DNA of 64,000 nucleotides from Blasia pusilla. Its lineage: Eukaryota. Position numbers and translations under genes: made by a program. The notes under the pieces are model-generated. The model ran no database searches. It saw nothing but the letters and a program-made list of their open reading frames with translations, and had not been told where the DNA came from. This document shows positions 1 to 64,000 of the stretch, one piece after another; the first letter of the stretch is position 1; every line of letters begins with the position of its first letter. Location of the stretch: the NCBI GenBank assembly GCA_050084515.1, contig CM114271.1, positions 27,776,001 through 27,840,000 of the forward strand. The letters are read 5' to 3'.

Positions 1-1865
1 ATGGATCTGGAGGATTGGAATGGAATTGGAGATCACAAGAGCCGTAATGAGATTCTTGAGAGTCGGTCGCTGCCTTGGAGGATCAATGATGATGTTCCGC
101 GCGCCCAGACCACCTTCGCACGAGAAAACCGGCAATCCGCACCGGAATCTGGTGGCTGACAAAACCCGAAACCCTCACCGTCCGCCCCGTTCACTTGGAG
201 GACCTTTGAAAGACAACAGCCAGTGAAAACACGTATACGCGGATGACGAAGTCGGCCGAACGGATATCGGTTCAAGGAGGTTTCAGTAAGATTGAGACTG
301 ACATAATCTGGGAGCCGATGTCAGCTGGTCCACTGTGCTCTAATCTCCAACATAACTCTTGTAGGACTTCAGCACATCGCCATGGAGCCACATCTCAAGA
401 TTAAGGACATTGTCTCAGCTTTTCAAGCTAGTACCTCCAGCTGCATCCATAATCGCCACCGCTGGAGATTGAGCAGGTGACCTAGAGTTCAAATCGTCCA
501 GCCCCAAATTCGCATTAGGTACACGACGGCAGTTAGGAAAGCGTTCCAGAAAATTCTCACTCAATTGCGTAAATCTCAAAAAGGACTTCGAGCATTGCTC
601 CAAAAAACGAAAGATAAATTCGCTCCAGATTGTTTGTATCCCTTCCACGGCAGCTTGTCGGTTACATTCTGAATCCAGACATCCGAGATCGAAGCCACAA
701 ACGATGCAAGGGATTCATGTGACTCTAGTAAAGTCTGAGACGAAGGCTCGATTAAACCACATGCAACAAGGAGTACTAATTGCTACTGGATGGACATACG
801 ATGAGGAAGAGGACGCGATGCTCTGAGCTCTGTTTCCGGACTAGTAAATGCACCACAAAGCTGTTCAGTGCACAAATCCACGAGGAATCTGAAGCCCCGA
901 ACGAACTTTATGTCGACCCCACAACCAGTCATACCAGAGGAAGAAGGTAGAAGAATACGGAAACACCGCTACATATCTAGCGGCACTAGGGTTTAACGCC
1001 GGTAGGCCCCGACGTTATTATTACATGAACCTACCATTCACTATAAAACCTGAATACACCCTTGATCCCGGTACCGAAAGTTCCGAAACTACTTGCCTGG
1101 ACCCTTGCTCATGACACAACTAATCCCAGGCTCCCAGCCACCCCCTGCTGGGCCTGCCTGCTTCCATTCTTTTCCCTCCCGACAAATTGTGTCACCGATC
1201 CATATATACTGTAGATGCAGCCTCCTATCTCATCCACCCGACCCGAAAAAGAAGAACAATAAAATACAAAAGAGTATGCACACCCGCATCTGAATCCGGA
1301 GCTGGGCCACGATGGCGTGGCCCCATTCCTCATCGGTATCCAATTTGTCTGTCCCGCCCGTGGCGTTGAGTTGTCAAAGGCTTGTTTCGTCAGATGAATT
1401 TCCAACACCGTCGGCACGCATTGCCAGCCAACCAGAGTCGACAGAGAGCGAACCTGGCTGGCCCTAATTTATCAGCTGCCTTGCCTACCCCAACCGATAT
1501 ATCTCGTATGCTAATCTGGAGTGGTACGTACCGAAACTGCTTTCTACTTACTACCGACTCCAGTAGTAGAGTACGGATTGGGCCCCACATCTTCCTGGAT
1601 TCGCGCCGTCGACGGTGTCATCGGACGGCCAGTACCGTAACCTCACCGGGAATGCTTCCCTAGGGAGCATGGCTCGATTTCTGAATTAATTAAAACGTAT
1701 GCGCTAACTCTAGAGTTGCTGGATAAGGATAGCGAATCGTGAAATTGCCCGCGCGTGAGGAGAAAGAAAGCATGTGCACAGTTGGGGGCGCCTAGTTTTT
1801 CGCAAGCAATGACTCATTCTCACACAAATAAATGGTTTATATTTTTGGAATTATATTTTTAATAC

Positions 1866-2596
1866 TTATTTACAAAGGCACAACTATTTCTTGTCCATGT
1901 TCTTTTTAGATTTTCATATTCTTGTGAAAAATATCTATGTAGATTCTCGTAACGATTCGGACATTATTCTCATTATAGTAAGGATGCACGCAAAATAAAA
2001 ATATATTTGAAAAACTAGTATGTGATATGTGAAGGGGAGAGATTAATTATGTTGCACATAAATTCAAATTTGTTTTTTGTTGTCCGTAACATGTGAAATA
2101 TTTTCTGCTGCCTAGTTGTCATGTGTCAAGCATAAAGATGTTTGCAAATCTCTCATAATAATATAGATTTTGGGGTTAGTTTCATCCCCTAGGTACATAA
2201 CTATTTGGGAGACCTCATGTATCTTGGAATTACACTCTTAAGAAATATTCCATTTTTCAACTTATCCCGTAATAAACATCCAATTCCTCCATTTTCTTAC
2301 CTAATGCCTAACCTATCTGTATAGTTAAAGCATCATGCCCTTTCAATATTCAATTTTTTCTTCTGTTCATATTTGGCATTTTTAACCAATCATATTTTGA
2401 CATATATCCTTGATAATTTAGAATCAACCAAAAATACATGAGATCTCCCAAATAGTCATGTACCCAGGAGATGAACCCAACCCCAAAATGGGAACAATGC
2501 CCGAGTCATTATGAGAAATCTAGATAAATGTTTTTCACAAGAATATGAAAATCTAAGAAGAACATGGACAAGAAATAGTTGTGCCTTTGTAAATAA
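1866..2596. repeat. Inverted-repeat (foldback/MITE-like) structure
   Basis: 1866-~1974 (ttatttacaaaggcacaactatttcttgtcc...) is the reverse complement of ~2487-2596, and ~2168-2227 is the reverse complement of ~2428-2487, each with scattered mismatches. Confidence 0.7.
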
Positions 2597-3227
2597 TAGG
2601 GGCCCATGGGATAGATTTGGGATTACTTAAGGGTGTGAGGGTAGGTTTGGGGCCAATTTGCAATTATCTCCTATTTTGTCTTACTACGCACACCATGTTG
2701 ACAACGATATTATACATTTGTGACTCAAGATAAACTCACACCCCAACACTAAGTTTCAACTTTTTCTTTTGCAACTTTGTTTGAAAGTTTCATCCAACTT
2801 CTCAATTCTAGTAAGAAGGGTAAGGAGGACGCTTTAAGGTCATTCTCTCTATATTCAAGTTCATGCTCCAATCTTAAGGTTGGTTCTTGTTAGGTTTGAG
2901 ATATTTTCTTATTTGTGCAGAAGAAGCTATGTTATTGCATATTATTCGCGTGAAAAGAGTTGAATATGGTACATTAGAGCAACTATGTATTTATGCAAAG
3001 AAAAAAATTAGTTGGCATGCGTAGAAGAGTATGAATGAATGAGGCATGAATTCCAATATTATCATATTGTCATAATATGTGCACTTTCCTTGCTAAGGAA
3101 GGAGAGAATTACTAATGATTTTATTAAAAGTGCTAGCACTTCCATTTGGGCTTATATAGCGTTGGATGTTGAATGTTCACTGTGTGAGGATGATTGATCA
3201 TTAAAGCATTTTGGAGAGTTTATGGGG

Positions 3228-3985
3228 CATCATATTTGAGGGGGAGGGGGAGGGGGAGGGGGCACCAAGATTCAAGAGTGCGGGTATGGTGGTGAATGTG
3301 TAAGGGGAGCATAAATGTAATAAGCATGTGGTGAGCTTTAGAAAAGAGATAAAGGGCAAATCCTACCCTTTCCATTAGCCAAAACGATTAAGCTCAAGCA
3401 AGGGTAGGAACAAAGGGGTAGAGTAAGAGCAATGTAAATTGAGAATCTCTTTATCTTGGCCATGAGGATTCAAAAGAAAAATTACATACATTTCCACATA
3501 TGTATTGATTCTAAGGGTCAATCATTGAGAGTTCCTCATTTCTTGACTTTTGGTGCTTGGATATGATCCACCAAATTGTTTAACATTATCATTGGATCTA
3601 TTTTGGCCTTCTCAATCTATGTCTTAAGCTCAAATATGGAAGATCTCTACCACCAAGGATATAGAGTGATAGAGCAAGGAAGGCGGTTGCAATTTTTCAC
3701 TCACACTTATCTTCAATGCCCTTTAGGAATTCTTACTAAAACCATAACAAGCCCATGGTAGGTTTTTATGGCCTCTAGTATTGAATGTTGACCATGCTTG
3801 TATGGAAAATTATAAATGCATATGAAGCATATACAAGACATCACATTTGAGGGGAGGGGTTGTCAAGATCTAAGACTGTGAGCGTGGTGGTGAATGCACA
3901 AGATAAGAGAAAATGAGGCAAGGGTGCAAGAAGTTTCAAAATTGGGCAAAGAGAACCATAAAAGAGCTCTAATCTTACCATTAGC
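3228..3985. repeat. Old ~610-bp direct duplication; the second unit is interrupted by the copia element and resumes at 14319-~14640
   Basis: catcatatttgagggggagggg at ~3228 vs catcacatttgaggggagggg at ~3839; ttagccaaaacgattaagctcaagcaaggg (~3375) vs ttagccaaatagattaaattcatgcaagg (14319). Confidence 0.6.
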
Positions 3986-4298
3986 TGTGGACAATTGCTA
4001 AACAAACATAAGAGGTGGAAAACGGTTCTCACACACACACCACCACCATGGAGAACGAAATTTGCAATGAGATAATTAGTGGAGGCTGGTCCTCTTCTCA
4101 ATTATATAGGATATGTACAAGCAACCCTAACCCTACCCTTAACCATAGTCTCGAGTTAGACTAATTGTGATTAACTAACCCTAGTTAAGATAATCGTGCT
4201 TAAGTGACTAACCAAGATTAAGCTTCCCTACTTCGTGTGAGTACCAAATATAGCAGTTCAAGTGTCTCATAAGCTTGACTGTAACTCAATCTTCGATA
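3986..4298 (-). repeat. 3' LTR of copia element (313 bp)
   Basis: Direct repeat of 14007-14318; adjacent PPT. Confidence 0.9.
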
Positions 4299-4312
4299 CT
4301 CCCCCTCAAGCT

Positions 4313-5039
4313 CATATCGATATCTCTAACGTCTAAATTTTTTCTAAACATCTCAAACTTATCTCTAGACAATGCCTTTGTAAAGATGTCAGCAATTTGC
4401 TGATCTATGCAATTTATAAACAAGATCAATTTCTCTTGCAAGCACTTTCTCTCTGATAAAATGATAGTGCACCTCAACATGCTTTGTACGAGCATAAAAC
4501 ACATCGTTATTAGCAAGCTTGATACTACTAATATTATCTGCATATATTACACTAGGTCCTAAGTTACTAACACTAATCTCAACAAGTAATCAATGAAGCC
4601 ACACTCGCCTCACATGATGCATTGGTTGCTCCTCTCTACTCAGCCTCTGTTGAAGATAAAGCAACGGTAGATTGCTTCTTTGAAGCTCAACTTATCGCTG
4701 CGCTTCCCAAAGTAAATGAATAACCAGATGTGGAGTGTTGATCAGACACGATTCTTGCCCAATCAACATCTGTGAATCCCTGTAATTGAAAACTCCGAGA
4801 AGGTTCAAATTCAAGTCCGAATTGAATAGAGAATTTCACATACCGCATAATCCTCCTCACAACATCAAGTGAGGTTTTCGAGGTGCTTGCATAAATTGGC
4901 TCACTAGACCAACAACATAGCTCAAATCTGGTATGGTTATAGTTAGATAGATCAAACTTCCAATCATGCATCTATACATATTAGAATATGCAAGCAACTC
5001 TCCTTCATTCACTCTTACCTTCACGCTCTAGTCCAATGG
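4313..5039 (-). pseudogene. Copia RT C-terminus / RNase H remnant
   Basis: LQGFTDVDWARIVSDQHSTSGYSFTLGSAAIS; CIDQQIADIFTKALSRDKFEMFRKNL; frameshifts and stops. Confidence 0.85.
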
Positions 5040-6041
5040 TGTCGCACCCTACTCTCCTTGAACGTCAATCTTTAGTGTTGCGGAAGCGTACGGTCAGTAG
5101 GTCACGAACTCATCACCGATCTGCACCCAAACACGCACTCTCGTTAGTCGGGTCTGGGCCAACCGGCGTTCCAATCCACCAAGTCCTCAACTCGGCGTCT
5201 CATCAAGCTCAACCTTCCTTAGTTCCTAGTTTCCAAAACATGGCAAGTCCTTCAAGACTTGGAACAGACTTCCTGGTTAGTCCAGGGATCTAAAACGACA
5301 CTTACACGCCTAGCGATCCCAACTGTTCAACGGTCCTCGGATGAGTTCTGACCCGAGACCCAAGTAATTGAGTCGCGGCGTGAAATCCAAGAGGGATGTC
5401 TAAAATCGCCTCAATGGACTTGGTGCAGGTTTTCCAACCCAACGCCCAAACTCGCGTTCCGTTCCATGCCCTTGAGTCGCCCCGCGGCGCCCAAAGTGGG
5501 GTTTGGGTTCCAAGCACTCTCGGAGACCTTCCCCCTTACTAGTACTTCTGGGGTTCTCCAATAACCCCTCCCCTTTGGGAAAAGAGGTTCGGGCCCTTCA
5601 TTGTGGCCCTCAACCCGACTCCACTTACAGTCGTTTTCGGGTCGTATCTTGGCCTCTGCTTATGCGTTTGCAGCGATCTTTGGTGCGTTTGGACCGGCTC
5701 TCCATAAGCTTTCCAACGCACTCTTATTTGCTCCAAACGTATCTCGGCGCTAAAAGTTATGACCATAAATACAGTCGGAAACTCTCAAACGCAAGTGGCG
5801 TTCCAAGTCCGGATCTTTCCTTTGGCAACCCACTTCCTAGACTCGACTTCTTTCAAGTCTCATTCCGCGTTTGGTCCAGGTGTCCGAGTCGCGACCATCA
5901 CATCTGAAACGCGACTCCTCGCTCGCGTCTCATCTCTTGTCTCCTCTTTGAGACTACTCCAACGCACAAACCATCTTAGCGTGAGCCCGCTAATGTTCCG
6001 ATGTTCCGCTTGGCACTTGTTTGGTCATGAGGGTCACGACA
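5040..6041 (-). repeat. 3' LTR of chromovirus copy 1
   Basis: tgtcgc...cacgaca; direct repeat of 11379-12380. Confidence 0.95.
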
Positions 6042-6732
6042 CTCACCCCTCTTTTAGAGATTGATGCCCTCATCAACGCAAACCTTTATTATATCAAGTC
6101 TCCTGGGCAGCCTACCCCTTGACATTGAATTGTGTTCTGGTGGCTAACCCGCAATTCCTCTTAGTCTTTAGTTGTCGCTTTGCCCCACTTAGAATTATTA
6201 GCCTCTCATCTTCGATAAGCCTGGACTAGTTCCAAGGAACTAACCTATCAAATAAGCTAACTAAGTGTGCAACCTTAGACTCTTTCGACTCATTACTGTA
6301 AAAAATCACACTGTTTACCTGGTCCACAAATCGTACTACTATTGGGTCGCTCTCGTATTCGACTTAGGCGCGTCACTAAGTTTACTTATGTGGCCACAAG
6401 TAAGATCACCCCAAGCCCCAAGACAGACTTCATCTGCCCCGCCGACGCTAGGGCGAGCCCGAGTGTAATCCAACACAAGGTCCTGTTCTAGGTGCTTATC
6501 CACATACGAGCTCTCACCTCAAATACTCCTTGTCTGTCCTCTTTTCGTACATTCTAAGTCTATGATGAATGACTCATAGCCATGCACTACCACATACAAA
6601 TTGCAATCAACACTGGTATTGAATCTCCAAATCCATACACTCCTTTATTGCAACATTAGCATATTCTAGTTACAACGGCCTTCGGCCCAAGATTCCAGTG
6701 ATTACAAGTCATGTCTCTAGCTTCTCCTCATA

Positions 6733-9700
6733 CTAACGTATGTGTTTCGCTTGTGTTCGCTTGAAGTCACACAACAACTCTTGCGCGTGTTCCAAATCGG
6801 CCTCCGCAATCCAAGTCGCCTCCTTCACATGATAGCCCTTCCATTTTACCAAGTATTCATACTTGTTGGCCCGACGCCTCGAACGTAAGATGGTCTCGAC
6901 CTCGAACTCTGGCTCCTCATTTACGATGACCGGGTGCGGTCTCACCACCTGTCTCCGCTCGAAACGTCCATTATCTTGAAGGTATTTCTTCAATAATGAC
7001 ACATGAAAGGTCGGGTGAATCTTGAACTCGTCCGGCAGCCTCAACGTATACACATCCTCAAACGGGTTTGCCACAATCACATACGGTCCAGCATACTTGG
7101 CAGACAGCTTTGTAGACAACTCTTTCGGAAGAGTGAGATTCTTCACACTCAACCACACTTGTTCTCCAACTTGGAATCGTACTTGGCGCCGACTCTTGTT
7201 AGCATGCTTCACGTACCTCATTTGAGCCTTTGCAAGACTTCGCCTCGCGCTCACTTCTCGTTCTCGCATCTCTACCAACAAACTTTCTACCGTCGCTTGT
7301 CGTGTTCGTGCCAATGTAGTACCCTTCGAAAGGGCTAGATCAAGAGGCCCTTCTGGCTCTCGTCCATTTGCCAGGAGAAACGGAGATTCTCCTGTTGCAG
7401 AATGCTTGGTCGAGTTTAGCGATATTCCGCCATGCTCGAGCCACTTGACCCAATCGCGTTGATCAAGACGACACATAATTCCTCAATCGATTCACGATAG
7501 AGTTTACCTTTTCAATGGTCCATCCGTCTATGGGTGGAAAGTCGATCTTGAAACTCAGCTTGGTCTTAAACCTTCAACAAGTGCTTCGAAAGCATCGGTA
7601 AACTTTGATCCCGATCTGAAACAATGCTCCTCGGCAAACCATGAGCACGCCACCAGCTATCGAGGAATAGTTGCGCCGTCGATACGCCGTTCGGAATCCC
7701 ACCGGCACGAATCTCGCCAACTTGCTAAACCGATCAACAATCACAAGTATAGCGTTGTATCCCCCAGATTCGAAGACTCGTGATGAAATCCATACTCACA
7801 CTTTGCAAGGGTCCTTCGGGGATCGGCAAGGGATGCAGCAAGCCTTGTTTCTTATCATAAGAGGCTCTATTCGCTTGGCAGGTCACACTGTGTCTTCACA
7901 TATTGAGCAACATCCTCCTTCATGTTGGGCCAAAAGAACCGCCGATGAGCGACTAGCGAGATTTCTCTCCTTTATGTCTTGCCAAGGGTCCGTCGTGACA
8001 TTCGGCTAACACCTTGGTTCACATTCTGCCTTGCCCTACATAGATCCTACTCTGTTTGAACCTTAGTAAACCGTGCCTCAAACTTATGTTGGCCACCTTC
8101 TCACCCTGCTTCAACTTCCTCAGGTATTCCCTTGCTTGAACATCCTTCATATATCCTTCACGAATCCTTCTCTCCAGATCTGTTTCCTTAGGGAACATTG
8201 CTCTCAAGACTGTGTCGCGTCGATGGCATGTGTTCCTCCTTGCAACTTAACGATCTGGAATCACATTATCTTTACCGGCTTGTGGATCAACTCTACATCC
8301 ATCGCCAAGGTATCATGCCACCGCAGATTGTTTCGGTGTCACTCGATCCTGGGTCTCAAAATACTTGAGTTATATATTATCGGTGAATACTCGAGTCCTG
8401 TGGAGCCCTAGATAATGCCGCCACTTCCTCAAGCAATGTTCCACCGCGAACAACTCTTTCTCGTGAGTAGGCCATCTCCTTTCAGTGTCGCTAAGCTTCT
8501 TGCTCTCATATGCCACCGGTCTCCCTTCTTGCACCAACATTCTTGCAACCGCGAAATCACTAGCATCGGTATGCACTTCGAACGGTTTGTCAAACTCCGG
8601 CAGCTTTAACATTGGTTCCTGCGATAGAATCTGCTTCACTCGGTTGAATGCCTCATTAACTTCCTGGGTCCAAGTTGTGTTGGAAAACTTTGCCGTCCAA
8701 TCCATGAGAGGTCTCACAATTCCCGAAAAGTTTTTCACATAAGTACGATAAAATTGCACCGCACCTATGAACCTCCTCATCCCCTTTACAGTGGATGGGG
8801 GTTCCCACTCGGAAATCGCCTTTACCTTTTCCATGCGGATCGACGCCATCTCAGATCGACCACGTGACCCAAGAATTTGATCTTACTCAAACCAAATTCG
8901 CTCTTCTCTACATTTGATCTGGTGATTTGCCCTTAGCTTAGACAAGACCGCTCTCACATGTCGAACGTGCTCCTCTAGTGACTTGAATAGATAAGTATAT
9001 CATCGATATAGATGATAACATACTCATCCATTTCCTTGTGAAAAATGGAGTTCATCAATGTGGTGAACGTCGGAGGCGCGTTACATAGACCGAAAGGCAT
9101 CACTACAAACTCAAAGGAACCGTATCTCGCCCGCCTACACGCAGATCTTCTCCACATCCGCCTCGGCAATCCGAATCTGGTAATATCGACTTCAAGTCAA
9201 TCCTACTGAAATATCTCGCGCCGCTTGACCTATCAAAGAGATCATTTATCCTTGGAAGAGGATAATTGTTCGAACCGTCACTTTGTTAGGTGTGCATGGT
9301 AATCAACACACTGACCTCATCTTTCCATCCTTCTTCTATACAAAGAGAACAGGTGCTCCATAAGGTGACTTGCTAGTCCTAATGTAACCCTTTTCCAAGA
9401 GCTCACTTAATTGCTTTTTCAACTCAAGAAGTTCCTCTGATTCAACCTATATGGTGCTTTTGAAGGCGGTTGGGAACCGGTATGATCTCTATCTTATGAT
9501 CGACGGCTCTATCGGCGGAAATTCATCGGAAGCTCATTTGTCAAGACATCCTCAAACTCTGGACCACTTCTGGAGTGGTTCGGGATTCCCCTTGAGGCAG
9601 CGTCCGATCTCTGCAGTATCTTGCTTGTAGCCTCCTCCACTTGTCTCATCAAGCAGAGAAATCCATCCTCCAACTCAATCATGCTCCTCCTTGTGATCGA

Positions 9701-11235
9701 GTTCACCAACTCCATCTTCGCTGGAACCTCACGGACCAACCGCACTTGTAACCGTTTGTCTTTTAGCAAGACGCTCAACCTCAATGGTCGGCGTCTTAAC
9801 TCCACCTCATACGCATCTAGGAATGTATTCCCCAAAACTCCGTCAATGCCGTCCATTTCACATACAGTGAAATTCACCTTCAACTCGAATACCCCGCATC
9901 CTACTATCAAACCCAAGACCAAATCAGAAGTCCGATGAGACTTGCCTCCTGCAAATCCCACTCGAATGGGCTCGTCCGCCTTAGAGGTAGATAGCCCCGA
10001 TTCCTTCACGATTCTCGGGCTTAGGAAGGAGTCTGCACACACTGTATCCACGAGCAACAACACATTGCGATCAGCAATCTTGGATCTTAGGTACACCAAA
10101 TTGTGCGTCCTCTTGGTGACTTGAAGGGACGTCTCCATATTGCCCGCCAACAGATGCTTAGCAGCAAACACAATCATACTCCCATTACTAACCTTCGGTT
10201 TCGAACACCCTTTCGACAGGTGCCCGGTTCGCCACAGTTGTAGCATACGACCTTGCCGTTCCTGTCTTTGAGTGTTGTCCTCCTTTCGGCCGCATGAAGT
10301 TCCACTGCGTTTTCTTTGCCGGGGCGACGACTCTCCTGGTTCGTCTTTGGCCCCCACTCCGCCTCTTTTGAACGCCTCCTTATTTTTCGACTTCTTGAAA
10401 AAACTTTTGACTCGAAGGGTTTCTGGGTTTGGACCTCATCGTCCCCAATCCGCTCCGCTAGCTTCAAAAGGTCCGCGAGCAGTCTCCGGCAACGTCGGCA
10501 TTCGATAAAGGGCCTTTCGGCGCTCGGCTTGAGTCCACTAATGAAGATAGCCTTCTTCGGCGTGCTCATCCATCTTCGGACTAGAAGTCGGTTTTAGCAC
10601 TAAACTCCCTCACATACGCGCTTAAGGAACCACTGCCGCATCCCGACGCATTCCACCGTGTCACGCAACCCTTGGTACTCGGAGTGAACCGATCCCCAAT
10701 CAACTCCTTGAACTCCTCCCAACTCGAGAGGTGACTCACCGCCCGGATATTCCTCTCGTTGAGCGGTCCACCATTGTAGAGCATGATCCTTCAGAAAGTA
10801 ACGGCTACCGTCATCTTGTCTCGCTCAGCAGCCTTCTGCGCCTCGTCTGATTCGATTCCGTAAGGGAAATCCTTCACTTTCGGCGCCCCACTCCGATAAA
10901 TGGCGTGGCAGGTTAAATCTTGCAGAGCTTTTGCCCCACTTTTCGGGTTCGAAAGTGGCCTCTAACTCGGAAATCCGCTTGCTTTGCTGGGACATCTGCT
11001 CCACCAACACCTTCAACAAGTCCAACGTCTGGCTTGACTCCGTCGTTTCCCCTGAGTTTGGGCCCACTGGCCCCGTGGAAGGAGTCGCCACTGGGACGTC
11101 CTCACGACTCGCGTTCAGCTCTTCGGGAGTCTCCGACTCCTCTATAGCTTCACGGTCCGGCATTGGTTCCTCTCTCGGTTCACGTCGCTTGATTCGGCGC
11201 TTCTTGGGTTGTTCTCCCTCGATCGCCATCTCCAA
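6733..11235 (-). pseudogene. Gypsy gag-pol with chromodomain (multiply frameshifted as assembled)
   Basis: ORF fragments 10825-11235, 10174-10569, 9509-10357, 8975-9169, 8370-8849, 6733-7476; chromodomain EFEVETILRSRRRANKYEYLVKWKGYHVKEATW. Confidence 0.9.
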
Positions 11236-11378
11236 GCCAACTCACTTAGATCTCCTCCTCGTTTCTTGCGTCCCTCCTCGAGCGTCCGAGTCTAGTTGCT
11301 ACCTTGAAATTTCCCAAGCGTCTGGCTGATCCCACGACCCCAACTTCTCGCTCACCAAGGATAAGCTCTAATACCACT

Positions 11379-12380
11379 TGTCGCGCCCCTACTCTCCTTG
11401 AACGTCAATCTTTAGTGTTGCGGAAGCGTGCGTTCAGTAGGTCACGAACTCATCGCCGATCTGCACCCAAACACGCACTCTCATTAGTCGGGTTTGGCCA
11501 ACCGGCGTTCCAACCCACCGAGTCCTAAACTCGGCGTCTCATCAAGCTCAACCTTCCTTAGTTCCTAGCTCCCAACACATGGCAAGTCCTTCAAGACTTG
11601 GAACAGACTTCCTGGTTAGTCCAGGGATCTAAAACGACACTTACACGCCTAGCGATCCCAACTGTTCAACGGTCCTCGTGTGAGTTCCGACCCGAGACCC
11701 AAGTAATTGAGTCGCGGCGTGAAATCCAAGAGGGATGTCTAAAATCGCCTCAATGGACTTGGTGCAGGTTTTCCAACCCAACGCCCAAACTCGCGTTCCG
11801 TTCCATGCCCTTGAGTCGCCCCGCGGCGCCCAAAGTGGGGTTTGGGTTCCAAGCACTCTCGGAGACCTTCCCCCTTACTAGTACTTCTGGGGTTCTCCAA
11901 TAACCCCTCCCCTTTGGGAAAAGAGGTTCGGGCCCTTCATTGTGGTCCTCAACCCGACTCCACTTACAGTCGTTTTCGGGTTGTATCTCGGCCGTTTCTT
12001 ATGCGTTTGCAGCGATCTTTGGTGCGTTTGGACCGGCTCTCCATAAGCTTTCCAACGCACTCTTATTTGCTCCAAACGCATCTCGGCGCTAAAAGTTATG
12101 ACCATAAATACAGTCAGAAACTCTCAAACGCAAGTGGCGTTCCAAGTCCGGATCTTTCCTTTGGCAACCCACTTCCTAGACTCGACTTCTTTCAAGTCTC
12201 ATTCCGCGTTTGGTCCAGGTGTCCGAGTCACGACCATCACATCTGAAACGCGACTCCTCGCTCGCGTCTCATCTCTTGTCTCCTCTTTGAGACTACTCCA
12301 ACGCACAAACCATCTTAGCGTGAGCCCGCTAATGTTCCGATGTTCCGCTTGGCACTTGTTTGGTCATGAGGGTCACGACA
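11379..12380 (-). repeat. 5' LTR of chromovirus copy 1
   Basis: tgtcgc...cacgaca; direct repeat of 5040-6041. Confidence 0.95.
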
Positions 12381-13680
12381 CTTTGGCTATCGTAGTCTGG
12401 TCATCTATTATTTTAATGAAATAATCATTTGCGTTAAACTTCACTTGATAATCCTGTTCTACTATCTGTCCTACAGAGATCAGATTTCTTGCAATGGTAG
12501 GAACATAGAGAATATTTCCAAGAGCACAAAGACCATCAAATGCTATTGGAACTTTACCGGTATGCGTGATATGATGTTGAGTGTCATCTCCTATCACCAC
12601 AATTGCAGGATCTTTCACTGGCTCCAAACTACTGAACCATTTAGCTTGTGCGGTCATTTGATTTGATGCACCAGAGTCAATGTACCAATCTGTTGTCGAG
12701 TCTTTCTTTATCATTGCTCCCATATGATGAGTCATGACCAAGAGATGCTCCGTTTGTGAATGTTGTTGTTCTTGGTACTGCTCTTGGTGTTGTTGCTCCA
12801 CATAATTTTGTTACTATAAGGCTCGTGTTCTCATATCCGCCTTCTTCTAGAAGCAAAAATTTGCATAGTGACCTTTTATCCTATTGTAATTGCAAGATCC
12901 AAGGACTCTCTACTGCTAACCTCGATCCCAACGGTTTCCACCATCACCACCTCGTTCGTAGTTGATTGAGTGACATTGTATTGAGTGCCTCTTCCTCCAT
13001 ATGCTTGATATCCACCATGACCACGGAAGTTTCTGTCACGACCTTTAGCCTCTGTTTGATCCATAACGTGCAAATAGCGCACTCTCTTGCAGACTAGACG
13101 AGCTACCGTTGCCTACTGGGCGCAGCTCTTCACTGATCAACAAAGGAACTAACTCTTGAAAGATTGGATACTTCTCTCTCACAGACATAGAGGTCTCAAA
13201 GGACTTGTTTTCCTTTGGAAGGCCTTGAAGAGTGAATAAAATCATATCATCATCTTCTAATGTCACTCTAATGCTATTCAAGTGATCAACAATATGTCTG
13301 ATACTCAAAATATAATCATTGATGCTCTGCGATCCTTTCCTCACTTCGTTCAATTGTTGTTTCAATTGAAGCTTTCTGGCCTTTGTAGATGTCTGCAACA
13401 GCTTTTCCAATGCATCCCAGGCCTCTTCGAATATCAACATCTTGGATGTGACCTATTATTGGCGAACTCATCGTTATTGAAATGTAGTGGATTACTTGCC
13501 TTGCGCGTTTGTTCCAAGCGTGAACATTCAAGTCTGTTGAGTCTGGCTTGGCCTCATCACTTGTCACAAGCTCCCATAGTTCTTGACCCATGAGAAATTA
13601 TTTCATGCAAAACTTCTAGAAATTGAAATTCTACTTGTCTAGCTTCTCGCCTATGATTGCTGCTGAGGAATACTCCATGG
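12381..13680 (-). pseudogene. Copia gag-protease remnant
   Basis: ARKLQLKQQLNEVRKGSQSINDYILSIRHIVDHL (UBN2 gag); DWYIDSGASNQMT...ILYVPTIARNLISVGQ (protease). Confidence 0.88.
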
Positions 13681-14006
13681 TAAACGATTTCACTCACAAA
13701 AACATAATTTCAGGCTTTCTACTGCTCCAATTAAAGCATAGACCACTCCTACACAGAAATTGATCTGAAATTTGCCAAGATTGATCAATTGTATGAAAGA
13801 GCTAGTCAAAATTGGCCCGTCGAGAGCAAACTGCACAACTTTTCTTCACTATTTGTACTTTTCAACTCTGAAATTGCTACTGCACGAGCTCAGAGTATCA
13901 GAATTGCGCGATTTTGGGTGCGTTGGAAATTTTGCCTTCTCTTGCCTCTCCTCTCTCTTCAAACACCAAGAATTTCAAGTGATGTTCTTCTCCCGCTCTG
14001 ATATCA

Positions 14007-14318
14007 TGTGGAAAACTACCAAACAAGCATAATTCGTGGAAAACGGCTCTCACACACACACATCACCATGGAGAACAAAATTTGCAATGAGAGAATTAGT
14101 GGAGGTTGGTCCTCTTCTCAATTATATAGGATATGTACAAGCAACCCTAACCCTACTCTTAACCATAATCTCGAGTTAGACTCACTGTGATTAACTAACC
14201 TTAGTTAAGATAATCGTGCTTAATTGACTAACCAAGATTAAGCTTCCCTACTTCGTGTGAGTACCAAATATAGCAGTTCAAGTGGCTCATGAGCTTGACT
14301 ATAACTCAATCTTCAATA
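14007..14318 (-). repeat. 5' LTR of copia element (312 bp)
   Basis: Direct repeat of 3986-4298; adjacent PBS. Confidence 0.9.
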
Positions 14319-17300
14319 TTAGCCAAATAGATTAAATTCATGCAAGGCCAGGAACGAAGGGGCAGAGTTATGAGGACATCAATAGAGAAATAAATCTCTT
14401 TTTTCTATCCACAAGGGTTCAAAAGAGAAATCACATCCACTTCCACAATGGATTCTCAAGACGGATTGTTCATGGTTCCACATATCTTGACTTTTGGGGC
14501 TCAAACATGATGCATCAATTTTTTGGTCATCATTGTTAGATCGATTTTATTTCTCTATGTCTCACGCTCAACTATAGAAGATTGCTACCACCAAGGGCAT
14601 ATAGCAATGGAGCAAAGAAAGTGGCTGCAATTTCTCTCACTTCCAATCATCATCATACCATCAATCCCTTATATCATCAGAAATCTGCAACCGCAATTCT
14701 GCCAAAGGCCTACCCTCCATAAATGCCCACTAGTGGAGAGCTCGTGCCATGCACGGAAGTCAAGGAAATTTATTTTTCTTGTTTTTCGTAGAGGAGGAAA
14801 TTTTTTCTTGCAGCTCGGTTGCCACATATCAAGCAAGGAGGTGTTTGCAAATCGAGAAGGCACTCTCTAATAATAATAATATAGATGTGTGTAGAATTTG
14901 ATTTCATAAAGGCTTGCCATCAATCTCTTATGGCTTTCCGATTCTTATGATAATTGTCTTTTTGTATTTATAATATGAGGAATAGATGTAATCAAGTTTG
15001 TGGTGGAGATTGATATGGGTACTAAGTGATATGAGATCATTCATTGCACTTGCAATTACCAAAATTGTATTTCAAATTCTTATCACTCCTAATAGCATGT
15101 CAAAAATATGTTTTCCCAAAAAATACTTAGCATATTTTCAAAATATGTAATTCCACTATTAACTCCTTTATGCAATTAACTTTAAGATTTCGTGACAAAA
15201 TGTCCAATCAATAAACATTCATCTTATATATGCTCAAGAAGTTCAAATCCCTGCTCTTAGGCCTCTTTGTCTTGGTACAAATCAAGTTCTTCCCTTGAAT
15301 ATCTTTTGCCTTGTGAGGTCTCAAGAGGTTGATCCTCATCGTAAACACTTCTCAAGATAGTGATTGTCCAGAAGGCCAATAGTCATTGGCTAAAATCATG
15401 CTAAAGACAAGAAATATTACAACTTACAATGTGGCAAAAAGGTGAATGCAAGATAAGGGGAAATTCCCCCACCTTAGGATTTATGTAAGAGTTTTTTTAG
15501 GAAGGTTCGCACTGGCCAAGTGTTTAGATTGGACTGTTAGGACTATCTAGATTGTATCTGTACATTTGAAACTCAATTCTCTCACTTGAGTTTTTGGCAT
15601 GGAAAATATTATTTTTTAAAAGCGATGGAAGTCAAAAGCTAAAAAATATCATTCTGTAATGCTATAATTTCCTAATCATGCTTTTGATTGCGACACCTAT
15701 CACACGTCCATAATATTAAGAGGATTCCTTTGCAACAAGATAGAAGGCCCATTCACATCATGATTGAATCCTCCATTTAGAGGAATAACACCTCTAAACA
15801 TGGCGAGACCCAATGGAGTACAGAAGTGTATTGTCCGATTGAAAATGAACAATCCCTACCAAATAGAAGTATTTGCTTATGTTGGAGAATCTAGTGCCTT
15901 CTATAACATATTGCCACATATTCATATGGTTTGGGTTCTTAACAGGCATATGCTTTTAATTTAGGCCTGATTTGTATCAATCATGATTAACACAAGAGTG
16001 GAGAGTTGGACTCTTATATGATTTTTAGATGAGCCTCTCCAACTTTTTTACTTCAATATTTCATATCTTTTTTATTCTAGATTTGATTTGCATATATTTT
16101 ATATCAAAATGACAAGGAGGATACAAGCTTCAATTTTTAATTCGTAAGGAAATTTTTATCATGTATATTAAAAAATCATCTTTTATATTTTCATTAGATT
16201 TCCAATTGAGTGAATAGTTGTTCATATTACTTTGTTATCTTTGTTTTAAAGGGGCAAGGATCTTCTTATATCAAGCAGAGATAACTCTTGTAAAGCCACA
16301 AGGTGGAATAGTACACAATTCACAAGCACCAATAAAGAAAAGCAAGGTTATCAAGCGTGCTTTTAGTAACTTTTCCCCTTCTAAATTATTCAAGAACTTT
16401 GTCACTTATGCATTGTTAGATGAGTTTGAGTGGATAATTTTGATTGTTGTGATAGATATTGTCTTGTCCTTAGGACTCTCTACTCTTAAGAACCAAAAAT
16501 TGATCGGATTAAAATAAACGAAAGATTTTTCTTAGATTGTGTGAAGTTTGTTATTTTCATTATTTTAAGCAAAGATCAATGGAATCTTCTTGCTCTTCAT
16601 ATGAACAAAAATAAGAAATGTTTACCAACCATATGAACCACAAATATTGAGGGAAAAACTTTATGTCTTGATCAAAAGACATAAGAGTGAGAAGTTTAAT
16701 CAAACTCAACACGGTGTCAAACCAAGTGAATGGGAGCATTATGCTCAAATGCACATGATTAGAGGTCCATCACCAAAGGTAGTAGGTAATATAAGGCGCA
16801 TATGATTGTGGTCATGACCTTCATGAACCAAATTTGGTCTCAAATTTTTTTATTTGAGTGAAGAAGAATTTATTGATCTTGATACTCAACCATTGCTTGT
16901 TCAATGAGATTGAGAGAGTTATAGATGCCCTAAGTCATCCACTAGTAGTTAGATTAGTAGGTCCATCAATAGCCATACCCCTACGTAATATGTCCACCAC
17001 CAATTTATATGAAGTATCACCAATCAAAGATAGTCGGAGAACCAAACCATCCTATATAATAGGTATAGAAGGACAATCGAATGATAAAAGAAAGTCAAGA
17101 GACAAGGATGAGAATATAATGTAAAAAATGAATACATTAATTCAAGTTCTGAATGAGAGAAGAAATCCCAATAAGACGACAAGAAATTGGAGCTTACATC
17201 TCGTAAATTTGAACTTCAACACCTCATATTTTGAATCAAAGTCCTCTCCATATCACCGTACATATATGGTCGTCAAAAGATCATCATGTCGCCAAACAAC

Positions 17301-17379
17301 TCTATACGGATTTGTGGACCCCTCAACGTACTCAAATCATGCAAACTAATTCCTATGACTCCTAAGGAATTGATGTAAT

Positions 17380-18950
17380 TAGTGCCGATTTCCTCTTGTC
17401 AACTTAGGCCACATATATGGCTCCCAAGTATCCATCGTGTCTACTTTAGGACTCTTTGGCATAGGAATTCATGGTTGCTATGGTGCAACCCATATTGAAA
17501 AATATAACTCGAGTGCTCCTCTACAACCAACTTCACACTCTCAACTCCTCGGTGTGCGAGACCATGTACCACCCTCGATGCTTTGGCTGCCATCTCCTGA
17601 CATACCTCCATCCAAGATATCCCAAGAAGTCCAAGGATGTCTCTCCTAATCACCCATGACATGTCAATCTCCTCGAATCTTGCCCCCATCCACTTCCTAA
17701 ATCATCTTGGCAGGAAAGGGCTCATAAGTGCAAATATAGTGATTTTTTGCAACCTCATTTGACGTTGCTCAGATACTCCTAAGTTGAGAATCCATGTCAA
17801 GTAGTTCAGTCCATTGCCTTATCCAAGACATAACATTGAGAAGCCTCTGATAGTGCGGGTATTGCCGTCACTCTAATGAGAAATCCCATTGCTCGCTCTC
17901 TCTCATCGACGTTGGGCTCCACCAATCATTGTGGTTGGTCTTCCCAAACCTTGCCACAACTTGCCTTCTTATATGCACATGAAGCACAAAAACTGAAAAA
18001 ATATGGGAAAGGCTTCCCGTGGCATGCCAATCCTATTGACTATTGTTAACGGATGTCAATCATCGTGCTTCATTACCTATGATCGATGTCTTGAATCCAA
18101 AATAGAATTCACCAAAAAATAGGAGGGATGCTCCACTCTGGCATATGCCCTCTGCAACATCTGACGTGGCACCAAGTTGGTCCACTAAAGATGGGGGCGA
18201 TGTGCTTGTGAATCTACCCTTTGTCGCATCCAAGCTAGAATGACAACTTCGTATTGATCCCTCCAAAGAGATCCAATACTTGAATACCCTCATCTGGGAT
18301 GCGCCACATAATGGATGTGGTGTCTAAGGGTGATATTGTAGCACTTTTGGCTAGCTCGGGTTCTTGTGGACCCATCATGCTTTGGTGCAAATGTGTCACT
18401 CCAGGCCATCTGCACGTGCTCAAATATTCAGCCAAACGTCAAAGCTACTCACTTGAGCCCCATAAAGGCATCTCTCTTCCACGGAATGATGATGCTACCA
18501 TTATACTCCTCTCCATAAGGGTGTCAATCATGAGTGTATCACCCGTATGGACATGATCCTCAATCAAATTATCAGGTCAAGTGATGACGCTACTGAATGT
18601 TACTAGCGTCGCCATCTCTCTTGGTCGTTGCTCGATCACTCTTCTCGTTAATCGAATGGGTAACGAGCTAAGACGCCTATGACCTGACTTCCATCTTGGT
18701 CCATAGGATGCTAACTCCACCTAGTAATCCAAGGAAAATCCCATTGGGTAAAAAATTGCTCCTCCAACCATGACATCGAAGACTTAGCATCAGCTCGTAC
18801 CATGGACTCATCTAATGGATGTCCTAGTCAAATCCTCACCACAACCTCATCTCGGATGATAAACTGTGTCATACTTGCTCCACCCAAGGACGTTTGTATC
18901 CTGAATGGGCAAGTTCTACATCGGCCCTTATAAGGCCGAATCTTGTAAAT
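17380..18950 (-). mobile_element. Decayed relic of the DNMT-carrying gypsy family (protease, partial methyltransferase, pre-RT spacer)
   Basis: Collinear nucleotide similarity to ~47030-48930; motif I GIQVLDLFGGI in ORF 18235-18435; motifs IV-VI deleted. Confidence 0.8.
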
Positions 18951-19549
18951 ATCACTATCGTATTGAGAGTTTTTCTTTGAATAAGGGCGGACTTTCTAGT
19001 TATGGCAGACATTAATAAAAGGTGAATCCTCTAAGAATTTTTTCTTCTCAATACAAAATTACTATATACAATCTTCATTCTCTCACGACATGAATCACGA
19101 ATGGTAGTGTCGAGACGATCACTTCTTCATAACATCTAACCCCGAAATTCCTAACTATAAAGTCTCTCTATAAACTACTTTACGCTTGTACACAAGAAAA
19201 ATGGCACAACTAGTGTTAAACCCTACTCGAGTAGATCTATTAACATCCATGGATCGCTATGTAAAGACATACAAAGTAAAATCCCATGTTTTTGGAGACC
19301 TACAGTAGCCAAAGGCGGTCATAAACTGCAATGGTAGGACTAATGCAATCATAGAATTTCACGTGGATATGTCTCCCAACTGGATGCCCTCAGAGTCGAG
19401 AAAGCCAAAATGAGGGATGTGGAGTCGCCAATGACCAACATTAATTTTTTACGGCACTTGTCGAGGCCGTCAATATTAGGAACGATGGTTGTGTATTTAA
19501 TAATAGAATCTGTCATTGTGGATGGACGAATTTCCATAGTATGTCTTTG

Positions 19550-19950
19550 AGGAAGTAAGAGGAAAGCTTCAAGAGGTTGAGGATAACCTAAGAGAGCAAG
19601 ATTTTCTTTATTTTGGACTCATTTGGAGTCATATTAAGAAACTTTGAATTTTGGATTAATTCCTATTATGAGCAAAATTTCCTCTCCATTTTGGGATGTG
19701 ATCTTTCAGCCCCTTCTACATGTTAAGAGCCAATGAGATGAACTGTATGCATAGATCACCAAGGAGAAAATTTGGGGATACAGAAGGGGCATACCCTAAG
19801 GAGATAGAAGAAGAGAGAGAGTTTGGGAGCTCATTTTCTCTTTGTTGAACCTCCTTTCATGAGGTAGGGAGTTACGATCCTCCTCGCCTTATGCGTAACC
19901 CAAACCTCTCATTAGGAGAGATGATTTGGTTTAATACAAGAGAGAATGGA
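19550..19950 (+). repeat. Diverged terminal-repeat (B part) fragment of the DNMT-gypsy family
   Basis: gagctcattttctctttgttgaacctc...aacccaaacctctcattaggagag matches ~56320-56415. Confidence 0.7.
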
Positions 19951-21479
19951 GAGTAGAAAAACTTATGGCCAATGAGGTTGTAACAACTCCAATTGTCGAG
20001 CAAGGATAAGTTCCACATATTTCGTTGTATTCAAACACACTAATTGTCAAGCTTACAACCTTGTTTGGTAGATATTATGTGGGATTGATATTCGAGGGCT
20101 TCAGGGAAGAGGTTTCTTTATTGATTAAGCGATAACAGAGGATGTACCATTTTCTAATCCAATGGTATAGAATTTTATGGTGCTTCATAGGTAAGCTTAA
20201 CTCTCCTAATCATTCTCCTCTTTTTTTTAATAACACCTGCTTATGAGGATCAATCATATTATATGTGTTTCTTTCACACAACACCATAAAGAAAAAAATG
20301 CATTAGGAGATGGCTTAAAAAAGGTAGAAGAGGCCAAAAAGTGTTGTAAAGAGTTAAGTCTATAACATCCATGCTAGCGGGGACCCGAGAAGTGAGTCAT
20401 GATCGTGGGTCCAAGGAGGAAATGTCTTGGTGTGAGCTAATATAGTCAAAACCTAGACTAGCTAGTCACAAGACTACGGAGGGCAACAAAAATACCTATG
20501 AGACTGACACTACGGAGACGCGCACGTGTCTTGAGAGTTATAAAATCTCCAAGAAGCCTCCACCAAGCCATCTTGATGAATAACTAGTCAAACGTTTGTC
20601 TACGGGTGGCGAATCATATTTAGGTTGAGGACTAAAATCAAGAGTCCACAGAGAAAAATAGGGAAGGTGGGGCTCCCAAGGATAAATCTAGAAGTACTTA
20701 TAGGATGGGACACTCTCCCTCCCTACACATTGAAGTCCTTAAACTAGGAAGTAATTGTGATGCATGTTTAATTTGGTCGTGTTTCAAATTTGAGCTAGGG
20801 GACACACTTTGAGAAATTAATTGACAAGCTTCGGTTAATTTATCAAAGTTTTCTTGTCTATACGCATATAGGCAAGCGACTTAGAGAGAATGGTCAAGGG
20901 TTATGGAAGACGCTTCCTAGGGAGATGGTACGCACTTGGGGAGACTCGACTTGATTAGCCCTTGGTAGTTTCTCGCCTACCAACGGAATGCACAACCAGT
21001 TGAGTCTTTGGGACTCAACCTGAGTCTTCCACTCTCAAACCTCAAGGTCGGGAGTGCTTTGGGATGAAGCTAGGAGAAGTAGAGGTTGGACTCTATGCGG
21101 ACAAGTTTCCCAAAGAAAGGAAGAAAAAGTCTAAGATGAATGGATGCAATGAGGTTGTGACATTGACTACAAGTGAGATAGTAATAATGGGTAGAAGTGA
21201 TTGGATCCATATATATAAATCTTATTTGAAGAATATAAGAGAATGATTCTTTGGTGATTTCCTATTTAATAATTGATTTGTGTATGCCTTGAGGAGACAC
21301 CCATTGCAAATCCTATTGTCGTAGAGAAGAGTAAGAGCTCACCAAGTATAACATCTAAAAGTTTTGGAAGTAGGAGCGTGTGAGCATGTTGAATATCTTT
21401 GAAGGGATCAACACTATGTTGGCTATTATAAAAAGACAAGTCTTCCTTTACATTAGTATTTTTATGCCGATTATGACGA

Positions 21480-22460
21480 GAGTACGAAGCAAGTCTCAAT
21501 TTGACATATAGTGCAATTGATGCTATGATTTCTTGAGGTCAACAATGCAAAATTACTAGTGTTCCTTGCCAAATAATATCTCCTTGTTGGGACTCGAGAG
21601 AGCATGGCTTAGATTGGATGGGTATCATTTATTTAATTAATGTCACTTAGCTATGTTAGGGCCAATTGAGTGTTGGACGAGGCCTAGGGGTGGTTTGGGA
21701 GATCAACGATCTAGGTTATTTTGGAAGATAGTCAGGATCTTGCAACGTCTACACGAGGACCAATCTCATTAACCCCTATTATGGAGAATGTACCGTTGTT
21801 GGGTGACTCATGGATATGAGCGGTGACAAGTTTACACTAGGTTTATGAATGGATTGGACGAGTAATGTTCGCACATGGATCGGGTCTAAGCATCGTTCAA
21901 TGCTTTGACTTGATAGTTGCATCTACTATCGATCATGGATTTAAGCTATCAATGGAGTTTGGATTTTTCAAGGCCTTTACCATTAATGAAGCATCACAAT
22001 CGCAATGTGTTGGATCAAGATCAAGCATTTCTTACAATTGTATAGAGTTGGTTGCATTTCTTGACAAAGCAAGTGAGGGATCGAATAGCATATGCATTTC
22101 TAGATCGAGTGTTAAGTGAGTATGGTATAGTAGTGGAGGTGTTGATAAACTAGAGTACTTAGTTTTCTAGGGAGCTTCAAGCTTTTTTTGATCAGATGTT
22201 GATCAACCACCATATCACTTCCGAGATAATCTTGAGGTGGATGGATTAGTAGAGCGAGTTGTCTGGACGGATAAGAGGTGTTTATGCAAGTATGGCTTAA
22301 AGATGCAACACTACTCATCGTGATGTTGGTGGGATGTTGAACCTTGATAACCTTGAGATGTGGATGCGAGCATGTTCTCGATGGACCAAGACACTTAGGA
22401 TAGCCCTCCTTATGATGTGAGAGAACTTAGCTAGCTATCGCACAACATTGAGATACAATG
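21480..22460 (+). mobile_element. Highly decayed relic of the DNMT-gypsy family (methyltransferase motifs IV-VI joined to integrase)
   Basis: 21540-21870 resembles the reverse complement of ~47870-48185 (e.g. ggagaatgtacc = ENVP); gcatcgttcaatgct at ~21890 and 22200-22460 resemble the integrase region 44450-45130. Confidence 0.6.
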
Positions 22461-23794
22461 AGGTGTGCAAATATTCGGGGAAGAAGTTATTGATCTATGA
22501 TCCGCAGGTTTTATTAAGGAGACTATATCTACTTGTAGAATATGATCAAGAAGCATTTGTAAATTGGTTATTAGAGATAATGGATAGTGGTTTCCCTTTA
22601 TATTTTGACCTAGGAAATGATTTTAAATAGGTTCCATATGCAATGATGTCAAGACCACAATACTCAATGAATTCATTGATATTGTCTATGGAGATCATAT
22701 TCATAAATGAAGGATATTTAATTCTTAATGGGTGCACCTTCTCTTTTGACAAAGAATATTATAGTGCATATTATTAAGATTAAAATCTTGTCTCAATTTT
22801 TGATATAGTTTCTTAAAATATCCTATATATTTATTCAAAAAGTGAAAATGTTATGAGGCTTGCATATCTGTGTGAGTTCTTGAACACAAGTCTACCATAT
22901 TTGCTATCACCATATTATTTATGTTTGAATGTAGGTGCTCTAATCATGTTGTTACTAAAAATGAATGAAGTGAAGGGACAAGCTAATAGTACTCACTTAA
23001 TGATTTTTGGATGAATTCCATATCCTATAGATACCATAATTATCAGTGAAATTAATGTTGGAGCAAAAGTATTTATGCCATGCATTGCATTTGATTTTGG
23101 TTTACCTTTTGATTTGCAAAAATTTTGATTCCCGTATGTTTTGCCTTTGCAATGACGATCGAGAATCTCAAGGTCAAACATTATAGAGGGTTGTCATCTA
23201 CTTGCCTAAGCTTGTATTTCTCATGTACAATTACATGCCTTATCTAGTGTAGGTTCTAGGAATTCCATTCATATGATGATGGATGTTCAAGATAATTCAA
23301 ATAAAATCGATGTTGTATATCATGAAGTGCTACATTAAAATAAATACAATGATCTAAATTTGAACATTTCTTAACCTCTTTATGCGATATGTCTACTATG
23401 ATGCATTATATGTATTAGGACATCTCAGATTATGCATTGTTGCATTAGACGTCAATATATGTATTTATTTGTAAAATTTTTGGTCATTTGTAGTGCGGGG
23501 TGTTGGAGGATGTGGACGTGCACCCTTTACGTCAAGGACGTCCTACCAAACTACTAACTATTTAACTAGGAGCGAGTCAAAAGTACAACATTGTGCAAAT
23601 TAAGAATCCCTCCTACGTACGAAAGCTCCGTCGTGATTTTATAGAAAAACAATTAAGAGACATCAAAACCCCTCCATTGCACCCTATAACACAACCTCTA
23701 CCTTGCACTCTATAAGACACCCTATTACTTCTCATGAGACTTGAAGTGAGTGCATCCCACTAGTATTATTACTAGCTTACATGAAATTAATCTG

Positions 23795-24225
23795 TATTAT
23801 TATGGGAGAGTGCCTTCTTGATTTGGAAATACCTCTCTACTTGACACGTGGCAACTATGCAACAAGAAAATATTTCACATGCTACGGGCAACAAGAAAAA
23901 AATTTGAATTTGTGTGCATCATTAATCTCTTCCCTTCATGGGCTATACACTAGCTCTTCAAACACTTTTTTTTTATTTCCCTTTCATCGCACGGGCACCT
24001 TATTAATATTATTATGGGAGAGTGCCTTCTTGATTTGCAAACACCTCTCTGCCTGACACGTGACAACTCGACAGCGATAAAAATTTTCACATGCTACAGG
24101 CAACAAGAAAAAAATTTGAATTTACGTGCAACATCATTAATCTCTTCCTTTCACGAACTATACATTAACTCTTCATACACTTTTTTATTTCCTGTGTGCA
24201 TTGCACAGACACCTTGCTAATGTTA
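23795..24225. repeat. Tandem duplication, two ~212-bp units
   Basis: tattattatgggagagtgccttcttgatttg at 23795 and 24007, with collinear continuation. Confidence 0.85.
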
Positions 24226-24866
24226 TCTACCATCATTCTACGTTTATTCAATTTCTATATGAAAGAAACACCCACCGAGATGCTTTGAAGCTAGATATGG
24301 TCAAGAACCCCATGCGGGAAACAAAAAAGTTTTCAAAAGGAGGTACTCTATATGAATAAAAGAAAATGGAAAAGACACATCTGAAATACACGCTTGGGAG
24401 ACTCGTAGAATCACCAAGGCGTGGTATCGTACCCTCGAGCCAGGTTACCACAGTAGATGCGTGGTCCCACTGTAGTCGCTGGAGAGTGCATGTCAGCTGA
24501 AGTAGCAAATAAATAATAGTTGACCAGTTAGCTTAGATACCGGTCATCTAAGTTTTACGAGTTGCAGGGTTCTCATGTCTACACGTTGCCACGCAATCCC
24601 TCTATCCACTCTGATTCCACAGCACTCACGAGCTGCTCGCGACCAGACCGTGGCTATGCAAGAATTCGAGCACGAATTCGAAAGCCACTGCGCTGTGCCT
24701 GCAGCCATCATCGCAAGAATTAGATTCTAATTCTGGAGGAGGAATTAGTGATCCATCCCTTGGGTGGGGAGCTTCGGAGTGCAGGCGAGAAGAGGCGGGG
24801 AGGAGAGAGAAGGTCGAGGTGACAGACAGATCGACGAGATACCTCGAGGTGCGAGGAGGAGGATAC

Positions 24867-25556
24867 ATGGCAGCCAGAACGTGTTCCATCGCGCTTGTCT
24901 ACGCTCCGTCATTGGCACTGAGCTGCAGAACGCGCAAGGCTGCGTCGTCATCGCGGTCGCCGCATTATCCGATTCCGGTGTCGGCGCGGGTGTCATCTTC
25001 TCTGCTTCGCAAATGTCCGCAATCCATCGGGAAATCAGGAATTTCGCTCGTTCAGCCTTTCTCCGATGACGTTCCTGGTCTAGAGGGGAGGCGATTGTCT
25101 AGAGTCGTGAGGACCTTCGCCCGGAGCCCTGTGACGGAAAGTGAGGAGGTGTTCTTTGATGGAGGAACTCATTATGGCGACTTGTTGGCCAACTTGGTGT
25201 TCGGTCTCACGCTGGTATGGCTCCCATTGACACTAGCTGCCGTTTTCCGATCCCTCTTTCTCCGATATCGCTTCACAAACTTGCGCGTCACGATCATGTC
25301 GGGGCTGCTAGGAGAGGATCGGAAGGACTTCTCGTACGAGGTCATCAAGGATGTCAGATTTGTGCCGCGTTTCATTGGAGAATGGGGTGACTTGGTGATT
25401 GAATTGAAAGACGGCACCCTCATTGATCTGCGCTGCGTGCCCAAGTTCAGAGAAATTGCCAAGTATGTCAAAGAGAGAGCTGGCCAGAAGCTCAGTGACC
25501 CCACCGTTCTCACTTCCACTGGAGGAGGCGCTCCCAAGAAGGGCTTTTCTTCTTAG
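24867..25556 (+). CDS. Intronless, probably plastid-targeted membrane protein with a bacterial PH-like (bPH_2-type) domain, cyanobacterial-type family
   Basis: 229-aa ORF from ATG 24867; S/R-rich transit-peptide-like N-terminus; hydrophobic GDLLANLVFGLTLVWLPLTLAAV; YRFTNLRVTIMSGLLGEDRKDFSY...GEWGDLVIELKDG...LRCVPKFREIAKY. Confidence 0.8.
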   Translation: MAARTCSIALVYAPSLALSCRTRKAASSSRSPHYPIPVSARVSSSLLRKCPQSIGKSGISLVQPFSDDVPGLEGRRLSRVVRTFARSPVTESEEVFFDGGTHYGDLLANLVFGLTLVWLPLTLAAVFRSLFLRYRFTNLRVTIMSGLLGEDRKDFSYEVIKDVRFVPRFIGEWGDLVIELKDGTLIDLRCVPKFREIAKYVKERAGQKLSDPTVLTSTGGGAPKKGFSS

Positions 25557-28005
25557 AGGACTTCCGAATGAGCACAAGCTTTCTGGTACCTCCCTTCTGA
25601 GAGAGAGGACGGCAAGACCAAGCGTGGGGTGCCCATCGGTGTACATTATGCTGTTCCCGCAATCTGCTCAGGCTGAAAGTGAATGTGCGGATAGAATCGG
25701 AACGGAGGATGGCTTGTACAGGACGTGGAAGAGTAGAGAAATCAGTTGTGAAGAGGCTCGTCTCAGCTCGCAGGCTCAGTAATCAGTAATCATTGCAGAT
25801 TTCCCGGTCACTTTCATTTTGGGAGATTCAATTCCTGCATGTGAGGCAAGGTAGGTTTACCGAGTGGAAGCTCACCCGGCCTGTAGCCTGAAGGAGGTGG
25901 CTATTCATAATGTTAGAAACTTGTGAATCCGCGCTTCCAATTTGTGGCATTCATTCTCTCTGCCCTGTTGCCATTAGGATTGCTTTCTTCAATCCGTCCA
26001 ATATCGCTCATTGTTGAACTCTTTCTGAAACGGGATCGCAGGCGCACATGTGGTGAGCGTCTGTACTGAGTTGGCCCGGATCGGTTTCTCTCCCAAATAG
26101 CAAGGTGGTGTCCATTAGTTTACTCTTGCATTGCAACTTTCTGGGACGGCGTGGAAGGAAGTTACAAGTTCACATGTGAAAACTTCGTCTCACCGTTTTA
26201 TGTGTCGTTTACCCCCCTACCTCAAGAGACAACCTAGGGAGACAGGCAATCTTCTGACAAATAGGAACATTTTTCATAAAACTTCTCATCGATGCATCTC
26301 ATTTTCAGTCAAGCATAGGTCTGCAGTGGTGATGAAGTTGGCCTGCATTGTTAAGAGCAATGACATGTCGTCACCTGAATCTTTTGTACTTCAAAACCAG
26401 GAAGAAGGACATTGGTCCTGAACGGTAAGTCGTCCGGCCTTTCACGAGGAGCGTGTTCCATCTGACCGTATTATGGCTTAGAGATTTGGTTGGATACACA
26501 TGATCGCCGTGGAACAAGGAAGAACACTCTAAAACTGAGGCTCGGAGAGTGGTAATTTCGGTGCGAGATGTGGGACTTTCTTTCTGCTACCGTGTTGAGC
26601 CACAAATGCAATTTTCGTGCACCAGGCTACAAGTTCGCTCGAGGAACGGTTTCAATTTAGCGAAACCGTAATGCGGGTGACGTTATGCCGTAATGATGGT
26701 TCTTTGCAGCATCGCTAATGTTTACCAGTCTCGATTGAGGTGCAACAACACTTCAGCCTTCCCTACTTCGGCCATTGTCAAGAGGACAGCTCAATTGAAT
26801 GGAACATTGACAAGTTCACCTGTTCCACACGTTGCATGATCGGGATTTAGGAATTTCTTGCCAAGTGTGGCTAACTAAGGCACGGAGCTGGGGCTGAAAG
26901 CTATACCACGGATAATATAGGACTTTGCACAGGCTGGACAATCAAGAAACACGTAATCTACGACGCACACGGGTACATACGTCGTACGGGGTTGCTCCCG
27001 ATGACCAGGGAGCGTGACCCGCACCGTGACATGGCACCGGCATGACTTGACAATGTTCAGCCTCCAGTCACAGGCGCTAAAATTCCCCACTCGCGTGGTC
27101 GGTGTGACTGTGGTCTCGAGCACGTGTAGTGATCGTTGCAACGACCTTCCTTAATGTGTAAAGCATCTTGGTGGCTAACTTGGTTGCCTAAGGGCTGTTG
27201 CTAAATCAAATGAAGATTTCTTTCATGTGTGGATCCGATTCATTTGTGTAATGAAGTAGTTTTGCAGAATTCCTACACGTTTCCAGTCTAAAGTGAGTTC
27301 CAGCGTCAACGACAGGTGTAAGAAGTGAGGATAAATAGCAATTTCATCAAGTTATCAAGGGTGGGAGAAGGTCGGTGAAATATTTCACACGTTTTGAAAA
27401 CGGAAGCTATCTGCAGTAAGCTCTCAAAACCACGTTTCCTGTTACCTCTACTTGCTGCGTATCTACTCCATGACGCTGTGTATCTAATCTCCCCTTCAAA
27501 CAAGTTGCTTTCATGGGAAACCGACACGACAAAGCTAATGAGGAAATTAACGAGCACATATCCAACCAGCTGCCAAGTGACAACAGAGAACAACCGAACA
27601 AATTTCGAGATGAAAAGTCGGCTTTCGAGATGAAACCTCTGTTATTCCAGTTGATTGAAAGAGATTATAAAATTACAGAATGCGCATGGAACTCAACCAG
27701 ACGCCGGAAGAATACTTTTGTACACAGCTGCGCCTCAGGGTATGTCCTAGAGCAATTGTTGTACCCTTCGTAATGGTAAACGAAGCCAATCTCGATGACT
27801 ATCTTCCTAAACATGTACGCCCATCTCCAAGTGGAGAATCTGATGTATTCACAACTCCATCCACTGATAGTGTAAGCCTAATCTCTACAGTACACCTCAT
27901 CATGTTCCCGAAGACACTATTGGCAGGAATACGTAGTTGTAGAAAGAATTGTGTGTTGGGTTTTAAATGTAATGATTTACTGGATCAAGAAAACAAGAAC
28001 AATCA

Positions 28006-31000
28006 TCAGGATGTCTTATCTCCGATCCACTGCTGTAGGTCTCCTGGTGGCCCATAGGTCCAATTCAACCCTCGCTGACCGGTATCCTGATAAATGCTGC
28101 TGTCATGAGGTAGCTTCCGGGCAAGTCCATTCAAAATCTGGTGGAAGGCATCCCCTGGCTGTGCAGGCTGAGGATAAAGCATCGCCTGTTTCATCGCAGG
28201 ATTTGCCAAAAGTTTCTGCTTCTCTAAAATTTGCTCTGCAGGGATAGATGTAAGAATAGTGTCCAACAAAGGCACATCCTTCTCATCAACAAAGATTCCG
28301 ATCTTTTCCCAAGGAATAGCATCGGCAAATGGCAAAACTATATCATCTGCAATAATGACTGGTATGCAACCAAATATGACTCCTTCTACGAGGCGAGGAC
28401 TCCAAGGGGCCCAACCAAGCGGGCAGAGACAAAAAATGGACCGTTGCATATCCTCATAGTAAGTGACAGGGTGCTCTGTTGAGATATCAAACATTGGATT
28501 GTCCTTGAAGTTCTCCCAAACAGCTGCCCGTGCACCCCTGCACACATACGAGTTCAAATTGATGAGTTCCTGAAGGGTAGTACTTAGATGAGCACTTTGC
28601 AAATGATGATGGTGAAGAGGAAGGTTGGCTGGAGAGAAAAAAGGAAAAAATGATCGCAAAGACTCTTCCATGGTTGACTTACATACTTCAACCTAGACAA
28701 TATAATAAATTGGAAACTCCAACTAAGACGACTCGGTAACTTACCGTGCATAGTAACCGCCTTCTGGGTCATTGCCTTGGTCATAGAAAAGACCCCGAAA
28801 GTACACAAAAATGGAGCGAGGAATGCTCGGTGGGATAAAGCGGGACTGCATTTTCGACGGAGGGGCGTAAGGAGGTACTACAATCGAGCCTTCCTTCAGA
28901 CATACATGATATCGTTGCCCAAATGTCTGTACGAGTGTTGCCCGGGACAACAGATGCAAGATACCTCTCTCGAGAGCCTTCTCTTCCTGAGTGGACACTT
29001 TACCACAAATCAAAGCAGGAACGACTGGAAGCGTATAGCTCTGCTTCAAAATCAAGAGAAGAAACTAGAATGTAGGCATTGAACTAATCCTGATCTCGCC
29101 ATTCGCCTCAAGAGAATATTGCATACAATTGCCAACGAAGTCTACCCTATTTAGAGACAGTGAACGCTACACAAGATCACATAAGGATAAGAAACCATTG
29201 ATGGCACGGCTCGGCACGGTGAACATTTAGCACAGAACGCAGGAGCCAACATCTGAGTCATTCTCACAACTATTTTCTAAGATCAGAAGACAAAGAGGTG
29301 CTCAAGGTAAATCACATCAAGAGTAGTGGACTAGAAATAGGAAACCTTCTCACCACGATCCGATTCGATTTGCGAAAAAACAAGACCATCTATCACGATT
29401 AGAAGTAGCTGATAGGATCTATCTGGAAAATAAACTTCCCCAGTTCCACAATAAAATGTCCGATTTCCGGATATTCTACATGAAACAGTGTAATTGATGG
29501 CATCGTTTGAGTTATATACCTGGTAATGAAAACAAGCTCCAAAATCATGAGGAACTACAAAAAAATGGTCTGCTCCTTCAGTACGATTCCAGTAAGGCAT
29601 TGTCGTGGATATGTGTGCAATAGCACTCCGCATCATGCGTGGAGACTTGAACGGTAAAGGCAGGCCATTTGGTGTCAAATCACAAGTGGTGTACACTGGG
29701 GTAAAGAACCAATCCGCCTCGTCAGGGTTTAGAGTGCGTACAGGACTCGAAAGTAGAAATCTGTGCAAAAATATTTCTGTTGCAAACATGTGATGGAGGC
29801 ATCGCGAGTCCTTCTGAAGAACTTTAGTATTGTACTTGGCAGGTAAATCGTAGACGAAGACCTTGAGCCTTCCCACGGGATCATCTTCCAGCACATCTCC
29901 TGCACTGCCTGCAAACGTCGTCAACGGCAGAGGGCACTGTAAGATACCCTTCACTCATAACCTCAAGCTCTAATCCCAAAGTTATTTGAAGTTGAGTTAG
30001 AAAAGAGGTTTTGAAAACGTAGGACAGTTTTACATCTGACAACGCTGAATGAAAAGAGCGGTCCAAAGACGAGCTCTGATTTTCGCTCTTCGTGAACATA
30101 CAAAAAGAAACGAAGTGCGTTGCAACTATCAAATAATTAACACATTTGAAATTAGTAGACGACCGCCAGCTTTCGGATACTGCCTGTTGACTGTGAATTC
30201 TTCATCGTCATGCAGCGCTTTCATGAAATACAAATATTCACCTCTTGCAACCGATTAAAATCTAGAAAGTGAGAAGAGCGACGAAATGTGAAGGATCAAG
30301 AGAAATTGTGTGGTATATCAGATTTTCTGAGTCTCAAATCTTGTTATTCAATTCAAGCAAACTGTGAAGGAGTTCCCACTGCAAATATTCTCAGGGGTCT
30401 AAGGACACAAGATTCCAAAAGCTAATTAGCAATTGCCAGGAAGATGAAGAAGCAGCCAGCACGAAAGAAGCTGAGAAGATTCATACCAATCAAAACAGTG
30501 CGTGATCGCTCAATAAAACATGACAGGCTACACAAAGGACTCTGTTCTGCTTTGATAGTGGTCGGTATGAAGCATAACATTAGAACGAGAAAGAGAAAAG
30601 TCGCAGGGATACAACAGTTTGGGACAACATCACGAAAGCAGAAGGTTGCGAAGGAGCCGAAGCCCATGCTTTGTTACGGGCAATTACGTTAAAAGTTCTC
30701 ACTCATGATCTAGCAATATGACCGCAAGTAAGCATCTGGTTTGCGGATCGGGAAAATTACGGCGGAAAGTAAATGAACGATGCACTCGAAAAACCCTAGG
30801 TAGCTCTGATCCCGGATATCGGCACAGGCCTCTACGCGTAGATCGGCCGAAAAGAAAAATTGCTATGACAAAATCCAATCTAATGCCGGAAGGTACACAC
30901 TAGTGTCCAGAAGTAAGTCAGATCAAAATTCCTTCCTACTCTCCATGAAAACTTACATTGCCCGGACAGAATCTTTTTGGACTCTGTACTCGTCAAGCTT

Positions 31001-31286
31001 TACCCTCTCATTTGTACGATACTCAATAGCTTGATTAAAGAAGCCTAGAGCACATCCAACGAAGAGCGGTATGTTCTTCTACTCTCAACATTTTTCCACA
31101 GTCACACTTGAGTGATTCTGACCCATTCTTGGCCTCAAGCCTACCCGAAATGCGTTGGTGTTGTTCGTCTCCTGATGCAGTTGACAAATCCACTAGTAGA
31201 AGAATCAGCAGAATGTGGAGAGACCACACGACGATTCCTCGCCGATTTGAAGCTCCGAAGGGCCTTGGAGATGGACTCAGTTCCAT
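28006..31286 (-). CDS. IRX10: GT47 (exostosin-family) beta-1,4-xylosyltransferase / xylan synthase, IRX10/IRX10L-like; exons 31145-31286, 29520-29908, 28745-28986, 28006-28537; 434 aa
   Basis: RISG|SAGDVLEDDPVGRLKVFVYDLP, PFKSPRMMRSAI, WNRTEGADHFFVVPHDFGACFHYQ|EEKA, GGYYAR|GARAAVWENFKDNP, FCLCPLGWAPWSPRLVE; all introns GT-AG with matching phases; N-terminal signal/anchor. Confidence 0.95.
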
Positions 31287-32980
31287 TCTCCCTCTCAATT
31301 CGACAAAATGAGCGACCAGCTCGTCCATCGGAGGCTAATCGAGAGCTACTTCATACTGTCCTCGCCTTTTGACCGATGTCTCCTACGGTCCTTTCGTCGA
31401 GTACCTCCTTCCGCGTTCTGCATAATTTCGAATCTATTTCACGTCATAGTCTTCTCTCCGTTCCACACACGCCATTGGACGATCCCAATCCTCATCGTCG
31501 TAAATTTTGCGGACATCAAAAGCGACACCTCCACGCTTCCTGTCTCTCTCTTCCCAAGGCAGGTACCAACTCTAAATTCTTTACGCTCCGCTCCTCTCCT
31601 CTCGTCTCGTCTCTTCTCTCTCACACTTGCAGTCAACGACGCCTGCGCTCCGCTGTGCACGCTCCTCCTGTACTTCAACACACTATCTGTCTACATCTTT
31701 TCATTTTCTCACCTCTCCGCTCCTCTCTAGCAGGCGAATCGACCCGTCTCCTTTGCTGCCACCGCCACGTTTCGGATGTGTAGCTGTACTCACTCGATCA
31801 CTCCAACTTCTCTCACATAACAGCACAAACACAAACCCCGTGAACAAATTGCTTAGCATCACCTCTTTTCGCGTTTGTGTCACACCCCTCGGTGTTCTCA
31901 CTCGCTCATTCCGGTCACGCTTACTCTGCAATGCCTCCACGTTTGGCGGTGCTTGCTTGGTCCGCTGTCCTCGCCCGCGAACTCTCCAAAACAATCTCCA
32001 CGCTTCGTTGACTGACACTGGATTCCAACTCTTTACCCGTTGTAACTCCGGTCTACCGACCAACACAGCTAGTTTAACTCCATATTTTCACCGACCTATG
32101 GCCGCCGACTTGATCTCCAAACCGCGCGGCGTGGAAGGCCGTTTCCTGGCTACGCGGACTCAGCTCAGATACCCTGCGCCACGTGGGACCAACAGGAGCT
32201 CCCGAGGACGCGCCGCAGGCTCTCCTTCCACTCCTCGCACAGCCTCTCATAAGCGCGGCGGGCTTAGGGTACCACCAGATTACTGAGGAGGTGAAAAGGG
32301 GTGAAACGCACAACAGGGATCAAAATATGGATAAGTGAGACGTCACTAGGAACACACCGGTGGGTCAGCTAAAAAGAAGAGAATATTCGTCTCTAAACTA
32401 CGCCCCTCCCGTTCGTCAGATCTGGAGTGATGGTCTTATACGGCAGCACAAGTAGCGCAGAGCGCTGGTAATTCTCATCACGTCCCAGTAAAACTTCTGG
32501 TAAAAAGATCCTTCATTCCACATGAGACATACGTGTATGTGTGATTCCCGAGAGAATATGATCATGCTTTAGCGATGGAGCACATTTGGTACACTACAAA
32601 CCCGATTTCAAGTTCGGTCACCCTGCTTTGTCACGCCACACCCAGAGTTGCAGCTTAGTGGATGAAGCCCTACTGCTACTCCAAACTTGTGGCAAGTTTC
32701 TGAGTGCCCTTGTGAAATCCGTTCGAGGGATAGAGATACCACACGAAACCTCGTCGCAAAAGCGGCGCAATTTCGATATCCTGGTTATTTGGTCAGCTTC
32801 GGTGTTCACGCGATGCCCCACCGTCACAGCTTACAGACCCACAGTTAAGGTTCTATGTTATACTTCTTTCGGCTCAGCCGTCAGCTAGCAGTGAAATTTT
32901 TTAAGAGAAATAAAATTGAATTTTTTTAATCTATACTATAATGTGAGGAAGGGGGGGTTACTTCTTTTGGTAACTCCCCG

Positions 32981-33032
32981 TTCCCAAAGAAGTGAAGCTC
33001 CTCCACAAGGAGGAGCTTCACTTCTTTGGGAA
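32981..33032. repeat. Perfect 24-bp inverted repeat with 4-nt loop near the Helitron 5' end
   Basis: ttcccaaagaagtgaagctcctcc-acaa-ggaggagcttcacttctttgggaa. Confidence 0.95.
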
Positions 33033-33793
33033 ATGTCTAAAATGTCTTTGTCTAAAATGTCTAAAATTTGACTGAAATTTTATTTAGACGGCCATCTACT
33101 TGAGTGAGGTGAGAAGCCACGTTATTTTTGAACGAGCTACACGGCCTCTATTTACACAAGTGTGCATATGGTATTGGTTAGAGGCTTATGAGGTGGTCAT
33201 CAACACAAAATCTTCCGAGGCTTCGGCTCTCACAAGTGTGCACATGGTACTGGTTCCAGGCTTGTGAGGCCCTCAACCGCACAATTGGTACCATAGTTAC
33301 TGTAGTAAAAAAAGTATAATTGTGGAAAGTTACAGGAGATCTGGGAGAAAGTTGGAGTTGGAGCGCAAGTTGGAGCGAAGGGCAAGTTGGAGTCGTGGGT
33401 GGAAGGAAGGTGTGGTTGTATGAACGAAGGCTCGATCCGAAAAGCCATGTTCCGATCGAAAGGGGAGATTTGTGTTCCAATGTGAAGGTGAGCTTTTTGT
33501 TCCCATCCGATTCGAAAGTAAGCCCTGTTTCTGGTCCGAAGGTTAGATTTGTATTCTGATTTGTATCCTTTCGAAATGCTCTGGATTCGTGCACTGAACG
33601 AGTTGCAACCAGTCCGGATCCGAATTGCGTCATGGCTCGAAAATCGTTGAGATGCTGACGAAAGTGTTTCGATCAGTAAAACACACGGGCTGACTCAGTG
33701 TGGAGAGTGTCTCCAAAATGAAAAAGCGAGAATTGTCGCTTTTTGCCATTGTTGCCCATCAGTTGCACCTAAGCAGAGTGCGCACTTGCTCAG

Positions 33794-34641
33794 GTGCCTG
33801 GAGAACCCGGTTGGCGTTTCGTGAAGCTGCTATCGGTGGATCCTAGCAATTATGACGATGCACCTCGTGAGGGGATCAGGAGAATTCTTGAGGAGGTGCG
33901 TATACGAAGTTGCGCCAATGCCCAGAATTCATAATCGTGGGGCCCTCGAATGTAGGCGAACAGTGCTGTGTCTGATTTAGGGCCTGTGCAAATGCTGTTA
34001 GTCGATGGATTCGAGCGCAGTGTGGGACATTTCAGTCCAGCTAGAAGAGGGCGATGCGAATCTCACTCAGTGGGAGTCTGCGTGGTGCATGGGTGAATAA
34101 GGTTACAGGGCAAAAGATATCAAGATCGCAGAAGATTCCTACCGAAAGATTAGACTGGATACGAATGGGTTCTGAAAAGACTTTCCTTTTCCCAAACTAG
34201 AGCGAGCTCAGTCCTGCATAGTGACTTTCTTTGTGTTTGGAACAATAGAGCCCTGCTTCAACTTCACTTTCCAGCAATCAGTTTCTGGTTCCTTCCCTTC
34301 CAGTTGTCATAGTAGAAGGCTGTAATGCCTTTCAAAGTTGTTTGCCCGAGTGCGGTTGCTATGCACACATTCTGCGACTTTTGTAAGTAATTTGAGTCAT
34401 GAAGGTCTACAAAGTGTCCGGAAGACACTTAGAATTGCGGAGACAGGTTTCGAACCGAAACACTGGTTTCATGAAAGCTTCTCGTAGTTAGAATCTTTGG
34501 CTTCCTTCGTTTTTTATCCGTGGGTTTTGAGTTATGGCAATTAAGAATTCAAGTTTTCACTTTTCATCCTCAGGTACTACGGTTGCAACGAATGCTTTGT
34601 TGGAGAGAAAGGGCGAACGGACAGCATTGTGTGTCACCAAG
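33794..34641 (+). pseudogene. OXP1: Captured 5-oxoprolinase fragment; exons 33794-33895, 34102-34168, 34574-34641
   Basis: Spliced translation [83 protein letters not shown] sites and phases intact; no start exon or downstream exons recognised. Confidence 0.88.
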
Positions 34642-37600
34642 GTTTTTTTTCCCTTCCCTGCTGATATTCAAGGCTTGCAATCTAGAGGGGAAGACTCGTA
34701 CAGAAGAATCAGAGACCTGTAATAGACAACAAATTACCAGACACACTGATATTTTCGTCAAGAGGAAAAGCACTCCATTAACGGAAATAGTACCTATTGA
34801 GCCAGATCAACAGATAGCTCTCCAAGAAAAAAATTGCTCTTGGCTATGGCAGCGTGATGATCTTCTCATGAAGGGTAGTCCTGCAGAGAGGGTTTAGGGT
34901 CCTGTAGTGACCAACCTCAACTTGCGCACTACAGAGTCGCACAGAGAAGAATTTGACACCTTGGCTAAAACATGTTGAGGCAAGTGTGCGCCCTGAAAAA
35001 ATCCCACCGCCTCTGCACCACTGATCTTGCCATCTTTATCGATATCCGCTCTTCAAAAATAATCCTCAAAAGTACTGAGATTTGCTATTTCAAAAGTACA
35101 TGGAACGATGGCCGGTACCGCAAGCAATGACAACAGGTCAATCGATTAGCCTATACGATCCCCTCGATGAGACAGCAATCTGACTACAATTGTTGTTCCT
35201 TGATATCCAAAGACCCCCTTTCCACCGAAACGACCGCACGTTCGCACAAACCAATCACACGCAAGAAGGAAAACGCCATGATTGATTGAACTCGCTCGGA
35301 TTCGCGCAGAGTTCCCGTCCGCCAGACTCCGCCTAGAGCAGACCAGGATCGCTACCGGGACCTTGGACCGTTAACTTTCTCGCCACGTTCTTCTCTTCTC
35401 TATGCGCACCAATGCAACATTTCCATCCATCAATGCGGACTACATCTACGCTCCGAACGCGTATGTAGGGAGCCTTCGCACCTGCCGGTCAGGCTACCGG
35501 CAGGGGTTGGAGTTGGGCTAGGCAACGCGAATTTTTTTTGAAACTTCATTCGTTTTGGGATTGGCAAATGAGAGCGACCAGAGCGATTCAGGGATCATTT
35601 TCGAGTCTGAAATTTTACAATCAGAAATTCTCTCACACCACAAAATTTCATGGCCATTGTGAACTTCAAAGCGCAATACGAAGGCAGATATTTATGGTGA
35701 TTAATCTAAATTGACGTCTTCATGGCATATGTTATACAACAGAGGGTCCTGTGTCATCCGAAAAATCAAGAGATTCTTGTTGTGTGATTAGAATGTGGAT
35801 AAACACAATTTTATTGAATAGGTCATTGTTATGAATCGGAATTTTGGGCCGAAAACAACAAGGCATGTGGAGTATCACTTCGCAAGGTTACGTCTCCAAC
35901 GCAACTTGGAATTTCTGGCCATGAAGCTTCCCAAATAGCCTATTTAGTACCCGACATATGCTCCCTGTGGGTGTGTGTTTTAGGGCAAGTTCATTGTCCG
36001 CACCATATGTCTTGAATATGTAGGTATGCCGTGCATCGCCATCTATCTCTATAATCAGACCTCCATCCAAACTATGCACCGTAACCATCTTTTATCCTTG
36101 CTAATTTGGCGCCCGTGCATCGCACGGGCATTCTTACTAGTATTTTTAAAAGATGCAAAAGAAGATCATAAAAAAGTAAGAATGTACATAGAATTATGCA
36201 AACATAAATTTTATTTTGAAACTGAATTTACCTTTCCAATGTTTTGGTCTAAACTCTACAGAAAAGGAAAAAATTTTAAATTTTAAATTCGATGGATTTT
36301 ATTTATAAGCCTAATACCCCCATATTTTTTCAAATACATATTAAAAATATATATGAAAAATATTTAAATATAGTCTTTTCTTCAAGGTTTAAAATTAAAA
36401 TTCAGAAAACCCTCCTTCCCCCTCCCGTAATAAGGGAGATCCAGGGTTACCCAATTAGAGCCTGTTAAAATCAGAAGTACCCGTCGGGTTTAAGACTAAT
36501 AGAAAAATATTGAGAGGAAATGGCTGTCTGAAAGTCCGAGTTTTACCATTCCCGATTGTAAAATACTGGTAAGAACCCGTGGGAAGTTTAATAAAGTCAA
36601 GTTTGAATGTGAACCAAATTAGCACGACCACAAACAATATGCCCCAATAAGCATGATCCAAAAATATTTTTGAGAGCGATCTATTGACATTTTTCTAGCT
36701 AACAAATTAAAATAAAACTAGATTTTAGATGTGCTAAACCATTAAAATTACAATTATATAAAATACTGGAAATATACCTTTGGAAAAAATCCTCCTTAAC
36801 CATCCCTCACCGCCCTTTCTGATCATGGGCATTTGAAAATTCGAAACTATAGAGGAATCGCTCCGTTATTGATATCCCCGTATTCTTTTATTTCCATGCT
36901 ATGAGTGCAAGGGATCAGCAGTGTAAGCGGATGGAAGGAGCACTCGACTTTGGTCAGAAACCAGGGGCGCACTCTCTAATCGTGTATCCACGAGAATTCG
37001 AAAGGGTGGTTCCAGGCCTACGGCTAGGGTCACTTGTGGAGAGCCCTGCGAATGACTATTAGTTCATAATATCTTTTCAAAAATTGATGTAAGTGTAATC
37101 ATTACATTTTCCCTGATTGATGCCAGTGGCAGTGCCGGTGCCGGCGACACTCGAGAATATGGTTTCTGGTAGACATTCGAGCCTGGCTCCATTGGCAGAC
37201 TCACGATTCGTTAGACACAGACGCGGAGCGCAGAGAGAGTGGGGAGAGAGAGACATGGCAATCAGTCACCCAACAACCCGAGACACCGCTAACCCGCAAA
37301 CAGCGTGCATGGAAATCCCTCTACGAATTGAAATCCTTCCCTCAACAGTTTCTAATAAAAGAGTCAGTTACTCACCATTGGACCCCTACTATTCAGCACC
37401 AGAAAAAGCCATGAGGCGCGGCAACCGCTACACGTTGCAAAAAAAATTTTAAGCAATCGATGATAAAGGCATTACACATCATTATCCTCAATCGTAATTT
37501 CGCTTATGCAAGCATGCGTTTGTGACTGGATGAGCAAGACAGATCATATGCCTCTCTATTGTATGGAGGCATTTATAATACTGCAGTTTCACTGTTCACG

Positions 37601-38648
37601 GAAAATTAACATTATAAGTTGTAACATTCTGGTCCTTTGATTCAACGTGCATACCAACACTCTGTCCAGAACTGATGCATAGGGCAGGATTATCCATATA
37701 AGTAGGGTTTCCCCTGGTGTCCGTAAATAAAAGATTGGTTGAAGAGGCCTTCTCTCACCAATAATTGGTATTCATGGACGAGAAAGAAATCTAAGAATGT
37801 AGTTTGTGCTTTTGGTTTGGCAGAGTAAAAGCAGAGAGTGAAGAAAATGTGGAATGACATTTTGTGATGAAGGTTAGAGCAGTCAGCGAACGCAAAGAGG
37901 TCGTCCATGGACAATGGCTTCCACTCTTGCTGAGAGTCTGAGGAGGGACTTAATCGGGATGGCTACAAATTCCACGACCGTAAGGTACTCTTCTCGACTC
38001 CTAATGCCAGGAACAATTTCTTGTTTGCTTTTATAGACGTCACGGATTTCCTCCATTGGACGATGCCTACAGACACTGTAAAGTTCACGCTAATTTCCAC
38101 GCGGAGAAGAGAGAGGGAACGATCCGGATTATGTGGCAACGTCATTTTTGGTTATAAATGCGACTATTGGACTGGATCTAAGCCTACATATGTCGGTGCC
38201 CATTTGATTAGGGACTCTCGTATGTACGGAATCGTGCAGGCAGGGTCTGGACTCCTGAGTCCAGAGCCTGCCTGCTCAGGACTCAGGAGTTTGGAAACTT
38301 TGGATCCCTTAGATCCGTGATTCGAAAATCATTAAGAGCAGTTCACCTAGTGAACGGCGGTGTAAACGAACACATCTGTCGGGTTGAAGAAAAGAGACTG
38401 CACAGATGAATGTGATCAACGTGCTGAGAGCGTCACACGGAGCTGCATTCACTGTGAGGAGGAATCAATGGGATGGCATTGAGATCTAGCTCATGATTTC
38501 CTTAGCTATCTGTCGTTGCCGAGGCATGGGTACAAGGACGTGGTGGGTTGGGCGGGGTAAGGTGAGGTGAGGTGAGGTGTGGTCACTGTGGTCTGGGACA
38601 GTAGAACGGGCAGGAAAAGATCCCAATCGCTTGACTGTCTCGTGCATC

Positions 38649-40805
38649 TCAGTCAATGAAGCTGGTCCTCTGAGCCACAATCAGGTAGAAATCCCTGTCA
38701 GATGTAACAATGATTTCATTCGTCCTCGTTCGAATACGTAAGAGGAGCAACTCATCCTGCCGACATCAATCAACATGACGATGGGTAGTCAAGCGAAGAG
38801 GAGCCCAGAAAGTTTTTTGTACCCAGCAATCATAAATAAAACAATCATTGGGACGTTCCATGTTCGAAGCTCTACTTGTGAGAGACCCAGTTGAGCTGTT
38901 TCTTTAGGATTTTTTTTCCATTTGTAAAGGTCACATCACAGTTTGAAATACGGAGAGTTGCCTCACATATACTTATGTTCATTGAAGTCGCTTGGGAATC
39001 CAACAGCTCCAACTAAACCATTCACGATGAGATCTCCTTACCTTGGGATCATGAGATTTCGTTATTGTCCTCGCTCGGTGGGCCAGGGGCGTAATGAATG
39101 CAGCATACTGCACCGGATTATACCAGGTAGGAACAGAGCCCTAGCAGTGTGTTAGAGGCCTCGGATTTCGAAAGAAAAAAAGATCCTACGATTGGGACAC
39201 ATTCCGTGCAATATTAGAGATAATTTAACGTAGACTCGTAAGAAAAGAAATGGTAGTCTTCAAATTTGAGATGCCATATTATTTTCTCCTTTCAAACTAC
39301 ATCCATCTTTTGCAATAAGAAATCAGTACTCTTTCGATAGCAATCTAAGTGCTTAAATAACATGAGGAAAATGGATTAGAAAAACTGTCTCCTCACCTTT
39401 ATACCCATGGAAAGAACTCTTCCCCCAAAATAGCTGAAAATTGAGAACAACCGCATATTAATTATTATGTAATTATTGATTTATGAATGTATTACTTTGC
39501 CCAAAACTGCAAATGAAAGGGGTTATCCTAACCAGTAATTCTTAAACCATGGATTTGTTGCCAATCTCATCGATATCTCATCACAAAATTATGTCCAAAC
39601 AACCCGTTCACTCTCTAAGCGGTTAACATTGTTTGTGTAGATTGACGAGCCCTCATATCCCACACTACAGAATTTGGGATTTTGAAAAGAGGCGGCGTTT
39701 GATTGCTTTTGGAGTCGTTCAGCAGTTTCTTCGCCAAACGTAGCTAGTGCTAGTCGCACAGGTGCCGGGCGGGGCGTTGCTCAAGAAGGAGTGTAGTACG
39801 ACAACTGAAGCCCATAGACATTTTCTTTCCTCCGGAGTGGACGTACGCACGCACCTGGAGTGTGGTGTCGTCGTCGAGTGTACTCTTGAGAGGAATACCA
39901 TCACCGTTGCAAATCATTGTCCCTACGATACCTGGAAATCACTAAAACCACAGACAATCCATGTTATAGATTCTCTACGTGTAGTTTTAACTAACCGAGT
40001 TGTTTCAGTGCGCGCGCGTGAGGGAGGATCAACAACGAATTTATGTGGCTGTCCAAGCTTCTCCAGGCTAGGACCTAGGGTGAGTGTTTTGACTTTCACG
40101 GGTCCAGAGTTGTCTATAAACCTAGCTAAAACGACACCACAGTCTCCGCGCCCTGCCCTGGACGGTGGTCGTGACTCGTGACTAGGGCGCTCGATAGGGA
40201 AAGCGTAATAAGCGTTAAAGAATGTGCTGTCGAGGACTCGAAGGTAGGAAGACTCCTATGTACTGCTTATGAAGACTCCTAGAATGTACCGCTTGTCATG
40301 CGGGACGGGAACTGTGTGATGGAGAGAGAATAGAGAGAGACGGATCGACGCTCCCATCCCTAGCTTCCTGGTTCTTGGAGGCAGGTAATGTGCCTCTTTC
40401 TGCATTTCCTTTCACACAGTCCAGAGTGGATTCTAGTCTTTATTGTCTTCCAAACGATACAAATTCTTTCAAGTGTCAGCATCATTTCGTGGAATAGTGC
40501 CGATAACTTGGGTTGTGTCTCGAGCTCTTCCTGTCATACGATTAAATGCGATATCAGAGCAACGTTGATCCAGAGCTAGGCTTGGCTGCGTATATTCTGT
40601 GTAGAAGGAGCTGGTAGATGTTTGCAAACCTCTGTGAGATCCAATCCGTTTGATAGCTTCTTCCATTTCAGACTGCAAACACAGGAACAAATGGTCAATC
40701 ATTTGAACCTAGAGTAAAATCCGCCTTCCCGTCATTTTTACGAAGAATAGCAGTTTGTAGGGACTGAAACATTGATATTCACTCCAGTAGCCTGAGACGC
40801 ACCAT
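38649..40805 (-). CDS. DYNLRB: Dynein light chain roadblock/LC7; exons 40803-40805 (ATG, tentative), 40630-40672, 39855-39931, 39042-39107, 38649-38756; 98 aa
   Basis: Spliced M|SEMEEAIKRIGSHRG|IVGTMICNGDGIPLKSTLDDDTTLQ|YAAFITPLAHRARTITKSHDPK|DELLLLRIRTRTNEIIVTSDRDFYLIVAQRTSFID*; GT-AG introns in phase; fits the roadblock pattern (EVEETLKRI.SHKGV.G....GIPI.TTLD...LRIRS...EI). Confidence 0.88.
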
Positions 40806-42759
40806 TTCATATTCACTTCACTTTCTCTTGTGAACTCATGTATGGTTTTGTTTCGTTTCTGGAATGTCTAGCAGTAGTTGCTCTCATTCATTAGAACAAA
40901 AGAACGTTTCCCACGTGTTTCTCGATCCGAAAGTAAGATAACCAGTCCGAGGACACCTGGTCCTTTCTAATGTCATATACGTAAGAAGGCTCTCACCCAA
41001 TGTTTCTCAACTATCAGATACATCTCGCTGTTCCCCGGGATCCGAAGGCGTTAACCCTTCATACATCCTGCATATGGTCGTTAGCTAAATTATTTCCGGG
41101 TTTATGGATGTAGGCCTAGCCATTGCTTAAGCGAAATCCACGGGTGCAATCCATCCTGTGTTCCAATGGATTTCCCGCAAAGTGGAATCATAGGAGTTGC
41201 TTTCGTCTTAGGTCTTTTCGTTATGGGTGGTTTGTTCATCGCGTGTGGTGTATGCGTAAGTAGTCTTGAGCAATCAAACGTCCTCATAACTCATGTCTTG
41301 GGACCATCCTTGGCTTCTGCCAAGTCTACATACCAGGCTATCTCTCTGCTTCCGATCCCTATCTCGTTGTGATTCCCTGCGTCGAACTGGTTTCGGTGGC
41401 TTGACGATCGGTGGTCCTGCAGGGCTACCCTCTGGTGCCTTCGGAACTTCAGCCATCGCTCCACCCTTTTGAAGCTCACCTCTCAAAATCTTAGCGAGGC
41501 GATGTTTCCTTCCGTTCAGAGCGCCACAGTTAATTGCCCTACACCACCTTATTCCACTAGCAATAGTCAAGATCCTAGATCGCTCGCACTCAACCTTCCA
41601 ATACTTCGCTGGGCGAGCAATATCAACAGACTGGACCACTATTGAAAGAGCCGCCCCGTGTTTCACTCGCAACCACACGCAAACGCTCCTCGTGAACGTG
41701 CAAGTAAAGCCATGGAATCCAACTGAATTGCAAGGACTAGACAGAAGCTTAACCAGGTGACAGTTGTGGTGGCCCATCCTCTGCGGGTAGACATTGAAAG
41801 AACCACCCCACCTGTAGGCGTCCCGGGGTATGCCGGATACACCCTGTAAGCGGGGTATCTGAAGAAGAATCCGTTTCTGTCCAACCGGGTAATGCCCGGA
41901 CTATGTCGTGATCTCTGATCCTATTATGTTAGAAATCGTAGTGTGTTATGAAATTGTGAATTACTACAGCACCAAATATATTGAGTTTTTTTAATTACAT
42001 TGTCACATTGAGTGTGCTCTCACACCTCCAGCCTCGTAATGAACTCTAAGTATTTTTAGAAATAGGTGCCTTATTGAGACGGGGTGAGAAAAGGGCCAAA
42101 CATTAGTTATACGTGATAGTATGGGATTGCAAAATTCCTTCTCCAACGATTGGCATTGTCCTCCGACGACTCCTATCCAGTAGACATTTGTAATTTTAAG
42201 GAATTAAGTTAAGAAACAAGGTTAAGGTTATGTTAAGACACAAGATAACTAAGCTAAAGTAATAATTTTATTTTGTGCATAGCATGGGCATTGTTTTTGG
42301 GATTAAGTGAGAAGTTACTCCAAGAGGAAAATGGCAAGATTTGTCTCTAGTGAAGAGCTTGAATCCTTCCATATGGTAGCAATCCATACTCCAACAGTCG
42401 TTTTCAATCCTTTACAATCCCATGATCAAATTGACTAAGCTAATCTACCTACAATCAAAGGTTAGGAGTTTGCATCCAAAAGTCACATTCCTAATGATTA
42501 TGAGTCTTGTTAATGGTGTCACTACATTCGATGGTGAATAACTCTCTCCCAAACCGCTTATGATTTGACTCGCTCGACTCTACTGGCATTACTTCCAACT
42601 TTGGCTTGTAACCCACAATCTCGAGCATGATGCACAACTTCTAATACCATGAGCCAAGTAGAGCAAAGAGCATCTTGTGTCCATCCCTTAGGGATCGATC
42701 CCATGCACAATTTCTTAGAGTCGCAACCCAGGGCAAGAAACCTCTTTCGATCTCACCCC

Positions 42760-43063
42760 CAGCCACTACATCACCTTTCTTGGTAGGCATGGGGCTCAAC
42801 AATGCAACATTTGTGACCTATCACAACCTCATGTGACATTGCATGTAAACCAGTTCAGGTCCATCGCCTAACTCAAGACATGACGCCATGATGCCTATGA
42901 TACTGACAATACTGTCGTCACTCCTGTGGGAAATCTCATCCCTCCCTCTCGCTCATCCGCCTTGGGCTCCATCAAGCATTGTGCCTGGTCATCCCAAACC
43001 AAGCCAAGTCTAGCCTCCTTATGTGCATAGGAAGCAAGAAAACTCACAAATGTGGGAAAGGCT
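42760..43063 (-). mobile_element. Older DNMT-gypsy relic, left part (host of the younger insertion)
   Basis: Matches ~47330-47640 (methyltransferase motifs IX-X); continues at 53198. Confidence 0.8.
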
Positions 43064-43706
43064 TATCGTGCGCATACACATTGCTACACAACATACATCG
43101 TTGTCAGCGAACACACACTCAAACACGCACGATCCCATGCTAACTCATGGCATCCAAATAACGAGACAAGAAGTACTAAAATATCTCCAATTAAAGTAAG
43201 ATCCAATCTCTCTCTACACCATCTCACACCATAGCTCTCAAAGGTGTGCACTCTCTCTCATGTCAAACCAAACCCACTCTCCTAATAAGAGGCTCGGGTT
43301 ACACTCACAAGGCAAGGGACCATAGCTCCGCTGCCTCATGCCAAGAGGTTCAACAAAGAGAGAATGAGCTCTCAAGCTCTCTCTCCTTGAGGTATACCCC
43401 TCCCCTCTCCCAAGCTCTCTCCATGGTAACTTATTCTCCCAAGTCACCTCCTTGGCTCTTGACCTGATGTAGGAGGTCAAGGGCCAATTACCAAAAATCG
43501 AAAGTTGATCATCTACTCAAAATGGTATTTACCTAAAATAGTAAGTTACTCAATATGGCTCCAAATGAGCCGAAACGAAGGGGAAAACCTGCTCTCTCAG
43601 ATTTCCCGATGCCTTAGCAGGTTATCCTCGACCTACTGAGCCTGTCCTCCACTACTCACGAAGGCGATCTACTAGATCTCACCAATCTATCCTAAAATAC
43701 GTGACA
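43064..43706 (-). repeat. Complete 3' terminal repeat (A 128 bp + B 515 bp) of the DNMT-gypsy element
   Basis: Homologous end to end with the solo repeat 55985-56616 (opposite orientation); t(a/g)tcgtg...cgtgaca termini. Confidence 0.9.
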
Positions 43707-43708
43707 GC

Positions 43709-43836
43709 TGTCGTGCGCATACACATCGCTACACAACATACATCGTTGTCACCGAACACACACACAAACACGCACGATCCCATGCTAACTCATGGCATCC
43801 AAACAACGAGAGAAGAAGTACTAAAATATCTCCAAT
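43709..43836 (-). repeat. Extra copy of repeat A, separated from the full repeat by 'gc'
   Basis: tgtcgtgcgcatacaca...aaaatatctccaat repeats 43064-43191. Confidence 0.9.
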
Positions 43837-44008
43837 CGTCCCCTAGCTTGTGGTTAGGTCCCTCTAACTCCATATAGCCATCTATCCCTACCTACCATGA
43901 CATACATCTCTAGGATGTTAAGAGCAGAAAGGCTGGATGCTTATGTGGCCCATCGTTAGTTGCCTTCCTATTATCCATGTCACAGAAAAATTCGGAATCG
44001 AAACCTAC

Positions 44009-45260
44009 CTAGTATCTCCTCTTTGTACATCTGGGACACATCCATCGTCCCCGAGGAACCCTAGTGAGAGGTGGCATCAGACATGCCATATGCCAACCAC
44101 TCGAACATCCATCACAAACTAGCATCGTGGCCGCACCACGAGCAGAACCACACAACATACAATGCAAGCCTGCAGGAACTACTATTGAGCTCGGATCTAC
44201 TGTATCATCAATGTTAGGAAGGTGACATGGCGCACAATTATGCACATGGTCCTTCCATACCATACCATCGCGTCCCTCCAGCAAGAGAACACCGGATGGC
44301 AAAACGTCACGTACTCTCAGGATAGTGCGTCTTACAGTCACATCCAACGTCGTCGGTGCCGTCTGCTGCAAGTAGACATAATCTCCTTGATGAAACCTCT
44401 TGATAGTTGGTCAATAACCACCGCCCCGAATAGTCGCATACCTCAACGTATCCCGATGCTGCGCAATCGCCAAGTTCTCGAACGCCATGGGCATCACTCT
44501 TCGAAACAACACAGCCCTCTGAGAACATGCTCGCATCCATACATCTGGGTCATCAAGGTCCAGCACCTCACTAGCATCTCGACGAATGGCCGTAGGTAAA
44601 TCTGGATCTCGGCCATAAAGTAGCAAGTACGGTGAAAAAGACGCTAATGATGCCTGCCTGTTGCATCTGTATCCCATCGCCAACCATGGTTACTGGAGGT
44701 CCCAATCTCCTAGATGACCTCTCTGCAAGCCATACTTGCGTAAACCCCTCTTCACCATCTGCACAACTCTCTCCGTTAATCCGTCCGCCCTAGGATGATC
44801 TCGCGAAGTTGTGCGGTGATCGATCAGCACCTGATCACACAAGGCCTGGAACTCACCGCGAAACTCGGTAGCCTGGTCTGTCAACACCTCAGCCGATACG
44901 CCATAATGACTCAACACTCTATCAAGGAAGGCATAAGCTACTCCCTCACTCGCTTTGTCAGGCAATGCAACCAACTCGATCCACTTCGAGAAGTGCTCGA
45001 CCATCACCAACACATAACGACTATGACGCTCCGTCAAAGGCAAAGATCCTGCAAAATCCAAATTCCCTCTATACCCTAAGCCCATGATCGGTAATGGGTG
45101 TAATTGTGGAGTCGGAGCATTGAACGATGCTCCAACCTAATCACACACCATGCACCTGGCAACAAACTGTTGAACGTCAGTCTGCATGCCTCGCCACCAA
45201 TACTAAATCTGGAGCAAACTTTACGTCCACTTCACCCCAAAGTGACCCAACTCCTCGTGG
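44009..45260 (-). pseudogene. Integrase (DDE core) with C-terminal PHD finger
   Basis: DFAGSLPLTERHSRYVLVMVEHFSKW...VLTDQATEF...HPRADGLTERVVQ; PHD CMLC-x10-CDGC-x4-H-x2-CLMPPLTRVPRGRWMCPRC at ~44024-44163. Confidence 0.9.
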
Positions 45261-45361
45261 GTTGGCTGTACTAGTTGTGCTCTCTGCGAAGGATGCAGCA
45301 CTACGCGTACTCTACCATCCTCCCAAACCCTCAAAACATGTGTCCCCTCCCAACGGAACAG

Positions 45362-47010
45362 TCAGGCCCGCTGTAGGATCCGATCCCGCTCTCTAGCACC
45401 CACGGTGCTTGCAACGCTGCCTATACGACGGTACTCCAAAACTACTCCATCATCATGAATATCTCGGCCACGTGTCGTCTCCTCACTGGCCTCGGGATCC
45501 AAGGACTCTCCACTAGACCTTGCCATCGATGTCTCCACACTCTGGCTCTCCAATGCCAACATGTCTAAATAGGCTGACGCGTGCCATCCTGGCACTGACT
45601 CCTCATCACTCTCTCCATGCCATCGAGCTCCAGTCGCATCTCGCTGACTCACGCATGGGTTACGACTCAACCCATCTGCATCCTGGTTGAGCGTCTTAGG
45701 TCTATGTACCACCTGAAAATCATACTTTTGCACCAACAGAGCCCATCTTGCAAGCTTCCATGTAAGCTTGTCAGACTCCATCAACCACTTCAGTGGTTGA
45801 TGATCAGTGATGATAGTAAAGGGGTTTCCGAATAAGTAACACCTGAAATGCGCAACAACCCACACTCCAGCCAAGCACTCACTCTCATACGAGTTGTACT
45901 TCACCTCTGCAGCGTTGTTCGAGGGGCTAGCGTAAGCCACCAGGAACTCTCTACCCTCATCATCATGATGGGTGAGCACCGCTCCAAGCCCCAGCATGCT
46001 CCAATCTGTGTGCACGTGGAAAAGACGCCTCCTGATCGGTCTCCTCAAGATGGACGCCGACGTCAACCTGTCCTTGAGCAATTGAATGCTCGCTCCTGCT
46101 CATCCCCCCAGTGCCACTCATTATCCACCTTGGTCAGCAAGGTCGGCGGCTTCACAATCGAACTGAATCCCTTGACGTACCGCTGATGGAAGTTTGCCAA
46201 TCCCATGAATGCGCGAACACGGCTCACATCTGTAGGGCGTGGAATGCGTGAGATAGCCTCTACCTTCGTCTGCTGAACACCAAGGCCCCTTGGGTATATC
46301 GTATGACCGAAGTACTCAATCTGGTTGTAGAAGAACTTGCACTTGCCTGGATGTAGCTTCAGCCCATGTAATTGCAATTGTCAAAACACCTCCTCTAGAT
46401 ATCGCTCATGCTCCTCAACCGTGGCGCTAAAGACTACAATGTCATCAATATAACACCTAGCAAAATCCAGACCAGCCAAGATCCTATCCATGACCCTCTC
46501 AACTCAGCCGGGGCGTTCTTTAAACCAAATGGTAAGAACCGCCACTAGTACAAAAAATCCTTCCCGTGAGGATCGATGCCCCAAAATGTCATCTGCTACC
46601 TGTCCTCCAATCTGATAAGCAGCTGATGGTATCCGGCTCATAAATCCAATGAATTGAAAACCTTTGTATGACCAATCGCATCAAAGATCTCCTCAAGGGT
46701 GGGCATGGCATACCTATCGGACTTCGTGTGCCGATTGATAGGTCGGTAATCCCCACACATCCGCCTATCCGTCCAGTTGTCATGCACGTCCTTCTTGGCG
46801 GGCATGACAGTGGCAGATGCATACTCCCCATGCGACATCTCCACTAGTCCTGCTCCAACCAAGTCTTGGCTCCTACTCTGAATCAGAGCCCTCTCCATAT
46901 CATTGTACCTGTAGGGTCGTCGGAAGATCGGCGTATCACTCGAAAACTCAATGCGGATCCCCGATCCCTTCAACGTACCCAAATCCTCCATGCTAAACCC
47001 AAAGCATCTC
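45362..47010 (-). pseudogene. Reverse transcriptase and RNase H of the DNMT-gypsy element
   Basis: PIFRRPYRY, RRMCGDYRPIN...SLDL, PFGLKNAP and YIDDIV (46430-46540), HTDWSMLGLGAVL, ITDHQPLKWL, NQDADGLSR. Confidence 0.92.
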
Positions 47011-47419
47011 CTATAACTCCTGAGGAACTGATATATTCGGTGCCGCTCTCCTCCTATCAACTTAGGCTCCCAAGTCTCCATCGTGACTACGATAGCACTC
47101 TCCGGCGCGGATATCGGTGGTTGCAATGGTGCAAGCCCGTCTCGAACAACAACACTCAATTTCTCTCCTGGATCCAACTGCAAACTCTGATCTCCTCCAC
47201 ATGCAGTGCCCGAAACCACGCTCGATGTTGTGGCTATCATCTCCTGGCATACCTGCAAAACATCCCAAGAAGTCCAAGGGTGTCTCTCTCGATCTCCCCT
47301 GGTGTGTCGATCTCCTCGGCTCTTGCCCCCAACCACTGCCTTCACCTTCTCGGAGGCAGAGGGCTCACCAACGCAACCGTTGTGATCTGTCACGATCTCA
47401 TCCGACGCTGCTCAGCCAC

Positions 47420-48362
47420 TCCCAAGCTGAAGATCCATGTCAAGCAGCTCAAGTCCATCGCCTGACCCAAGACATGGCGTCGTGATGCCTCTGAGACTGC
47501 CGTCACTCTTGGGGGGAATCATATCACCCGCTCTCTCTCGTTGGTGTTGGGCTCACCAACCTCTAAACCTGGTCATCCCAAACCAAGCAATTGGCCTCCT
47601 TGTATGCATAGGAAGCGGGAAAACTCACAAACGTGGGAAATATTGCCCGCTTCTTGCCTACCCTGTTGACCACAGTCAACGGTGGTCGATCATCGTGCCT
47701 CATTGTCTGTGACCGAAAATCTGGATCCACAAAGGAATCCACTAACAAATGGGAGGGGCGCTCCACTATCGCATACGCCCTCCGTAACACCGCATGGGGC
47801 ACCAAGTTGGTCCACCATACACGCGGGCGATGGACTCTAGAGCCTACACTCGCCGCAACCAAGAACACTGTTGGGCCGATCCACGCACGCACCTTATGAG
47901 CACTCATCACCACCCGTGACCTAGAGTCTCCTAAGATGGGCACATTCTCCAGAATGTTGGCTGGAGAATGAGACTGGTGCTCCTGCAACTGCCATAAGAC
48001 CCTCAACATCTCCGAAAACAACCTCGACCGAGTATCAGCCAACCCGCTTCCTCGTCCACCACTCGATTGGCCCTGACATGGCCAACCATAAATGACCAAA
48101 TCAATGGTCCCTACCCGCTCTAAGTCCTGCGCCCCCAATAATGAAATATCCCTTGGTAGGGAACTCTGGTATTCCTGTACCGCGGACGCAAACAATAAGT
48201 CGAGAAAACGTAGGCGTAACTGTGCCACATGTCGTAGTGAGATGCGCCTCGCAACATGATCACTCTCCACATACATATACTATTGTACTCGCACTCCTGC
48301 CTGCAAAACATCAACTAACCTGGTGCTAATCCCTCCAAAGAGATCTAACACTCAAATACCCT
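47420..48362 (-). pseudogene. DNMT3-like DNA (cytosine-5)-methyltransferase domain inside the retrotransposon polyprotein
   Basis: Motif I GI*VLDLFGGIST; II YVESD; IV DLVIYGWPCQG; RLFSEMLRVL; VI ILENV; VIII VHRPRVWWTNL; IX-X (after a frameshift) ERERVI*FP...SRRHVLGQAMDL. Confidence 0.9.
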
Positions 48363-48788
48363 CCTCCGGGGTACACCATACAATGGGTGTGGTATCCAAG
48401 GGTGTCATCGTAGCACTCCCTGATACCTCAGGTTCCTCAGACCCGTCATGCTTCGGTGAAAATGCCTCCATCCACGCGGTTTGCACGTGCTCATCTGCCA
48501 ATCGTCGGAGCTCCTCAGTCAAGCCCCACAACAGCACCTCTCCTCCACGAAATGATGCGGCTACCATAACACTCCTCTCCATAGAAATGTTAGGAATGGG
48601 AGTATCCTCTGCATGGACATGTCCCTCAATCAAATCACTAGTTCAAGTGATGGCACTACTAAATGCTGCTAAGGTCACCATCTCTCCTCGCCGTTGCTCG
48701 ATCACTGCACATGTGAATCGAACGGGTAATGAGCTAAGGCGCCCATCACCGACCGCCATCCACAGTGCAGAGGGGCCGACTCTTCCCA

Positions 48789-50830
48789 TTAATCCAGAGA
48801 AAACCCCATCGGGTATAACATTGCTCCACCAACCAAGACGTCGTAGGACTCTGCATCAGTCACTATCGCCTTGGCTCGCACCACGAACTCATCTGGAGGA
48901 TGTCCCGGGCGAATCCTCACCACGACCTCCTGTCCATCACCTCTTCTGCAGTCACCTCTAATGTGATGCAGGAACTCCAACTCCATGCTCACATAGCGTA
49001 GCGGCCAGCCAAAGGCCTCGGCGGGCGTACCCCCCAACGTCATAATATCGGAAGCAAAAAATAAAGGAGCGTGGTACACAATGGTGGCCGCCCCCAACAA
49101 CGTGCTCGAAACATGCCCCTCCTGAGCATCAACAATAAAAGGCTTCGCACTCGCTTCTCCCATCGCCCTTCGTGCTTGCACACCAACAACATCACCAACT
49201 CTCCAGGAACTGTGATCAGGACCCATCGATGAGGTCCTCATCGCCTCAGACAACGTGAAAGACTGAGGAAGCCTAGTCTGTTTCCTGGCTTCCCCTCGTT
49301 GTGGATCCAACTCTGTGGCTGCTCCACGCGTCACAACTACGGCGGCCTCTATCTGGGCAACCCCGTACATCCAACCAGGATCCTCCATATCTCTGGCTAC
49401 TCCATATGATGTCGATGCCACGCATCGGGCATCGGGTAATCTCAATGCCATAGCGGCAATCTGCTCCTGTAGCTGATGTATCTGAGCAACCATCCTAGCC
49501 TCACGCCCGGCATCTCCCTCGACGCGTCTAGGTGTTAGGACTATACCTCCTCCACGGGCAGCTCCACCACCCTCTCGGGAAACTCCAGCTCCTCGTCCCC
49601 CAACGGGACCACCTGGTGCACGATCTCTAGGCCCATCCCGACCGGTTACTCGCTCTAGTGCCCTCTCTGGCCCTCGATCCGGATGTAGCTCAGGATGTAA
49701 ACTGAAACATCTGGCATGTGTGTGACCAAACCTCTGACAATAGTCATATTGATAACCTCCTGGTGCAGCACCATCTCCTCCATGCTGAGGCACACGTCCA
49801 TGACCCTGACGAGTGCAATCGCGCTGATGATGGGCTCTACCACATGACCAACAAGTAGTAGTAGGCGGCTACTGCTGAGCCGCATATAAAGGCGCAGGTC
49901 TCTGTGGCACGGCCTCCCAATATCCTCCTTGAGCTCGTGGTGCCACAGTCGACCTATCTTGGAGTCCACGTTGCTGCATAGGTAGTGTAGAAAATCGTGA
50001 CTGCTCTCGCCCAGAACCCATGGTGGCTACGCTCTCCTCCGCCATGTTGCGCTCAATGTTCTCGGCGGTCCTAAAAACATCTTTGAACGTAGGGGAGGTG
50101 TTCATAAGAAGCATCCCCTCCCGCACCCGTGTCCGCAAGCTCCCATCCAGCATCGCGTACCATGACTGGATAGCATGAGCCTCTGTCACCCCCTGAGTGA
50201 CGTTGATCAACCAGCGCAAGCGAGTGTTACTCACAAAATCTCACACGGGCGCCTATGGAAGTTGTGGATGCTCCGCAACTTCTCCATCTGTATCCCGTGG
50301 TAGCTCGCTCTCAACTCAGCTAAGAACTCAACCACATGGTTGAACCTAGGACGAACCCGACTAGACGGTGCAATTGCTCTAGTGCGAGTGACCTCTCCTA
50401 AAACATCACAAGTGGAAGAGGAAGTAGCCTCTCTTGACTCCTCCTCCTCCTCCTCATCTAGGAACGGCTCCGTCCATGACACATAATGTGGGTCATAGTA
50501 GAGCCTCCACGCCTAGATCTCACGTGCATATCTCTGAGAGAACTCATGGTTATCGTCCATTGGCATCCCCTCTAAATGCTGGAACATACCGTTCCATGCT
50601 GTAAACGGGTTGAACTCTCTAGAGTTCCCGGCCCGTTGGGAGTTGCACCAACTACTAAACTCTGCTATGAAATTGTGCAACTCAATCGTGCCTACTGCAC
50701 ATGAAAACCTACGCGGTCCTCTACCCCGATCGTCCATCTCGTACGCCCAACTGGTAGGACCACTCACAATGTGTGGCGATGTGCTCACAAACTCCTCTAC
50801 ACGCTCCCCCTCGACTGAAGACGACACACA
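48789..50830 (-). pseudogene. Gag (with degenerate zinc knuckle) and C-terminal half of the aspartic protease
   Basis: YQYDYCQRFGHTHARC knuckle; VVVRIRPG...AESYDVLVGGAML protease C-terminus; catalytic D(T/S)G not found. Confidence 0.65.
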
Positions 50831-51924
50831 AAGAGATCAAGGTGGTCTCTCATGTAGAGACCCTCGAAACCTCGCACCACTCTGGGTAAACCCTCCAGAG
50901 CTACTCTTAGGTCCACTACTTCGCCTCTCAAAATCCTAAAAGGACGCCGTGATGGCCCTCATGCCCCTCTCACACGATCACTCTCAACCTCGCGAGTTAT
51001 CCCTCAATCACTCATCCCAAACATGCGGCACTCGATCTACATTCTCCCTCCCCGAGACGTATATCGTGCGGCAACAAGCGGCGTGGTGCGGAAAATCGAC
51101 CAGGCTATTATCTCATCGATAACCTACCCTCAACTCAGGACATCCCATACAGGTCTATGTCCCCGAAACCACATACATAACTAATGCTCTCAGCATCCAC
51201 ACACCCAATATCCCCAAATAAACTACCTAAATCCCAGAATCCCTCACACGTGCAGGGTAAAGGACCAAAATGGGTAACCTGAACACATGTCGATGTCGCT
51301 CCTCAGCAACTGCAAATCTCGACCCCAACTTGGTCATGGAGACAAATCCTCCAATCAGTAAGTCATACTCCTCCTGTACTGATGCTGCTTAAAACTCCTT
51401 GATGGACAGTGCGATTCCAGTGGAACGGTGCGGCGTTGGAGGCGGCACAAGACGACTTCGAACGGCACGGCCCTCGATGGTGGGATGCGGCACTCGGCAG
51501 CATACCCTCCTCAATCAACAATAAACCCACACTCTGCTCCACAATGACGGTACGGCTTCGCGATCAAGACCGCACGGTGCGGCCACGAGCGGCACTACGC
51601 GGCAATCGGCGGCGTGTTGCGGCTACGGGCGTCACGGCACGGTACTCGATCGTCATCGAGCGGCTACCAATCACAACATCGCATCATGAAATCAAAACTC
51701 AAACACCATAATTGGAAGTCATCTACCATCACTGGTTGATGAAGAAACTGCGATGACGGTGGCGGCAGTTTTGTCATCAACCAGTGATGGTGATGGTCAG
51801 AGAATCAACGGTGGTCGTGGAAGACCCTCCACTTCATAATGGCGGAAATGGCAACCAAAGGGTGGACAACGGCCGAATGCAACTCTGACCAACGATGGGA
51901 AACGGCAACGGCCGACAGTGGCCA

Positions 51925-52105
51925 GTGGACGGTTGGACCGTTGATGGTGACGGTTGATTGTTGACGGTGACGACGGATCGTTGACGGTAACGGCGACGGT
52001 TGACCGTTGACGGTGACAGTTGACCGTTGAATGTGGGTGTGATGGTTGACCGTCGATGGTGACCTTTGACCGTTGATGGGTGACGGTGACGATGACGATG
52101 ACGGT
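51925..52105. repeat. Degenerate short tandem array (gttgacc/gttgacggtgac units) in the 5' leader of the DNMT-gypsy element
   Basis: Repeated gttgaccgttgacggtgac-like motifs. Confidence 0.75.
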
Positions 52106-52683
52106 CGCCGCCGGCGTGGCGGCTAGTTTAGGGTTTGAACAATTTAATCCTAAAAATCGCCTAGCAATGGCAATTTTGCAAGATTGACCATAACGTTTAC
52201 TTGCAACTCCAAATTGAGCATCATTTGTTGCACAACATGCATAGCTTCACGATCTACAATGGCAACAAAAAATATTTGGAATTGGATATTCCAGTAAAAA
52301 CTGACAGGGATTGTCGTAAAGCCTAATGTCTCTTTCTCCTACACCAAATTTAGCAGCGCTTCCGCGCAGATTTCTCCCAACCAAAATATAAAACCTATAA
52401 AAATACAAATCAGCAAGCTATATGGTGCTCCCGAGAGCACCGGCATGGTGCAACCCACCCCCATAATCAATCCCTATCAAAAATTGGGCAGCGCTTCCGC
52501 ACGCCACTCTTCCACACGAAAAATCGGCAAATGCAAAGAACAATCAAAGCAACCCTTGCTCCGGTGAGCACTCCCATGAGCCGCTGAATGGGGAACACGG
52601 TCCCCAACCTGCAAAAACAGAGAGTAACCAGCGAGCTCCCCCATGAAGCTATCTCACTCTCTCATTCTCTCATTCTCTCTTTG

Positions 52684-53197
52684 TAAAGTAAGATCCAATC
52701 TCTCTCTACACCATCTCACACCATAGCTCTCAAAGGTGTGCACTCTCTCTCATGTCAAACCAAACCCACTCTCCTAATGAGAGGTTTGGGTTACACTCAC
52801 AAGGCAAGGGACCATGGCTCCGCCGCCTCATGCCAAGAGATTCAACAAAAAGAGAATGAGCTCTCAAGCTCTCTCTCCTTGAGGTATACCCCTCCCTTCT
52901 CCCAAGCTCTCTCCATGGTAACCTATTCTCCCAAGTCACCTCCTTGGCTCTTGACTTGATGTAGGAGGTCAAGAGCCACTTACCAAAAATAGAAAGTTGA
53001 TCATATACTCAAAATCGTATTTATCTAAAATAGTAAGTTATTCAATATGGCTCCAAATGAGCCGAAACGAAGGAGAAACCTGCTCTCTCAGGTTTCCCGG
53101 GGCCTCAACAGGTCATCCTTGACCTTTAGAGCCTGTCCTCCACTACTCACGAAGGCGCTCTACTAGATCTCACTGATCTATCCTAAAAGACGTGATA
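52684..53197 (-). repeat. 5' terminal repeat consisting of B only
   Basis: taaagtaagatccaatc...cgtgata repeats 43192-43706; A absent. Confidence 0.9.
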
Positions 53198-53630
53198 GGC
53201 TGCTCGTGGCATGCCAATCCTATTGACCACAGTCAACGGCGGTCGATCATCATGCCTCACTGCCTATGATAGACGATCAGGATCCATAATGGAATCCACT
53301 ATCAAATGGGAGATCCGCTCCACTCTCGCATAAGCCCTCCGCAACACCTCATGTGGCATCAAGTTGGTCCACCATAGATGCAAGCAATGTGCTCATAATC
53401 CTACACTCGACACATCCAAAAACATTGTTAGGCCAATCCATGTGCGCACTTGATGTGCACTCCTCATCACACGTGACCTCAAATGGCCCAAAATCAACAC
53501 ATTCTCTAGAATGTATGCTGGAGAATGCGACTGATGCTCTTGCAAGTGTCGCAAGATCCTCATCATCTCCCAAAAAAACCTCGATCAAGTATCAGCCTAC
53601 TTGCTACCTTGTCCAACACTCAACTAGCCA
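53198..53630 (-). mobile_element. Older DNMT-gypsy relic, right part (continuation of 42760-43063)
   Basis: Matches ~47645-48070 (methyltransferase TRD, motif VI ENV, downstream of motif IV). Confidence 0.8.
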
Positions 53631-56600
53631 GTCTAGATGAGAACTCTCCTTCATCCACTCTTAGCTTCACACTGTGGTCCAACAGTGTAGAGATTGGCTT
53701 ACAAGTCGTGATATCATATTTTGAAAGCATATAAAGAGCATATTGTCGTTGTAGTAACCACATGCTCTTTCCAACCTTTATAAACTCAATACCAAGGAAG
53801 TACTTGAGCTCTCCCAAGTCCTTCATATCAAATTCTGCTTTTAACTTAAGCTTGACTTTTTGTACCATTTCTTCAGTACTCCCAGTAATCACGAGTAATC
53901 AATATACAACACAATGAGAATCGTATGATTCTGTCCTCTCAAGACATATAACAAAGAGTCATACTCACAAACCCTAAATCCCAACTCTTGTGGAACGTAC
54001 GTAATCTTGTCATACCAAGCTCTAGGAGCTTGTTTGAGCCCATATAGAGCTTTCTTCAACGTACATACGTGAAATGGAAACTTGGGATGCTCGTATCTAG
54101 GTGGTTGAGTCATATATACCTCCTCGTATAGATCTCTATTCAAGAAGGCATTCTTGACGTCCATGTGATGTAATCTCCACTTCTTACTTACTACAACTGC
54201 AACCACTTTTCTCGTAGTCGCCATCTTTGCAACAGGGCTAAATATTTTCTTATAATCGATGACATATTGTTGTGCATAGCCCTTAGCCACCAATCTCGCT
54301 TTGTATCTGTTAATTGTACCATCTTGATTGCGCTTGATTTTGTAAACCCATTTGCAACCAATAGCTTCCTTACCGAAAGGTATATCAACCAGCTCTCATG
54401 TTTGTTGATGTCTTAATGCAGCAAGCTCTTCCTCCATAGCTTCAATCCATTCGACTTTACTTGCAGCTTCTTCAAAACAACTCGGCTCTTGTTCTTGAAG
54501 GGTAGTCATCATATATGCATCATGTGCCGCAAGGAAACCTTTATTTATGAATCTATGAACTGGATGTGTAACTCTACTTGATCTACAAAGTTGTTGTTCA
54601 GAGGTAGATGCCTCTGACACCTGACTCAAGCTCTGACTAGTGTCAACAGACTGAATACGCACTCTTCCCATTCATGGACTCACAGATTTAACTAATGAAT
54701 CTAGGACCTCTCCTAATCCTGCACTAGTACTTGAGGAAGTTGAAGACAATGTCTATTGGTTTACAGTCATATTCTCCCCCTCAACAGACGAGTTTAGAAG
54801 GGGAATAGGCTCAGATGGAGCATACCATGACTTTAGTTCATCAAAGACAATATCGCGACTAATAATAAGTTGCCTAGAGGATGGAATGTAGCACTTATAT
54901 CCCTTAGTTCCATCAGCATAGCCAATGAAGATACACTTTTAGAATTAGGGTCTAATTTTTGATGTCTCTCAGAAGGAACATGAGCATAACGAATACAGCC
55001 AAATACTTTCAAGAAGGAGAAATCAGGTTTCCTTCCTATGAAGACTTCGAATGGGGTTTTATCATGAACTCCTATTGTTGGAGTTTGGTTGATTAAGAAG
55101 ACTGCACATGCTACAACCTCTACCCAATATACCTTAGGCATGTTCTTCTCATTCAACATAGCTCGTGTCGCTTCAGCAATATGTCGATTCTTCCTCTCAG
55201 CCACTCCATTTTCTTGTCGAGTGTAACGGCAAGTCACTTGACGTTGGATGTGATTCTAACGTAAATAGTCATCAAACTTTGTTGAAAGATACTCTCCTCC
55301 TCCGTCACAACGCAATTTCAGAATGTGTTCTATAGTGTGCTTCTCTACTAGAACTCTGGATATTTAGAACACTGAGAATACCTCTGACTTGGCTTTAAGA
55401 AAGTATACCCATATATACCTAGAGAAGTAATGAACAAATGAAACAACGTACTTGCAACCACTAAGGCAATATTGTGATATTGTCCACACATCACTATGGA
55501 TCAACTCTAATATCCTAGATGCTCTTCTACCTTGCTTTGGAAAAGGAAATCTAGCTTGTTTTCCAAATTGGCAAACACGATAAACCTCTAACGTAGTAGG
55601 ACTCCCTAATTTAGGAAGTCCTATTACTATATTAGATGATGAAAGATTCTATAATCTTTGAAGATTCATATGTCCAATTCTTTTATGCCACACATTTAGA
55701 TCTGTGACTTGTTGGCATGTTTGACCATACATTATTGTTTGAATCTTATTTGAACATTCTGCCAGATCTAGTTCCTTTGGCTATCGTAGTGTGGTCAACC
55801 ATTATTTCAATGAAACAACCATCTGCGTTAAACTTCAGTTGATAACCCTGTTCTACTATCTGTCCTACAGAGATCAGATTTATTGCAATGGTAGGAACAT
55901 AGAGAACGTTTCCAAGAGCACAAAGACCATCTGATGCTATTGGAACTTTATCGGTATGCGTGATATGATGTTGAGTGTCATCTCTGTCACGACTGTTAGG
56001 ATAGATCGGTGGGATCTAGCAAAGCGTCTGCACGAGTAGTGGAAGACATACCCAGGAGGTCGAGGATGACCTGTTGAGGCTCCGAAAAACCTGAGAGAGC
56101 AAGTTTCCCCTTCGTTTCAACTCATTTGGAGCCATATAGAGAAACTTACTATTTCGAGTAAGTTTCGATATTGGGGATAGTTGACTTTCCACTTTCAGAA
56201 GTGGCCCTTGACCCGCTACAGCAGGTTAAGAGCCAAGGAGATGACCTGCGAGCATAGGTTACTATTGAGAGGGCTTGGGAGAGGGAAGGAAATATACCTC
56301 AAGGAGAGAGAGAGCTTGAGAGCTCATTCTCTCTTTGTTGAACCTCTTGGCATAAGTTGGCGGAGCTATGGTCCCTTGCCTTGTGAGTGTAACCCAAGCC
56401 TCTCATTAGGAGAGTGGGTTTGGTTTGACATGAGAGAGAGTGCATACCTTTGAGAGCTATAGTGTAGAGAGAGATTCGATTTTACTTTATTGGAGATATT
56501 TTGGTACTTCTCACCTCTGTGTATGGATGCCATGAGTTAGCATGGGATCGTGTGTGTTTGTGTGTGTATTCGATGACAGCGATGTATGTTGTGTAGCGAT

Positions 56601-56858
56601 GTGCATGCACACGATATCTCCTGTGAGCACAATTGCAGGATCTTTCACCGGCTCCAAACTACTAAACTATTTAACTTGTGAGGTCATGTGATTTGATGCA
56701 CCAGAGTCAATATACCAATCTGCTGTCGAGTTTTTCTTGACCATTGTTGCCATATGATGAGTCATAACCAAGAGATGCTCTGGTTGTGAATGTTGTTGTT
56801 CTTGGTACTGCTATTCGTATTGTTGCTCCACATAGTTTTGTTGCTATAAGGCTCTAGT
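53631..56858 (-). mobile_element. Ty1/copia internal fragment (protease-integrase-RT), same family as 3986-14318
   Basis: QENGVAERKNRHI (integrase); LVAKGYAQ, MDVKNAFLN, LKKALYGLKQAPRAW, FDMKDLGELKYFLGIE (RT); 55775-55984 and 56617-56853 closely match 12381-12825. Confidence 0.9.
55985..56616 (+). repeat. Solo terminal repeat (B+A, 632 bp) of the DNMT-gypsy family inserted in copia
   Basis: Reverse complement of 43064-43706; tgtcacg...cacgata termini; TSD TCTC (55981-55984 / 56617-56620); the empty site gtcatctcct is visible in the other copia copy near 12583. Confidence 0.9.
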
Positions 56859-59800
56859 TGTCGCGCCCCTACTCTCCTTGAACGCCAATCTTTAGTGTTG
56901 CGGAAGCGTACGTTCAGTAGGCCACAATCTCATCGCCGATCTGCACCCAAACATGCGCTCTCGTTAGTCGGTCTCGGCCAACCAGCGTTCCAACCCACTG
57001 AGTTCTCACTCGACGTCTCATCAAGCTCAACCTTCCTTAATTCCTAGTTTCCAAAACATGGCAAGTCCTTCAAGACTTGGAACAAACTTCCTGGTTAGTC
57101 CAGGGATCTGAAACGGCACTTTCGCGCCTAGCGATCCCAACTATTCAACGGACCTCGTGTGAGCTCCAAACCGAGACCCAAGTTATTGAGTCGCGGGGTG
57201 AAATCCAAGAGGGATGTCTAAAATCGCCTCGATAGACTTGGTGCAGGTTTTCCAACCCAACTCCCAAACTCGCGTTCCGTTCCATGCCCTTGAGCCGCCC
57301 AAAGTGGGGTTCGGGTTCCAAGCACTCTCGCAGACCTTCCTCTTTACTAGTACTTCAGGGGTTCTCCAATAACCCGCCCCCTCTTGAAACGGAGGGTCGG
57401 GCCCTTCATTGTGGCCCTCAACCCGACTCCACTTACACTCGTTTCCGGGTTGTTTCTCAACCGCTGCATATGGGTTTGCAGATATCTTTAGTGTGTTTGA
57501 ACCGGCTTTCCATAAGTCTTCTAACACACCCTTGTTCAATCAAAACGCATCTTGGCGCTAAAAGTTATGGCCACAAATACAGTCAAAAACTCTCAAACGC
57601 TAGTGGCATTCCAAATCCGGATTCTTCCTTTGGCACCCCACTTCCTAGACTCAACTCCTTTCAAGTCTTGATCCGCGTTTCGTCCAGGTTTCCCAGTTAC
57701 GACCATCACATCTGAAACGCAAAGCCTTGCTTGCGTCTCGTCTCTTGTCTCTTCTTCGAGACCACTCCAACGCGCAAACCATCTTAGCGTGAGCCCGCCA
57801 ATGTTTCGATGTTCCGCTTTGGCACTTGTTTGGTCATGAGGGTCGCGACACTCATCCCTCTTTAGAGGTTGATGCCCTGATCAACGCAAACCTTTGTTAT
57901 GTCAAGTCTCCTGGGCAGCCTACCCCTTGACATTGAATTGCGTTCTGGTGGCTAACCCGCAATTCCTCTTAGTCTATAGTTGTTGCTTTGCCCCACTTAG
58001 AATTATTAACCTCTCCTCTTTGATAAGCTTGGACTAGTTGAAGGAACTAACCTATCAAATAAGCTAACTAAGTGTGCAACCTTAGACTCTTCTAACTCAT
58101 TCCTATAAACATCACACTTGTTTACCTAGTCTACAAATCGTACTACTTTTGGGTCGCTCTCGTATTCGATTTAGGCGCGTCACTAAGTTTACTTATGTAG
58201 CCACAAGTAAGATCACCCCAAGCCCCAAGATAGATTCATCTGCCCCGCCGACGCTAGGGCGAGCCCGAGCGTAATCCAACCCAAGGTCCTGTTCTAGGTG
58301 CTTATCCACATACGATCTCTCACCTCAAATACTCCTTTTCTGTCCTCTTGACTTACATCCTAAGCCTATGATGAACAACTCATAGCCATGCACTACCACA
58401 TACAAATTGCAATCAACTCTGGAATCGAATCTCCAAAATCCATACACTCCTTTATTGCAACACTAGCATATTCTGGTTACAACGGCCTTTGGCCCAAGAT
58501 TCCAATGGTTACAAGTCATGACTCTAGCTTCTCCTCATACTAATGTATGTGCTTCGCTTGCGTTTGCTTGAAGTCTCGCAACAACTCTTGCGCATTTTCC
58601 AAATCCGCCTCCGCAATCCAAGTTGCCTCCTTCACATGGTAGCCCTTCCATTTTACCAAGTATTCATACTTGTTGGCCCGACGCCTCGAACGTAAGATGG
58701 TCTCCATCTCAAACTCCGGCTCTTCATTTATGATCACCGAGTGCGGTCTCACCACCTGTCTCCGCTCGAAACGTCCATTATCTTGAAGATATTTCTTCAA
58801 CAATGACACATGAAAGGTCGGGTGAATCTTGAACTTGTCCGGCAGCCTCAACGTATACACATCCTCAAACGGGTTTGCCACAATCACATACGGTCCAGCA
58901 TACTTGGCAGACAGCTTCGCAGACACCTCTTTCGGAAGAGTGAGGTTCTTCACACTCAACCACACTTGCTCTCCAACTTGGAATCGGTGTTGGCGCTGAC
59001 TCTTGTTAGCATGCTTAACGTACCTCATTTGAGCCTTTGCAAGACTTCGCCTTGCTTGCTCTTCCCGTTCTCGCATCTCCACCAACAAACCTTCTGCCGT
59101 CGCTTGTCGTGTTCGTGCCAATGTAGTACCCTTCGAAAGGGCTAGGTCAAGAGGCCCTTCTGGCTCTCGTCCATTTGCCAGGAGAAACGGAGATTCTCTA
59201 GTTGCAGAATGCTTGGTCGAGTTGTAGCAGTACTCCGCCATGCTCAGCCACTTGACCCAATCTCGTTGATCAAGATCGACATAATTCCTTAATCTTGATT
59301 CACGATTGAGTTTACCTTTTCAGTCTGTCCATCCGTCTGTGGGTGGAAAGTTGTACTGAAACTCAGCTTGGCCTTAAACCTTCTGAACAAGTGCTTCCAG
59401 AAAGCACTGGTAAACTTTGGATCCCGATCTGAAACAATGCTCCTCCGAAAACCGTGAGCACGCCACCAGCTATCGAGAAACAGTTGCGACGTCGTATAAG
59501 TCGTTGCGGAATCCACCGTCGGCACGAATCTCGCCAACTTGCTAAACCGATCAACAATCACAAGTATAGCATTGTATCCCTCAGATTCCGGAAGCCTCGT
59601 GATGAAATCCATACACACACTTTGCAAGGGTCCTTCTGGGATCGGCAAGGGATGCAGCAAGCCTTGTTTCTTATCAGAAGAAACTCTTTTCGCTTGGCAG
59701 GTCACACAGGTCTTCACATATTGAGCAACATCCTCTTTCATGTTGGGCCAAAAGAACCGCTTTGACAGAACAGCCAGCGTAGATTTCTCTCCTTTATGTC

Positions 59801-60801
59801 CTGCCAAGGGTCCGTCGTGACACTCCGTTAACACTTTGGTTCGCATCTTGCCTTGCCCTACATAGATCCTACTCTGCTTGAACCTTAGTAAACCGTGCCT
59901 CAAACTTATGTTGGCCACCTTCTCACCCTGCTTCAACTTCCTCAGGTATTCCTTTGCGTGAGCATCCTTCATATATCCTTCACAAATCCTTCTTTCTAGG
60001 TCTGTTTCTTTAGGGAACATTGCTCTCAAGACCTGTGTCTTTGATGGCATGTGTTCCTCCTTGCGACTCAACGCATCTAGAATCACATTATCTTTACCTG
60101 GCTTGTGAATCAACTCAACATCCATCAGCGCCAAGGTATCATGCCATCGCAGTTGTTTCGGTGTCACTCAATCCTGGGTCTCAAAATACTTGAGTGATAT
60201 ATTATCGGTGAATACTCGCGTCCTGTGGAGCCCTAGATAATGCCGCCACTTCCTCAAGCAATGTACCACCGCGAACAACTCTTTCTCGTGAGTGGGCCAT
60301 CTCCTTTCAGTATCGCTAAGCTTCTTGCTCTTGTATGCTACCGGTCTCCCTTCTTGCACCAACATTCCTGCAACCGCGAAGTCACTAGCATTGGTATGCA
60401 CTTCGAATGGTTTGTCAAACTCCGACAGCTTCAATACTGGTTCCTGCGATAGAATCTGCTTCACTCGGTTGAATGCCTCATTAACTTCGTGGGTCCAAGT
60501 CGTGTTGGAAAACTTTGTTGTCCAATCTGTGAGAGGTCTCACAGTTCCCGAAAATGTTTTCACATAAGTGTGATAGAACTGCACCGCACCTATGAACCTC
60601 CTCATCCCCTTTACAGTGGATGGGGGTTCCCACTCAACAATCGCTTTCACCTTCTCCATGTCTAGACTGACGCCATCTGCACTGACCACGTGACCCAAGA
60701 ATTTGATCTTGCTCAAACCAAATTCGCTCTTCTCTACATTCGCATACAGTTGATTTGCCCTTAGCTTAGACAAGACCGCTCTCACATGTCGAACGTGCTC
60801 C
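56859..60801 (-). mobile_element. 5'-truncated chromovirus copy 2 (3' LTR 56859-57850, PPT, RT-RNaseH-INT-chromodomain)
   Basis: Collinear with 5040-~8972; long ORFs 58540-59241, 59289-60167 and 60168-60803. Confidence 0.93.
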
Positions 60802-61156
60802 AAAACTGACCTCCACTTGCTTTCACTTTTATCTTTGGGACGTGAGGTTACAAATGATACTTACGATTGTAATCATAAGGGACTAGAGCAAGGATGTCAC
60901 AAGCCATGCACTAAACTTTTCTACTATTTGACGCACGTTCCAAGTTAAGGAGAAGATAGCAACTTGATCTACAGTTTCTTGGTTCACTTCAAACATATTT
61001 CTATCACTAGAATCACAAGATTCTAGTTTCAACTCTTCTATATTTCCCTATTTGGACTTGCTCCAAGCTATTTGAAGAATGGATCATCTATACCTTTCCC
61101 CAGTCACTACTCATAAAGGATTTTTCAAACAGCTAGTTGAGTATACATACAATATC

Positions 61157-61158
<2 letters not shown>

Positions 61159-61225
<67 letters not shown>
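61159..61225. repeat. (AG)n microsatellite, about 33 units
   Basis: Uninterrupted agag run. Confidence 0.98.
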
Positions 61226-61226
<1 letters not shown>

Positions 61227-61229
61227 GAA

Positions 61230-61617
61230 ATGAAGCGTTGGAAGCTTCTCCGGATAAGCTTTCCAATGCGCCTTTACTTATCTTGAATACATCTCAGGGC
61301 TAAACGCTATGGTCCGAAACACAGTCAAATTTCCAAACGCTAGTTGTGTTCCAAAATTGGTTCTCATCTCTTTGGCAACCAACCTTCCAAGATTCAACTC
61401 ATCTCAAGTCTTAGTTTGCGTTTGGTCAAAATTTTTTGGTTGCGACCACTAACGCATGAAACACACAACTTTGTTCCGCGTTTCGTCTCTTGGACTTTTC
61501 CAAGAAACCTTTCCAAAATCCTCTCCAAAGTACGATCATCGTAGCATGAGTCCACTAGAGTTTTGATGTTCTACTTGGCGCCTATTTGTTGTTTGTTTGG
61601 TTATGAGGGTCGCAACA
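61230..61617 (-). repeat. Diverged chromovirus-related LTR fragment
   Basis: ataagctttccaa...tttggcaacc...gtttggttatgagggtcgcaaca resembles ~5700-6041. Confidence 0.7.
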
Positions 61618-62419
61618 CTTGGGAATAATCAAGATGGATGATTGTGCTATGAGATAAACTACAAATTGCAAATGGTGGTGAGATTTATGAGCAATCAACC
61701 ATAAGACATAAAAACGTAAGGCAAGAAGCCAATGAGGGGTTGGTAATTCAAGAAAGGGCAAAAGGAGCTAGGAGATTCAATAGAATTCAAAGTCTTTATG
61801 GGGTTCAAATAATGGAACGCAGAGTTTGGATGTCCGATCCACCTTTGCATTAGGGCCAAAAGTAGTGGCATGGGTGGATATTTAGTATGGAAATGGGACC
61901 AAAAATGAAATGATTTTTTACCTCAATAAGAAAGGTGAATTTTCAAATTATTTCTAGTGGAAAATAATGAGGAATAGAGACTATGTTGTGAGCATATGGA
62001 ATGTTACACAATTCACATTGATGTTCACATTTGCATAACAAACACCATCAATCTTCTTAGCGCACGAATAGATCCAAACACACATGAAAAGAAACTCATT
62101 TAGGTGCACCAAGGCCACACAAAAAAATGACTAACATGGCCAACTCCACTCTCAAAATCCACATATCCATTTGGAGCTATGAGGGAATCTGAACTCTAGA
62201 GCTTAAGCTCCCACAAAATCCCAAAAAGATGAGTGAAAACATGAGAAATAAGGTTTTTCGAAAACCTTCCAACCTCACCCGCCCATTCATGACAAATTAA
62301 TGTCCAAAAAATTCTTGGAAGAAAGAATGAGCAAAGCACCGGCAAGGGCCTACAAGGTCCTTTCTACCACGTGATTTTCTCTAGTCTTCACACAACAATG
62401 TAGAAACTTAGGGATCTAA

Positions 62420-62965
62420 ATTATGGCGCAGTGAAGAACCTGTATGGATGATAAAAGCTTCTTGAAAGCAAGAGAACACTTCCCTATCATCCTCAAGAAG
62501 TCCTAGTTGAATAGCAACTTCCTTGAACATTGGACTTAATACCCCTTGAACAATTCTTAAGCATTCGTATGTAGTTGCTCCTCGAACATGATGGACGAGC
62601 AATCTCAACCAATGACGTTCTCCTTCACTTATGAAAAAGTTAAATAAATTAGCCCACATTCCAAAAAAAATACATCGCTTTAGAGGATAATATATATTGC
62701 AAATATACAAAGAACTTTTATTTGGATAAGTAAGGTATAAGCGGCCAATGGGATGGCCACAACCATTTACATTCTGTACCCTACGAATCCATTTCTTGTT
62801 GCTCCAACGATAATATGGAGGAAAATCTAAATATAGATTTTGTCGAGCATTAGAATCAGATAGATTGGTTACAAACCATTATGTCAAATTTGTCTTTCTT
62901 TTTTGTTGCAGAATATCTTCTGGAGCCTCAGTATCATTCAAGTAGACTATTTGTTGCTCTGGAAG
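62420..62965 (-). pseudogene. Helitron Rep/helicase fragment
   Basis: LT*WFVTN...LYLDFPPYYRW...IGRLY; GERHWLRLLVHHVRGATTYECLRIVQG...FKEVAIQLGLLEDDRE. Confidence 0.85.
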
Positions 62966-63043
62966 ATCCAAGAGGAACCCATAGGGCCATGGGACTTAGT
63001 TTTGCAAAAATGACAAAAATTTGAAAGAAGCACTAGCAAGGGC

Positions 63044-64000
63044 CTAAGAGATCCTTTGTGTTAGGTTATTTTCTCTAGTCCACACACAACAATGTGACAA
63101 TTTAGCAATTTGAATCTGATTTTTCCTAGCCACGAATTCAGAGACTTTGAGAAATGGATGAGCAAAGAGATTTGGGAAGTCAAGTCTAATGTGATTGTGA
63201 AAGGTGCAATGGAAGAGGTAATGATGTTCATCATCAATGAGCCTCGAGTTGCAAAATCTACATAATTTTTCCTCCCTTTTCTTCGGTGATAATTTCAAGG
63301 TGAGTTGAGCCACATCTAAATCTCACTAATGTATGACATAACTTAGTGGGAATGGTGGCAAAGATATAAAAGGCTTGATGTATGGATCTGATAGTGTTCA
63401 TGAGGGTGTGGTAGCGCCTCATACTTTCTCCATTTTTTTGAGATATATACTGCCTAGTTTGGTTGGGAGGAACCATTGGGAGAAGCATAAATCCATAATG
63501 CATTGTCCACCACATACCAGATTCAGCCAATATCATCCCCTGGTATGAGGCCAAGGAAGACACAAGTATCTGAGTCATGTTCTCTACCCACGCTTTCAGT
63601 TATATGTGCAAAGGAATCTCTTGTCGAGACCCCTCCTAGAACCATAAGGATTGCATCTCCATCATAACTTCTACCTCACGATCCTACAAAATCTCCATAT
63701 GAATCTATTGTGCACGATAGCCAAATTTTGGACTCTCGTGTTCTATCTTTGAGGCAGAGTTCGTAAGGTTACATTTAGCTAACCCCTTCAATACCATCAC
63801 ACAACGACTAAAATATCTGATACAATTACAAAAAATCATCCCTCCATACCAAAAACCAATTATAATGATATATTTCGCAACCCTCCTCTCTCAGATTATC
63901 ACACTGGTCTGCTTCAATTTGGCAATAACAATCCCACTTATGAGCCCAACCAACCATCCACTCAACCTTTCCACACACCTTTTTGCCACACCACAAAATC
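63044..64000 (-). mobile_element. LINE ORF2 C-terminal remnant (RT tail plus zinc finger)
   Basis: LVRFRCGSTHLEI...KLCRFCNSRLIDDEHHYLFHC (CxxC...EHH..F.C zinc-binding tail typical of non-LTR elements). Confidence 0.7.

Follow-up and report, generated by a model that had tools for sequence, protein, structure and literature searches.

How does a retrotransposon with the enzymes of a Ty3/gypsy element come to have split direct repeats, a hallmark of Ngaro/PAT elements? The question is raised by an element at positions 43064-53197 of the window, the whole stretch of 64,000 nt analysed here, whose repeats follow the order B-internal-A-GC-B-A in sense orientation (minus strand). The split of its end repeats probably results from integrase cutting a palindrome inside the repeat made by reverse transcription, and not the ends of that repeat.

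Repeat layout and insertion

The element does not end in two like LTRs: its 5' end has B only and its 3' end reads A-GC-B-A (Table 1). A sequence-only reading had claimed this order with an exact split at 43191/43192, and both stand, since the end of B1 and the start of A2 meet the same point of the repeat. The palindrome which it placed at the internal junction is likewise present. B1 and B2 are 93.6% identical over 513 nt, A1 and A2 96.0% over 126 nt, with no difference in mismatch rate between the two pairs (Fisher p=0.40). B1 starts with TATCACG, its counterpart in B2 with TGTCACG, and A2 ends in GATA; the element's own termini are TA...TA (TATCACG...CACGATA), not TG...CA. TG/CA is kept at the internal junction, in the related metagenome locus L053 and in most relatives. 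The A1 repeat shares 77% identity with A of L053, with a peak in the last 60 nt.

The element is one insertion, flanked by the 4-bp duplication AGCC. Joined together, its flanks form one unbroken stretch of an older related copy, in which the insertion is nested. A related uninterrupted stretch (47600-47700) has a single copy of the target site, and in uninterrupted relatives (contigs and reads) 43058 is joined to 53197 with 4-5 shared letters. Of the usual Ty3/gypsy terminal features, the short target duplication is found here, and TG...CA at the junction and in relatives. With its stop codons, frameshifts, TA...TA ends and mismatched primer segment, this copy is dead. Elsewhere in the window, a solo B-A unit of a related subfamily (55985..56616, plus strand, 84-88% identity) is flanked by TCTC, and its uninterrupted paralogous site lies at 12586-12600.

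Table 1. Features of the element and its borders, in sense order (all on the minus strand)
Feature	Position	Strand	Remarks
Target-site duplication, upstream copy	53198..53201	-	AGCC in sense; same 4 nt at 43060-43063
B1	52684..53197	-	5' repeat of 514 nt; proposed to comprise the U3 3' part followed by R and U5
TATA-like box in B1, GGGGTATACCTCA	52880..52892	-	28 nt upstream of primer segment; same box in B2 at 43388-43400
Proposed self-primer segment and transcription start in B1, CTCATTCTCTTTTTG	52846..52860	-	one C>T mismatch to PBS
Putative self-priming primer-binding site (PBS), CAAAGAGAGAATGAG	52669..52683	-	first 15 nt after B1
20/26-nt tandem repeats	51939..52092	-	in long leader
Broken gag-like ORFs, CCHC zinc knuckle, protease-like region	48792..50836	-	from translations
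C5 cytosine DNA methyltransferase domain (DNMT)	47566..48279	-	PCQ and ENV motifs; PF00145, E=6e-9
Reverse transcriptase (RT)	46066..47411	-	two broken ORFs; relatives P0005 and P0008 have RVT_1 after methylase
RNase H (RH), Ty3/gypsy type	45365..46099	-	PF17917, E=4.9e-31; Ty3 7q5b and 4ol8
DDE integrase (IN) core	44693..45136	-	PF00665 (rve), E=7.9e-11; Ty3 Gag-Pol 7q5b, E=1e-8
C-terminal PHD finger	44012..44410	-	PF00628, E=2.6e-11
3' motif AGGGACCTAACCAC and purine tract CTAGGGGACG	43837..43863	-	conserved; proposed plus-strand primer (PPT), adjoins A1
A1	43709..43836	-	proposed 5' part of U3; GACA end is proposed integrase right-end site
Palindrome GACA-GC-TGTC (GACAGCTGTC)	43703..43712	-	proposed internal integrase attachment site
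GC spacer	43707-43708	-	between A1 and B2
B2	43192..43706	-	second B copy, 515 nt
Self-primer segment in B2	43354-43368	-	perfect PBS complement
A2	43064..43191	-	second A copy, fused directly to B2 end; proposed joint of two cDNA ends
Target-site duplication, downstream copy	43060..43063	-	AGCC

Coding content

The minus-strand ORFs encode, in order, a protease-like (PR-like) region, DNMT, RT, RH, IN and PHD, which includes the PR-RT-RNase H-IN order of Ty3/gypsy elements. The cytosine methyltransferase lies inside the pol region, between the PR-like region and RT, and relatives P0008 and P0017 have the same order. The gag/protease region has no Pfam match in this copy; in P0017, Asp_protease_2 precedes the methylase. 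Ty3 Gag-Pol (7q5b) is the best solved-structure match for IN as well as for RNase H. Against PDB the methyltransferase has weak matches to DNMT3A and M.HaeIII, and its Dnmt3 affinity is weak (DNMT3A, E about 3e-3); it is 56-61% identical to liverwort polyproteins. The best protein matches of the element come from liverworts and Sphagnum, and a distant named relative from the green alga Haematococcus.

A DDE-integrase element of gypsy type, not a tyrosine-recombinase element, had been claimed from the sequence, and the domains agree: rve, RT_RNaseH, PHD and DNA_methylase are found, and no tyrosine recombinase Pfam domain occurs in the 20 ORFs of at least 100 aa on both strands. In relatives, rve, RVT_1 and RNase H are found in the polyproteins. 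The element belongs, in decayed form, to a Ty3/gypsy lineage with a Dnmt-type methyltransferase and a PHD finger, and its repeat order together with these domains bears out the claim of an A1-ORFs-B1-A2-B2 layout in a DDE-integrase element.

Priming sites

The first 15 nt after B1 (52683->52669) are complementary at 15/15 positions to B2 (43368->43354) and at 14/15 to B1 itself; a 15-nt complement is reached by 0/20,000 shuffles. L053 has its own complement of 16 nt (0/20,000 shuffles as good). The two self-primer pairs are homologous and their sequences differ, and both pair; both segments stand 176-177 nt before the end of B. L053 also has TATAAA 26 nt upstream of its primer segment, and most of 18 relatives examined retain a self-primer core of 9-17 nt at the corresponding position. 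RNA folding of the element predicts a 5' end closed on the PBS (z=-3.7). Complementarity of the RNA 5' end to the site right after U5, the trait of Tf1/sushi elements, is thus found in silico (complements, TATA, folds), and the PBS next to B1 is predicted to be of the Tf1 self-priming type. The sequence-only reading had reported no tRNA PBS and had proposed a search of the 5' leader for self-priming complementarity. Its first statement holds in that no TGG start follows B1 (the criterion being TGG only), but the 15-nt self-complement serves as a putative PBS, and the proposed search yields exactly this perfect match to B2.

The same reading reported no polypurine tract before the 3' repeat, which is incorrect: the G-rich tract CTAGGGGACG (43846->43837) lies directly against A1. 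Its counterpart CTAGGGGGGCGAG adjoins A in 20/28 A-start rows of relatives, and the 3' motif with a G-run stands immediately 5' of A in 22/80 related loci. The PPT boundary marks the start of the A repeat, and the end of the B repeat coincides exactly with the edge of the PBS. The PBS adjoins B1 and the PPT adjoins A1, not B2, so that the placement is that of an ordinary Ty3/gypsy element only if the LTR is redefined as A-GC-B. As the PBS directly follows B and the PPT directly precedes A, the cDNA should begin with the start of A and finish with the end of B, and reverse transcription should therefore define the LTR as A-GC-B.

Recurrence in related loci

Of 248 matched metagenome stretches, a relative is encoded by 147, of which the best 80 were kept; they come from 8 data sets, possibly representing few host species. 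Duplicate loci were removed by eye through identical flanks, with a formal comparison for L069/L070 only. Within these 80, all distinct 5' ends start with B (22/22). Upstream of the methylase, B-starts follow an unrelated flank in 24/24 rows (22 distinct loci) and A in 0; upstream B-ends (25 rows) are followed by a PBS-type leader in 19, by degenerate or other sequence in 6 and by A in 0. All A-starts (28/28 rows) lie downstream: 20 after the PPT, 6 after a B-end and 2 in deletion forms. The distinct 3' ends are of two kinds. In 6/22 the first A after the PPT continues into NN-B(-A) (L015, L017, L018, L034, L053 and, with a small deletion, L057/58); in 16/22 it is followed by unrelated flank, giving B-int-A copies without a terminal repeat. 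An ordinary two-LTR layout occurs in none of the 22 distinct ends from these best 80 of 147, and the mirror form B-A-GC-B-int-A in 0/22 distinct 5' ends, against 6/22 distinct 3' ends for the observed form (p=0.02-0.03).

The internal junction is constant across copies except for C>T decay of its spacer (GC in L015, L017 and L053, AC in L034, AT in L018), and it occurs in one further contig of run X1. The B-A joint is variable: it is direct, differs by one base or, in L018, has a 17-nt filler and 3-4 extra PPT-side bases. Perfect 4/4 target duplications flank the split-repeat copies (AGCC in the element, AAGG in L053, TCTC in L018) and five of the eight B-int-A copies with both ends visible (L044, L045, L065, L068, L069); the chance of at least 5 among these 8 is 5e-11.

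The recurrence of the A-NN-B junction and of the B-only 5' end, a check proposed with the first reading, shows that the layout is family-wide and not a one-off rearrangement. As an account of the family, a one-off rearrangement is refuted by this recurrence. As an account of this locus, a one-off rearrangement or assembly error of an ordinary two-LTR gypsy copy could draw on the single full copy within the 64,000-nt window, and on the reads and contigs listed, among which none spans the whole element. It is nevertheless very improbable, given that the full layout with target duplications is found in the independent assemblies L053 and L018 and partly in L015, L017 and L034, that upstream B-ends run into A in 0/25 rows, that the junction is also present in the X1 contig and in 112 RNA reads, and that the layout is already published for Klebsormidium (PMC5890265, figure legend).

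Reads and transcripts

Reads show a high-copy family. Stranded RNA covers the whole element at a depth of 20-200, against about 1.6 outside, consistent with sense transcription. The A-GC-B junction is crossed by 97 and 174 RNA reads at 43698, and position 43849, just before A1, by 129 and 263. A subfamily in which A-GC-TGTCA leads into another B accounts for a further 44+68 RNA reads. At the B2-A2 joint, 56 contigs of X1 carry a one-letter deletion variant exactly at 43191. For the RNA 3' end, the sole clue is that 7 molecules from one run stack up at 43212, and the reads show no RNA 5' pile at the predicted transcription start. Ordinary A-to-leader or PPT-to-B joints may exist in the genome among the 292 joints and 5178 loose ends that rank below the best-supported rows.

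Replication and integration

The best explanation, in which we place moderate confidence, is that reverse transcription makes an LTR A-GC-B and that integrase cuts it at the internal palindrome, giving permuted insertions. RNA would start inside B, at the segment which folds back to pair with the first 15-16 nt beyond B in Tf1-like self-priming; from there it would extend through the genes, PPT, A, GC palindrome and B2 and stop near the B2 end. Reverse transcription would then yield a cDNA with the LTR A-GC-B, in which the integrase sites (TGTC... and ...GACA) would stand back to back at CAGCTG inside the LTR, not at its ends. Cutting at the palindrome before integration would produce permuted insertions with 4-bp duplications. 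B-int-A would be the product with one LTR's worth between the cuts (from a 1-LTR circle, or from linear cDNA whose two LTRs are both cut); B-int-A-GC-B-A would arise if the B-end and A-start of the cDNA were joined first, through a 2-LTR circle or an equivalent joint or through cDNA recombination with a genomic B-A unit; B-A alone would be a third product. Only B-int-A-GC-B-A is a full transcription unit with terminal redundancy, and it should therefore be the only form able to launch copies. The palindromic LTR-LTR junctions of foamy virus and HIV-1 are described as cleaved by integrase (PMC1180852, PMC1905944), and in Tf1 cDNA the PBS and PPT bases are often retained at the ends (PMC11042837).

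Several points weigh against the favoured route. If 2-LTR circles opened at random, the mirror form should be equally common, against the 0/22 and 6/22 observed; the 16 B-int-A copies may have formed secondarily, through A1 x A2 deletion, and not as primary products; the RNA data offer only the 7 molecules at 43212 and no pile at the predicted start. We know of no Ty3/gypsy integrase that cuts more than 100 bp from a DNA end. The skew in the forms is better served by a reading, unlikely on the whole, in which the permuted-LTR core is retained, integrase yields only B-int-A and B-A, and split copies arise when a genomic B-A unit recombines, integrase-free, with linear cDNA or a 1-LTR circle by way of their shared B. 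If the exchange falls in the longer B (339-515 nt), the outcome is exactly B-int-A-GC-B-A; if it falls in the short A (113-128 nt), it is the mirror form, and the greater length of B as a target would explain 6 against 0. In X1 the B-A joint (43191) is about ten-fold deeper than the B-leader bin 52246-52616 (235,391 against 25,784), though contig depth is not copy number. The passages of PMC11042837 on Tf1 describe an efficient integrase-independent, homology-driven pathway that builds tandem elements. Recombination of this kind nevertheless requires B-A units to be present beforehand, and the source of these would again have to be joined cDNA ends or split-repeat copies.

The sequence-only reading took B-A as the true LTR: an RNA without the termini would be restored by copying the internal A-GC-B, as in DIRS/Ngaro elements, after which integrase would act on linear ends. 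The A1-ORFs-B1-A2-B2 layout suits this, the junction does contain a copy of both termini, and the legend in PMC5890265 likens such repeats to DIRS. Its last step is sound in one respect, namely that integrase evidently acts at CA/TG ends, given the 4-bp duplications. Templating of both termini by the junction is, by contrast, unsupported: the PBS after B and the PPT before A fix the cDNA ends at the B-end and A-start, so that the junction is more simply the site cut to yield both integrated ends. Moreover, the 16 distinct A-ending relatives have no junction to copy, such B-int-A copies still carry target duplications, and the B-A joint differs between copies as end joining would give. We regard this account as improbable. 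A tyrosine-recombinase (DIRS/PAT/Ngaro) mechanism, with the recombinase acting in trans or missed, would fit the split direct repeats (in part also the DIRS comparison in the legend of PMC5890265) and is scarcely credible otherwise: the 20 ORFs of at least 100 aa hold no recombinase domain, relatives encode rve, RVT_1 and RNase H, and the regular 4-bp duplications and TG...CA ends are integrase signatures, the duplications contradicting such a mechanism.

Significance

It is an evenly balanced possibility that a whole lineage of DDE-integrase retrotransposons has separated the termini produced by reverse transcription from those on which integrase acts, over a span comprising liverworts, Sphagnum, a distant Haematococcus relative and the Klebsormidium precedent. 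If so, integrase would have as its attachment site a heritable palindrome within the LTR, and every integration would require an internal cut. LTR-less permuted proviruses, dead on arrival, would make up most insertions, and new copies would be founded only by copies with a captured cDNA-end joint (of 2-LTR-circle type). The old idea of the circle junction as an integration substrate would then be realised in nature, and the DIRS-type repeat layout would have been reached by a convergent route.

Comparison with known systems

This kind of element has been described once before, as KnitGypsy-Dnmt3 of Klebsormidium nitens, with DIRS-like repeats despite Gypsy domains (de Mendoza et al. 2018, PMC5890265, Fig. 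4c legend); the split-repeat oddity itself is thus already known. Both elements have a cytosine DNMT within a Gypsy-type pol polyprotein and the DIRS-type arrangement A-coding-B-A-B (PMC5890265). They differ in that the element here has a bryophyte-like host, to judge from its best protein matches; Klebsormidium-named proteins are 0 among 22, 1 and 65 protein matches (a word-seeded search in which only part of the matches are named). Section 9 and the figure legends of PMC5890265 give no PBS, PPT, target duplication, B-int-A form or mechanism for KnitGypsy-Dnmt3.

With Tf1/sushi elements and the plant Tcn1 clade, which is present in mosses and clubmosses, the element shares the lack of a tRNA-type PBS and, as predicted, an RNA 5' end complementary to the site after U5 (Neumann et al. 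2019, PMC6317226); the keeping of primer-derived bases at cDNA ends is likewise a Tf1 feature (PMC11042837). Those elements, however, carry a pair of ordinary LTRs with the integrase sites at their ends, and a chromodomain and no DNMT, whereas this element has a PHD finger and a DNMT.

DIRS/Ngaro/PAT/TOC1 elements resemble it in their split direct repeats, with termini and internal junction as circular permutations of one another. They use a tyrosine recombinase and typically lack target duplications; the element here has a DDE integrase and 4-bp duplications, shared by L053, L018 and 5/8 B-int-A relatives.

Pararetroviruses (Caulimoviridae, Hepadnaviridae) have circular DNA and a terminally redundant RNA, with no integrase and no regular integration; the likeness is that the unit genome is circular in logic and that the template for a full RNA must exceed one unit length. 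In retroviral 2-LTR circles a DDE integrase cuts the palindrome of back-to-back viral ends (PMC1180852, PMC1905944). There the junction is freshly ligated and a side route, whereas here it would be an inherited part of the LTR and the normal substrate.

Layout and insertion of the window element

The window element is organized as B-internal-A-GC-B-A in its sense orientation, where A and B are the two parts of a split repeat. Repeat search, self-BLAST and direct reading agree on this order and on the exact coordinates proposed by the sequence-only reading (see table). B1 and B2 are 93.6% identical over 513 nt, A1 and A2 are 96.0% identical over 126 nt, and the mismatch rates of the two pairs do not differ (p=0.40); both pairs could therefore date from a single event. 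The A1-GC-B2 junction (CATGACAGCTGTCATG-type) lies inside the palindrome GACAGCTGTC (43703-43712).

The element terminates in TATCACG...CACGATA, and AGCC stands on either side of the whole unit (53198-53201 and 43060-43063). Its flanks (42842-43059 and 53201-53621) form one unbroken stretch that matches the element's own methylase region (47436-48064) at 77-80% identity, so the window unit entered an older related copy in one insertion. Among the best-supported joints of the read comparison with window 42600-53700, contigs and reads of uninterrupted relatives join 43058 to 53197 with 4-5 letters shared. On its sense-upstream side the older host copy is truncated by a copia-type element, whose reverse transcriptase (RT) and integrase ORFs (53889-55255, minus) are RVT_2-like and rve-like by translation.

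Features of the window element and target duplications of related B-internal-A copies
Feature	Position	Strand	Basis or sequence
B1	53197->52684	minus	repeat search, self-BLAST, direct reading
A1	43836->43709	minus	repeat search, self-BLAST, direct reading
GC spacer A1/B2	43708-43707	minus	direct reading
B2	43706->43192	minus	repeat search, self-BLAST, direct reading
A2	43191->43064	minus	repeat search, self-BLAST, direct reading
gag-like ORFs, CCHC knuckle, protease-like stretch		minus	ORF translations
C5 DNA methylase		minus	PF00145
RT, then RNase H		minus	RNase H: PF17917
DDE integrase core		minus	PF00665
PHD finger		minus	PF00628
L044, B-internal-A copy			duplication TGTG
L045, B-internal-A copy			duplication TACA
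L065, B-internal-A copy			duplication TGTT
L068, B-internal-A copy			duplication TTCA
L069, B-internal-A copy			duplication CACA

Coding content and protein relatives

All coding frames of the window element are broken on the minus strand. Its integrase is of the DDE type, as the sequence-only reading held, and no tyrosine recombinase domain occurs in the 20 ORFs of at least 100 aa on both strands. Ty3 Gag-Pol is the nearest solved structure to both the integrase and the RNase H. Methylase-bearing polyproteins of Calypogeia, Marchantia and Sphagnum are 56-61% identical. A 2747-aa protein of Haematococcus lacustris (P0023) combines rve, RVT_1, RNase H and PHD with a methylase profile match, at 31% identity over 95% of the query; judging from this protein, the methylase-PHD gypsy lineage may extend into chlorophyte algae. 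Among the matches of three protein searches, only some of which carry names, none is labelled Klebsormidium.

Further related pieces lie in the window. At 17228-18848 (minus) is a decayed piece of a related element with protease, methylase and RT, and at 21539-22341 (plus) a methylase fragment (residues 32-139) runs straight into the integrase fragment of a related element, either as a deletion derivative or as a different domain order. Elsewhere, an ordinary LTR retrotransposon (5040-12382) has two 1005-bp LTRs (5040-6043 and 11379-12382) that are 97.4% alike, and its first 3.9 kb recur at 56859-60801 as a 91% copy; Gypsy RT/RNase H-like matches fall at 8643-8840 and 60060-60767.

Related loci and their ends

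Metagenome contigs were scanned with a methylase alignment; 248 stretches matched, 147 of which encode a relative, and the best 80 of these 147 (L001-L080, 47-60% amino-acid identity) were retained. They possibly represent few host species, and every copy is decayed. Self-comparison by BLAST covered 33 of the 80 loci, at least 3.5 kb of downstream sequence is present in 30, and motif scans covered all 80. Viral contigs gave a lone weak match (L081, 35% identity over 88 residues), which was left out.

The split layout recurs in these copies. It is complete in L053 (B1 1679-2017, A1 10238-10350, GC, B2 10353-10691, A2 10693-10805; target duplication AAGG) and in L018 (duplication TCTC, spacer AT, 17 nt of filler where B2 meets A2). 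A-NN-B-A is seen in L017 and L034, A-GC-B followed by the contig end in L015, and A fused to B via a small deletion in L057/58. The ordinary BA-internal-BA form, which would have marked the window copy as a one-off rearrangement, is absent among the L001-L080 relatives. The split-repeat layout is real and family-wide, and of a kind noted once before.

The ends were tallied by motif scans of the 80 loci. B-starts upstream of the methylase are preceded by unrelated flank in 24 of 24 rows (22 distinct loci) and by A in none. Upstream B-ends (25 rows) are followed by the same leader in 19, by degenerate or other sequence in 6 and by A in none. A-starts lie downstream of the methylase in all 28 rows, after CTAGGGGGGCGAG in 20, after a B-end in 6 and as deletion forms in 2. 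Unexpectedly, at 16 distinct loci unrelated flank directly follows the first A, making these plain B-internal-A copies without a terminal repeat. Eight of them have both ends in view: five show a perfect 4-bp duplication (see table), two match at 3 of 4 positions and one fails. At least five perfect duplications would arise by chance with a probability of 5e-11. The window itself also contains a solo B-A unit (55985-56616) with TCTC on both sides, for which a paralogous empty site exists at 12586-12600.

The A copies of the window (43709-43836) and L053 (10238-10350) share 77% identity, with the last 60 nt near-identical; the methylases of the two lineages are only about 55% identical in protein. 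Such conservation of a non-coding repeat suggests a strong cis function (e.g. integrase binding or an RNA signal).

Some candidate structures were set aside. In L069/L070 (one locus, 99.5% identical), a partial B with 9-11 nt of primer-binding site (PBS), GCTAG and A first resembled a circle junction that had retained primer bases; an internal deletion within a rearranged B-internal-A copy explains it equally well. Other repeats in L050 (16453-17111), L068 (14725-15702) and L010 match neither A nor B and were dropped.

Predicted self-priming and the purine tract

The sequence-only reading reported neither a PBS nor a polypurine tract (PPT), and this part of it does not hold; the self-priming complementarity search of the 5' leader that it suggested supplies a predicted PBS. 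The first 15 nt after B1 (CAAAGAGAGAATGAG) complement B2 43368->43354 without a mismatch; B1's own primer segment differs from B2 by one C>T change. L053 has a perfect complement of B positions 164-179 in the first 16 nt after its B1. In 20,000 shuffles no match as good as either arose. The window and L053 pairs differ in sequence and both still pair, and from each primer segment to the end of B the distance is 176-177 nt. The base immediately following B is paired with the 3' end of the B segment, as priming of U5 copying requires. A TATA box lies 26-28 nt upstream of each primer segment, the predicted R-U5-PBS RNAs fold with the 5' end closed on the PBS (MFE and centroid, z=-2.9 and -3.7), and most of 18 relatives examined retain a 9-17 nt primer core in the corresponding position. 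Together these features support a functional primer/PBS pair, and the family is predicted to be self-priming in the manner of Tf1/sushi. Tf1/sushi elements are known to prime in this way, and the Tcn1 clade of mosses and clubmosses is predicted to do so (PMC6317226).

On the 3' side, A1 of the window is immediately preceded by the motif AGGGACCTAACCAC and a purine G-run, an arrangement shared by 22 of the 80 loci. The A2 repeat likewise begins at the PPT-side boundary. A B-like fragment at 19511-19960 (plus), starting TGTCAT, keeps a primer-like segment followed by PBS-like sequence, and is too decayed to classify.

Permuted-LTR model and competing routes

With a PBS after B and a PPT before A, reverse transcription should yield cDNA whose LTR is A-GC-B. 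The integrated ends, TGTC... and ...GACA, would then be the two halves of the palindrome inside this LTR. Cutting after CA on both strands would produce B...A molecules with recessed CA-3'OH ends. A single LTR's worth of DNA between the cuts would give B-internal-A, and prior joining of the B-end to the A-start would give B-internal-A-GC-B-A. Only the split-repeat form would have promoter, R, PBS, genes, PPT, A-GC-U3 and a second R, which would make it the sole launch-competent integrated form. The B|A joint is direct in the window, varies by one base among L017, L034 and L053, and in L018 contains the filler and extra PPT-side bases; the A-GC-B junction is constant except where C>T changes have turned the GC of CAGCTG into AC or AT. 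On these sequences the B|A joint behaves like an end joint, unlike A-GC-B. In Tf1, PBS and PPT bases are often kept at cDNA ends (PMC11042837), and foamy virus and HIV-1 integrases are reported to cut palindromic LTR-LTR junctions (PMC1180852, PMC1905944).

A 2-LTR circle opened at either palindrome is expected to give the mirror form, B-A-GC-B-internal-A, as often as the observed form, and the counts are 0 and 6 (p=0.02-0.03). This imbalance would be explained if a 1-LTR circle or cDNA recombined through the longer B with genomic B-A units. It would also follow if the mirror form collapsed faster, and the B-internal-A copies may have arisen later by A1 x A2 deletion. Neither circles nor the ends of transcripts or cDNA were seen directly. 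The self-priming, permuted-LTR reading, which replaces that of an element with no PBS or PPT, is specific enough to test.

Sequencing reads and RNA

The family is very abundant in the sequenced organism. Summed contig depth in the read comparison reaches about 300,000 over A and the 3' part of B, 10,000-60,000 over the internal region and 300-4,500 in the outermost flanking bins. Among the joints listed for X1, one contig holds another A-AT-B junction, and 56 contigs lack one letter precisely at the B2|A2 joint. C>T (422) and G>A (414) changes predominate among the about 1700 places in X1 at which family copies differ; the decay of CAGCTG to AC/AT and the TA termini are consistent with deamination of methylated C, given that the element carries its own methyltransferase.

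RNA evidence comes from two raw-read runs. The first mate of stranded reads falls almost only on the plus strand, which for most stranded libraries means minus-strand RNA (element sense). Depth is 20-200 across the whole element and about 1.6 outside. Nearly all reads are 85-95% like the window copy, and only 5-6 reads per run of about 6000 are at least 99% alike, so they report on relatives rather than on the window copy itself. RNA spans the A-GC-B junction, the two runs giving 97 and 174 reads at 43698 and, for comparison, 129 and 263 at 43849, and 44+68 reads belong to a subfamily with A-GC-TGTCA and then a different B. Depth drops from 121/256 at 43415 to 16/26 at 43191. Among the rows listed for the two runs, RNA 5' ends form no pile at the predicted start, and a pile of ends at 43212 is not large enough to place a poly(A) site. 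Some reads skip 1069 nt (45898-46968; 5 and 10 reads) or 31 nt (46180-46212; 7 and 14 reads); in sense orientation neither skip has GT..AG at its ends, so both look more like deletions carried by some expressed copies than like introns.

Significance and comparison with known systems

LTR finders presume two like terminal repeats, so lineages made up mostly of B-internal-A or B-internal-A-GC-B-A copies would be overlooked, given wrong boundaries or wrongly dated; where recombination is involved, the divergence between B copies may not date the insertion either. The model has a Ty3/gypsy integrase acting at a palindrome within the LTR and makes the joining of cDNA ends a productive step instead of a dead end. 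An element that carries its own cytosine methyltransferase and whose copies differ mainly by C>T/G>A changes is also a good case for the interplay of self-methylation and decay.

The precedent is KnitGypsy-Dnmt3 of Klebsormidium nitens, a Gypsy element with Dnmt3 in pol (de Mendoza et al. 2018, PMC5890265). The part of that article consulted gives no mechanism for its repeats. In the literature searched, the KnitGypsy name was found only there, and a PBS/PPT reading of such elements was not found. The PBS and PPT positions turn this one-line 2018 curiosity into a testable model. As far as it is described there, KnitGypsy-Dnmt3 resembles the window family in combining a Gypsy pol that contains a cytosine DNMT with a DIRS-type repeat structure (PMC5890265).

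Follow-up and report, generated by a model that had tools for sequence, protein, structure and literature searches.

A PHD finger behind the integrase in DNMT-bearing Ty3/gypsy elements of the green lineage

Introduction

What is a PHD finger doing at the end of a retrotransposon polyprotein, and how does it relate to a DNA methyltransferase (DNMT) domain in the same element? The question is raised by a stretch of 64,000 nucleotides of Blasia pusilla DNA (contig CM114271.1, positions 27,776,001 to 27,840,000; hereafter the window), in which a sequence-only reading had noticed a PHD finger fused to an integrase and had proposed that it steers integration while the DNMT marks the new copy. Here, we ask whether the finger is genuine, how widely and under what constraint it is kept, whether it travels with the DNMT, and what it is likely to bind.

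Results

The integrase frame ends in an intact PHD finger

The minus-strand interval 44410..44009 is an open frame of 133 residues by translation, ending in the string HCMLCGSARGAATMLVCDGCSSGWHMACLMPPLTRVPRGRWMCPRCTKRRY, which the sequence-only reading had quoted, and a stop codon at 44011-44009, 5 residues past the last Cys. The zinc-ligand spacing read from the translation, C-x2-C-x11-C-x2-C-x4-H-x2-C-x14-C-x2-C, is canonical C4HC3, and residues 84-128 match the Pfam PHD profile (PF00628) over its whole length (1-47 of 47; E 2.6e-11; 43.8 bits, cut-off 24). A PDB search with the frame returned 101 distinct sequences at E <= 0.01, PHD fingers nearly throughout; the top single-domain matches are the PHD1 fingers of Lid, KDM5B, and KDM5A (E 7.7e-15 to 3.9e-14), followed by CHD4, PHF12, KAT6A, PHF21A (BHC80), and AIRE. 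The AlphaFold2 model of residues 81-130 (block-mean pLDDT 93-97) predicts a cross-brace PHD fold that superimposes on solved PHD fingers at 0.6-1.4 Å over 46-52 residues (Foldseek). Its structural neighbours are the fingers of DPF3b, BAZ2A/B, UHRF1, ATXR5, BHC80, CHD5, MOZ, and KDM5B, with complexes of unmodified H3 named in several of the entry titles.

The finger is fused directly to the C-terminal β-barrel of the integrase. In particular, AlphaFold2 places barrel strands at residues 11-14, 30-36, 41-45, 51-55, and 59-61, and the best Foldseek matches, albeit with poor rmsd, are the Tudor-PHD proteins PHF1, MTF2, and UHRF1. The barrel motif H-x3-C-x2-C-H-L-P (H55, C59, C62, H63), a Cys/His motif just upstream of the PHD and additional to it, is conserved. 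With canonical ligand spacing, a full-length Pfam match, and barrel and finger in one frame, the C-terminal PHD finger is genuine, intact, and placed after the integrase barrel, as the sequence-only reading had it. That reading had also placed the finger where chromoviruses carry a chromodomain, and the window itself bears this out: a chromovirus at 59319-58540 has an integrase SH3_Tf2-1 domain followed by a Chromo domain (PF00385). A Pfam search of the C-terminal frame with the PHD found PHD families only and no chromodomain, so that by defining domain the element is not a chromovirus.

The window copy is a broken Ty3/gypsy element inserted into a relative

The frame belongs to a Ty3/gypsy element of 10,134 bp on the minus strand (43064-53197) with a 4-bp target duplication and the domain order gag-PR-DNMT-RT-RNaseH-INT-PHD. 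Its features, with those of its flanks, are as follows.

42756-43059, minus strand: downstream half of the DNMT region of the older copy hit by the insertion; 70% identical to 47326-47640
43060..43063, no strand: target-site duplication GGCT, with the second copy at 53198-53201; flanks read
43064..43707, minus strand: 3' terminal repeat, segments x (43064-43191) and y (43192-43707); self-BLAST and sequence reading
43710..43836, minus strand: extra internal copy of segment x; 96% identical to 43066-43191
44161-44027, minus strand: PHD finger from Cys1 to Cys7 (frame residues 84-128); Pfam, PDB, AlphaFold2, Foldseek
44162..44410, minus strand: integrase C-terminal β-barrel (SH3/Tudor-like); AlphaFold2, Foldseek, conserved columns
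44411..45136, minus strand: integrase catalytic core and linker, in the PHD's own frame; open reading frame list, PF00665, tblastn
45362..46099, minus strand: RNase H domain of the reverse transcriptase; PF17917, E 4.9e-31
46063..47411, minus strand: reverse transcriptase region, in three frames; tblastn HSPs to L011 ORF2, open reading frame list
47563..48279, minus strand: C5 DNMT fragment between protease and RT; PF00145, E 6e-9, motif IV GWPCQ, motif VI ENV
48723..50836, minus strand: gag, zinc-knuckle, and protease region, placed solely on position and weak similarity; open reading frame list, with L011 ORF1 matched weakly by tblastn in two HSPs
52684..53197, minus strand: 5' terminal repeat, consisting of segment y alone; matches 43192-43720 at 93% identity
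53212..53629, minus strand: upstream half of the older copy's DNMT region; 79% identical to 47655-48072

The Pfam matches to PF00145, RT_RNaseH, and rve lie on one strand in Ty3/gypsy order with a DDE integrase, confirming the earlier claim that a DNMT shares the element with the PHD; the gag, zinc-knuckle, and protease region gave no Pfam match. The integrase core (PF00665) is matched at 45136-44690 (E 7.9e-11), and from core to PHD the frame is broken only by in-frame stops, at 44689-44687 and 44413-44411. Compared by tblastn with the intact relative L011, the integrase region is 62% identical to ORF2 over 690 columns with 6 stops, the reverse transcriptase HSPs lie in frames -3 (3 stops) and -2 (2 stops), and the DNMT fragment aligns with ORF1 residues 820-1200 with 3 stops. 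Altogether, the RT-INT part of the window copy is interrupted by 11 in-frame stops and has shifted frame at least twice against L011, so that no polyprotein can be made from it: the copy is a fossil and does nothing.

The direct repeats are split, in the order y (53197-52684) ... x (43836-43710)-GC-y (43707-43192)-x (43191-43064). The internal copy of x meets the 3' repeat through the dinucleotide GC and resembles a repeat-to-repeat junction, the 3' repeat end reads ...CGTGACA / TATCGTG, and the related locus L075 has the same y...x-y-x layout. The TG..CA termini and the 4-bp target duplication show that the insertion was the work of an integrase. Joined with one GGCT, the flanks are colinear with, and equal in length to, the element's own DNMT region at 47615-47690; the one insertion site examined is within an older element from this family, which fits targeting to heterochromatin and fits plain survival in junk DNA equally well.

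RNA-seq reads of the source organism match the INT-PHD stretch at 95-99% likeness in all three runs, with the first mate mainly on the plus strand. At that likeness they are attributable to transcripts of sibling copies and are silent on the window locus itself.

The PHD finger is shared by a wide family

Of 210 matching proteins fetched, 183 span the integrase C-terminus and the PHD, and 169 of these 183 keep C4HC3. PF00628 is present in 31 of 37 word-search matches, 548 of 599 metagenome stretches were confirmed as belonging to the PHD family, and 43 representatives reached E <= 1e-30 in an exhaustive search whose top 150 matches mostly cover residues 1-130. The full architecture is seen in the intact relatives P0030/P0192 and L011, and intact full-length relatives include transcriptome ORFs; no terminal repeats were found in L011, probably because its 9.3-kb contig lacks the element ends. 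Genomic copies are mostly decayed, with C4HC3 kept in 24 and the frame free of stops in 10 of 51 full-length matches. The claim that the finger ends the polyprotein is right for the window's clade: in 7 related loci that are intact, the stop follows 4-15 residues past the final Cys, and 10 of the 12 relatives scanned have the end of the PHD within 13 residues of their C-terminus.

The named homologues come from Marchantia, Calypogeia, Sphagnum, and Scenedesmus, that is, by name from liverworts, a moss, and a chlorophyte, Scenedesmus sp. being the name attached to the one cluster of 20 that carries an organism name. Klebsormidium is absent from the named matches, including 4 proteins from a word search with P0030 residues 1-361 (DNMT). 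Neither Selaginella nor Physcomitrium occurs among the named homologues, and PHD does not appear in the text of the REXdb paper, so that the earlier suggestion of PHD-bearing Selgy elements in Selaginella found no support. The REXdb paper describes the Selgy and Phygy clades as short and species-specific, and Phygy prefers NCGN targets, in contrast to the GGCT duplication of the window element.

The PHD finger is under purifying selection

Between lineages, the dN/dS of the PHD is 0.05-0.4, as expected under purifying selection; the estimates are rough, because only 45 codons enter them. Specifically, comparison of the window with four loci, at dS of about 1.1, gives 0.22-0.26, and L064, L065, and L080 give 0.05-0.18 among themselves. 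Within a young subfamily it is ~1, as expected for decay after insertion. The integrase barrel is under tighter constraint (0.07-0.11) than the PHD (0.22-0.26). The finger is conserved over 151 distinct intact sequences, to about 40% identity, and, zinc ligands aside, its conservation is strongest in the strand MLxCD, the P-x-G-x-W loop, and the Asp that follows Cys3.

These data bear on the simplest alternative, that the decayed element holds no more than a relic without function or a motif arisen by chance: the window copy is dead and most related genomic copies are decayed, but the strength of the Pfam match, the conservation across the 151 sequences, a between-lineage dN/dS well under 1, and the existence of intact full-length relatives already contradict this reading at the level of the family, and we consider it highly improbable.

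The PHD finger and a DNMT3-like domain are inherited together

Of 31 loci long enough to tell, 24 have a DNMT upstream of RT. Iterative search matched 45 proteins, and each of the 31 that exceed 1500 aa contains a DNMT-homologous region. Among algal-type relatives, PF00145 is present in 17 of 21 and PF00628 in 20 of 21, and every long algal relative has a DNMT3-like domain. By these sequence comparisons, the PHD and the DNMT3-like domain are inherited together across a wide green-lineage family. In L011, in which the DNMT is intact, DNMT3A/B/C account for 29 of 40 PDB rows (best E 1e-7), above the bacterial M.HaeIII/HhaI; the decayed DNMT of the window gives weak matches, with M.HaeIII (1.4e-4) slightly above DNMT3A (3e-3).

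The DNMT occupies two different positions across the family. In the algal clade the order is DNMT-INT-PHD, and the DNMT adjoins INT-PHD; in the window's clade about 1,400 residues separate DNMT from PHD. The DNMTs of the two positions are 40% identical over 328 residues (E 8e-64), whereas the best solved DNMT, DNMT3A, matches the family DNMT only at E 1e-7, which argues that one DNMT lineage stayed with the PHD. Its place in the polyprotein seems to have shifted between algae and liverworts. Intact L011 has an ORF1 of gag-PR-DNMT and, beyond an in-frame TAG, an ORF2 of RT-RH-INT-PHD; with the DNMT at the end of ORF1 and the PHD at the end of ORF2, the two domains lie on different products or far apart. 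A tblastn search with the surroundings of the L011 inter-ORF stop recovered L011 itself only, the region being too variable.

The PHD region is kept with no detectable DNMT in 7 of 31 testable loci. We rejected an older DNMT-free lineage as the source of these loci, since they are scattered among DNMT-bearing loci in an RT-INT FastTree tree of query-anchored rows; this scatter within DNMT-bearing clades, in a tree read without support values, suggests secondary loss.

The finger resembles readers of the unmodified H3 tail

PHD fingers that read H3K4me3 (BPTF/ING type) have an aromatic cage, one member of which is a Trp at the second position ahead of the zinc-binding His. At this position, the 151 distinct family PHDs have Gly (139), Ala (11), or Thr (1) and no aromatic residue; the window has Gly. 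PHD fingers that bind the unmodified H3 tail (BHC80, AIRE PHD1, KDM5 PHD1, BAZ2A, CHD4) have an xLxCD strand and a P-x-G-x-W loop, and in solved complexes the MLxCD strand, the P-x-G-x-W loop, and the Asp after Cys3 hold the H3 N-terminus. The window PHD has both unmodified-tail features, as MLVCD and PRGRWMC, and its assignment to the CLxPPLxxxPxGxWxC type was correct; its nearest solved relatives are H3-tail readers. The groove residues are nearly invariant: Asp follows Cys3 in 139 of the 151 distinct intact PHDs, and Trp lies two residues before Cys7 in 149. To judge from the nearest solved PHDs and the missing aromatic cage, the likely ligand is the unmodified H3 tail, with no preference for H3K4me3.

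In H3-tail readers, unmethylated K4 or R2 is contacted by acidic residues that precede Cys1 or lie within the Cys2-Cys3 loop. The window PHD lacks them, with GLHC before and at Cys1 and the loop GSARGAAT. At least 2 D/E residues are present in this loop in 1 of 28 close relatives versus 89 of 123 distant ones, and 24 of the 28 close relatives have R/K immediately before Cys1. The window's clade is therefore without the acidic residues that H3K4me0 readers tend to have, and the ligand may differ in this clade.

Discussion

We favour, by a little more than an even chance, a reading in which the PHD is a selected accessory domain of the integrase in elements of the Gypsy-DNMT3 kind, predicted to tether integration through the H3 tail. 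The finger would bind the H3 N-terminal tail where lysine 4 is not trimethylated, the H3-bound finger would tether the integrase-cDNA complex to nucleosomes, and tethering would bias insertion away from active promoters, in the manner of the chromodomain in chromoviruses.

A further step, compatible with integration tethering and in our judgement unlikely, would couple the two domains: the PHD would recruit the element's own DNMT3-like enzyme to H3K4-unmethylated chromatin or license it there, much as ADD does, leaving the new copy or its surroundings methylated. The co-inherited, cage-less H3-tail PHD and a single captured DNMT3-like enzyme would then form a self-contained reader-writer system in an ancient gypsy lineage that reaches from chlorophytes to streptophytes. 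In it, the PHD would pick H3K4-unmethylated chromatin for integration, and methylation of the new copy would fall to the DNMT, which as part of gag-PR-DNMT in the bryophyte clade would be produced at Gag-like levels. The DNMT frequencies given above for loci, long proteins, and algal-type relatives, the single DNMT lineage kept with the PHD in two positions, the adjacency of the two domains in the algal order, and the scatter of DNMT-less loci all speak for such coupling, and retrotransposon DNMTs are reportedly capable of de novo CG methylation, a finding attributed to de Mendoza et al. in 2018. Against it stand the distance between DNMT and PHD in the window's clade, the TAG-split ORFs of L011, which would place the domains in different proteins after protease processing, the loci with a PHD region and no detectable DNMT, and Gypsy-7a_cRei, described with a PHD and, as far as its figure legend goes, no DNMT. 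Of the pair proposed in the sequence-only reading, then, co-inheritance across a wide family holds; the coupling itself is weakened by these points and by the missing acidic H3K4me0-reader residues in the window's clade. If true, a reader-writer system would be an independent reinvention of the animal ADD-DNMT3 logic, and the loop charge switch of the bryophyte-clade PHD would mark a changed chromatin target.

Improbable, in our estimate, is a PHD that binds DNA, a host factor, or a second integrase subunit instead of a histone tail, or that is a zinc module of structural use, with a part in intasome assembly, nuclear import, or stability. The neutral-to-basic loop and the R/K before Cys1 in the window's clade, unlike H3K4me0 readers, are compatible with this, the upstream barrel motif (H55, C59, C62, H63) could indicate a composite zinc-bound module, and PHF12, whose PHD2 is among the PDB neighbours, has that finger within the SIN3B complex. 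However, the best-conserved non-ligand residues are those that hold the H3 N-terminus in known complexes, and the close structural neighbours are all histone-tail binders.

If the PHD steers integration, as tethering through the H3 tail predicts, it would be a second, zinc-finger-based solution to the problem that chromoviruses solve by chromodomains; the PHD family and chromoviruses share genomes, so that a direct comparison is possible. A putative histone reader co-inherited with a DNMT3-like writer from green algae to liverworts also offers a natural system for the question of transposon epigenetic self-management. For annotation, PHD-only or DNMT-only bryophyte gene models can be element fragments rather than host chromatin genes; the Marchantia models P0010 and P0013 look like such fragments, P0013 consisting of DNMT fragments and a PHD.

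Comparison with known systems

Chromoviruses (MAGGY and the Tf1 group, as Gao et al. are said to have described in 2008) reportedly have a histone reader fused past the SH3-like barrel of the integrase, where it acts as an integration tether. The window family likewise has a putative histone-reader domain after the integrase C-terminal barrel; the chromovirus reader is a chromodomain directed at H3K9me, whereas that of the window family is a zinc-bound PHD for which the H3 N-terminus is the expected target. In animals, reading of H3K4me0 by the ADD domain of DNMT3A/3L licenses de novo methylation. ADD-DNMT3 and the window family alike associate a Cys-rich, cage-less H3-tail reader, a predicted one in the window family, with a methyltransferase of DNMT3 type or, in the window family, DNMT3-like, but ADD is fused to the methyltransferase, whereas the window family has a canonical single PHD on the integrase and a DNMT that is distant or in a separate ORF. 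Cellular DNMT3s of the green lineage are reported to lack ADD (PMC12344493).

Gypsy elements with a DNMT3 (Klebsormidium) and with a PHD (Chlamydomonas) are already published. KnitGypsy-Dnmt3 of Klebsormidium nitens (de Mendoza et al. 2018, PMC5890265), of a kind named 'streptophyte Gypsy-DNMT3' in a preprint (10.64898/2026.05.21.726589), is, like the window element, a streptophyte LTR gypsy element with a DDE integrase and a DNMT in the coding region, which is DNMT3-related in Klebsormidium and probably so in the window family. Its repeats, 'the same as that of a DIRS retrotransposon' in the legend of Fig. 4c, match by description the y...x-y-x split direct repeats of the window element and L075; it comes from Klebsormidium, whereas the named streptophyte relatives of the window element are bryophytes. 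The word PHD does not occur in the main text of PMC5890265 or in one text supplement, which also lacks the word 'Gypsy'; Fig. 4c or the supplementary figures may show the domain.

Gypsy-7a_cRei of Chlamydomonas reinhardtii is described (Craig et al. 2022, PMC9940879) as having a Gag-Pol with a PHD finger and LTR 'subparts', and by that description it shares with the window family a gypsy LTR element, a PHD, and LTRs in subparts. Its legend lists GAG, PROT, RT, RH, PHD, and INT and no DNMT; if the listing follows the element, the PHD may precede the integrase, unlike that of the window element. The same text gives its intergenic insertions as 2.6 times the expected frequency, and the authors suggest targeted insertion. 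Finally, EpiLTRs, as set out in the preprint (10.64898/2026.05.21.726589), are gypsy-like LTR elements with a chromodomain, a DAM adenine methyltransferase, and a DNMT4-related DNMT. Like the window family, where the reader is a putative one, they are gypsy-like and stack a chromatin reader with DNA methyltransferase domains; on that description the two differ in their parts, a PHD and a DNMT3-like DNMT in the window family versus a chromodomain, DAM, and a DNMT4-related DNMT in EpiLTRs.

Identity and fold of the PHD finger

The element, a Ty3/gypsy retrotransposon copy, is bounded at 43064-53197 (10,134 bp, from self-comparison and direct reading), and all of its coding parts are on the minus strand.

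Coding features of the element and of a neighboring chromovirus (window coordinates)
about 50836-48723, minus: gag, zinc knuckle and protease (PR), by position and weak similarity only
48279-47563, minus: C5-DNMT fragment (PF00145, E 6e-9; GWPCQ and ENV motifs)
47411-46063, minus: reverse transcriptase (RT)
46099-45362, minus: RNase H (RH; PF17917, E 4.9e-31)
45136-44690, minus: integrase (INT) core (PF00665, E 7.9e-11)
44410..44009, minus: 133-residue frame with C-terminal barrel and PHD, downstream of the integrase core
58540-60860, minus: classical chromovirus; RNase H/integrase zinc domain and integrase core, followed by SH3_Tf2-1 and Chromo (PF00385, E 3.8e-14)
59319-58540, minus: SH3_Tf2-1 and Chromo part of the chromovirus

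Translation of the open 133-residue frame gives the C-terminal string HCMLCGSARGAATMLVCDGCSSGWHMACLMPPLTRVPRGRWMCPRCTKRRY followed by a stop. The C4HC3 is canonical in spacing, with eight zinc ligands, and PF00628 matches residues 84-128 as a full-length profile (E 2.6e-11; 43.8 bits versus a cut-off of 24); together these results bear out the coordinates and motif assigned to the PHD finger in the sequence-only reading. A phmmer search matched 101 distinct PDB sequences at E <= 0.01: the top single-domain matches are PHD1 of Lid, KDM5B, and KDM5A (E 7.7e-15 to 3.9e-14), followed by CHD4, PHF12, KAT6A/B, PHF21A (BHC80), DPF3, BAZ2A/B, AIRE, and UHRF1. An AlphaFold2 model, built from a family alignment of 70 sequences, has a mean pLDDT of 87.6, with block means of 93-97 at residues 81-130, i.e. 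the PHD finger, which Foldseek superimposes on the PDB-matched fingers at 0.6-1.4 Å. The first Foldseek matches for the whole model are the Tudor-PHD proteins PHF1, MTF2, and UHRF1, with poor rmsd, because the model likewise comprises a beta-barrel followed by a PHD finger.

The integrase barrel just upstream of the PHD finger contains an H-x3-C-x2-C-H-L-P motif (44224-44248, residues 55-63 of the frame), in which P61, C62, H63, and L64 each reach at least 90% conservation across the 70 sequences. The motif stands in place of the usual gypsy-integrase HPVFHVS and may form an extra zinc site.

Family breadth and selection

Aligned with an intact relative, metagenome locus L011, the RT-RH-INT-PHD part of the element is spread over three frames and interrupted by 11 in-frame stops, and its DNMT part is broken as well: the window copy is a dead fossil. 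Most genomic copies have decayed (10 of 51 full-length matches are stop-free, and 24 of 51 keep the C4HC3).

Of 37 relatives found by a word-indexed search for longer proteins, 31 have PF00628; the named hosts are Marchantia polymorpha, Calypogeia fissa, and Sphagnum fallax, and identities reach 80%, which makes a bryophyte origin of the window probable. An exhaustive search gave 43 proteins at E <= 1e-30 and 8,074 at the looser E <= 1e-3, the latter including many ordinary PHD proteins; most of its best 150 matches span query residues 1-130, the integrase barrel and PHD finger together. Both parts are covered in 183 of the 210 matching proteins that were retrieved, and 169 of those 183 keep the C4HC3. 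Metagenome contigs gave 599 pattern matches, 548 of which were confirmed; 80 loci were retained.

Rough dN/dS figures for the PHD finger, resting on 45 codons, are 0.22-0.26 for the window versus L001, L002, L020, and L075 (dS about 1.1), 0.05-0.18 among L064, L065, and L080, and about 1 inside one young subfamily; the barrel next to the PHD finger is more constrained (0.07-0.11). The PHD finger is a family trait under purifying selection between lineages and no local accident. Two Marchantia polymorpha gene models annotated as 'PHD-type domain' host proteins (P0010 and P0013) resemble fragments of the element family, and P0013 joins DNMT fragments with a terminal PHD.

Predicted ligand of the PHD finger

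In solved PHD complexes, the Asp after Cys3, the Trp before Cys7, and the cage Trp have H3-binding roles. Among 151 distinct intact family PHDs, 139 have the Asp after Cys3 and 149 have the Trp two residues before Cys7, while the H3K4me3 cage-Trp position is Gly in 139, Ala in 11, Thr in 1, and aromatic in none. These groove residues, together with the nearest sequence and fold neighbors, point to a predicted cage-less reader of the H3 N-terminus. The Cys2-Cys3 loop is acidic (at least 2 D/E), like that of KDM5 PHD1, in 89 of 123 distant-clade PHDs but in only 1 of 28 in the window's clade, where 24 of 28 have R/K before Cys1; this difference in charge leaves the exact ligand uncertain for the window's clade.

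Judging from its position and from the chromovirus in the window as an analog, the PHD finger most likely serves as an integration tether. In particular, it would hold the integrase-cDNA complex on nucleosomal H3 tails, and this tether would bias the choice of integration target. The chromovirus provides a ready internal comparison for integrase-fused readers.

Association of PHD and DNMT

The family has two domain orders. The window's clade has gag-PR-DNMT-RT-RH-INT-PHD (proteins P0030 and P0192, and L011); a distant clade, which includes a 'pol' of the chlorophyte Scenedesmus sp. PABB004, has RT-RH-DNMT-INT-PHD, and its PHD is usually followed by >100 further residues. Of 28 long distant-clade representatives scanned, all have INT and PHD, and 7 have PF00145 at E <= 1e-5. 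An iterative search with one distant-clade DNMT region found that region in 45 proteins, including all 31 proteins >1500 aa, P0192 and P0030, and one Marchantia gene model; 21 further algal-type relatives have PF00145 in 17 and PF00628 in 20. The 100-500 post-PHD residues of algal-type proteins (P0035, P0083, P0085, P0113, and other distant relatives) gave no Pfam match at E <= 1e-5. One algal-type protein, P0175, has a G-patch between DNMT and integrase.

DNMT lies upstream of RT in 24 of 31 loci (the window and others with RT and at least 1,800 bp upstream; L066 and L067 are seemingly the same sequence) and was not detected in 7; none of 43 loci with RT has DNMT between RT and PHD. In an RT-INT tree (support values not inspected), DNMT-less loci are interspersed with DNMT-bearing loci, a pattern suggestive of secondary loss. 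L011 has an intact DNMT, whose top PDB matches are DNMT3A/B/C (29 of 40 rows, best E 1e-7) and which is 40% identical to the DNMT of algal-clade P0035 over 328 residues (E 8e-64). From this likeness at two positions and from the co-occurrence, a single DNMT lineage seems to have been kept with the PHD while shifting place in the polyprotein.

Such co-inheritance across the family supports the proposal of the sequence-only reading that PHD and DNMT may act as a reader-writer pair, but that coupling is weakened by the loci in which DNMT was not detected and by the ORF structure. In L011, DNMT ends ORF1 (976-5085) and PHD ends ORF2 (5086-8229), separated by an in-frame TAG (5083-5085). This ORF boundary, which precedes the RT domain by about 106-125 residues, is seen again in L026 (7266-7268) and in five protein clusters that start there (P0014, P0017, P0018, P0019, and P0024); P0030 and P0192 run straight through, without a stop between DNMT and RT. 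The split of same-frame gag-PR-DNMT and RT-RH-INT-PHD ORFs by one stop in intact relatives suggests stop-codon readthrough, with DNMT made at Gag-like levels.

RNA-seq reads of the source organism fit the element at 95-99% likeness and cover the INT-PHD bins, with the first mate mostly on the plus strand; for most stranded libraries this orientation corresponds to sense transcripts of the minus strand. These reads demonstrate transcription of sibling copies and are uninformative on the window locus.

Terminal repeats and surrounding transposons

The terminal repeats, 93% identical to each other, are not plain LTRs. With segments x (43064-43191) and y (43192-43707) named from the 3′ repeat, the layout in element orientation is y ... 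x-GC-y-x (43064-43836 and 52684-53197); the same split direct repeats occur in L075 (1922-2221 and 10563-11132). The internal x-GC-y joint resembles a junction between the 3′ and 5′ ends of the element. The termini are of TG..CA type, with one G mutated to A; together with the DDE integrase and the 4-bp target duplication, they stand in contrast to the unusual repeats. A plus-strand polypyrimidine run (polypurine in element orientation) at 52650-52683, directly inside the 5′ repeat, occupies the site where a primer-binding site would be expected.

Flanking features (window coordinates)
43060-43063 and 53198-53201: 4-bp target duplication GGCT (direct reading)
53629-53212 and 43059-42756: halves of an older copy, 70-79% identity to the element
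55984-56616, plus (opposite orientation): third y+x repeat unit, 83% identical to 43064-43707, no coding part attached

The element inserted into the DNMT region of this older copy, a more diverged member of the same family: joined with one GGCT, the flanks are colinear with, and equal in length to, the element's own 47615-47690. The older copy adjoins a copia RT (53620-54395), and the third repeat unit is either a solo repeat or the terminus of a truncated copy. The region consists of nested transposons.

Comparison with known systems

PHD and DNMT have each already been described in retrotransposons. The text of de Mendoza et al. 2018 (PMC5890265) remarks on a DIRS-like repeat structure in KnitGypsy-Dnmt3 of Klebsormidium, which the y ... 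x-GC-y-x repeats of the window element and L075 match; that text, figures aside, never mentions PHD. Gypsy-7a_cRei carries a PHD finger, and targeted insertion was suggested for this element (Craig et al. 2022, PMC9940879). Among Chlamydomonas TEs, PHD is commonly found as an accessory domain (Craig et al. 2021, PMC8557442); it is encoded by many retrotransposons (de Mendoza et al. 2019, PMC6673714) and is, with Chromo, the chromatin domain most often fused to TE domains (Grau-Bove et al., 10.1101/2021.11.30.470311). A 2026 preprint (10.64898/2026.05.21.726589) describes EpiLTRs, which combine Chromo, DAM, and DNMT, and mentions 'streptophytes (Gypsy-DNMT3)'; the REXdb paper (PMC6317226) describes Selgy and Phygy as short, species-specific clades, and its text does not mention PHD. 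In the literature text searched (figures, supplements, and subscription papers may differ), we found no account of co-inheritance of PHD and DNMT3 domains in one green-lineage gypsy family. The PHD finger of the element is real, well placed, and selected, in a copy that is dead; the analysis adds that PHD and DNMT are broadly and constantly associated, that DNMT occupies two positions with what seems to be one shared lineage, and that the PHD loop switches charge between clades.

Follow-up and report, generated by a model that had tools for sequence, protein, structure and literature searches.

The stretch described here is very probably the methyltransferase domain of an LTR retrotransposon of the Ty3/gypsy type, now dead and 10.1 kb long, which belongs to the streptophyte Gypsy-DNMT3 lineage. 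That lineage was first described as KnitGypsy-Dnmt3 from Klebsormidium nitens. The element is 10,134 bp long and occupies positions 43064-53197 on the minus strand of the window, by which we mean the whole 64-kb stretch of Blasia pusilla DNA that was analysed, and its DNMT domain is located between a protease remnant and the reverse transcriptase (RT). The initial annotation had proposed a retrotransposon Pol with a non-permuted DNMT3-like C5 cytosine methyltransferase (C5-MTase) between protease and RT, and this is supported by translation, Pfam and tblastn. It had also called the DNMT complete, which holds for the motifs only and not for the gene, as the window copy is a pseudogene.

Domain organization of the element

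The domains and their order, the arrangement of the repeats and the duplicated target site were all observed directly in the window copy. Read along the element, the order is repeat A1, Gag with a zinc knuckle, protease, DNMT3-like C5-MTase, RT, RNase H, integrase, PHD finger and then the repeats B1-A2-B2; all features given below are on the minus strand. The degenerate Gag-like region (49011-50722) is spread over two frames with 2 stops, and was detected in tblastn with residues 9-546 of the Marchantia protein P0021 at 36-42% identity. Its zinc knuckle is translated as CWSCGRAHHQRDC. The aspartic protease remnant (48723-49010) was detected in the same way with residues 685-754 of P0021 at 49% identity. 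The three frames of the window copy gave no Pfam match for a protease, which is detected only by its similarity to the protease part of the Marchantia proteins; by eye, the sequence at the site of the catalytic motif looks degenerate, and Asp_protease_2 of Pfam is present at the equivalent place in relatives.

The DNMT3-like domain with motifs I-X (47393-48369) is supported by translation, PF00145 and alignment with 36 relatives. On its 3' side, the same three frames gave, in order, the Pfam families RVT_1 (two frames), RT_RNaseH, Integrase_H2C2, rve and the PHD finger. The frames of the RT (46297-47087) are split, with RVT_1 matches at 46506-46769 and 46297-46500, and the region was also matched by tblastn with residues 691-976 of P0022. 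RNase H (45722-46090) matched RT_RNaseH with E 2.1e-29 and RT_RNaseH_2 with E 2.5e-23, and the integrase (44792-45292) consists of the H2C2 zinc domain at 45137-45292 and the rve core at 44792-45022. The C-terminal end of Pol is a PHD finger of the C4HC3 type (44027-44161) with 8/8 ligands, identified by PF00628 (E 2e-9), a regular expression and PDB matches. By its predicted domains, the C5-MTase is inside a Ty3/gypsy Pol frame with protease, RT, RNase H and DDE integrase, the protease of the window copy being assigned by similarity only.

All the motif strings reported in the initial annotation were recovered, in the reported order, by translating the minus strand. One frame contains GI*VLDLFGGIST, YVESD, DLVIYGWPCQG, RLFSEMLRVL, ILENV and HRPRVWWTNL (asterisks are stops), and past a frame change near 47560 it is followed by ERERVI*FP...SRRHVLGQAM. 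The in-frame stops and single frameshift noted in the initial annotation were also found, namely 3 stops (GI*V, VQ*Y and VI*F) and 1 frameshift, together with an extra stop at the frame change itself (DDQV*). The longest open stretch in the domain is 47563-48279, which encodes 238 aa. With stops read as X, the PF00145 match that had been suggested as a check was obtained at E 2.3e-7 and 31 bits (cut-off 22), although it spans only profile positions 49-120 of 324 (72 positions). The match is not due to chance, since this 238-aa stretch by itself retrieves 14 proteins of near lengths and 22 longer ones at E 1e-22 to 1e-86.

DNMT3 enzymes have companion reader domains, which are PWWP/ADD in animals and a DUF in land plants. 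There was no Pfam match to any of these in the window element, and its sole reader domain is the PHD finger, about 4.2 kb downstream of the DNMT and after the integrase.

Repeats and target duplications

Repeat A1 at the 5' terminus (52684-53197) starts with TATCA and pairs with repeat A2 (43192-43706), with 494/527 aligned bases identical (93.7%). Repeat B1 (43709-43836), which follows a purine run that is conserved (CTAGGGGA), pairs with B2 (43064-43191), with 121/126 bases identical; B2 is the 3' terminus and ends in ..CGATA, or ..CGACA in relatives. B1 and A2 are separated by the two-base spacer GC (43707-43708), which lies at a palindromic junction, GACA-GC-TGTC. The element is flanked by the 4-bp target-site duplication AGCC (element orientation), with the upstream copy at 53198-53201 and the downstream copy at 43060-43063. 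Such 4-bp duplications, together with ends of the form T(G/A)TCA...ACA, were present in 4/4 copies.

The A1...B1-A2-B2 layout, which is the A-coding-B-A-B arrangement of the Gypsy-DNMT3 kind, is found in the window element and in 3/5 testable metagenome loci (L080, L078 and L045). These three also have the palindromic junction with its two-base spacer, which is GC in L080 and L078 and AT in L045. The B repeats were searched for and not found in the other two testable loci, L056 and L059, and no B-like sequence was found after A1 in the window element. We tried to use the standard LTR replication model to derive an A...B-A-B arrangement whose ends are of the integrase type, and no scheme was obtained.

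DIRS-like retrotransposons have a tyrosine recombinase in place of a DDE integrase and make no target-site duplication. Membership in this class is ruled out for the window element by Integrase_H2C2 and rve, and by the 4-bp duplications in 4/4 copies; the repeat layout alone is DIRS-like. The K. nitens element has likewise been reported to combine DIRS-like repeats with Gypsy domains, and the DIRS repeats of Symbiodinium have been described as A-coding-B-A-B (de Mendoza 2018, PMC5890265).

Similarity to DNMT3

When the family profile was used, the best score was for DNMT3A (6e-15), followed by DNMT3C (2e-14), DNMT3B (1e-12), tobacco DRM (9e-7) and HaeIII (7e-6), and DNMT1 gave no match to the profile. 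The motifs align linearly to DNMT3 in this profile, and motif VIII, HRxRxWWTN, is aligned to HRARYFWGN of DNMT3A. A structure model of the relative P0001 was built with AlphaFold from 42 sequences (pLDDT 84.6, pTM 0.82). In the Foldseek search with this model, all the PDB matches listed in the best 50 ranks are DNMT3A/B/C, with E about 1e-18 to 1e-14 and target TM 0.40-0.81. By sequence profile and by predicted fold, DNMT3A/B/C are the nearest enzymes, and the motif order is unpermuted as in DNMT3. They also share with the window domain a short target-recognition region of similar length. The differences are an identity of about 20%, PCQ in motif IV where the aligned DNMT3A has PCN, the lack of PWWP/ADD in the window domain and its place in a retrotransposon polyprotein.

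Plant DRM enzymes have a circularly permuted motif order, with VI-X before I-V. The linear order found here bears out the earlier statement that the domain lacks the DRM permutation, and DRM chains match only the N-terminal part of the domain, via their own C-terminal part.

The Gypsy-DNMT3 lineage and its relatives

A FastTree of 155 DNMT stretches placed the window copy in a clade of 46 tips with support 1.0. The clade holds 8/8 of the rows typed as having the DNMT before RT and 0/83 of those typed as having it after RNase H. Named members include the K. nitens protein GAQ93235.1, three Closterium proteins, Mesostigma viride, Marchantia, Calypogeia and Sphagnum. As the tree was midpoint-rooted and contained no rows for host DNMT3, for DRM or for bacterial enzymes, it indicates kinship with the K. 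nitens protein rather than a placement inside DNMT3, and in this sense the window DNMT groups by sequence with that of the K. nitens element. The copies of K. nitens themselves have been placed in a divergent Dnmt3-related clade (de Mendoza 2018, PMC5890265).

The domain order is also shared. In the K. nitens protein, zf-CCHC is followed by protease and then DNMT, as in the window element, and P0320 (2327 aa) combines zf-CCHC, Asp protease, PF00145, RVT_1, RNase H and integrase within a single frame, an order repeated in P0165 and P0319 (2188 aa). Unbroken Gag-PR-DNMT-RT relatives, which the initial annotation had suggested looking for, therefore exist, and the DNMT proved to be present across family members. 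Like the window element, whose DNMT is of the same clade, KnitGypsy-Dnmt3 has a Dnmt3-type domain in an LTR Gypsy Pol frame and A-coding-B-A-B repeats; it also has signs of purifying selection, which the window copies may share (de Mendoza 2018, PMC5890265). The window element, on the other hand, has a land plant as its host, one that groups with liverworts in a tree of a host gene from the window, and is dead; and PHD, which occurs in the window element and its relatives, has 0 occurrences in the text of that paper (PMC5890265). SymbioDIRS-Dnmt3 of Symbiodinium also has a Dnmt3-like domain in Pol and A-coding-B-A-B repeats, but it is of the DIRS class with a tyrosine recombinase; in the window element, the integrase is of the DDE type, the ends are of the TG..CA type and the target duplications are 4 bp long.

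Chlorophyte relatives have a different order, RT-RNase H-DNMT-integrase-PHD, for example in the 'pol' of Scenedesmus sp. PABB004 and in a Cymbomonas tetramitiformis protein. Their DNMTs are related to the family (each scoring more than 233 bits with the family profile) and they too have a PHD finger after the integrase, but the DNMT is after RNase H and not before RT, and it is on the other side of the DNMT tree. The chlorophyte and streptophyte types are about 42% identical in RT-RNase H and about 45% in integrase, compared with only 27-29% for the chromoviruses of the window. We found no published description of the chlorophyte elements with DNMT after RNase H, including in the searchable text of de Mendoza 2018. 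Membership of the window element in the chromoviruses was rejected, as a PHD finger is present where a chromodomain is expected and its RT and integrase have only that 27-29% identity to the window chromoviruses.

The PDB matches of the PHD finger include CHD4, KDM5B and PHF12. An intact PHD was found about 4.2 kb after the DNMT in 11/31 testable loci, the intact pattern being missing in the other 20, and PHD is present in 41 full RT-RH-DNMT-INT-PHD proteins. In intact relatives, the PHD at the end of the integrase would probably anchor integration at nucleosomes whose histone H3 tail is in a particular state, a proposal made by analogy with the chromodomains of chromoviruses, which are likewise a histone-reader module on the integration machinery but not a PHD. 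Gypsy-7a_cRei of Chlamydomonas is another Gypsy element with a histone-reader PHD; it differs in that the PHD is drawn before the integrase, and a DNMT is not mentioned in the portion of the source consulted (PMC9940879).

Decay and genomic surroundings

The region from 50722 to 44027 contains about 20 stops, and its reading frame changes at least 6 times. The window copy is dead: the enzyme cannot be made and the copy has no function. The element lies inside the DNMT domain of an older relative, whose upstream half (53202-53629) has 333/417 bases (80%) identical to the inner 47655-48072 and was matched by tblastn with P0021 residues 980-1119, and whose downstream half (42756-43059) has 230/289 bases (80%) identical to the inner 47326-47640. 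Excising the element and one AGCC restores the length and the frame of the outer copy. The window copy thus integrated into this older DNMT domain and has decayed since.

The surroundings are a pile of nested, broken elements, with true chromoviruses elsewhere in the window. By tblastn, four DNMT fragments of the Gypsy-DNMT3 kind were found within the 64-kb window. Those at 15.5-19.5 kb and 19-24.5 kb gave 0 Pfam families in six frames and were detected by tblastn only. The fragment at 21.4-22.2 kb was considered as a case of the chlorophyte-type order, which was rejected as a chlorophyte-type protein gives no match there; it is read as an internal deletion, since its translation passes from mid-DNMT directly into the integrase core.

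CpG depletion was uninformative as a mark of past methylation, with values of 0.77 for the element, 0.75 for the window and 0.66 for a host gene. The A repeats alone are CpG-low (0.35-0.38). In DNA run X1, contig depth over the element was far above that of the flank, a depth that does not represent copy number.

Conservation, expression and possible role

Within motif IV, W-P-C-Q-G is invariant in 16/16 aligned relatives, as is N-V in motif VI; the E of ENV belongs to the class conserved in 90% or more of the same 16. The dN/dS check called for in the initial annotation gave values below 1 in 4/4 pairs (0.40, 0.37 and 0.34, and 0.76 in one pair), all of them pairs of dead window copies. For K. 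nitens copies, dN/dS below 0.2 has been reported (de Mendoza 2018, PMC5890265).

Three RNA runs with the same species label gave, with reads at least 95% alike, low depth on the terminal repeats, gag, RT and integrase, and a depth of 0 to 0.09 in the DNMT bins at 47492-48259. Nearly all these reads come from other copies, as they are only 95-99% alike (303/308, 383/389 and 308/314 in the three runs).

In the intact relatives, the DNMT would be made within Gag-Pol, from which it may be released as the initial annotation had proposed, and its PCQ cysteine, ENV and RxR motifs would transfer the methyl group from SAM to the C5 of cytosine. The likeliest substrate would be the element's own new cDNA or the DNA around a new insertion. 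As predicted from sequence, methylation of the cDNA or of the element itself is a possible role that we put forward only tentatively, and action on the neighbouring host DNA would be an unlikely one; what is left of the probability goes to another catalytic role or to none. Among retrotransposon DNMTs, de novo methylation of CG has been shown for those of SymbioDIRS-Dnmt3 only (PMC5890265).

Alternative explanations

We consider it rather unlikely that the domain is kept for a role other than C5 methylation, such as RNA methylation, binding of DNA or SAM that leads to no turnover, or a structural function within the particle. When expressed in yeast, the K. nitens domain produced no methylation, and RNA methylation has been raised for a LINE-borne DNMT (de Mendoza 2018, PMC5890265). 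The yeast assay, however, lacked a working control, and its authors called the result inconclusive because human DNMT3B failed too (PMC5890265). Also against such a role are the invariant catalytic PC and NV and the nearly invariant E of ENV in the 16 relatives, and a predicted fold that matches DNA-bound DNMT3 structures over the whole domain. An origin from a bacterial or viral MTase of the restriction-modification type, instead of from a eukaryotic DNMT3, is highly improbable. M.HaeIII did rank above DNMT3A in the single-sequence phmmer search (1.4e-4 against 2.8e-3), and the PCQ of motif IV is as in HhaI and HaeIII, but with the family profile DNMT3A/B/C are ahead by at least 8 orders of magnitude in E-value, the fold matches listed in the best 50 ranks are all DNMT3, and motif VIII aligns with that of DNMT3A.

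The remaining alternatives concern how the domain came to be in the element. That it is a host DNMT3 pseudogene in transposon debris, with the protease-DNMT-RT order as a chance juxtaposition, might be suggested by the nested, broken elements of the region. It is nevertheless barely credible when repeats and a target duplication delimit the single element in which the DNMT lies, relatives have protease, DNMT and RT in single unbroken frames, and four such fragments occur in one 64-kb window. A separate capture by the liverwort elements, with the likeness to the Klebsormidium element due to convergence on the same host gene, would agree with the placing of the acquisition 'in the K. nitens lineage' and with the several DNMT captures by retrotransposons on record (de Mendoza 2018, PMC5890265). 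It is very improbable in view of the single DNMT clade with support 1.0, the shared insertion point between protease and RT, the unusual A...B-A-B repeats common to both, and the intermediate hosts Mesostigma, Closterium and moss.

Novelty and implications

The Gypsy-DNMT3 kind, first described in a freshwater alga, also appears to be common in liverworts and mosses. The initial annotation knew of no characterised land-plant family, and this claim to novelty has to be weakened, since the lineage was already published from Klebsormidium and the Marchantia, Calypogeia and Sphagnum models are already public as hypothetical proteins. It stands insofar as no description of a land-plant family was found in the published papers searched.

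A joint reading of these results, to which we give not quite an even chance, is that Gypsy-DNMT3 is an old Ty3/gypsy clade of the green lineage and not an acquisition of the Klebsormidium lineage. It would carry a DNMT3-like MTase, a PHD of the unmodified-H3-tail type and split repeats A...B-A-B, the palindromic B-A junction of which resembles an LTR-LTR circle junction; it would have spread to land plants, in which transcription of close copies continues, and its DNMT would have moved within Pol between the chlorophyte (after RNase H) and streptophyte (before RT) branches. If this joint reading is true, the genomes of bryophytes, Marchantia among them, contain numerous genes for de novo methyltransferases that are borne by transposons and are uncounted in methylome studies. 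Bryophyte 'DNMT3' gene counts and readings of de novo methylation would then have to allow for such copies. There is a paradox in retrotransposons that encode the enzyme normally used for their silencing, and the only activity shown so far is that of the dinoflagellate elements. Were the lineage abundant in bryophytes, the question could be addressed in a genetically tractable land plant whose methylomes are known, given also the long open gene models of Marchantia. The combination of a DNMT3-like domain with a PHD resembling readers of the unmodified H3 tail mirrors the ADD-DNMT3 logic of the animal enzymes.

Element anatomy and insertion

A Ty3/gypsy element occupies the minus strand at 43064-53197, where direct repeats delimit a unit of 10,134 bp. 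In element orientation, we find repeat A1 (514 bp), a Gag-like region with a zinc knuckle, a protease remnant, the C5 cytosine methyltransferase domain (DNMT), reverse transcriptase (RT), RNase H, integrase, a PHD finger, repeat B1 (128 bp), a 2-base spacer, repeat A2 (515 bp) and repeat B2 (128 bp). The initial annotation had read C5 methyltransferase motifs through stops and one frameshift, and all of its strings were recovered in the same order when 48500-47300 of the minus strand was translated: GI*VLDLFGGIST, YVESD, DLVIYGWPCQG, RLFSEMLRVL, ILENV and HRPRVWWTNL in a first frame, and ERERVI*FP and SRRHVLGQAM past a frame change near 47560. The domain (47393-48369, minus) has 3 internal stops and 1 frameshift, plus a stop at the frameshift; its longest uninterrupted stretch runs to 238 aa (47563-48279). 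In a Pfam scan of the element translation with stops treated as X, PF00145, which had been proposed as the check on the reconstructed domain, is the first match along the element (E = 2.3e-7, 31 bits against a cut-off of 22, over profile positions 49-120 of 324 only). It is followed by RVT_1 split over two frames, RT_RNaseH (2e-29), Integrase_H2C2 with rve and, last, the PHD finger (2e-9). The DNMT feature is therefore real, and the essentials of the first reading, a retrotransposon-borne DNMT, are confirmed; the copy itself is a dead pseudogene, with at least 6 frame changes and about 20 stops at 50722-44027 when compared with Marchantia proteins.

AGCC borders the element on either side. The adjoining segments (53202-53629 and 42756-43059, minus) each make up one half of an older DNMT copy from this family, with about 80% DNA identity. 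Excising the element and one AGCC gives back the original length of this outer copy, which shows one element nested in another, with duplication of 4 bp of target: the family inserted into itself, splitting the older copy exactly. Since the A repeats are 6% diverged (494 of 527 aligned bases identical, 93.7%), the insertion is not recent. B1 and B2 are identical at 121 of 126 positions. Transitions account for 24 of the 33 A1/A2 differences, and CpG observed/expected in the A repeats (52684-53197 and 43192-43706) is 0.35-0.38, compared with 0.77 in the element and 0.75 in the window.

Relatives and their architectures

Protein matches to the 238-aa stretch numbered 14 of near length and 22 longer ones, with 41-65% identity, from Calypogeia fissa, Marchantia polymorpha, Sphagnum troendelagicum and unnamed contigs; two Marchantia gene models with DNMT also contain RVT_1 and RNase H. 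When a profile of 13 relatives was searched against 1.84 billion representatives, 8,152 matches were obtained at E<=1e-3, 1,836 at <=1e-10 and 492 at <=1e-30, the best 150 each exceeding 233 bits. Architectures were typed by phmmer with domain pieces in 202 proteins, same-cluster members included. DNMT was the only domain in 98, lay after RNase H in 68 (41 of them with the full order RT-RNase H-DNMT-integrase-PHD), was followed by integrase with or without PHD in 21, and preceded RT or RNase H in 13; no DNMT stretch was detected in 2. Both DNMT positions, before RT and after RNase H, are also supported by Pfam. An unbroken frame, which the initial annotation had suggested looking for, exists in relative P0320, whose 2327 aa run from zinc knuckle through protease, PF00145, RVT_1 and RNase H to integrase. 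The RT-RNase H-DNMT-integrase-PHD proteins (P0184, P0188, P0205, P0227, P0296 and 36 more) are giant open polyproteins of up to 3456 aa, the named ones belonging to the chlorophytes Scenedesmus sp. PABB004 and Cymbomonas tetramitiformis; no published description of them was found.

The DNMT tree (FastTree, LG+gamma, midpoint root) was built from 155 distinct stretches of at least 250 aa, that is, 163 qualifying stretches minus 8 exact duplicates, with shorter ones left out. The window DNMT falls in a 46-tip clade (support 1.0) that has every one of the 8 rows in which DNMT precedes RT and not a single one of the 83 in which it follows RNase H. Its members include bryophyte proteins, Klebsormidium nitens GAQ93235.1 (zinc knuckle, protease, DNMT), three Closterium proteins and Mesostigma viride. 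The domain is present in other family members. The named rows on the opposite side are the Scenedesmus sp. PABB004 'pol' and a Cymbomonas tetramitiformis protein. Median identity between this chlorophyte type (DNMT after RNase H) and the streptophyte type (DNMT before RT) is 42% in RT-RNase H (48 rows) and 45% in integrase (47 rows), compared with 27-29% in both regions between the streptophyte type and the chromoviruses of the window.

The PHD finger (44027-44161, minus) retains 8 of 8 zinc ligands. With a stringent search pattern, which decayed copies do not pass, it was found about 4.2 kb past DNMT in 11 of the 31 loci that could be tested; chlorophyte-type proteins likewise have one. Its best PDB matches are CHD4, PHF12, PHD1 of KDM5B and KDM5A, Lid, KAT6A/B, PHF21A, ATXR5, DPF3, AIRE and UHRF1, most of which are readers of H3 tails that lack methylation at K4. 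Retrotransposon PHD fingers are already known, for example in a Chlamydomonas Gypsy element (PMC9940879); 'PHD' has zero occurrences in the text of de Mendoza et al. 2018 (PMC5890265).

Methyltransferase family

A single-sequence phmmer search against PDB was weak (HaeIII 1.4e-4, DNMT3A 2.8e-3). The family profile matched DNMT3A at 6e-15, DNMT3C at 2e-14 and DNMT3B at 1e-12, and among other methyltransferases tobacco DRM at 9e-7, HaeIII at 7e-6, HhaI at 4e-5 and Arabidopsis DRM2 at 6e-3; DNMT1 gave no match at <=0.01. Motifs I, IV-VIII and IX-X are collinear with DNMT3A in the profile alignment. DRM chains align through their C-terminal half only, as expected because DRM is a permuted enzyme. 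The earlier description of the domain as DNMT3-like without the DRM permutation agrees with these results. For an AlphaFold model of relative P0001 (42-sequence alignment, pLDDT 84.6, pTM 0.82), the Foldseek matches to PDB listed to rank 50 are all DNMT3A/B/C (E about 1e-18 to 1e-14), with target TM-scores of 0.40-0.81 among them, the low values being those of long chains. Compared with DNMT3, the family domain is about 20% identical, has PCQ instead of PCN in motif IV, and its protein is without PWWP or ADD domain. The profile and predicted-fold comparisons, together with the published K. nitens tree, are the basis for a putative placement inside DNMT3.

Repeat layout

Among 80 metagenome loci, 5 have an A1/A2 pair and sequence past A2. 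In three of them (L080, L078 and L045) B1 is immediately 5' and B2 immediately 3' of A2, with 106-108 of 113-117 bases identical (score 184-195 against a shuffled maximum of 26); such B repeats were not found in L056 and L059. No B follows A1 in any of the three, and no B-like sequence follows A1 of the studied element. The window copy and these three all start with T(G/A)TCA and end with ACA, or ATA in the window copy (TATCA and CGATA in the window, TGTCA and CGACA in relatives). All four are bordered by exact 4-bp target duplications (CATA, AAGG, TCTC and, in the window, AGCC) and conserve a purine run 5' of B1. The B1-A2 junction reads GACA-GC-TGTC, with spacer AT in L045 (window 43707-43710; L080 14661-14666; L078 about 10350; L045 about 10494-10499), a palindrome whose sequence resembles an LTR-LTR circle junction. 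Integrase-type TG..CA and 4-bp duplications mark the outer ends. Symbiodinium DIRS elements are described with A-coding-B-A-B repeats, and the K. nitens Gypsy element with 'the same' repeat structure but Gypsy domains (PMC5890265). The A...B-A-B layout was not derivable for a DDE-integrase element from the standard LTR replication schemes tried.

Selection, transcription and proposed function

The dN/dS values (NG86) between pairs of dead DNMT copies within the window are 0.40 for inner and outer copies (213 codons), 0.37 for inner and the copy at 17-19 kb (190 codons), 0.34 for inner and the copy at 21 kb (146 codons) and 0.76 for outer and the copy at 17-19 kb (147 codons). All four are below 1, the value that the initial annotation associated with passive capture. 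Since decay after insertion drives dN/dS towards 1, values of 0.34-0.76 point to past constraint on DNMT.

Three RNA-seq runs with the same species label placed 308, 389 and 314 reads on 42500-54000 at >=95% likeness; nearly all are 95-99% alike and so derive from other copies. Most first mates map to the plus strand, the pattern that sense (minus-strand) RNA gives in the majority of stranded libraries. The repeats, gag, RT and integrase are covered, and depth in the DNMT bins (47492-48259) is 0 to 0.09. Close relatives of the studied copy are transcribed at a low level, with next to no coverage of the DNMT part.

What is observed here is the order of the domains, membership in the lineage, conservation of the catalytic motifs, relatives with open frames, and insertion of the integrase type. 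In live relatives, DNMT would be made within Gag-Pol, adjoining RT, and would methylate cytosine at C5, most likely in newly made cDNA of the element itself or where it inserts, and the PHD finger may direct integration according to histone tail state. Methylation of own cDNA or insertion site was put forward in 2018 for DIRS elements (PMC5890265). The K. nitens DNMT domain gave no methylation in yeast, which counts against the proposed methylation; its authors called the result inconclusive because DNMT3B failed too (PMC5890265).

The studied element is a dead copy from an already known kind of element, for which the term 'streptophytes (Gypsy-DNMT3)' is in use (10.64898/2026.05.21.726589). 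No description of a land-plant DNMT-Gypsy family was found in the literature, including the accessible text of PMC12344493, PMC11244446, PMC11982613, PMC5784723, PMC6453930, 10.1101/2021.02.12.428880, PMC9940879 and PMC6673714; Fig. 4c and Supplementary Figs 13-14 of the 2018 paper and the 2025 DNMT survey may yet contain one. Beyond the published text accessible to us are how widely the family occurs among bryophytes and other streptophytes, its PHD finger, and the chlorophyte sister form with DNMT elsewhere in Pol.

Other features of the window

A third family fragment at 17234-18911 (minus), which spans from the end of protease through DNMT into the beginning of the RT region, was located by tblastn (32-51% identity to Marchantia proteins) and gave no Pfam match. 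A fourth at 21374-22222 (plus) has DNMT up to about motif VIII and then directly the integrase core, and looks like an internally deleted derivative without RT and RNase H. Repeat-B-like sequence at about 56301-56800 (plus; score 100 of a possible 126) is on the strand opposite to the element and thus indicates a piece of another related element. Two chromovirus-type Gypsy elements (SH3_Tf2-1 with chromodomain, integrase, protease) lie at 6733-10435 and 58540-60860 (minus), and a Copia-type polyprotein, integrase then RT, was seen by eye in translation at about 53.6-57 kb (minus), adjoining the outer DNMT copy. An IRX10-like xylosyltransferase gene is present at 28009-29915 (minus). In a tree of 19 rows, hornwort and leafy-liverwort rows not included, it groups with Marchantia and Riccia (support 100/98), and moss, lycophyte, fern, angiosperm and charophyte rows are separate, which makes a liverwort the most probable host. 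A few kb from this gene, a 313-aa open frame at 24615-25556 (plus) contains the 'bacterial PH' domain PF03703 (E = 6.6e-13).
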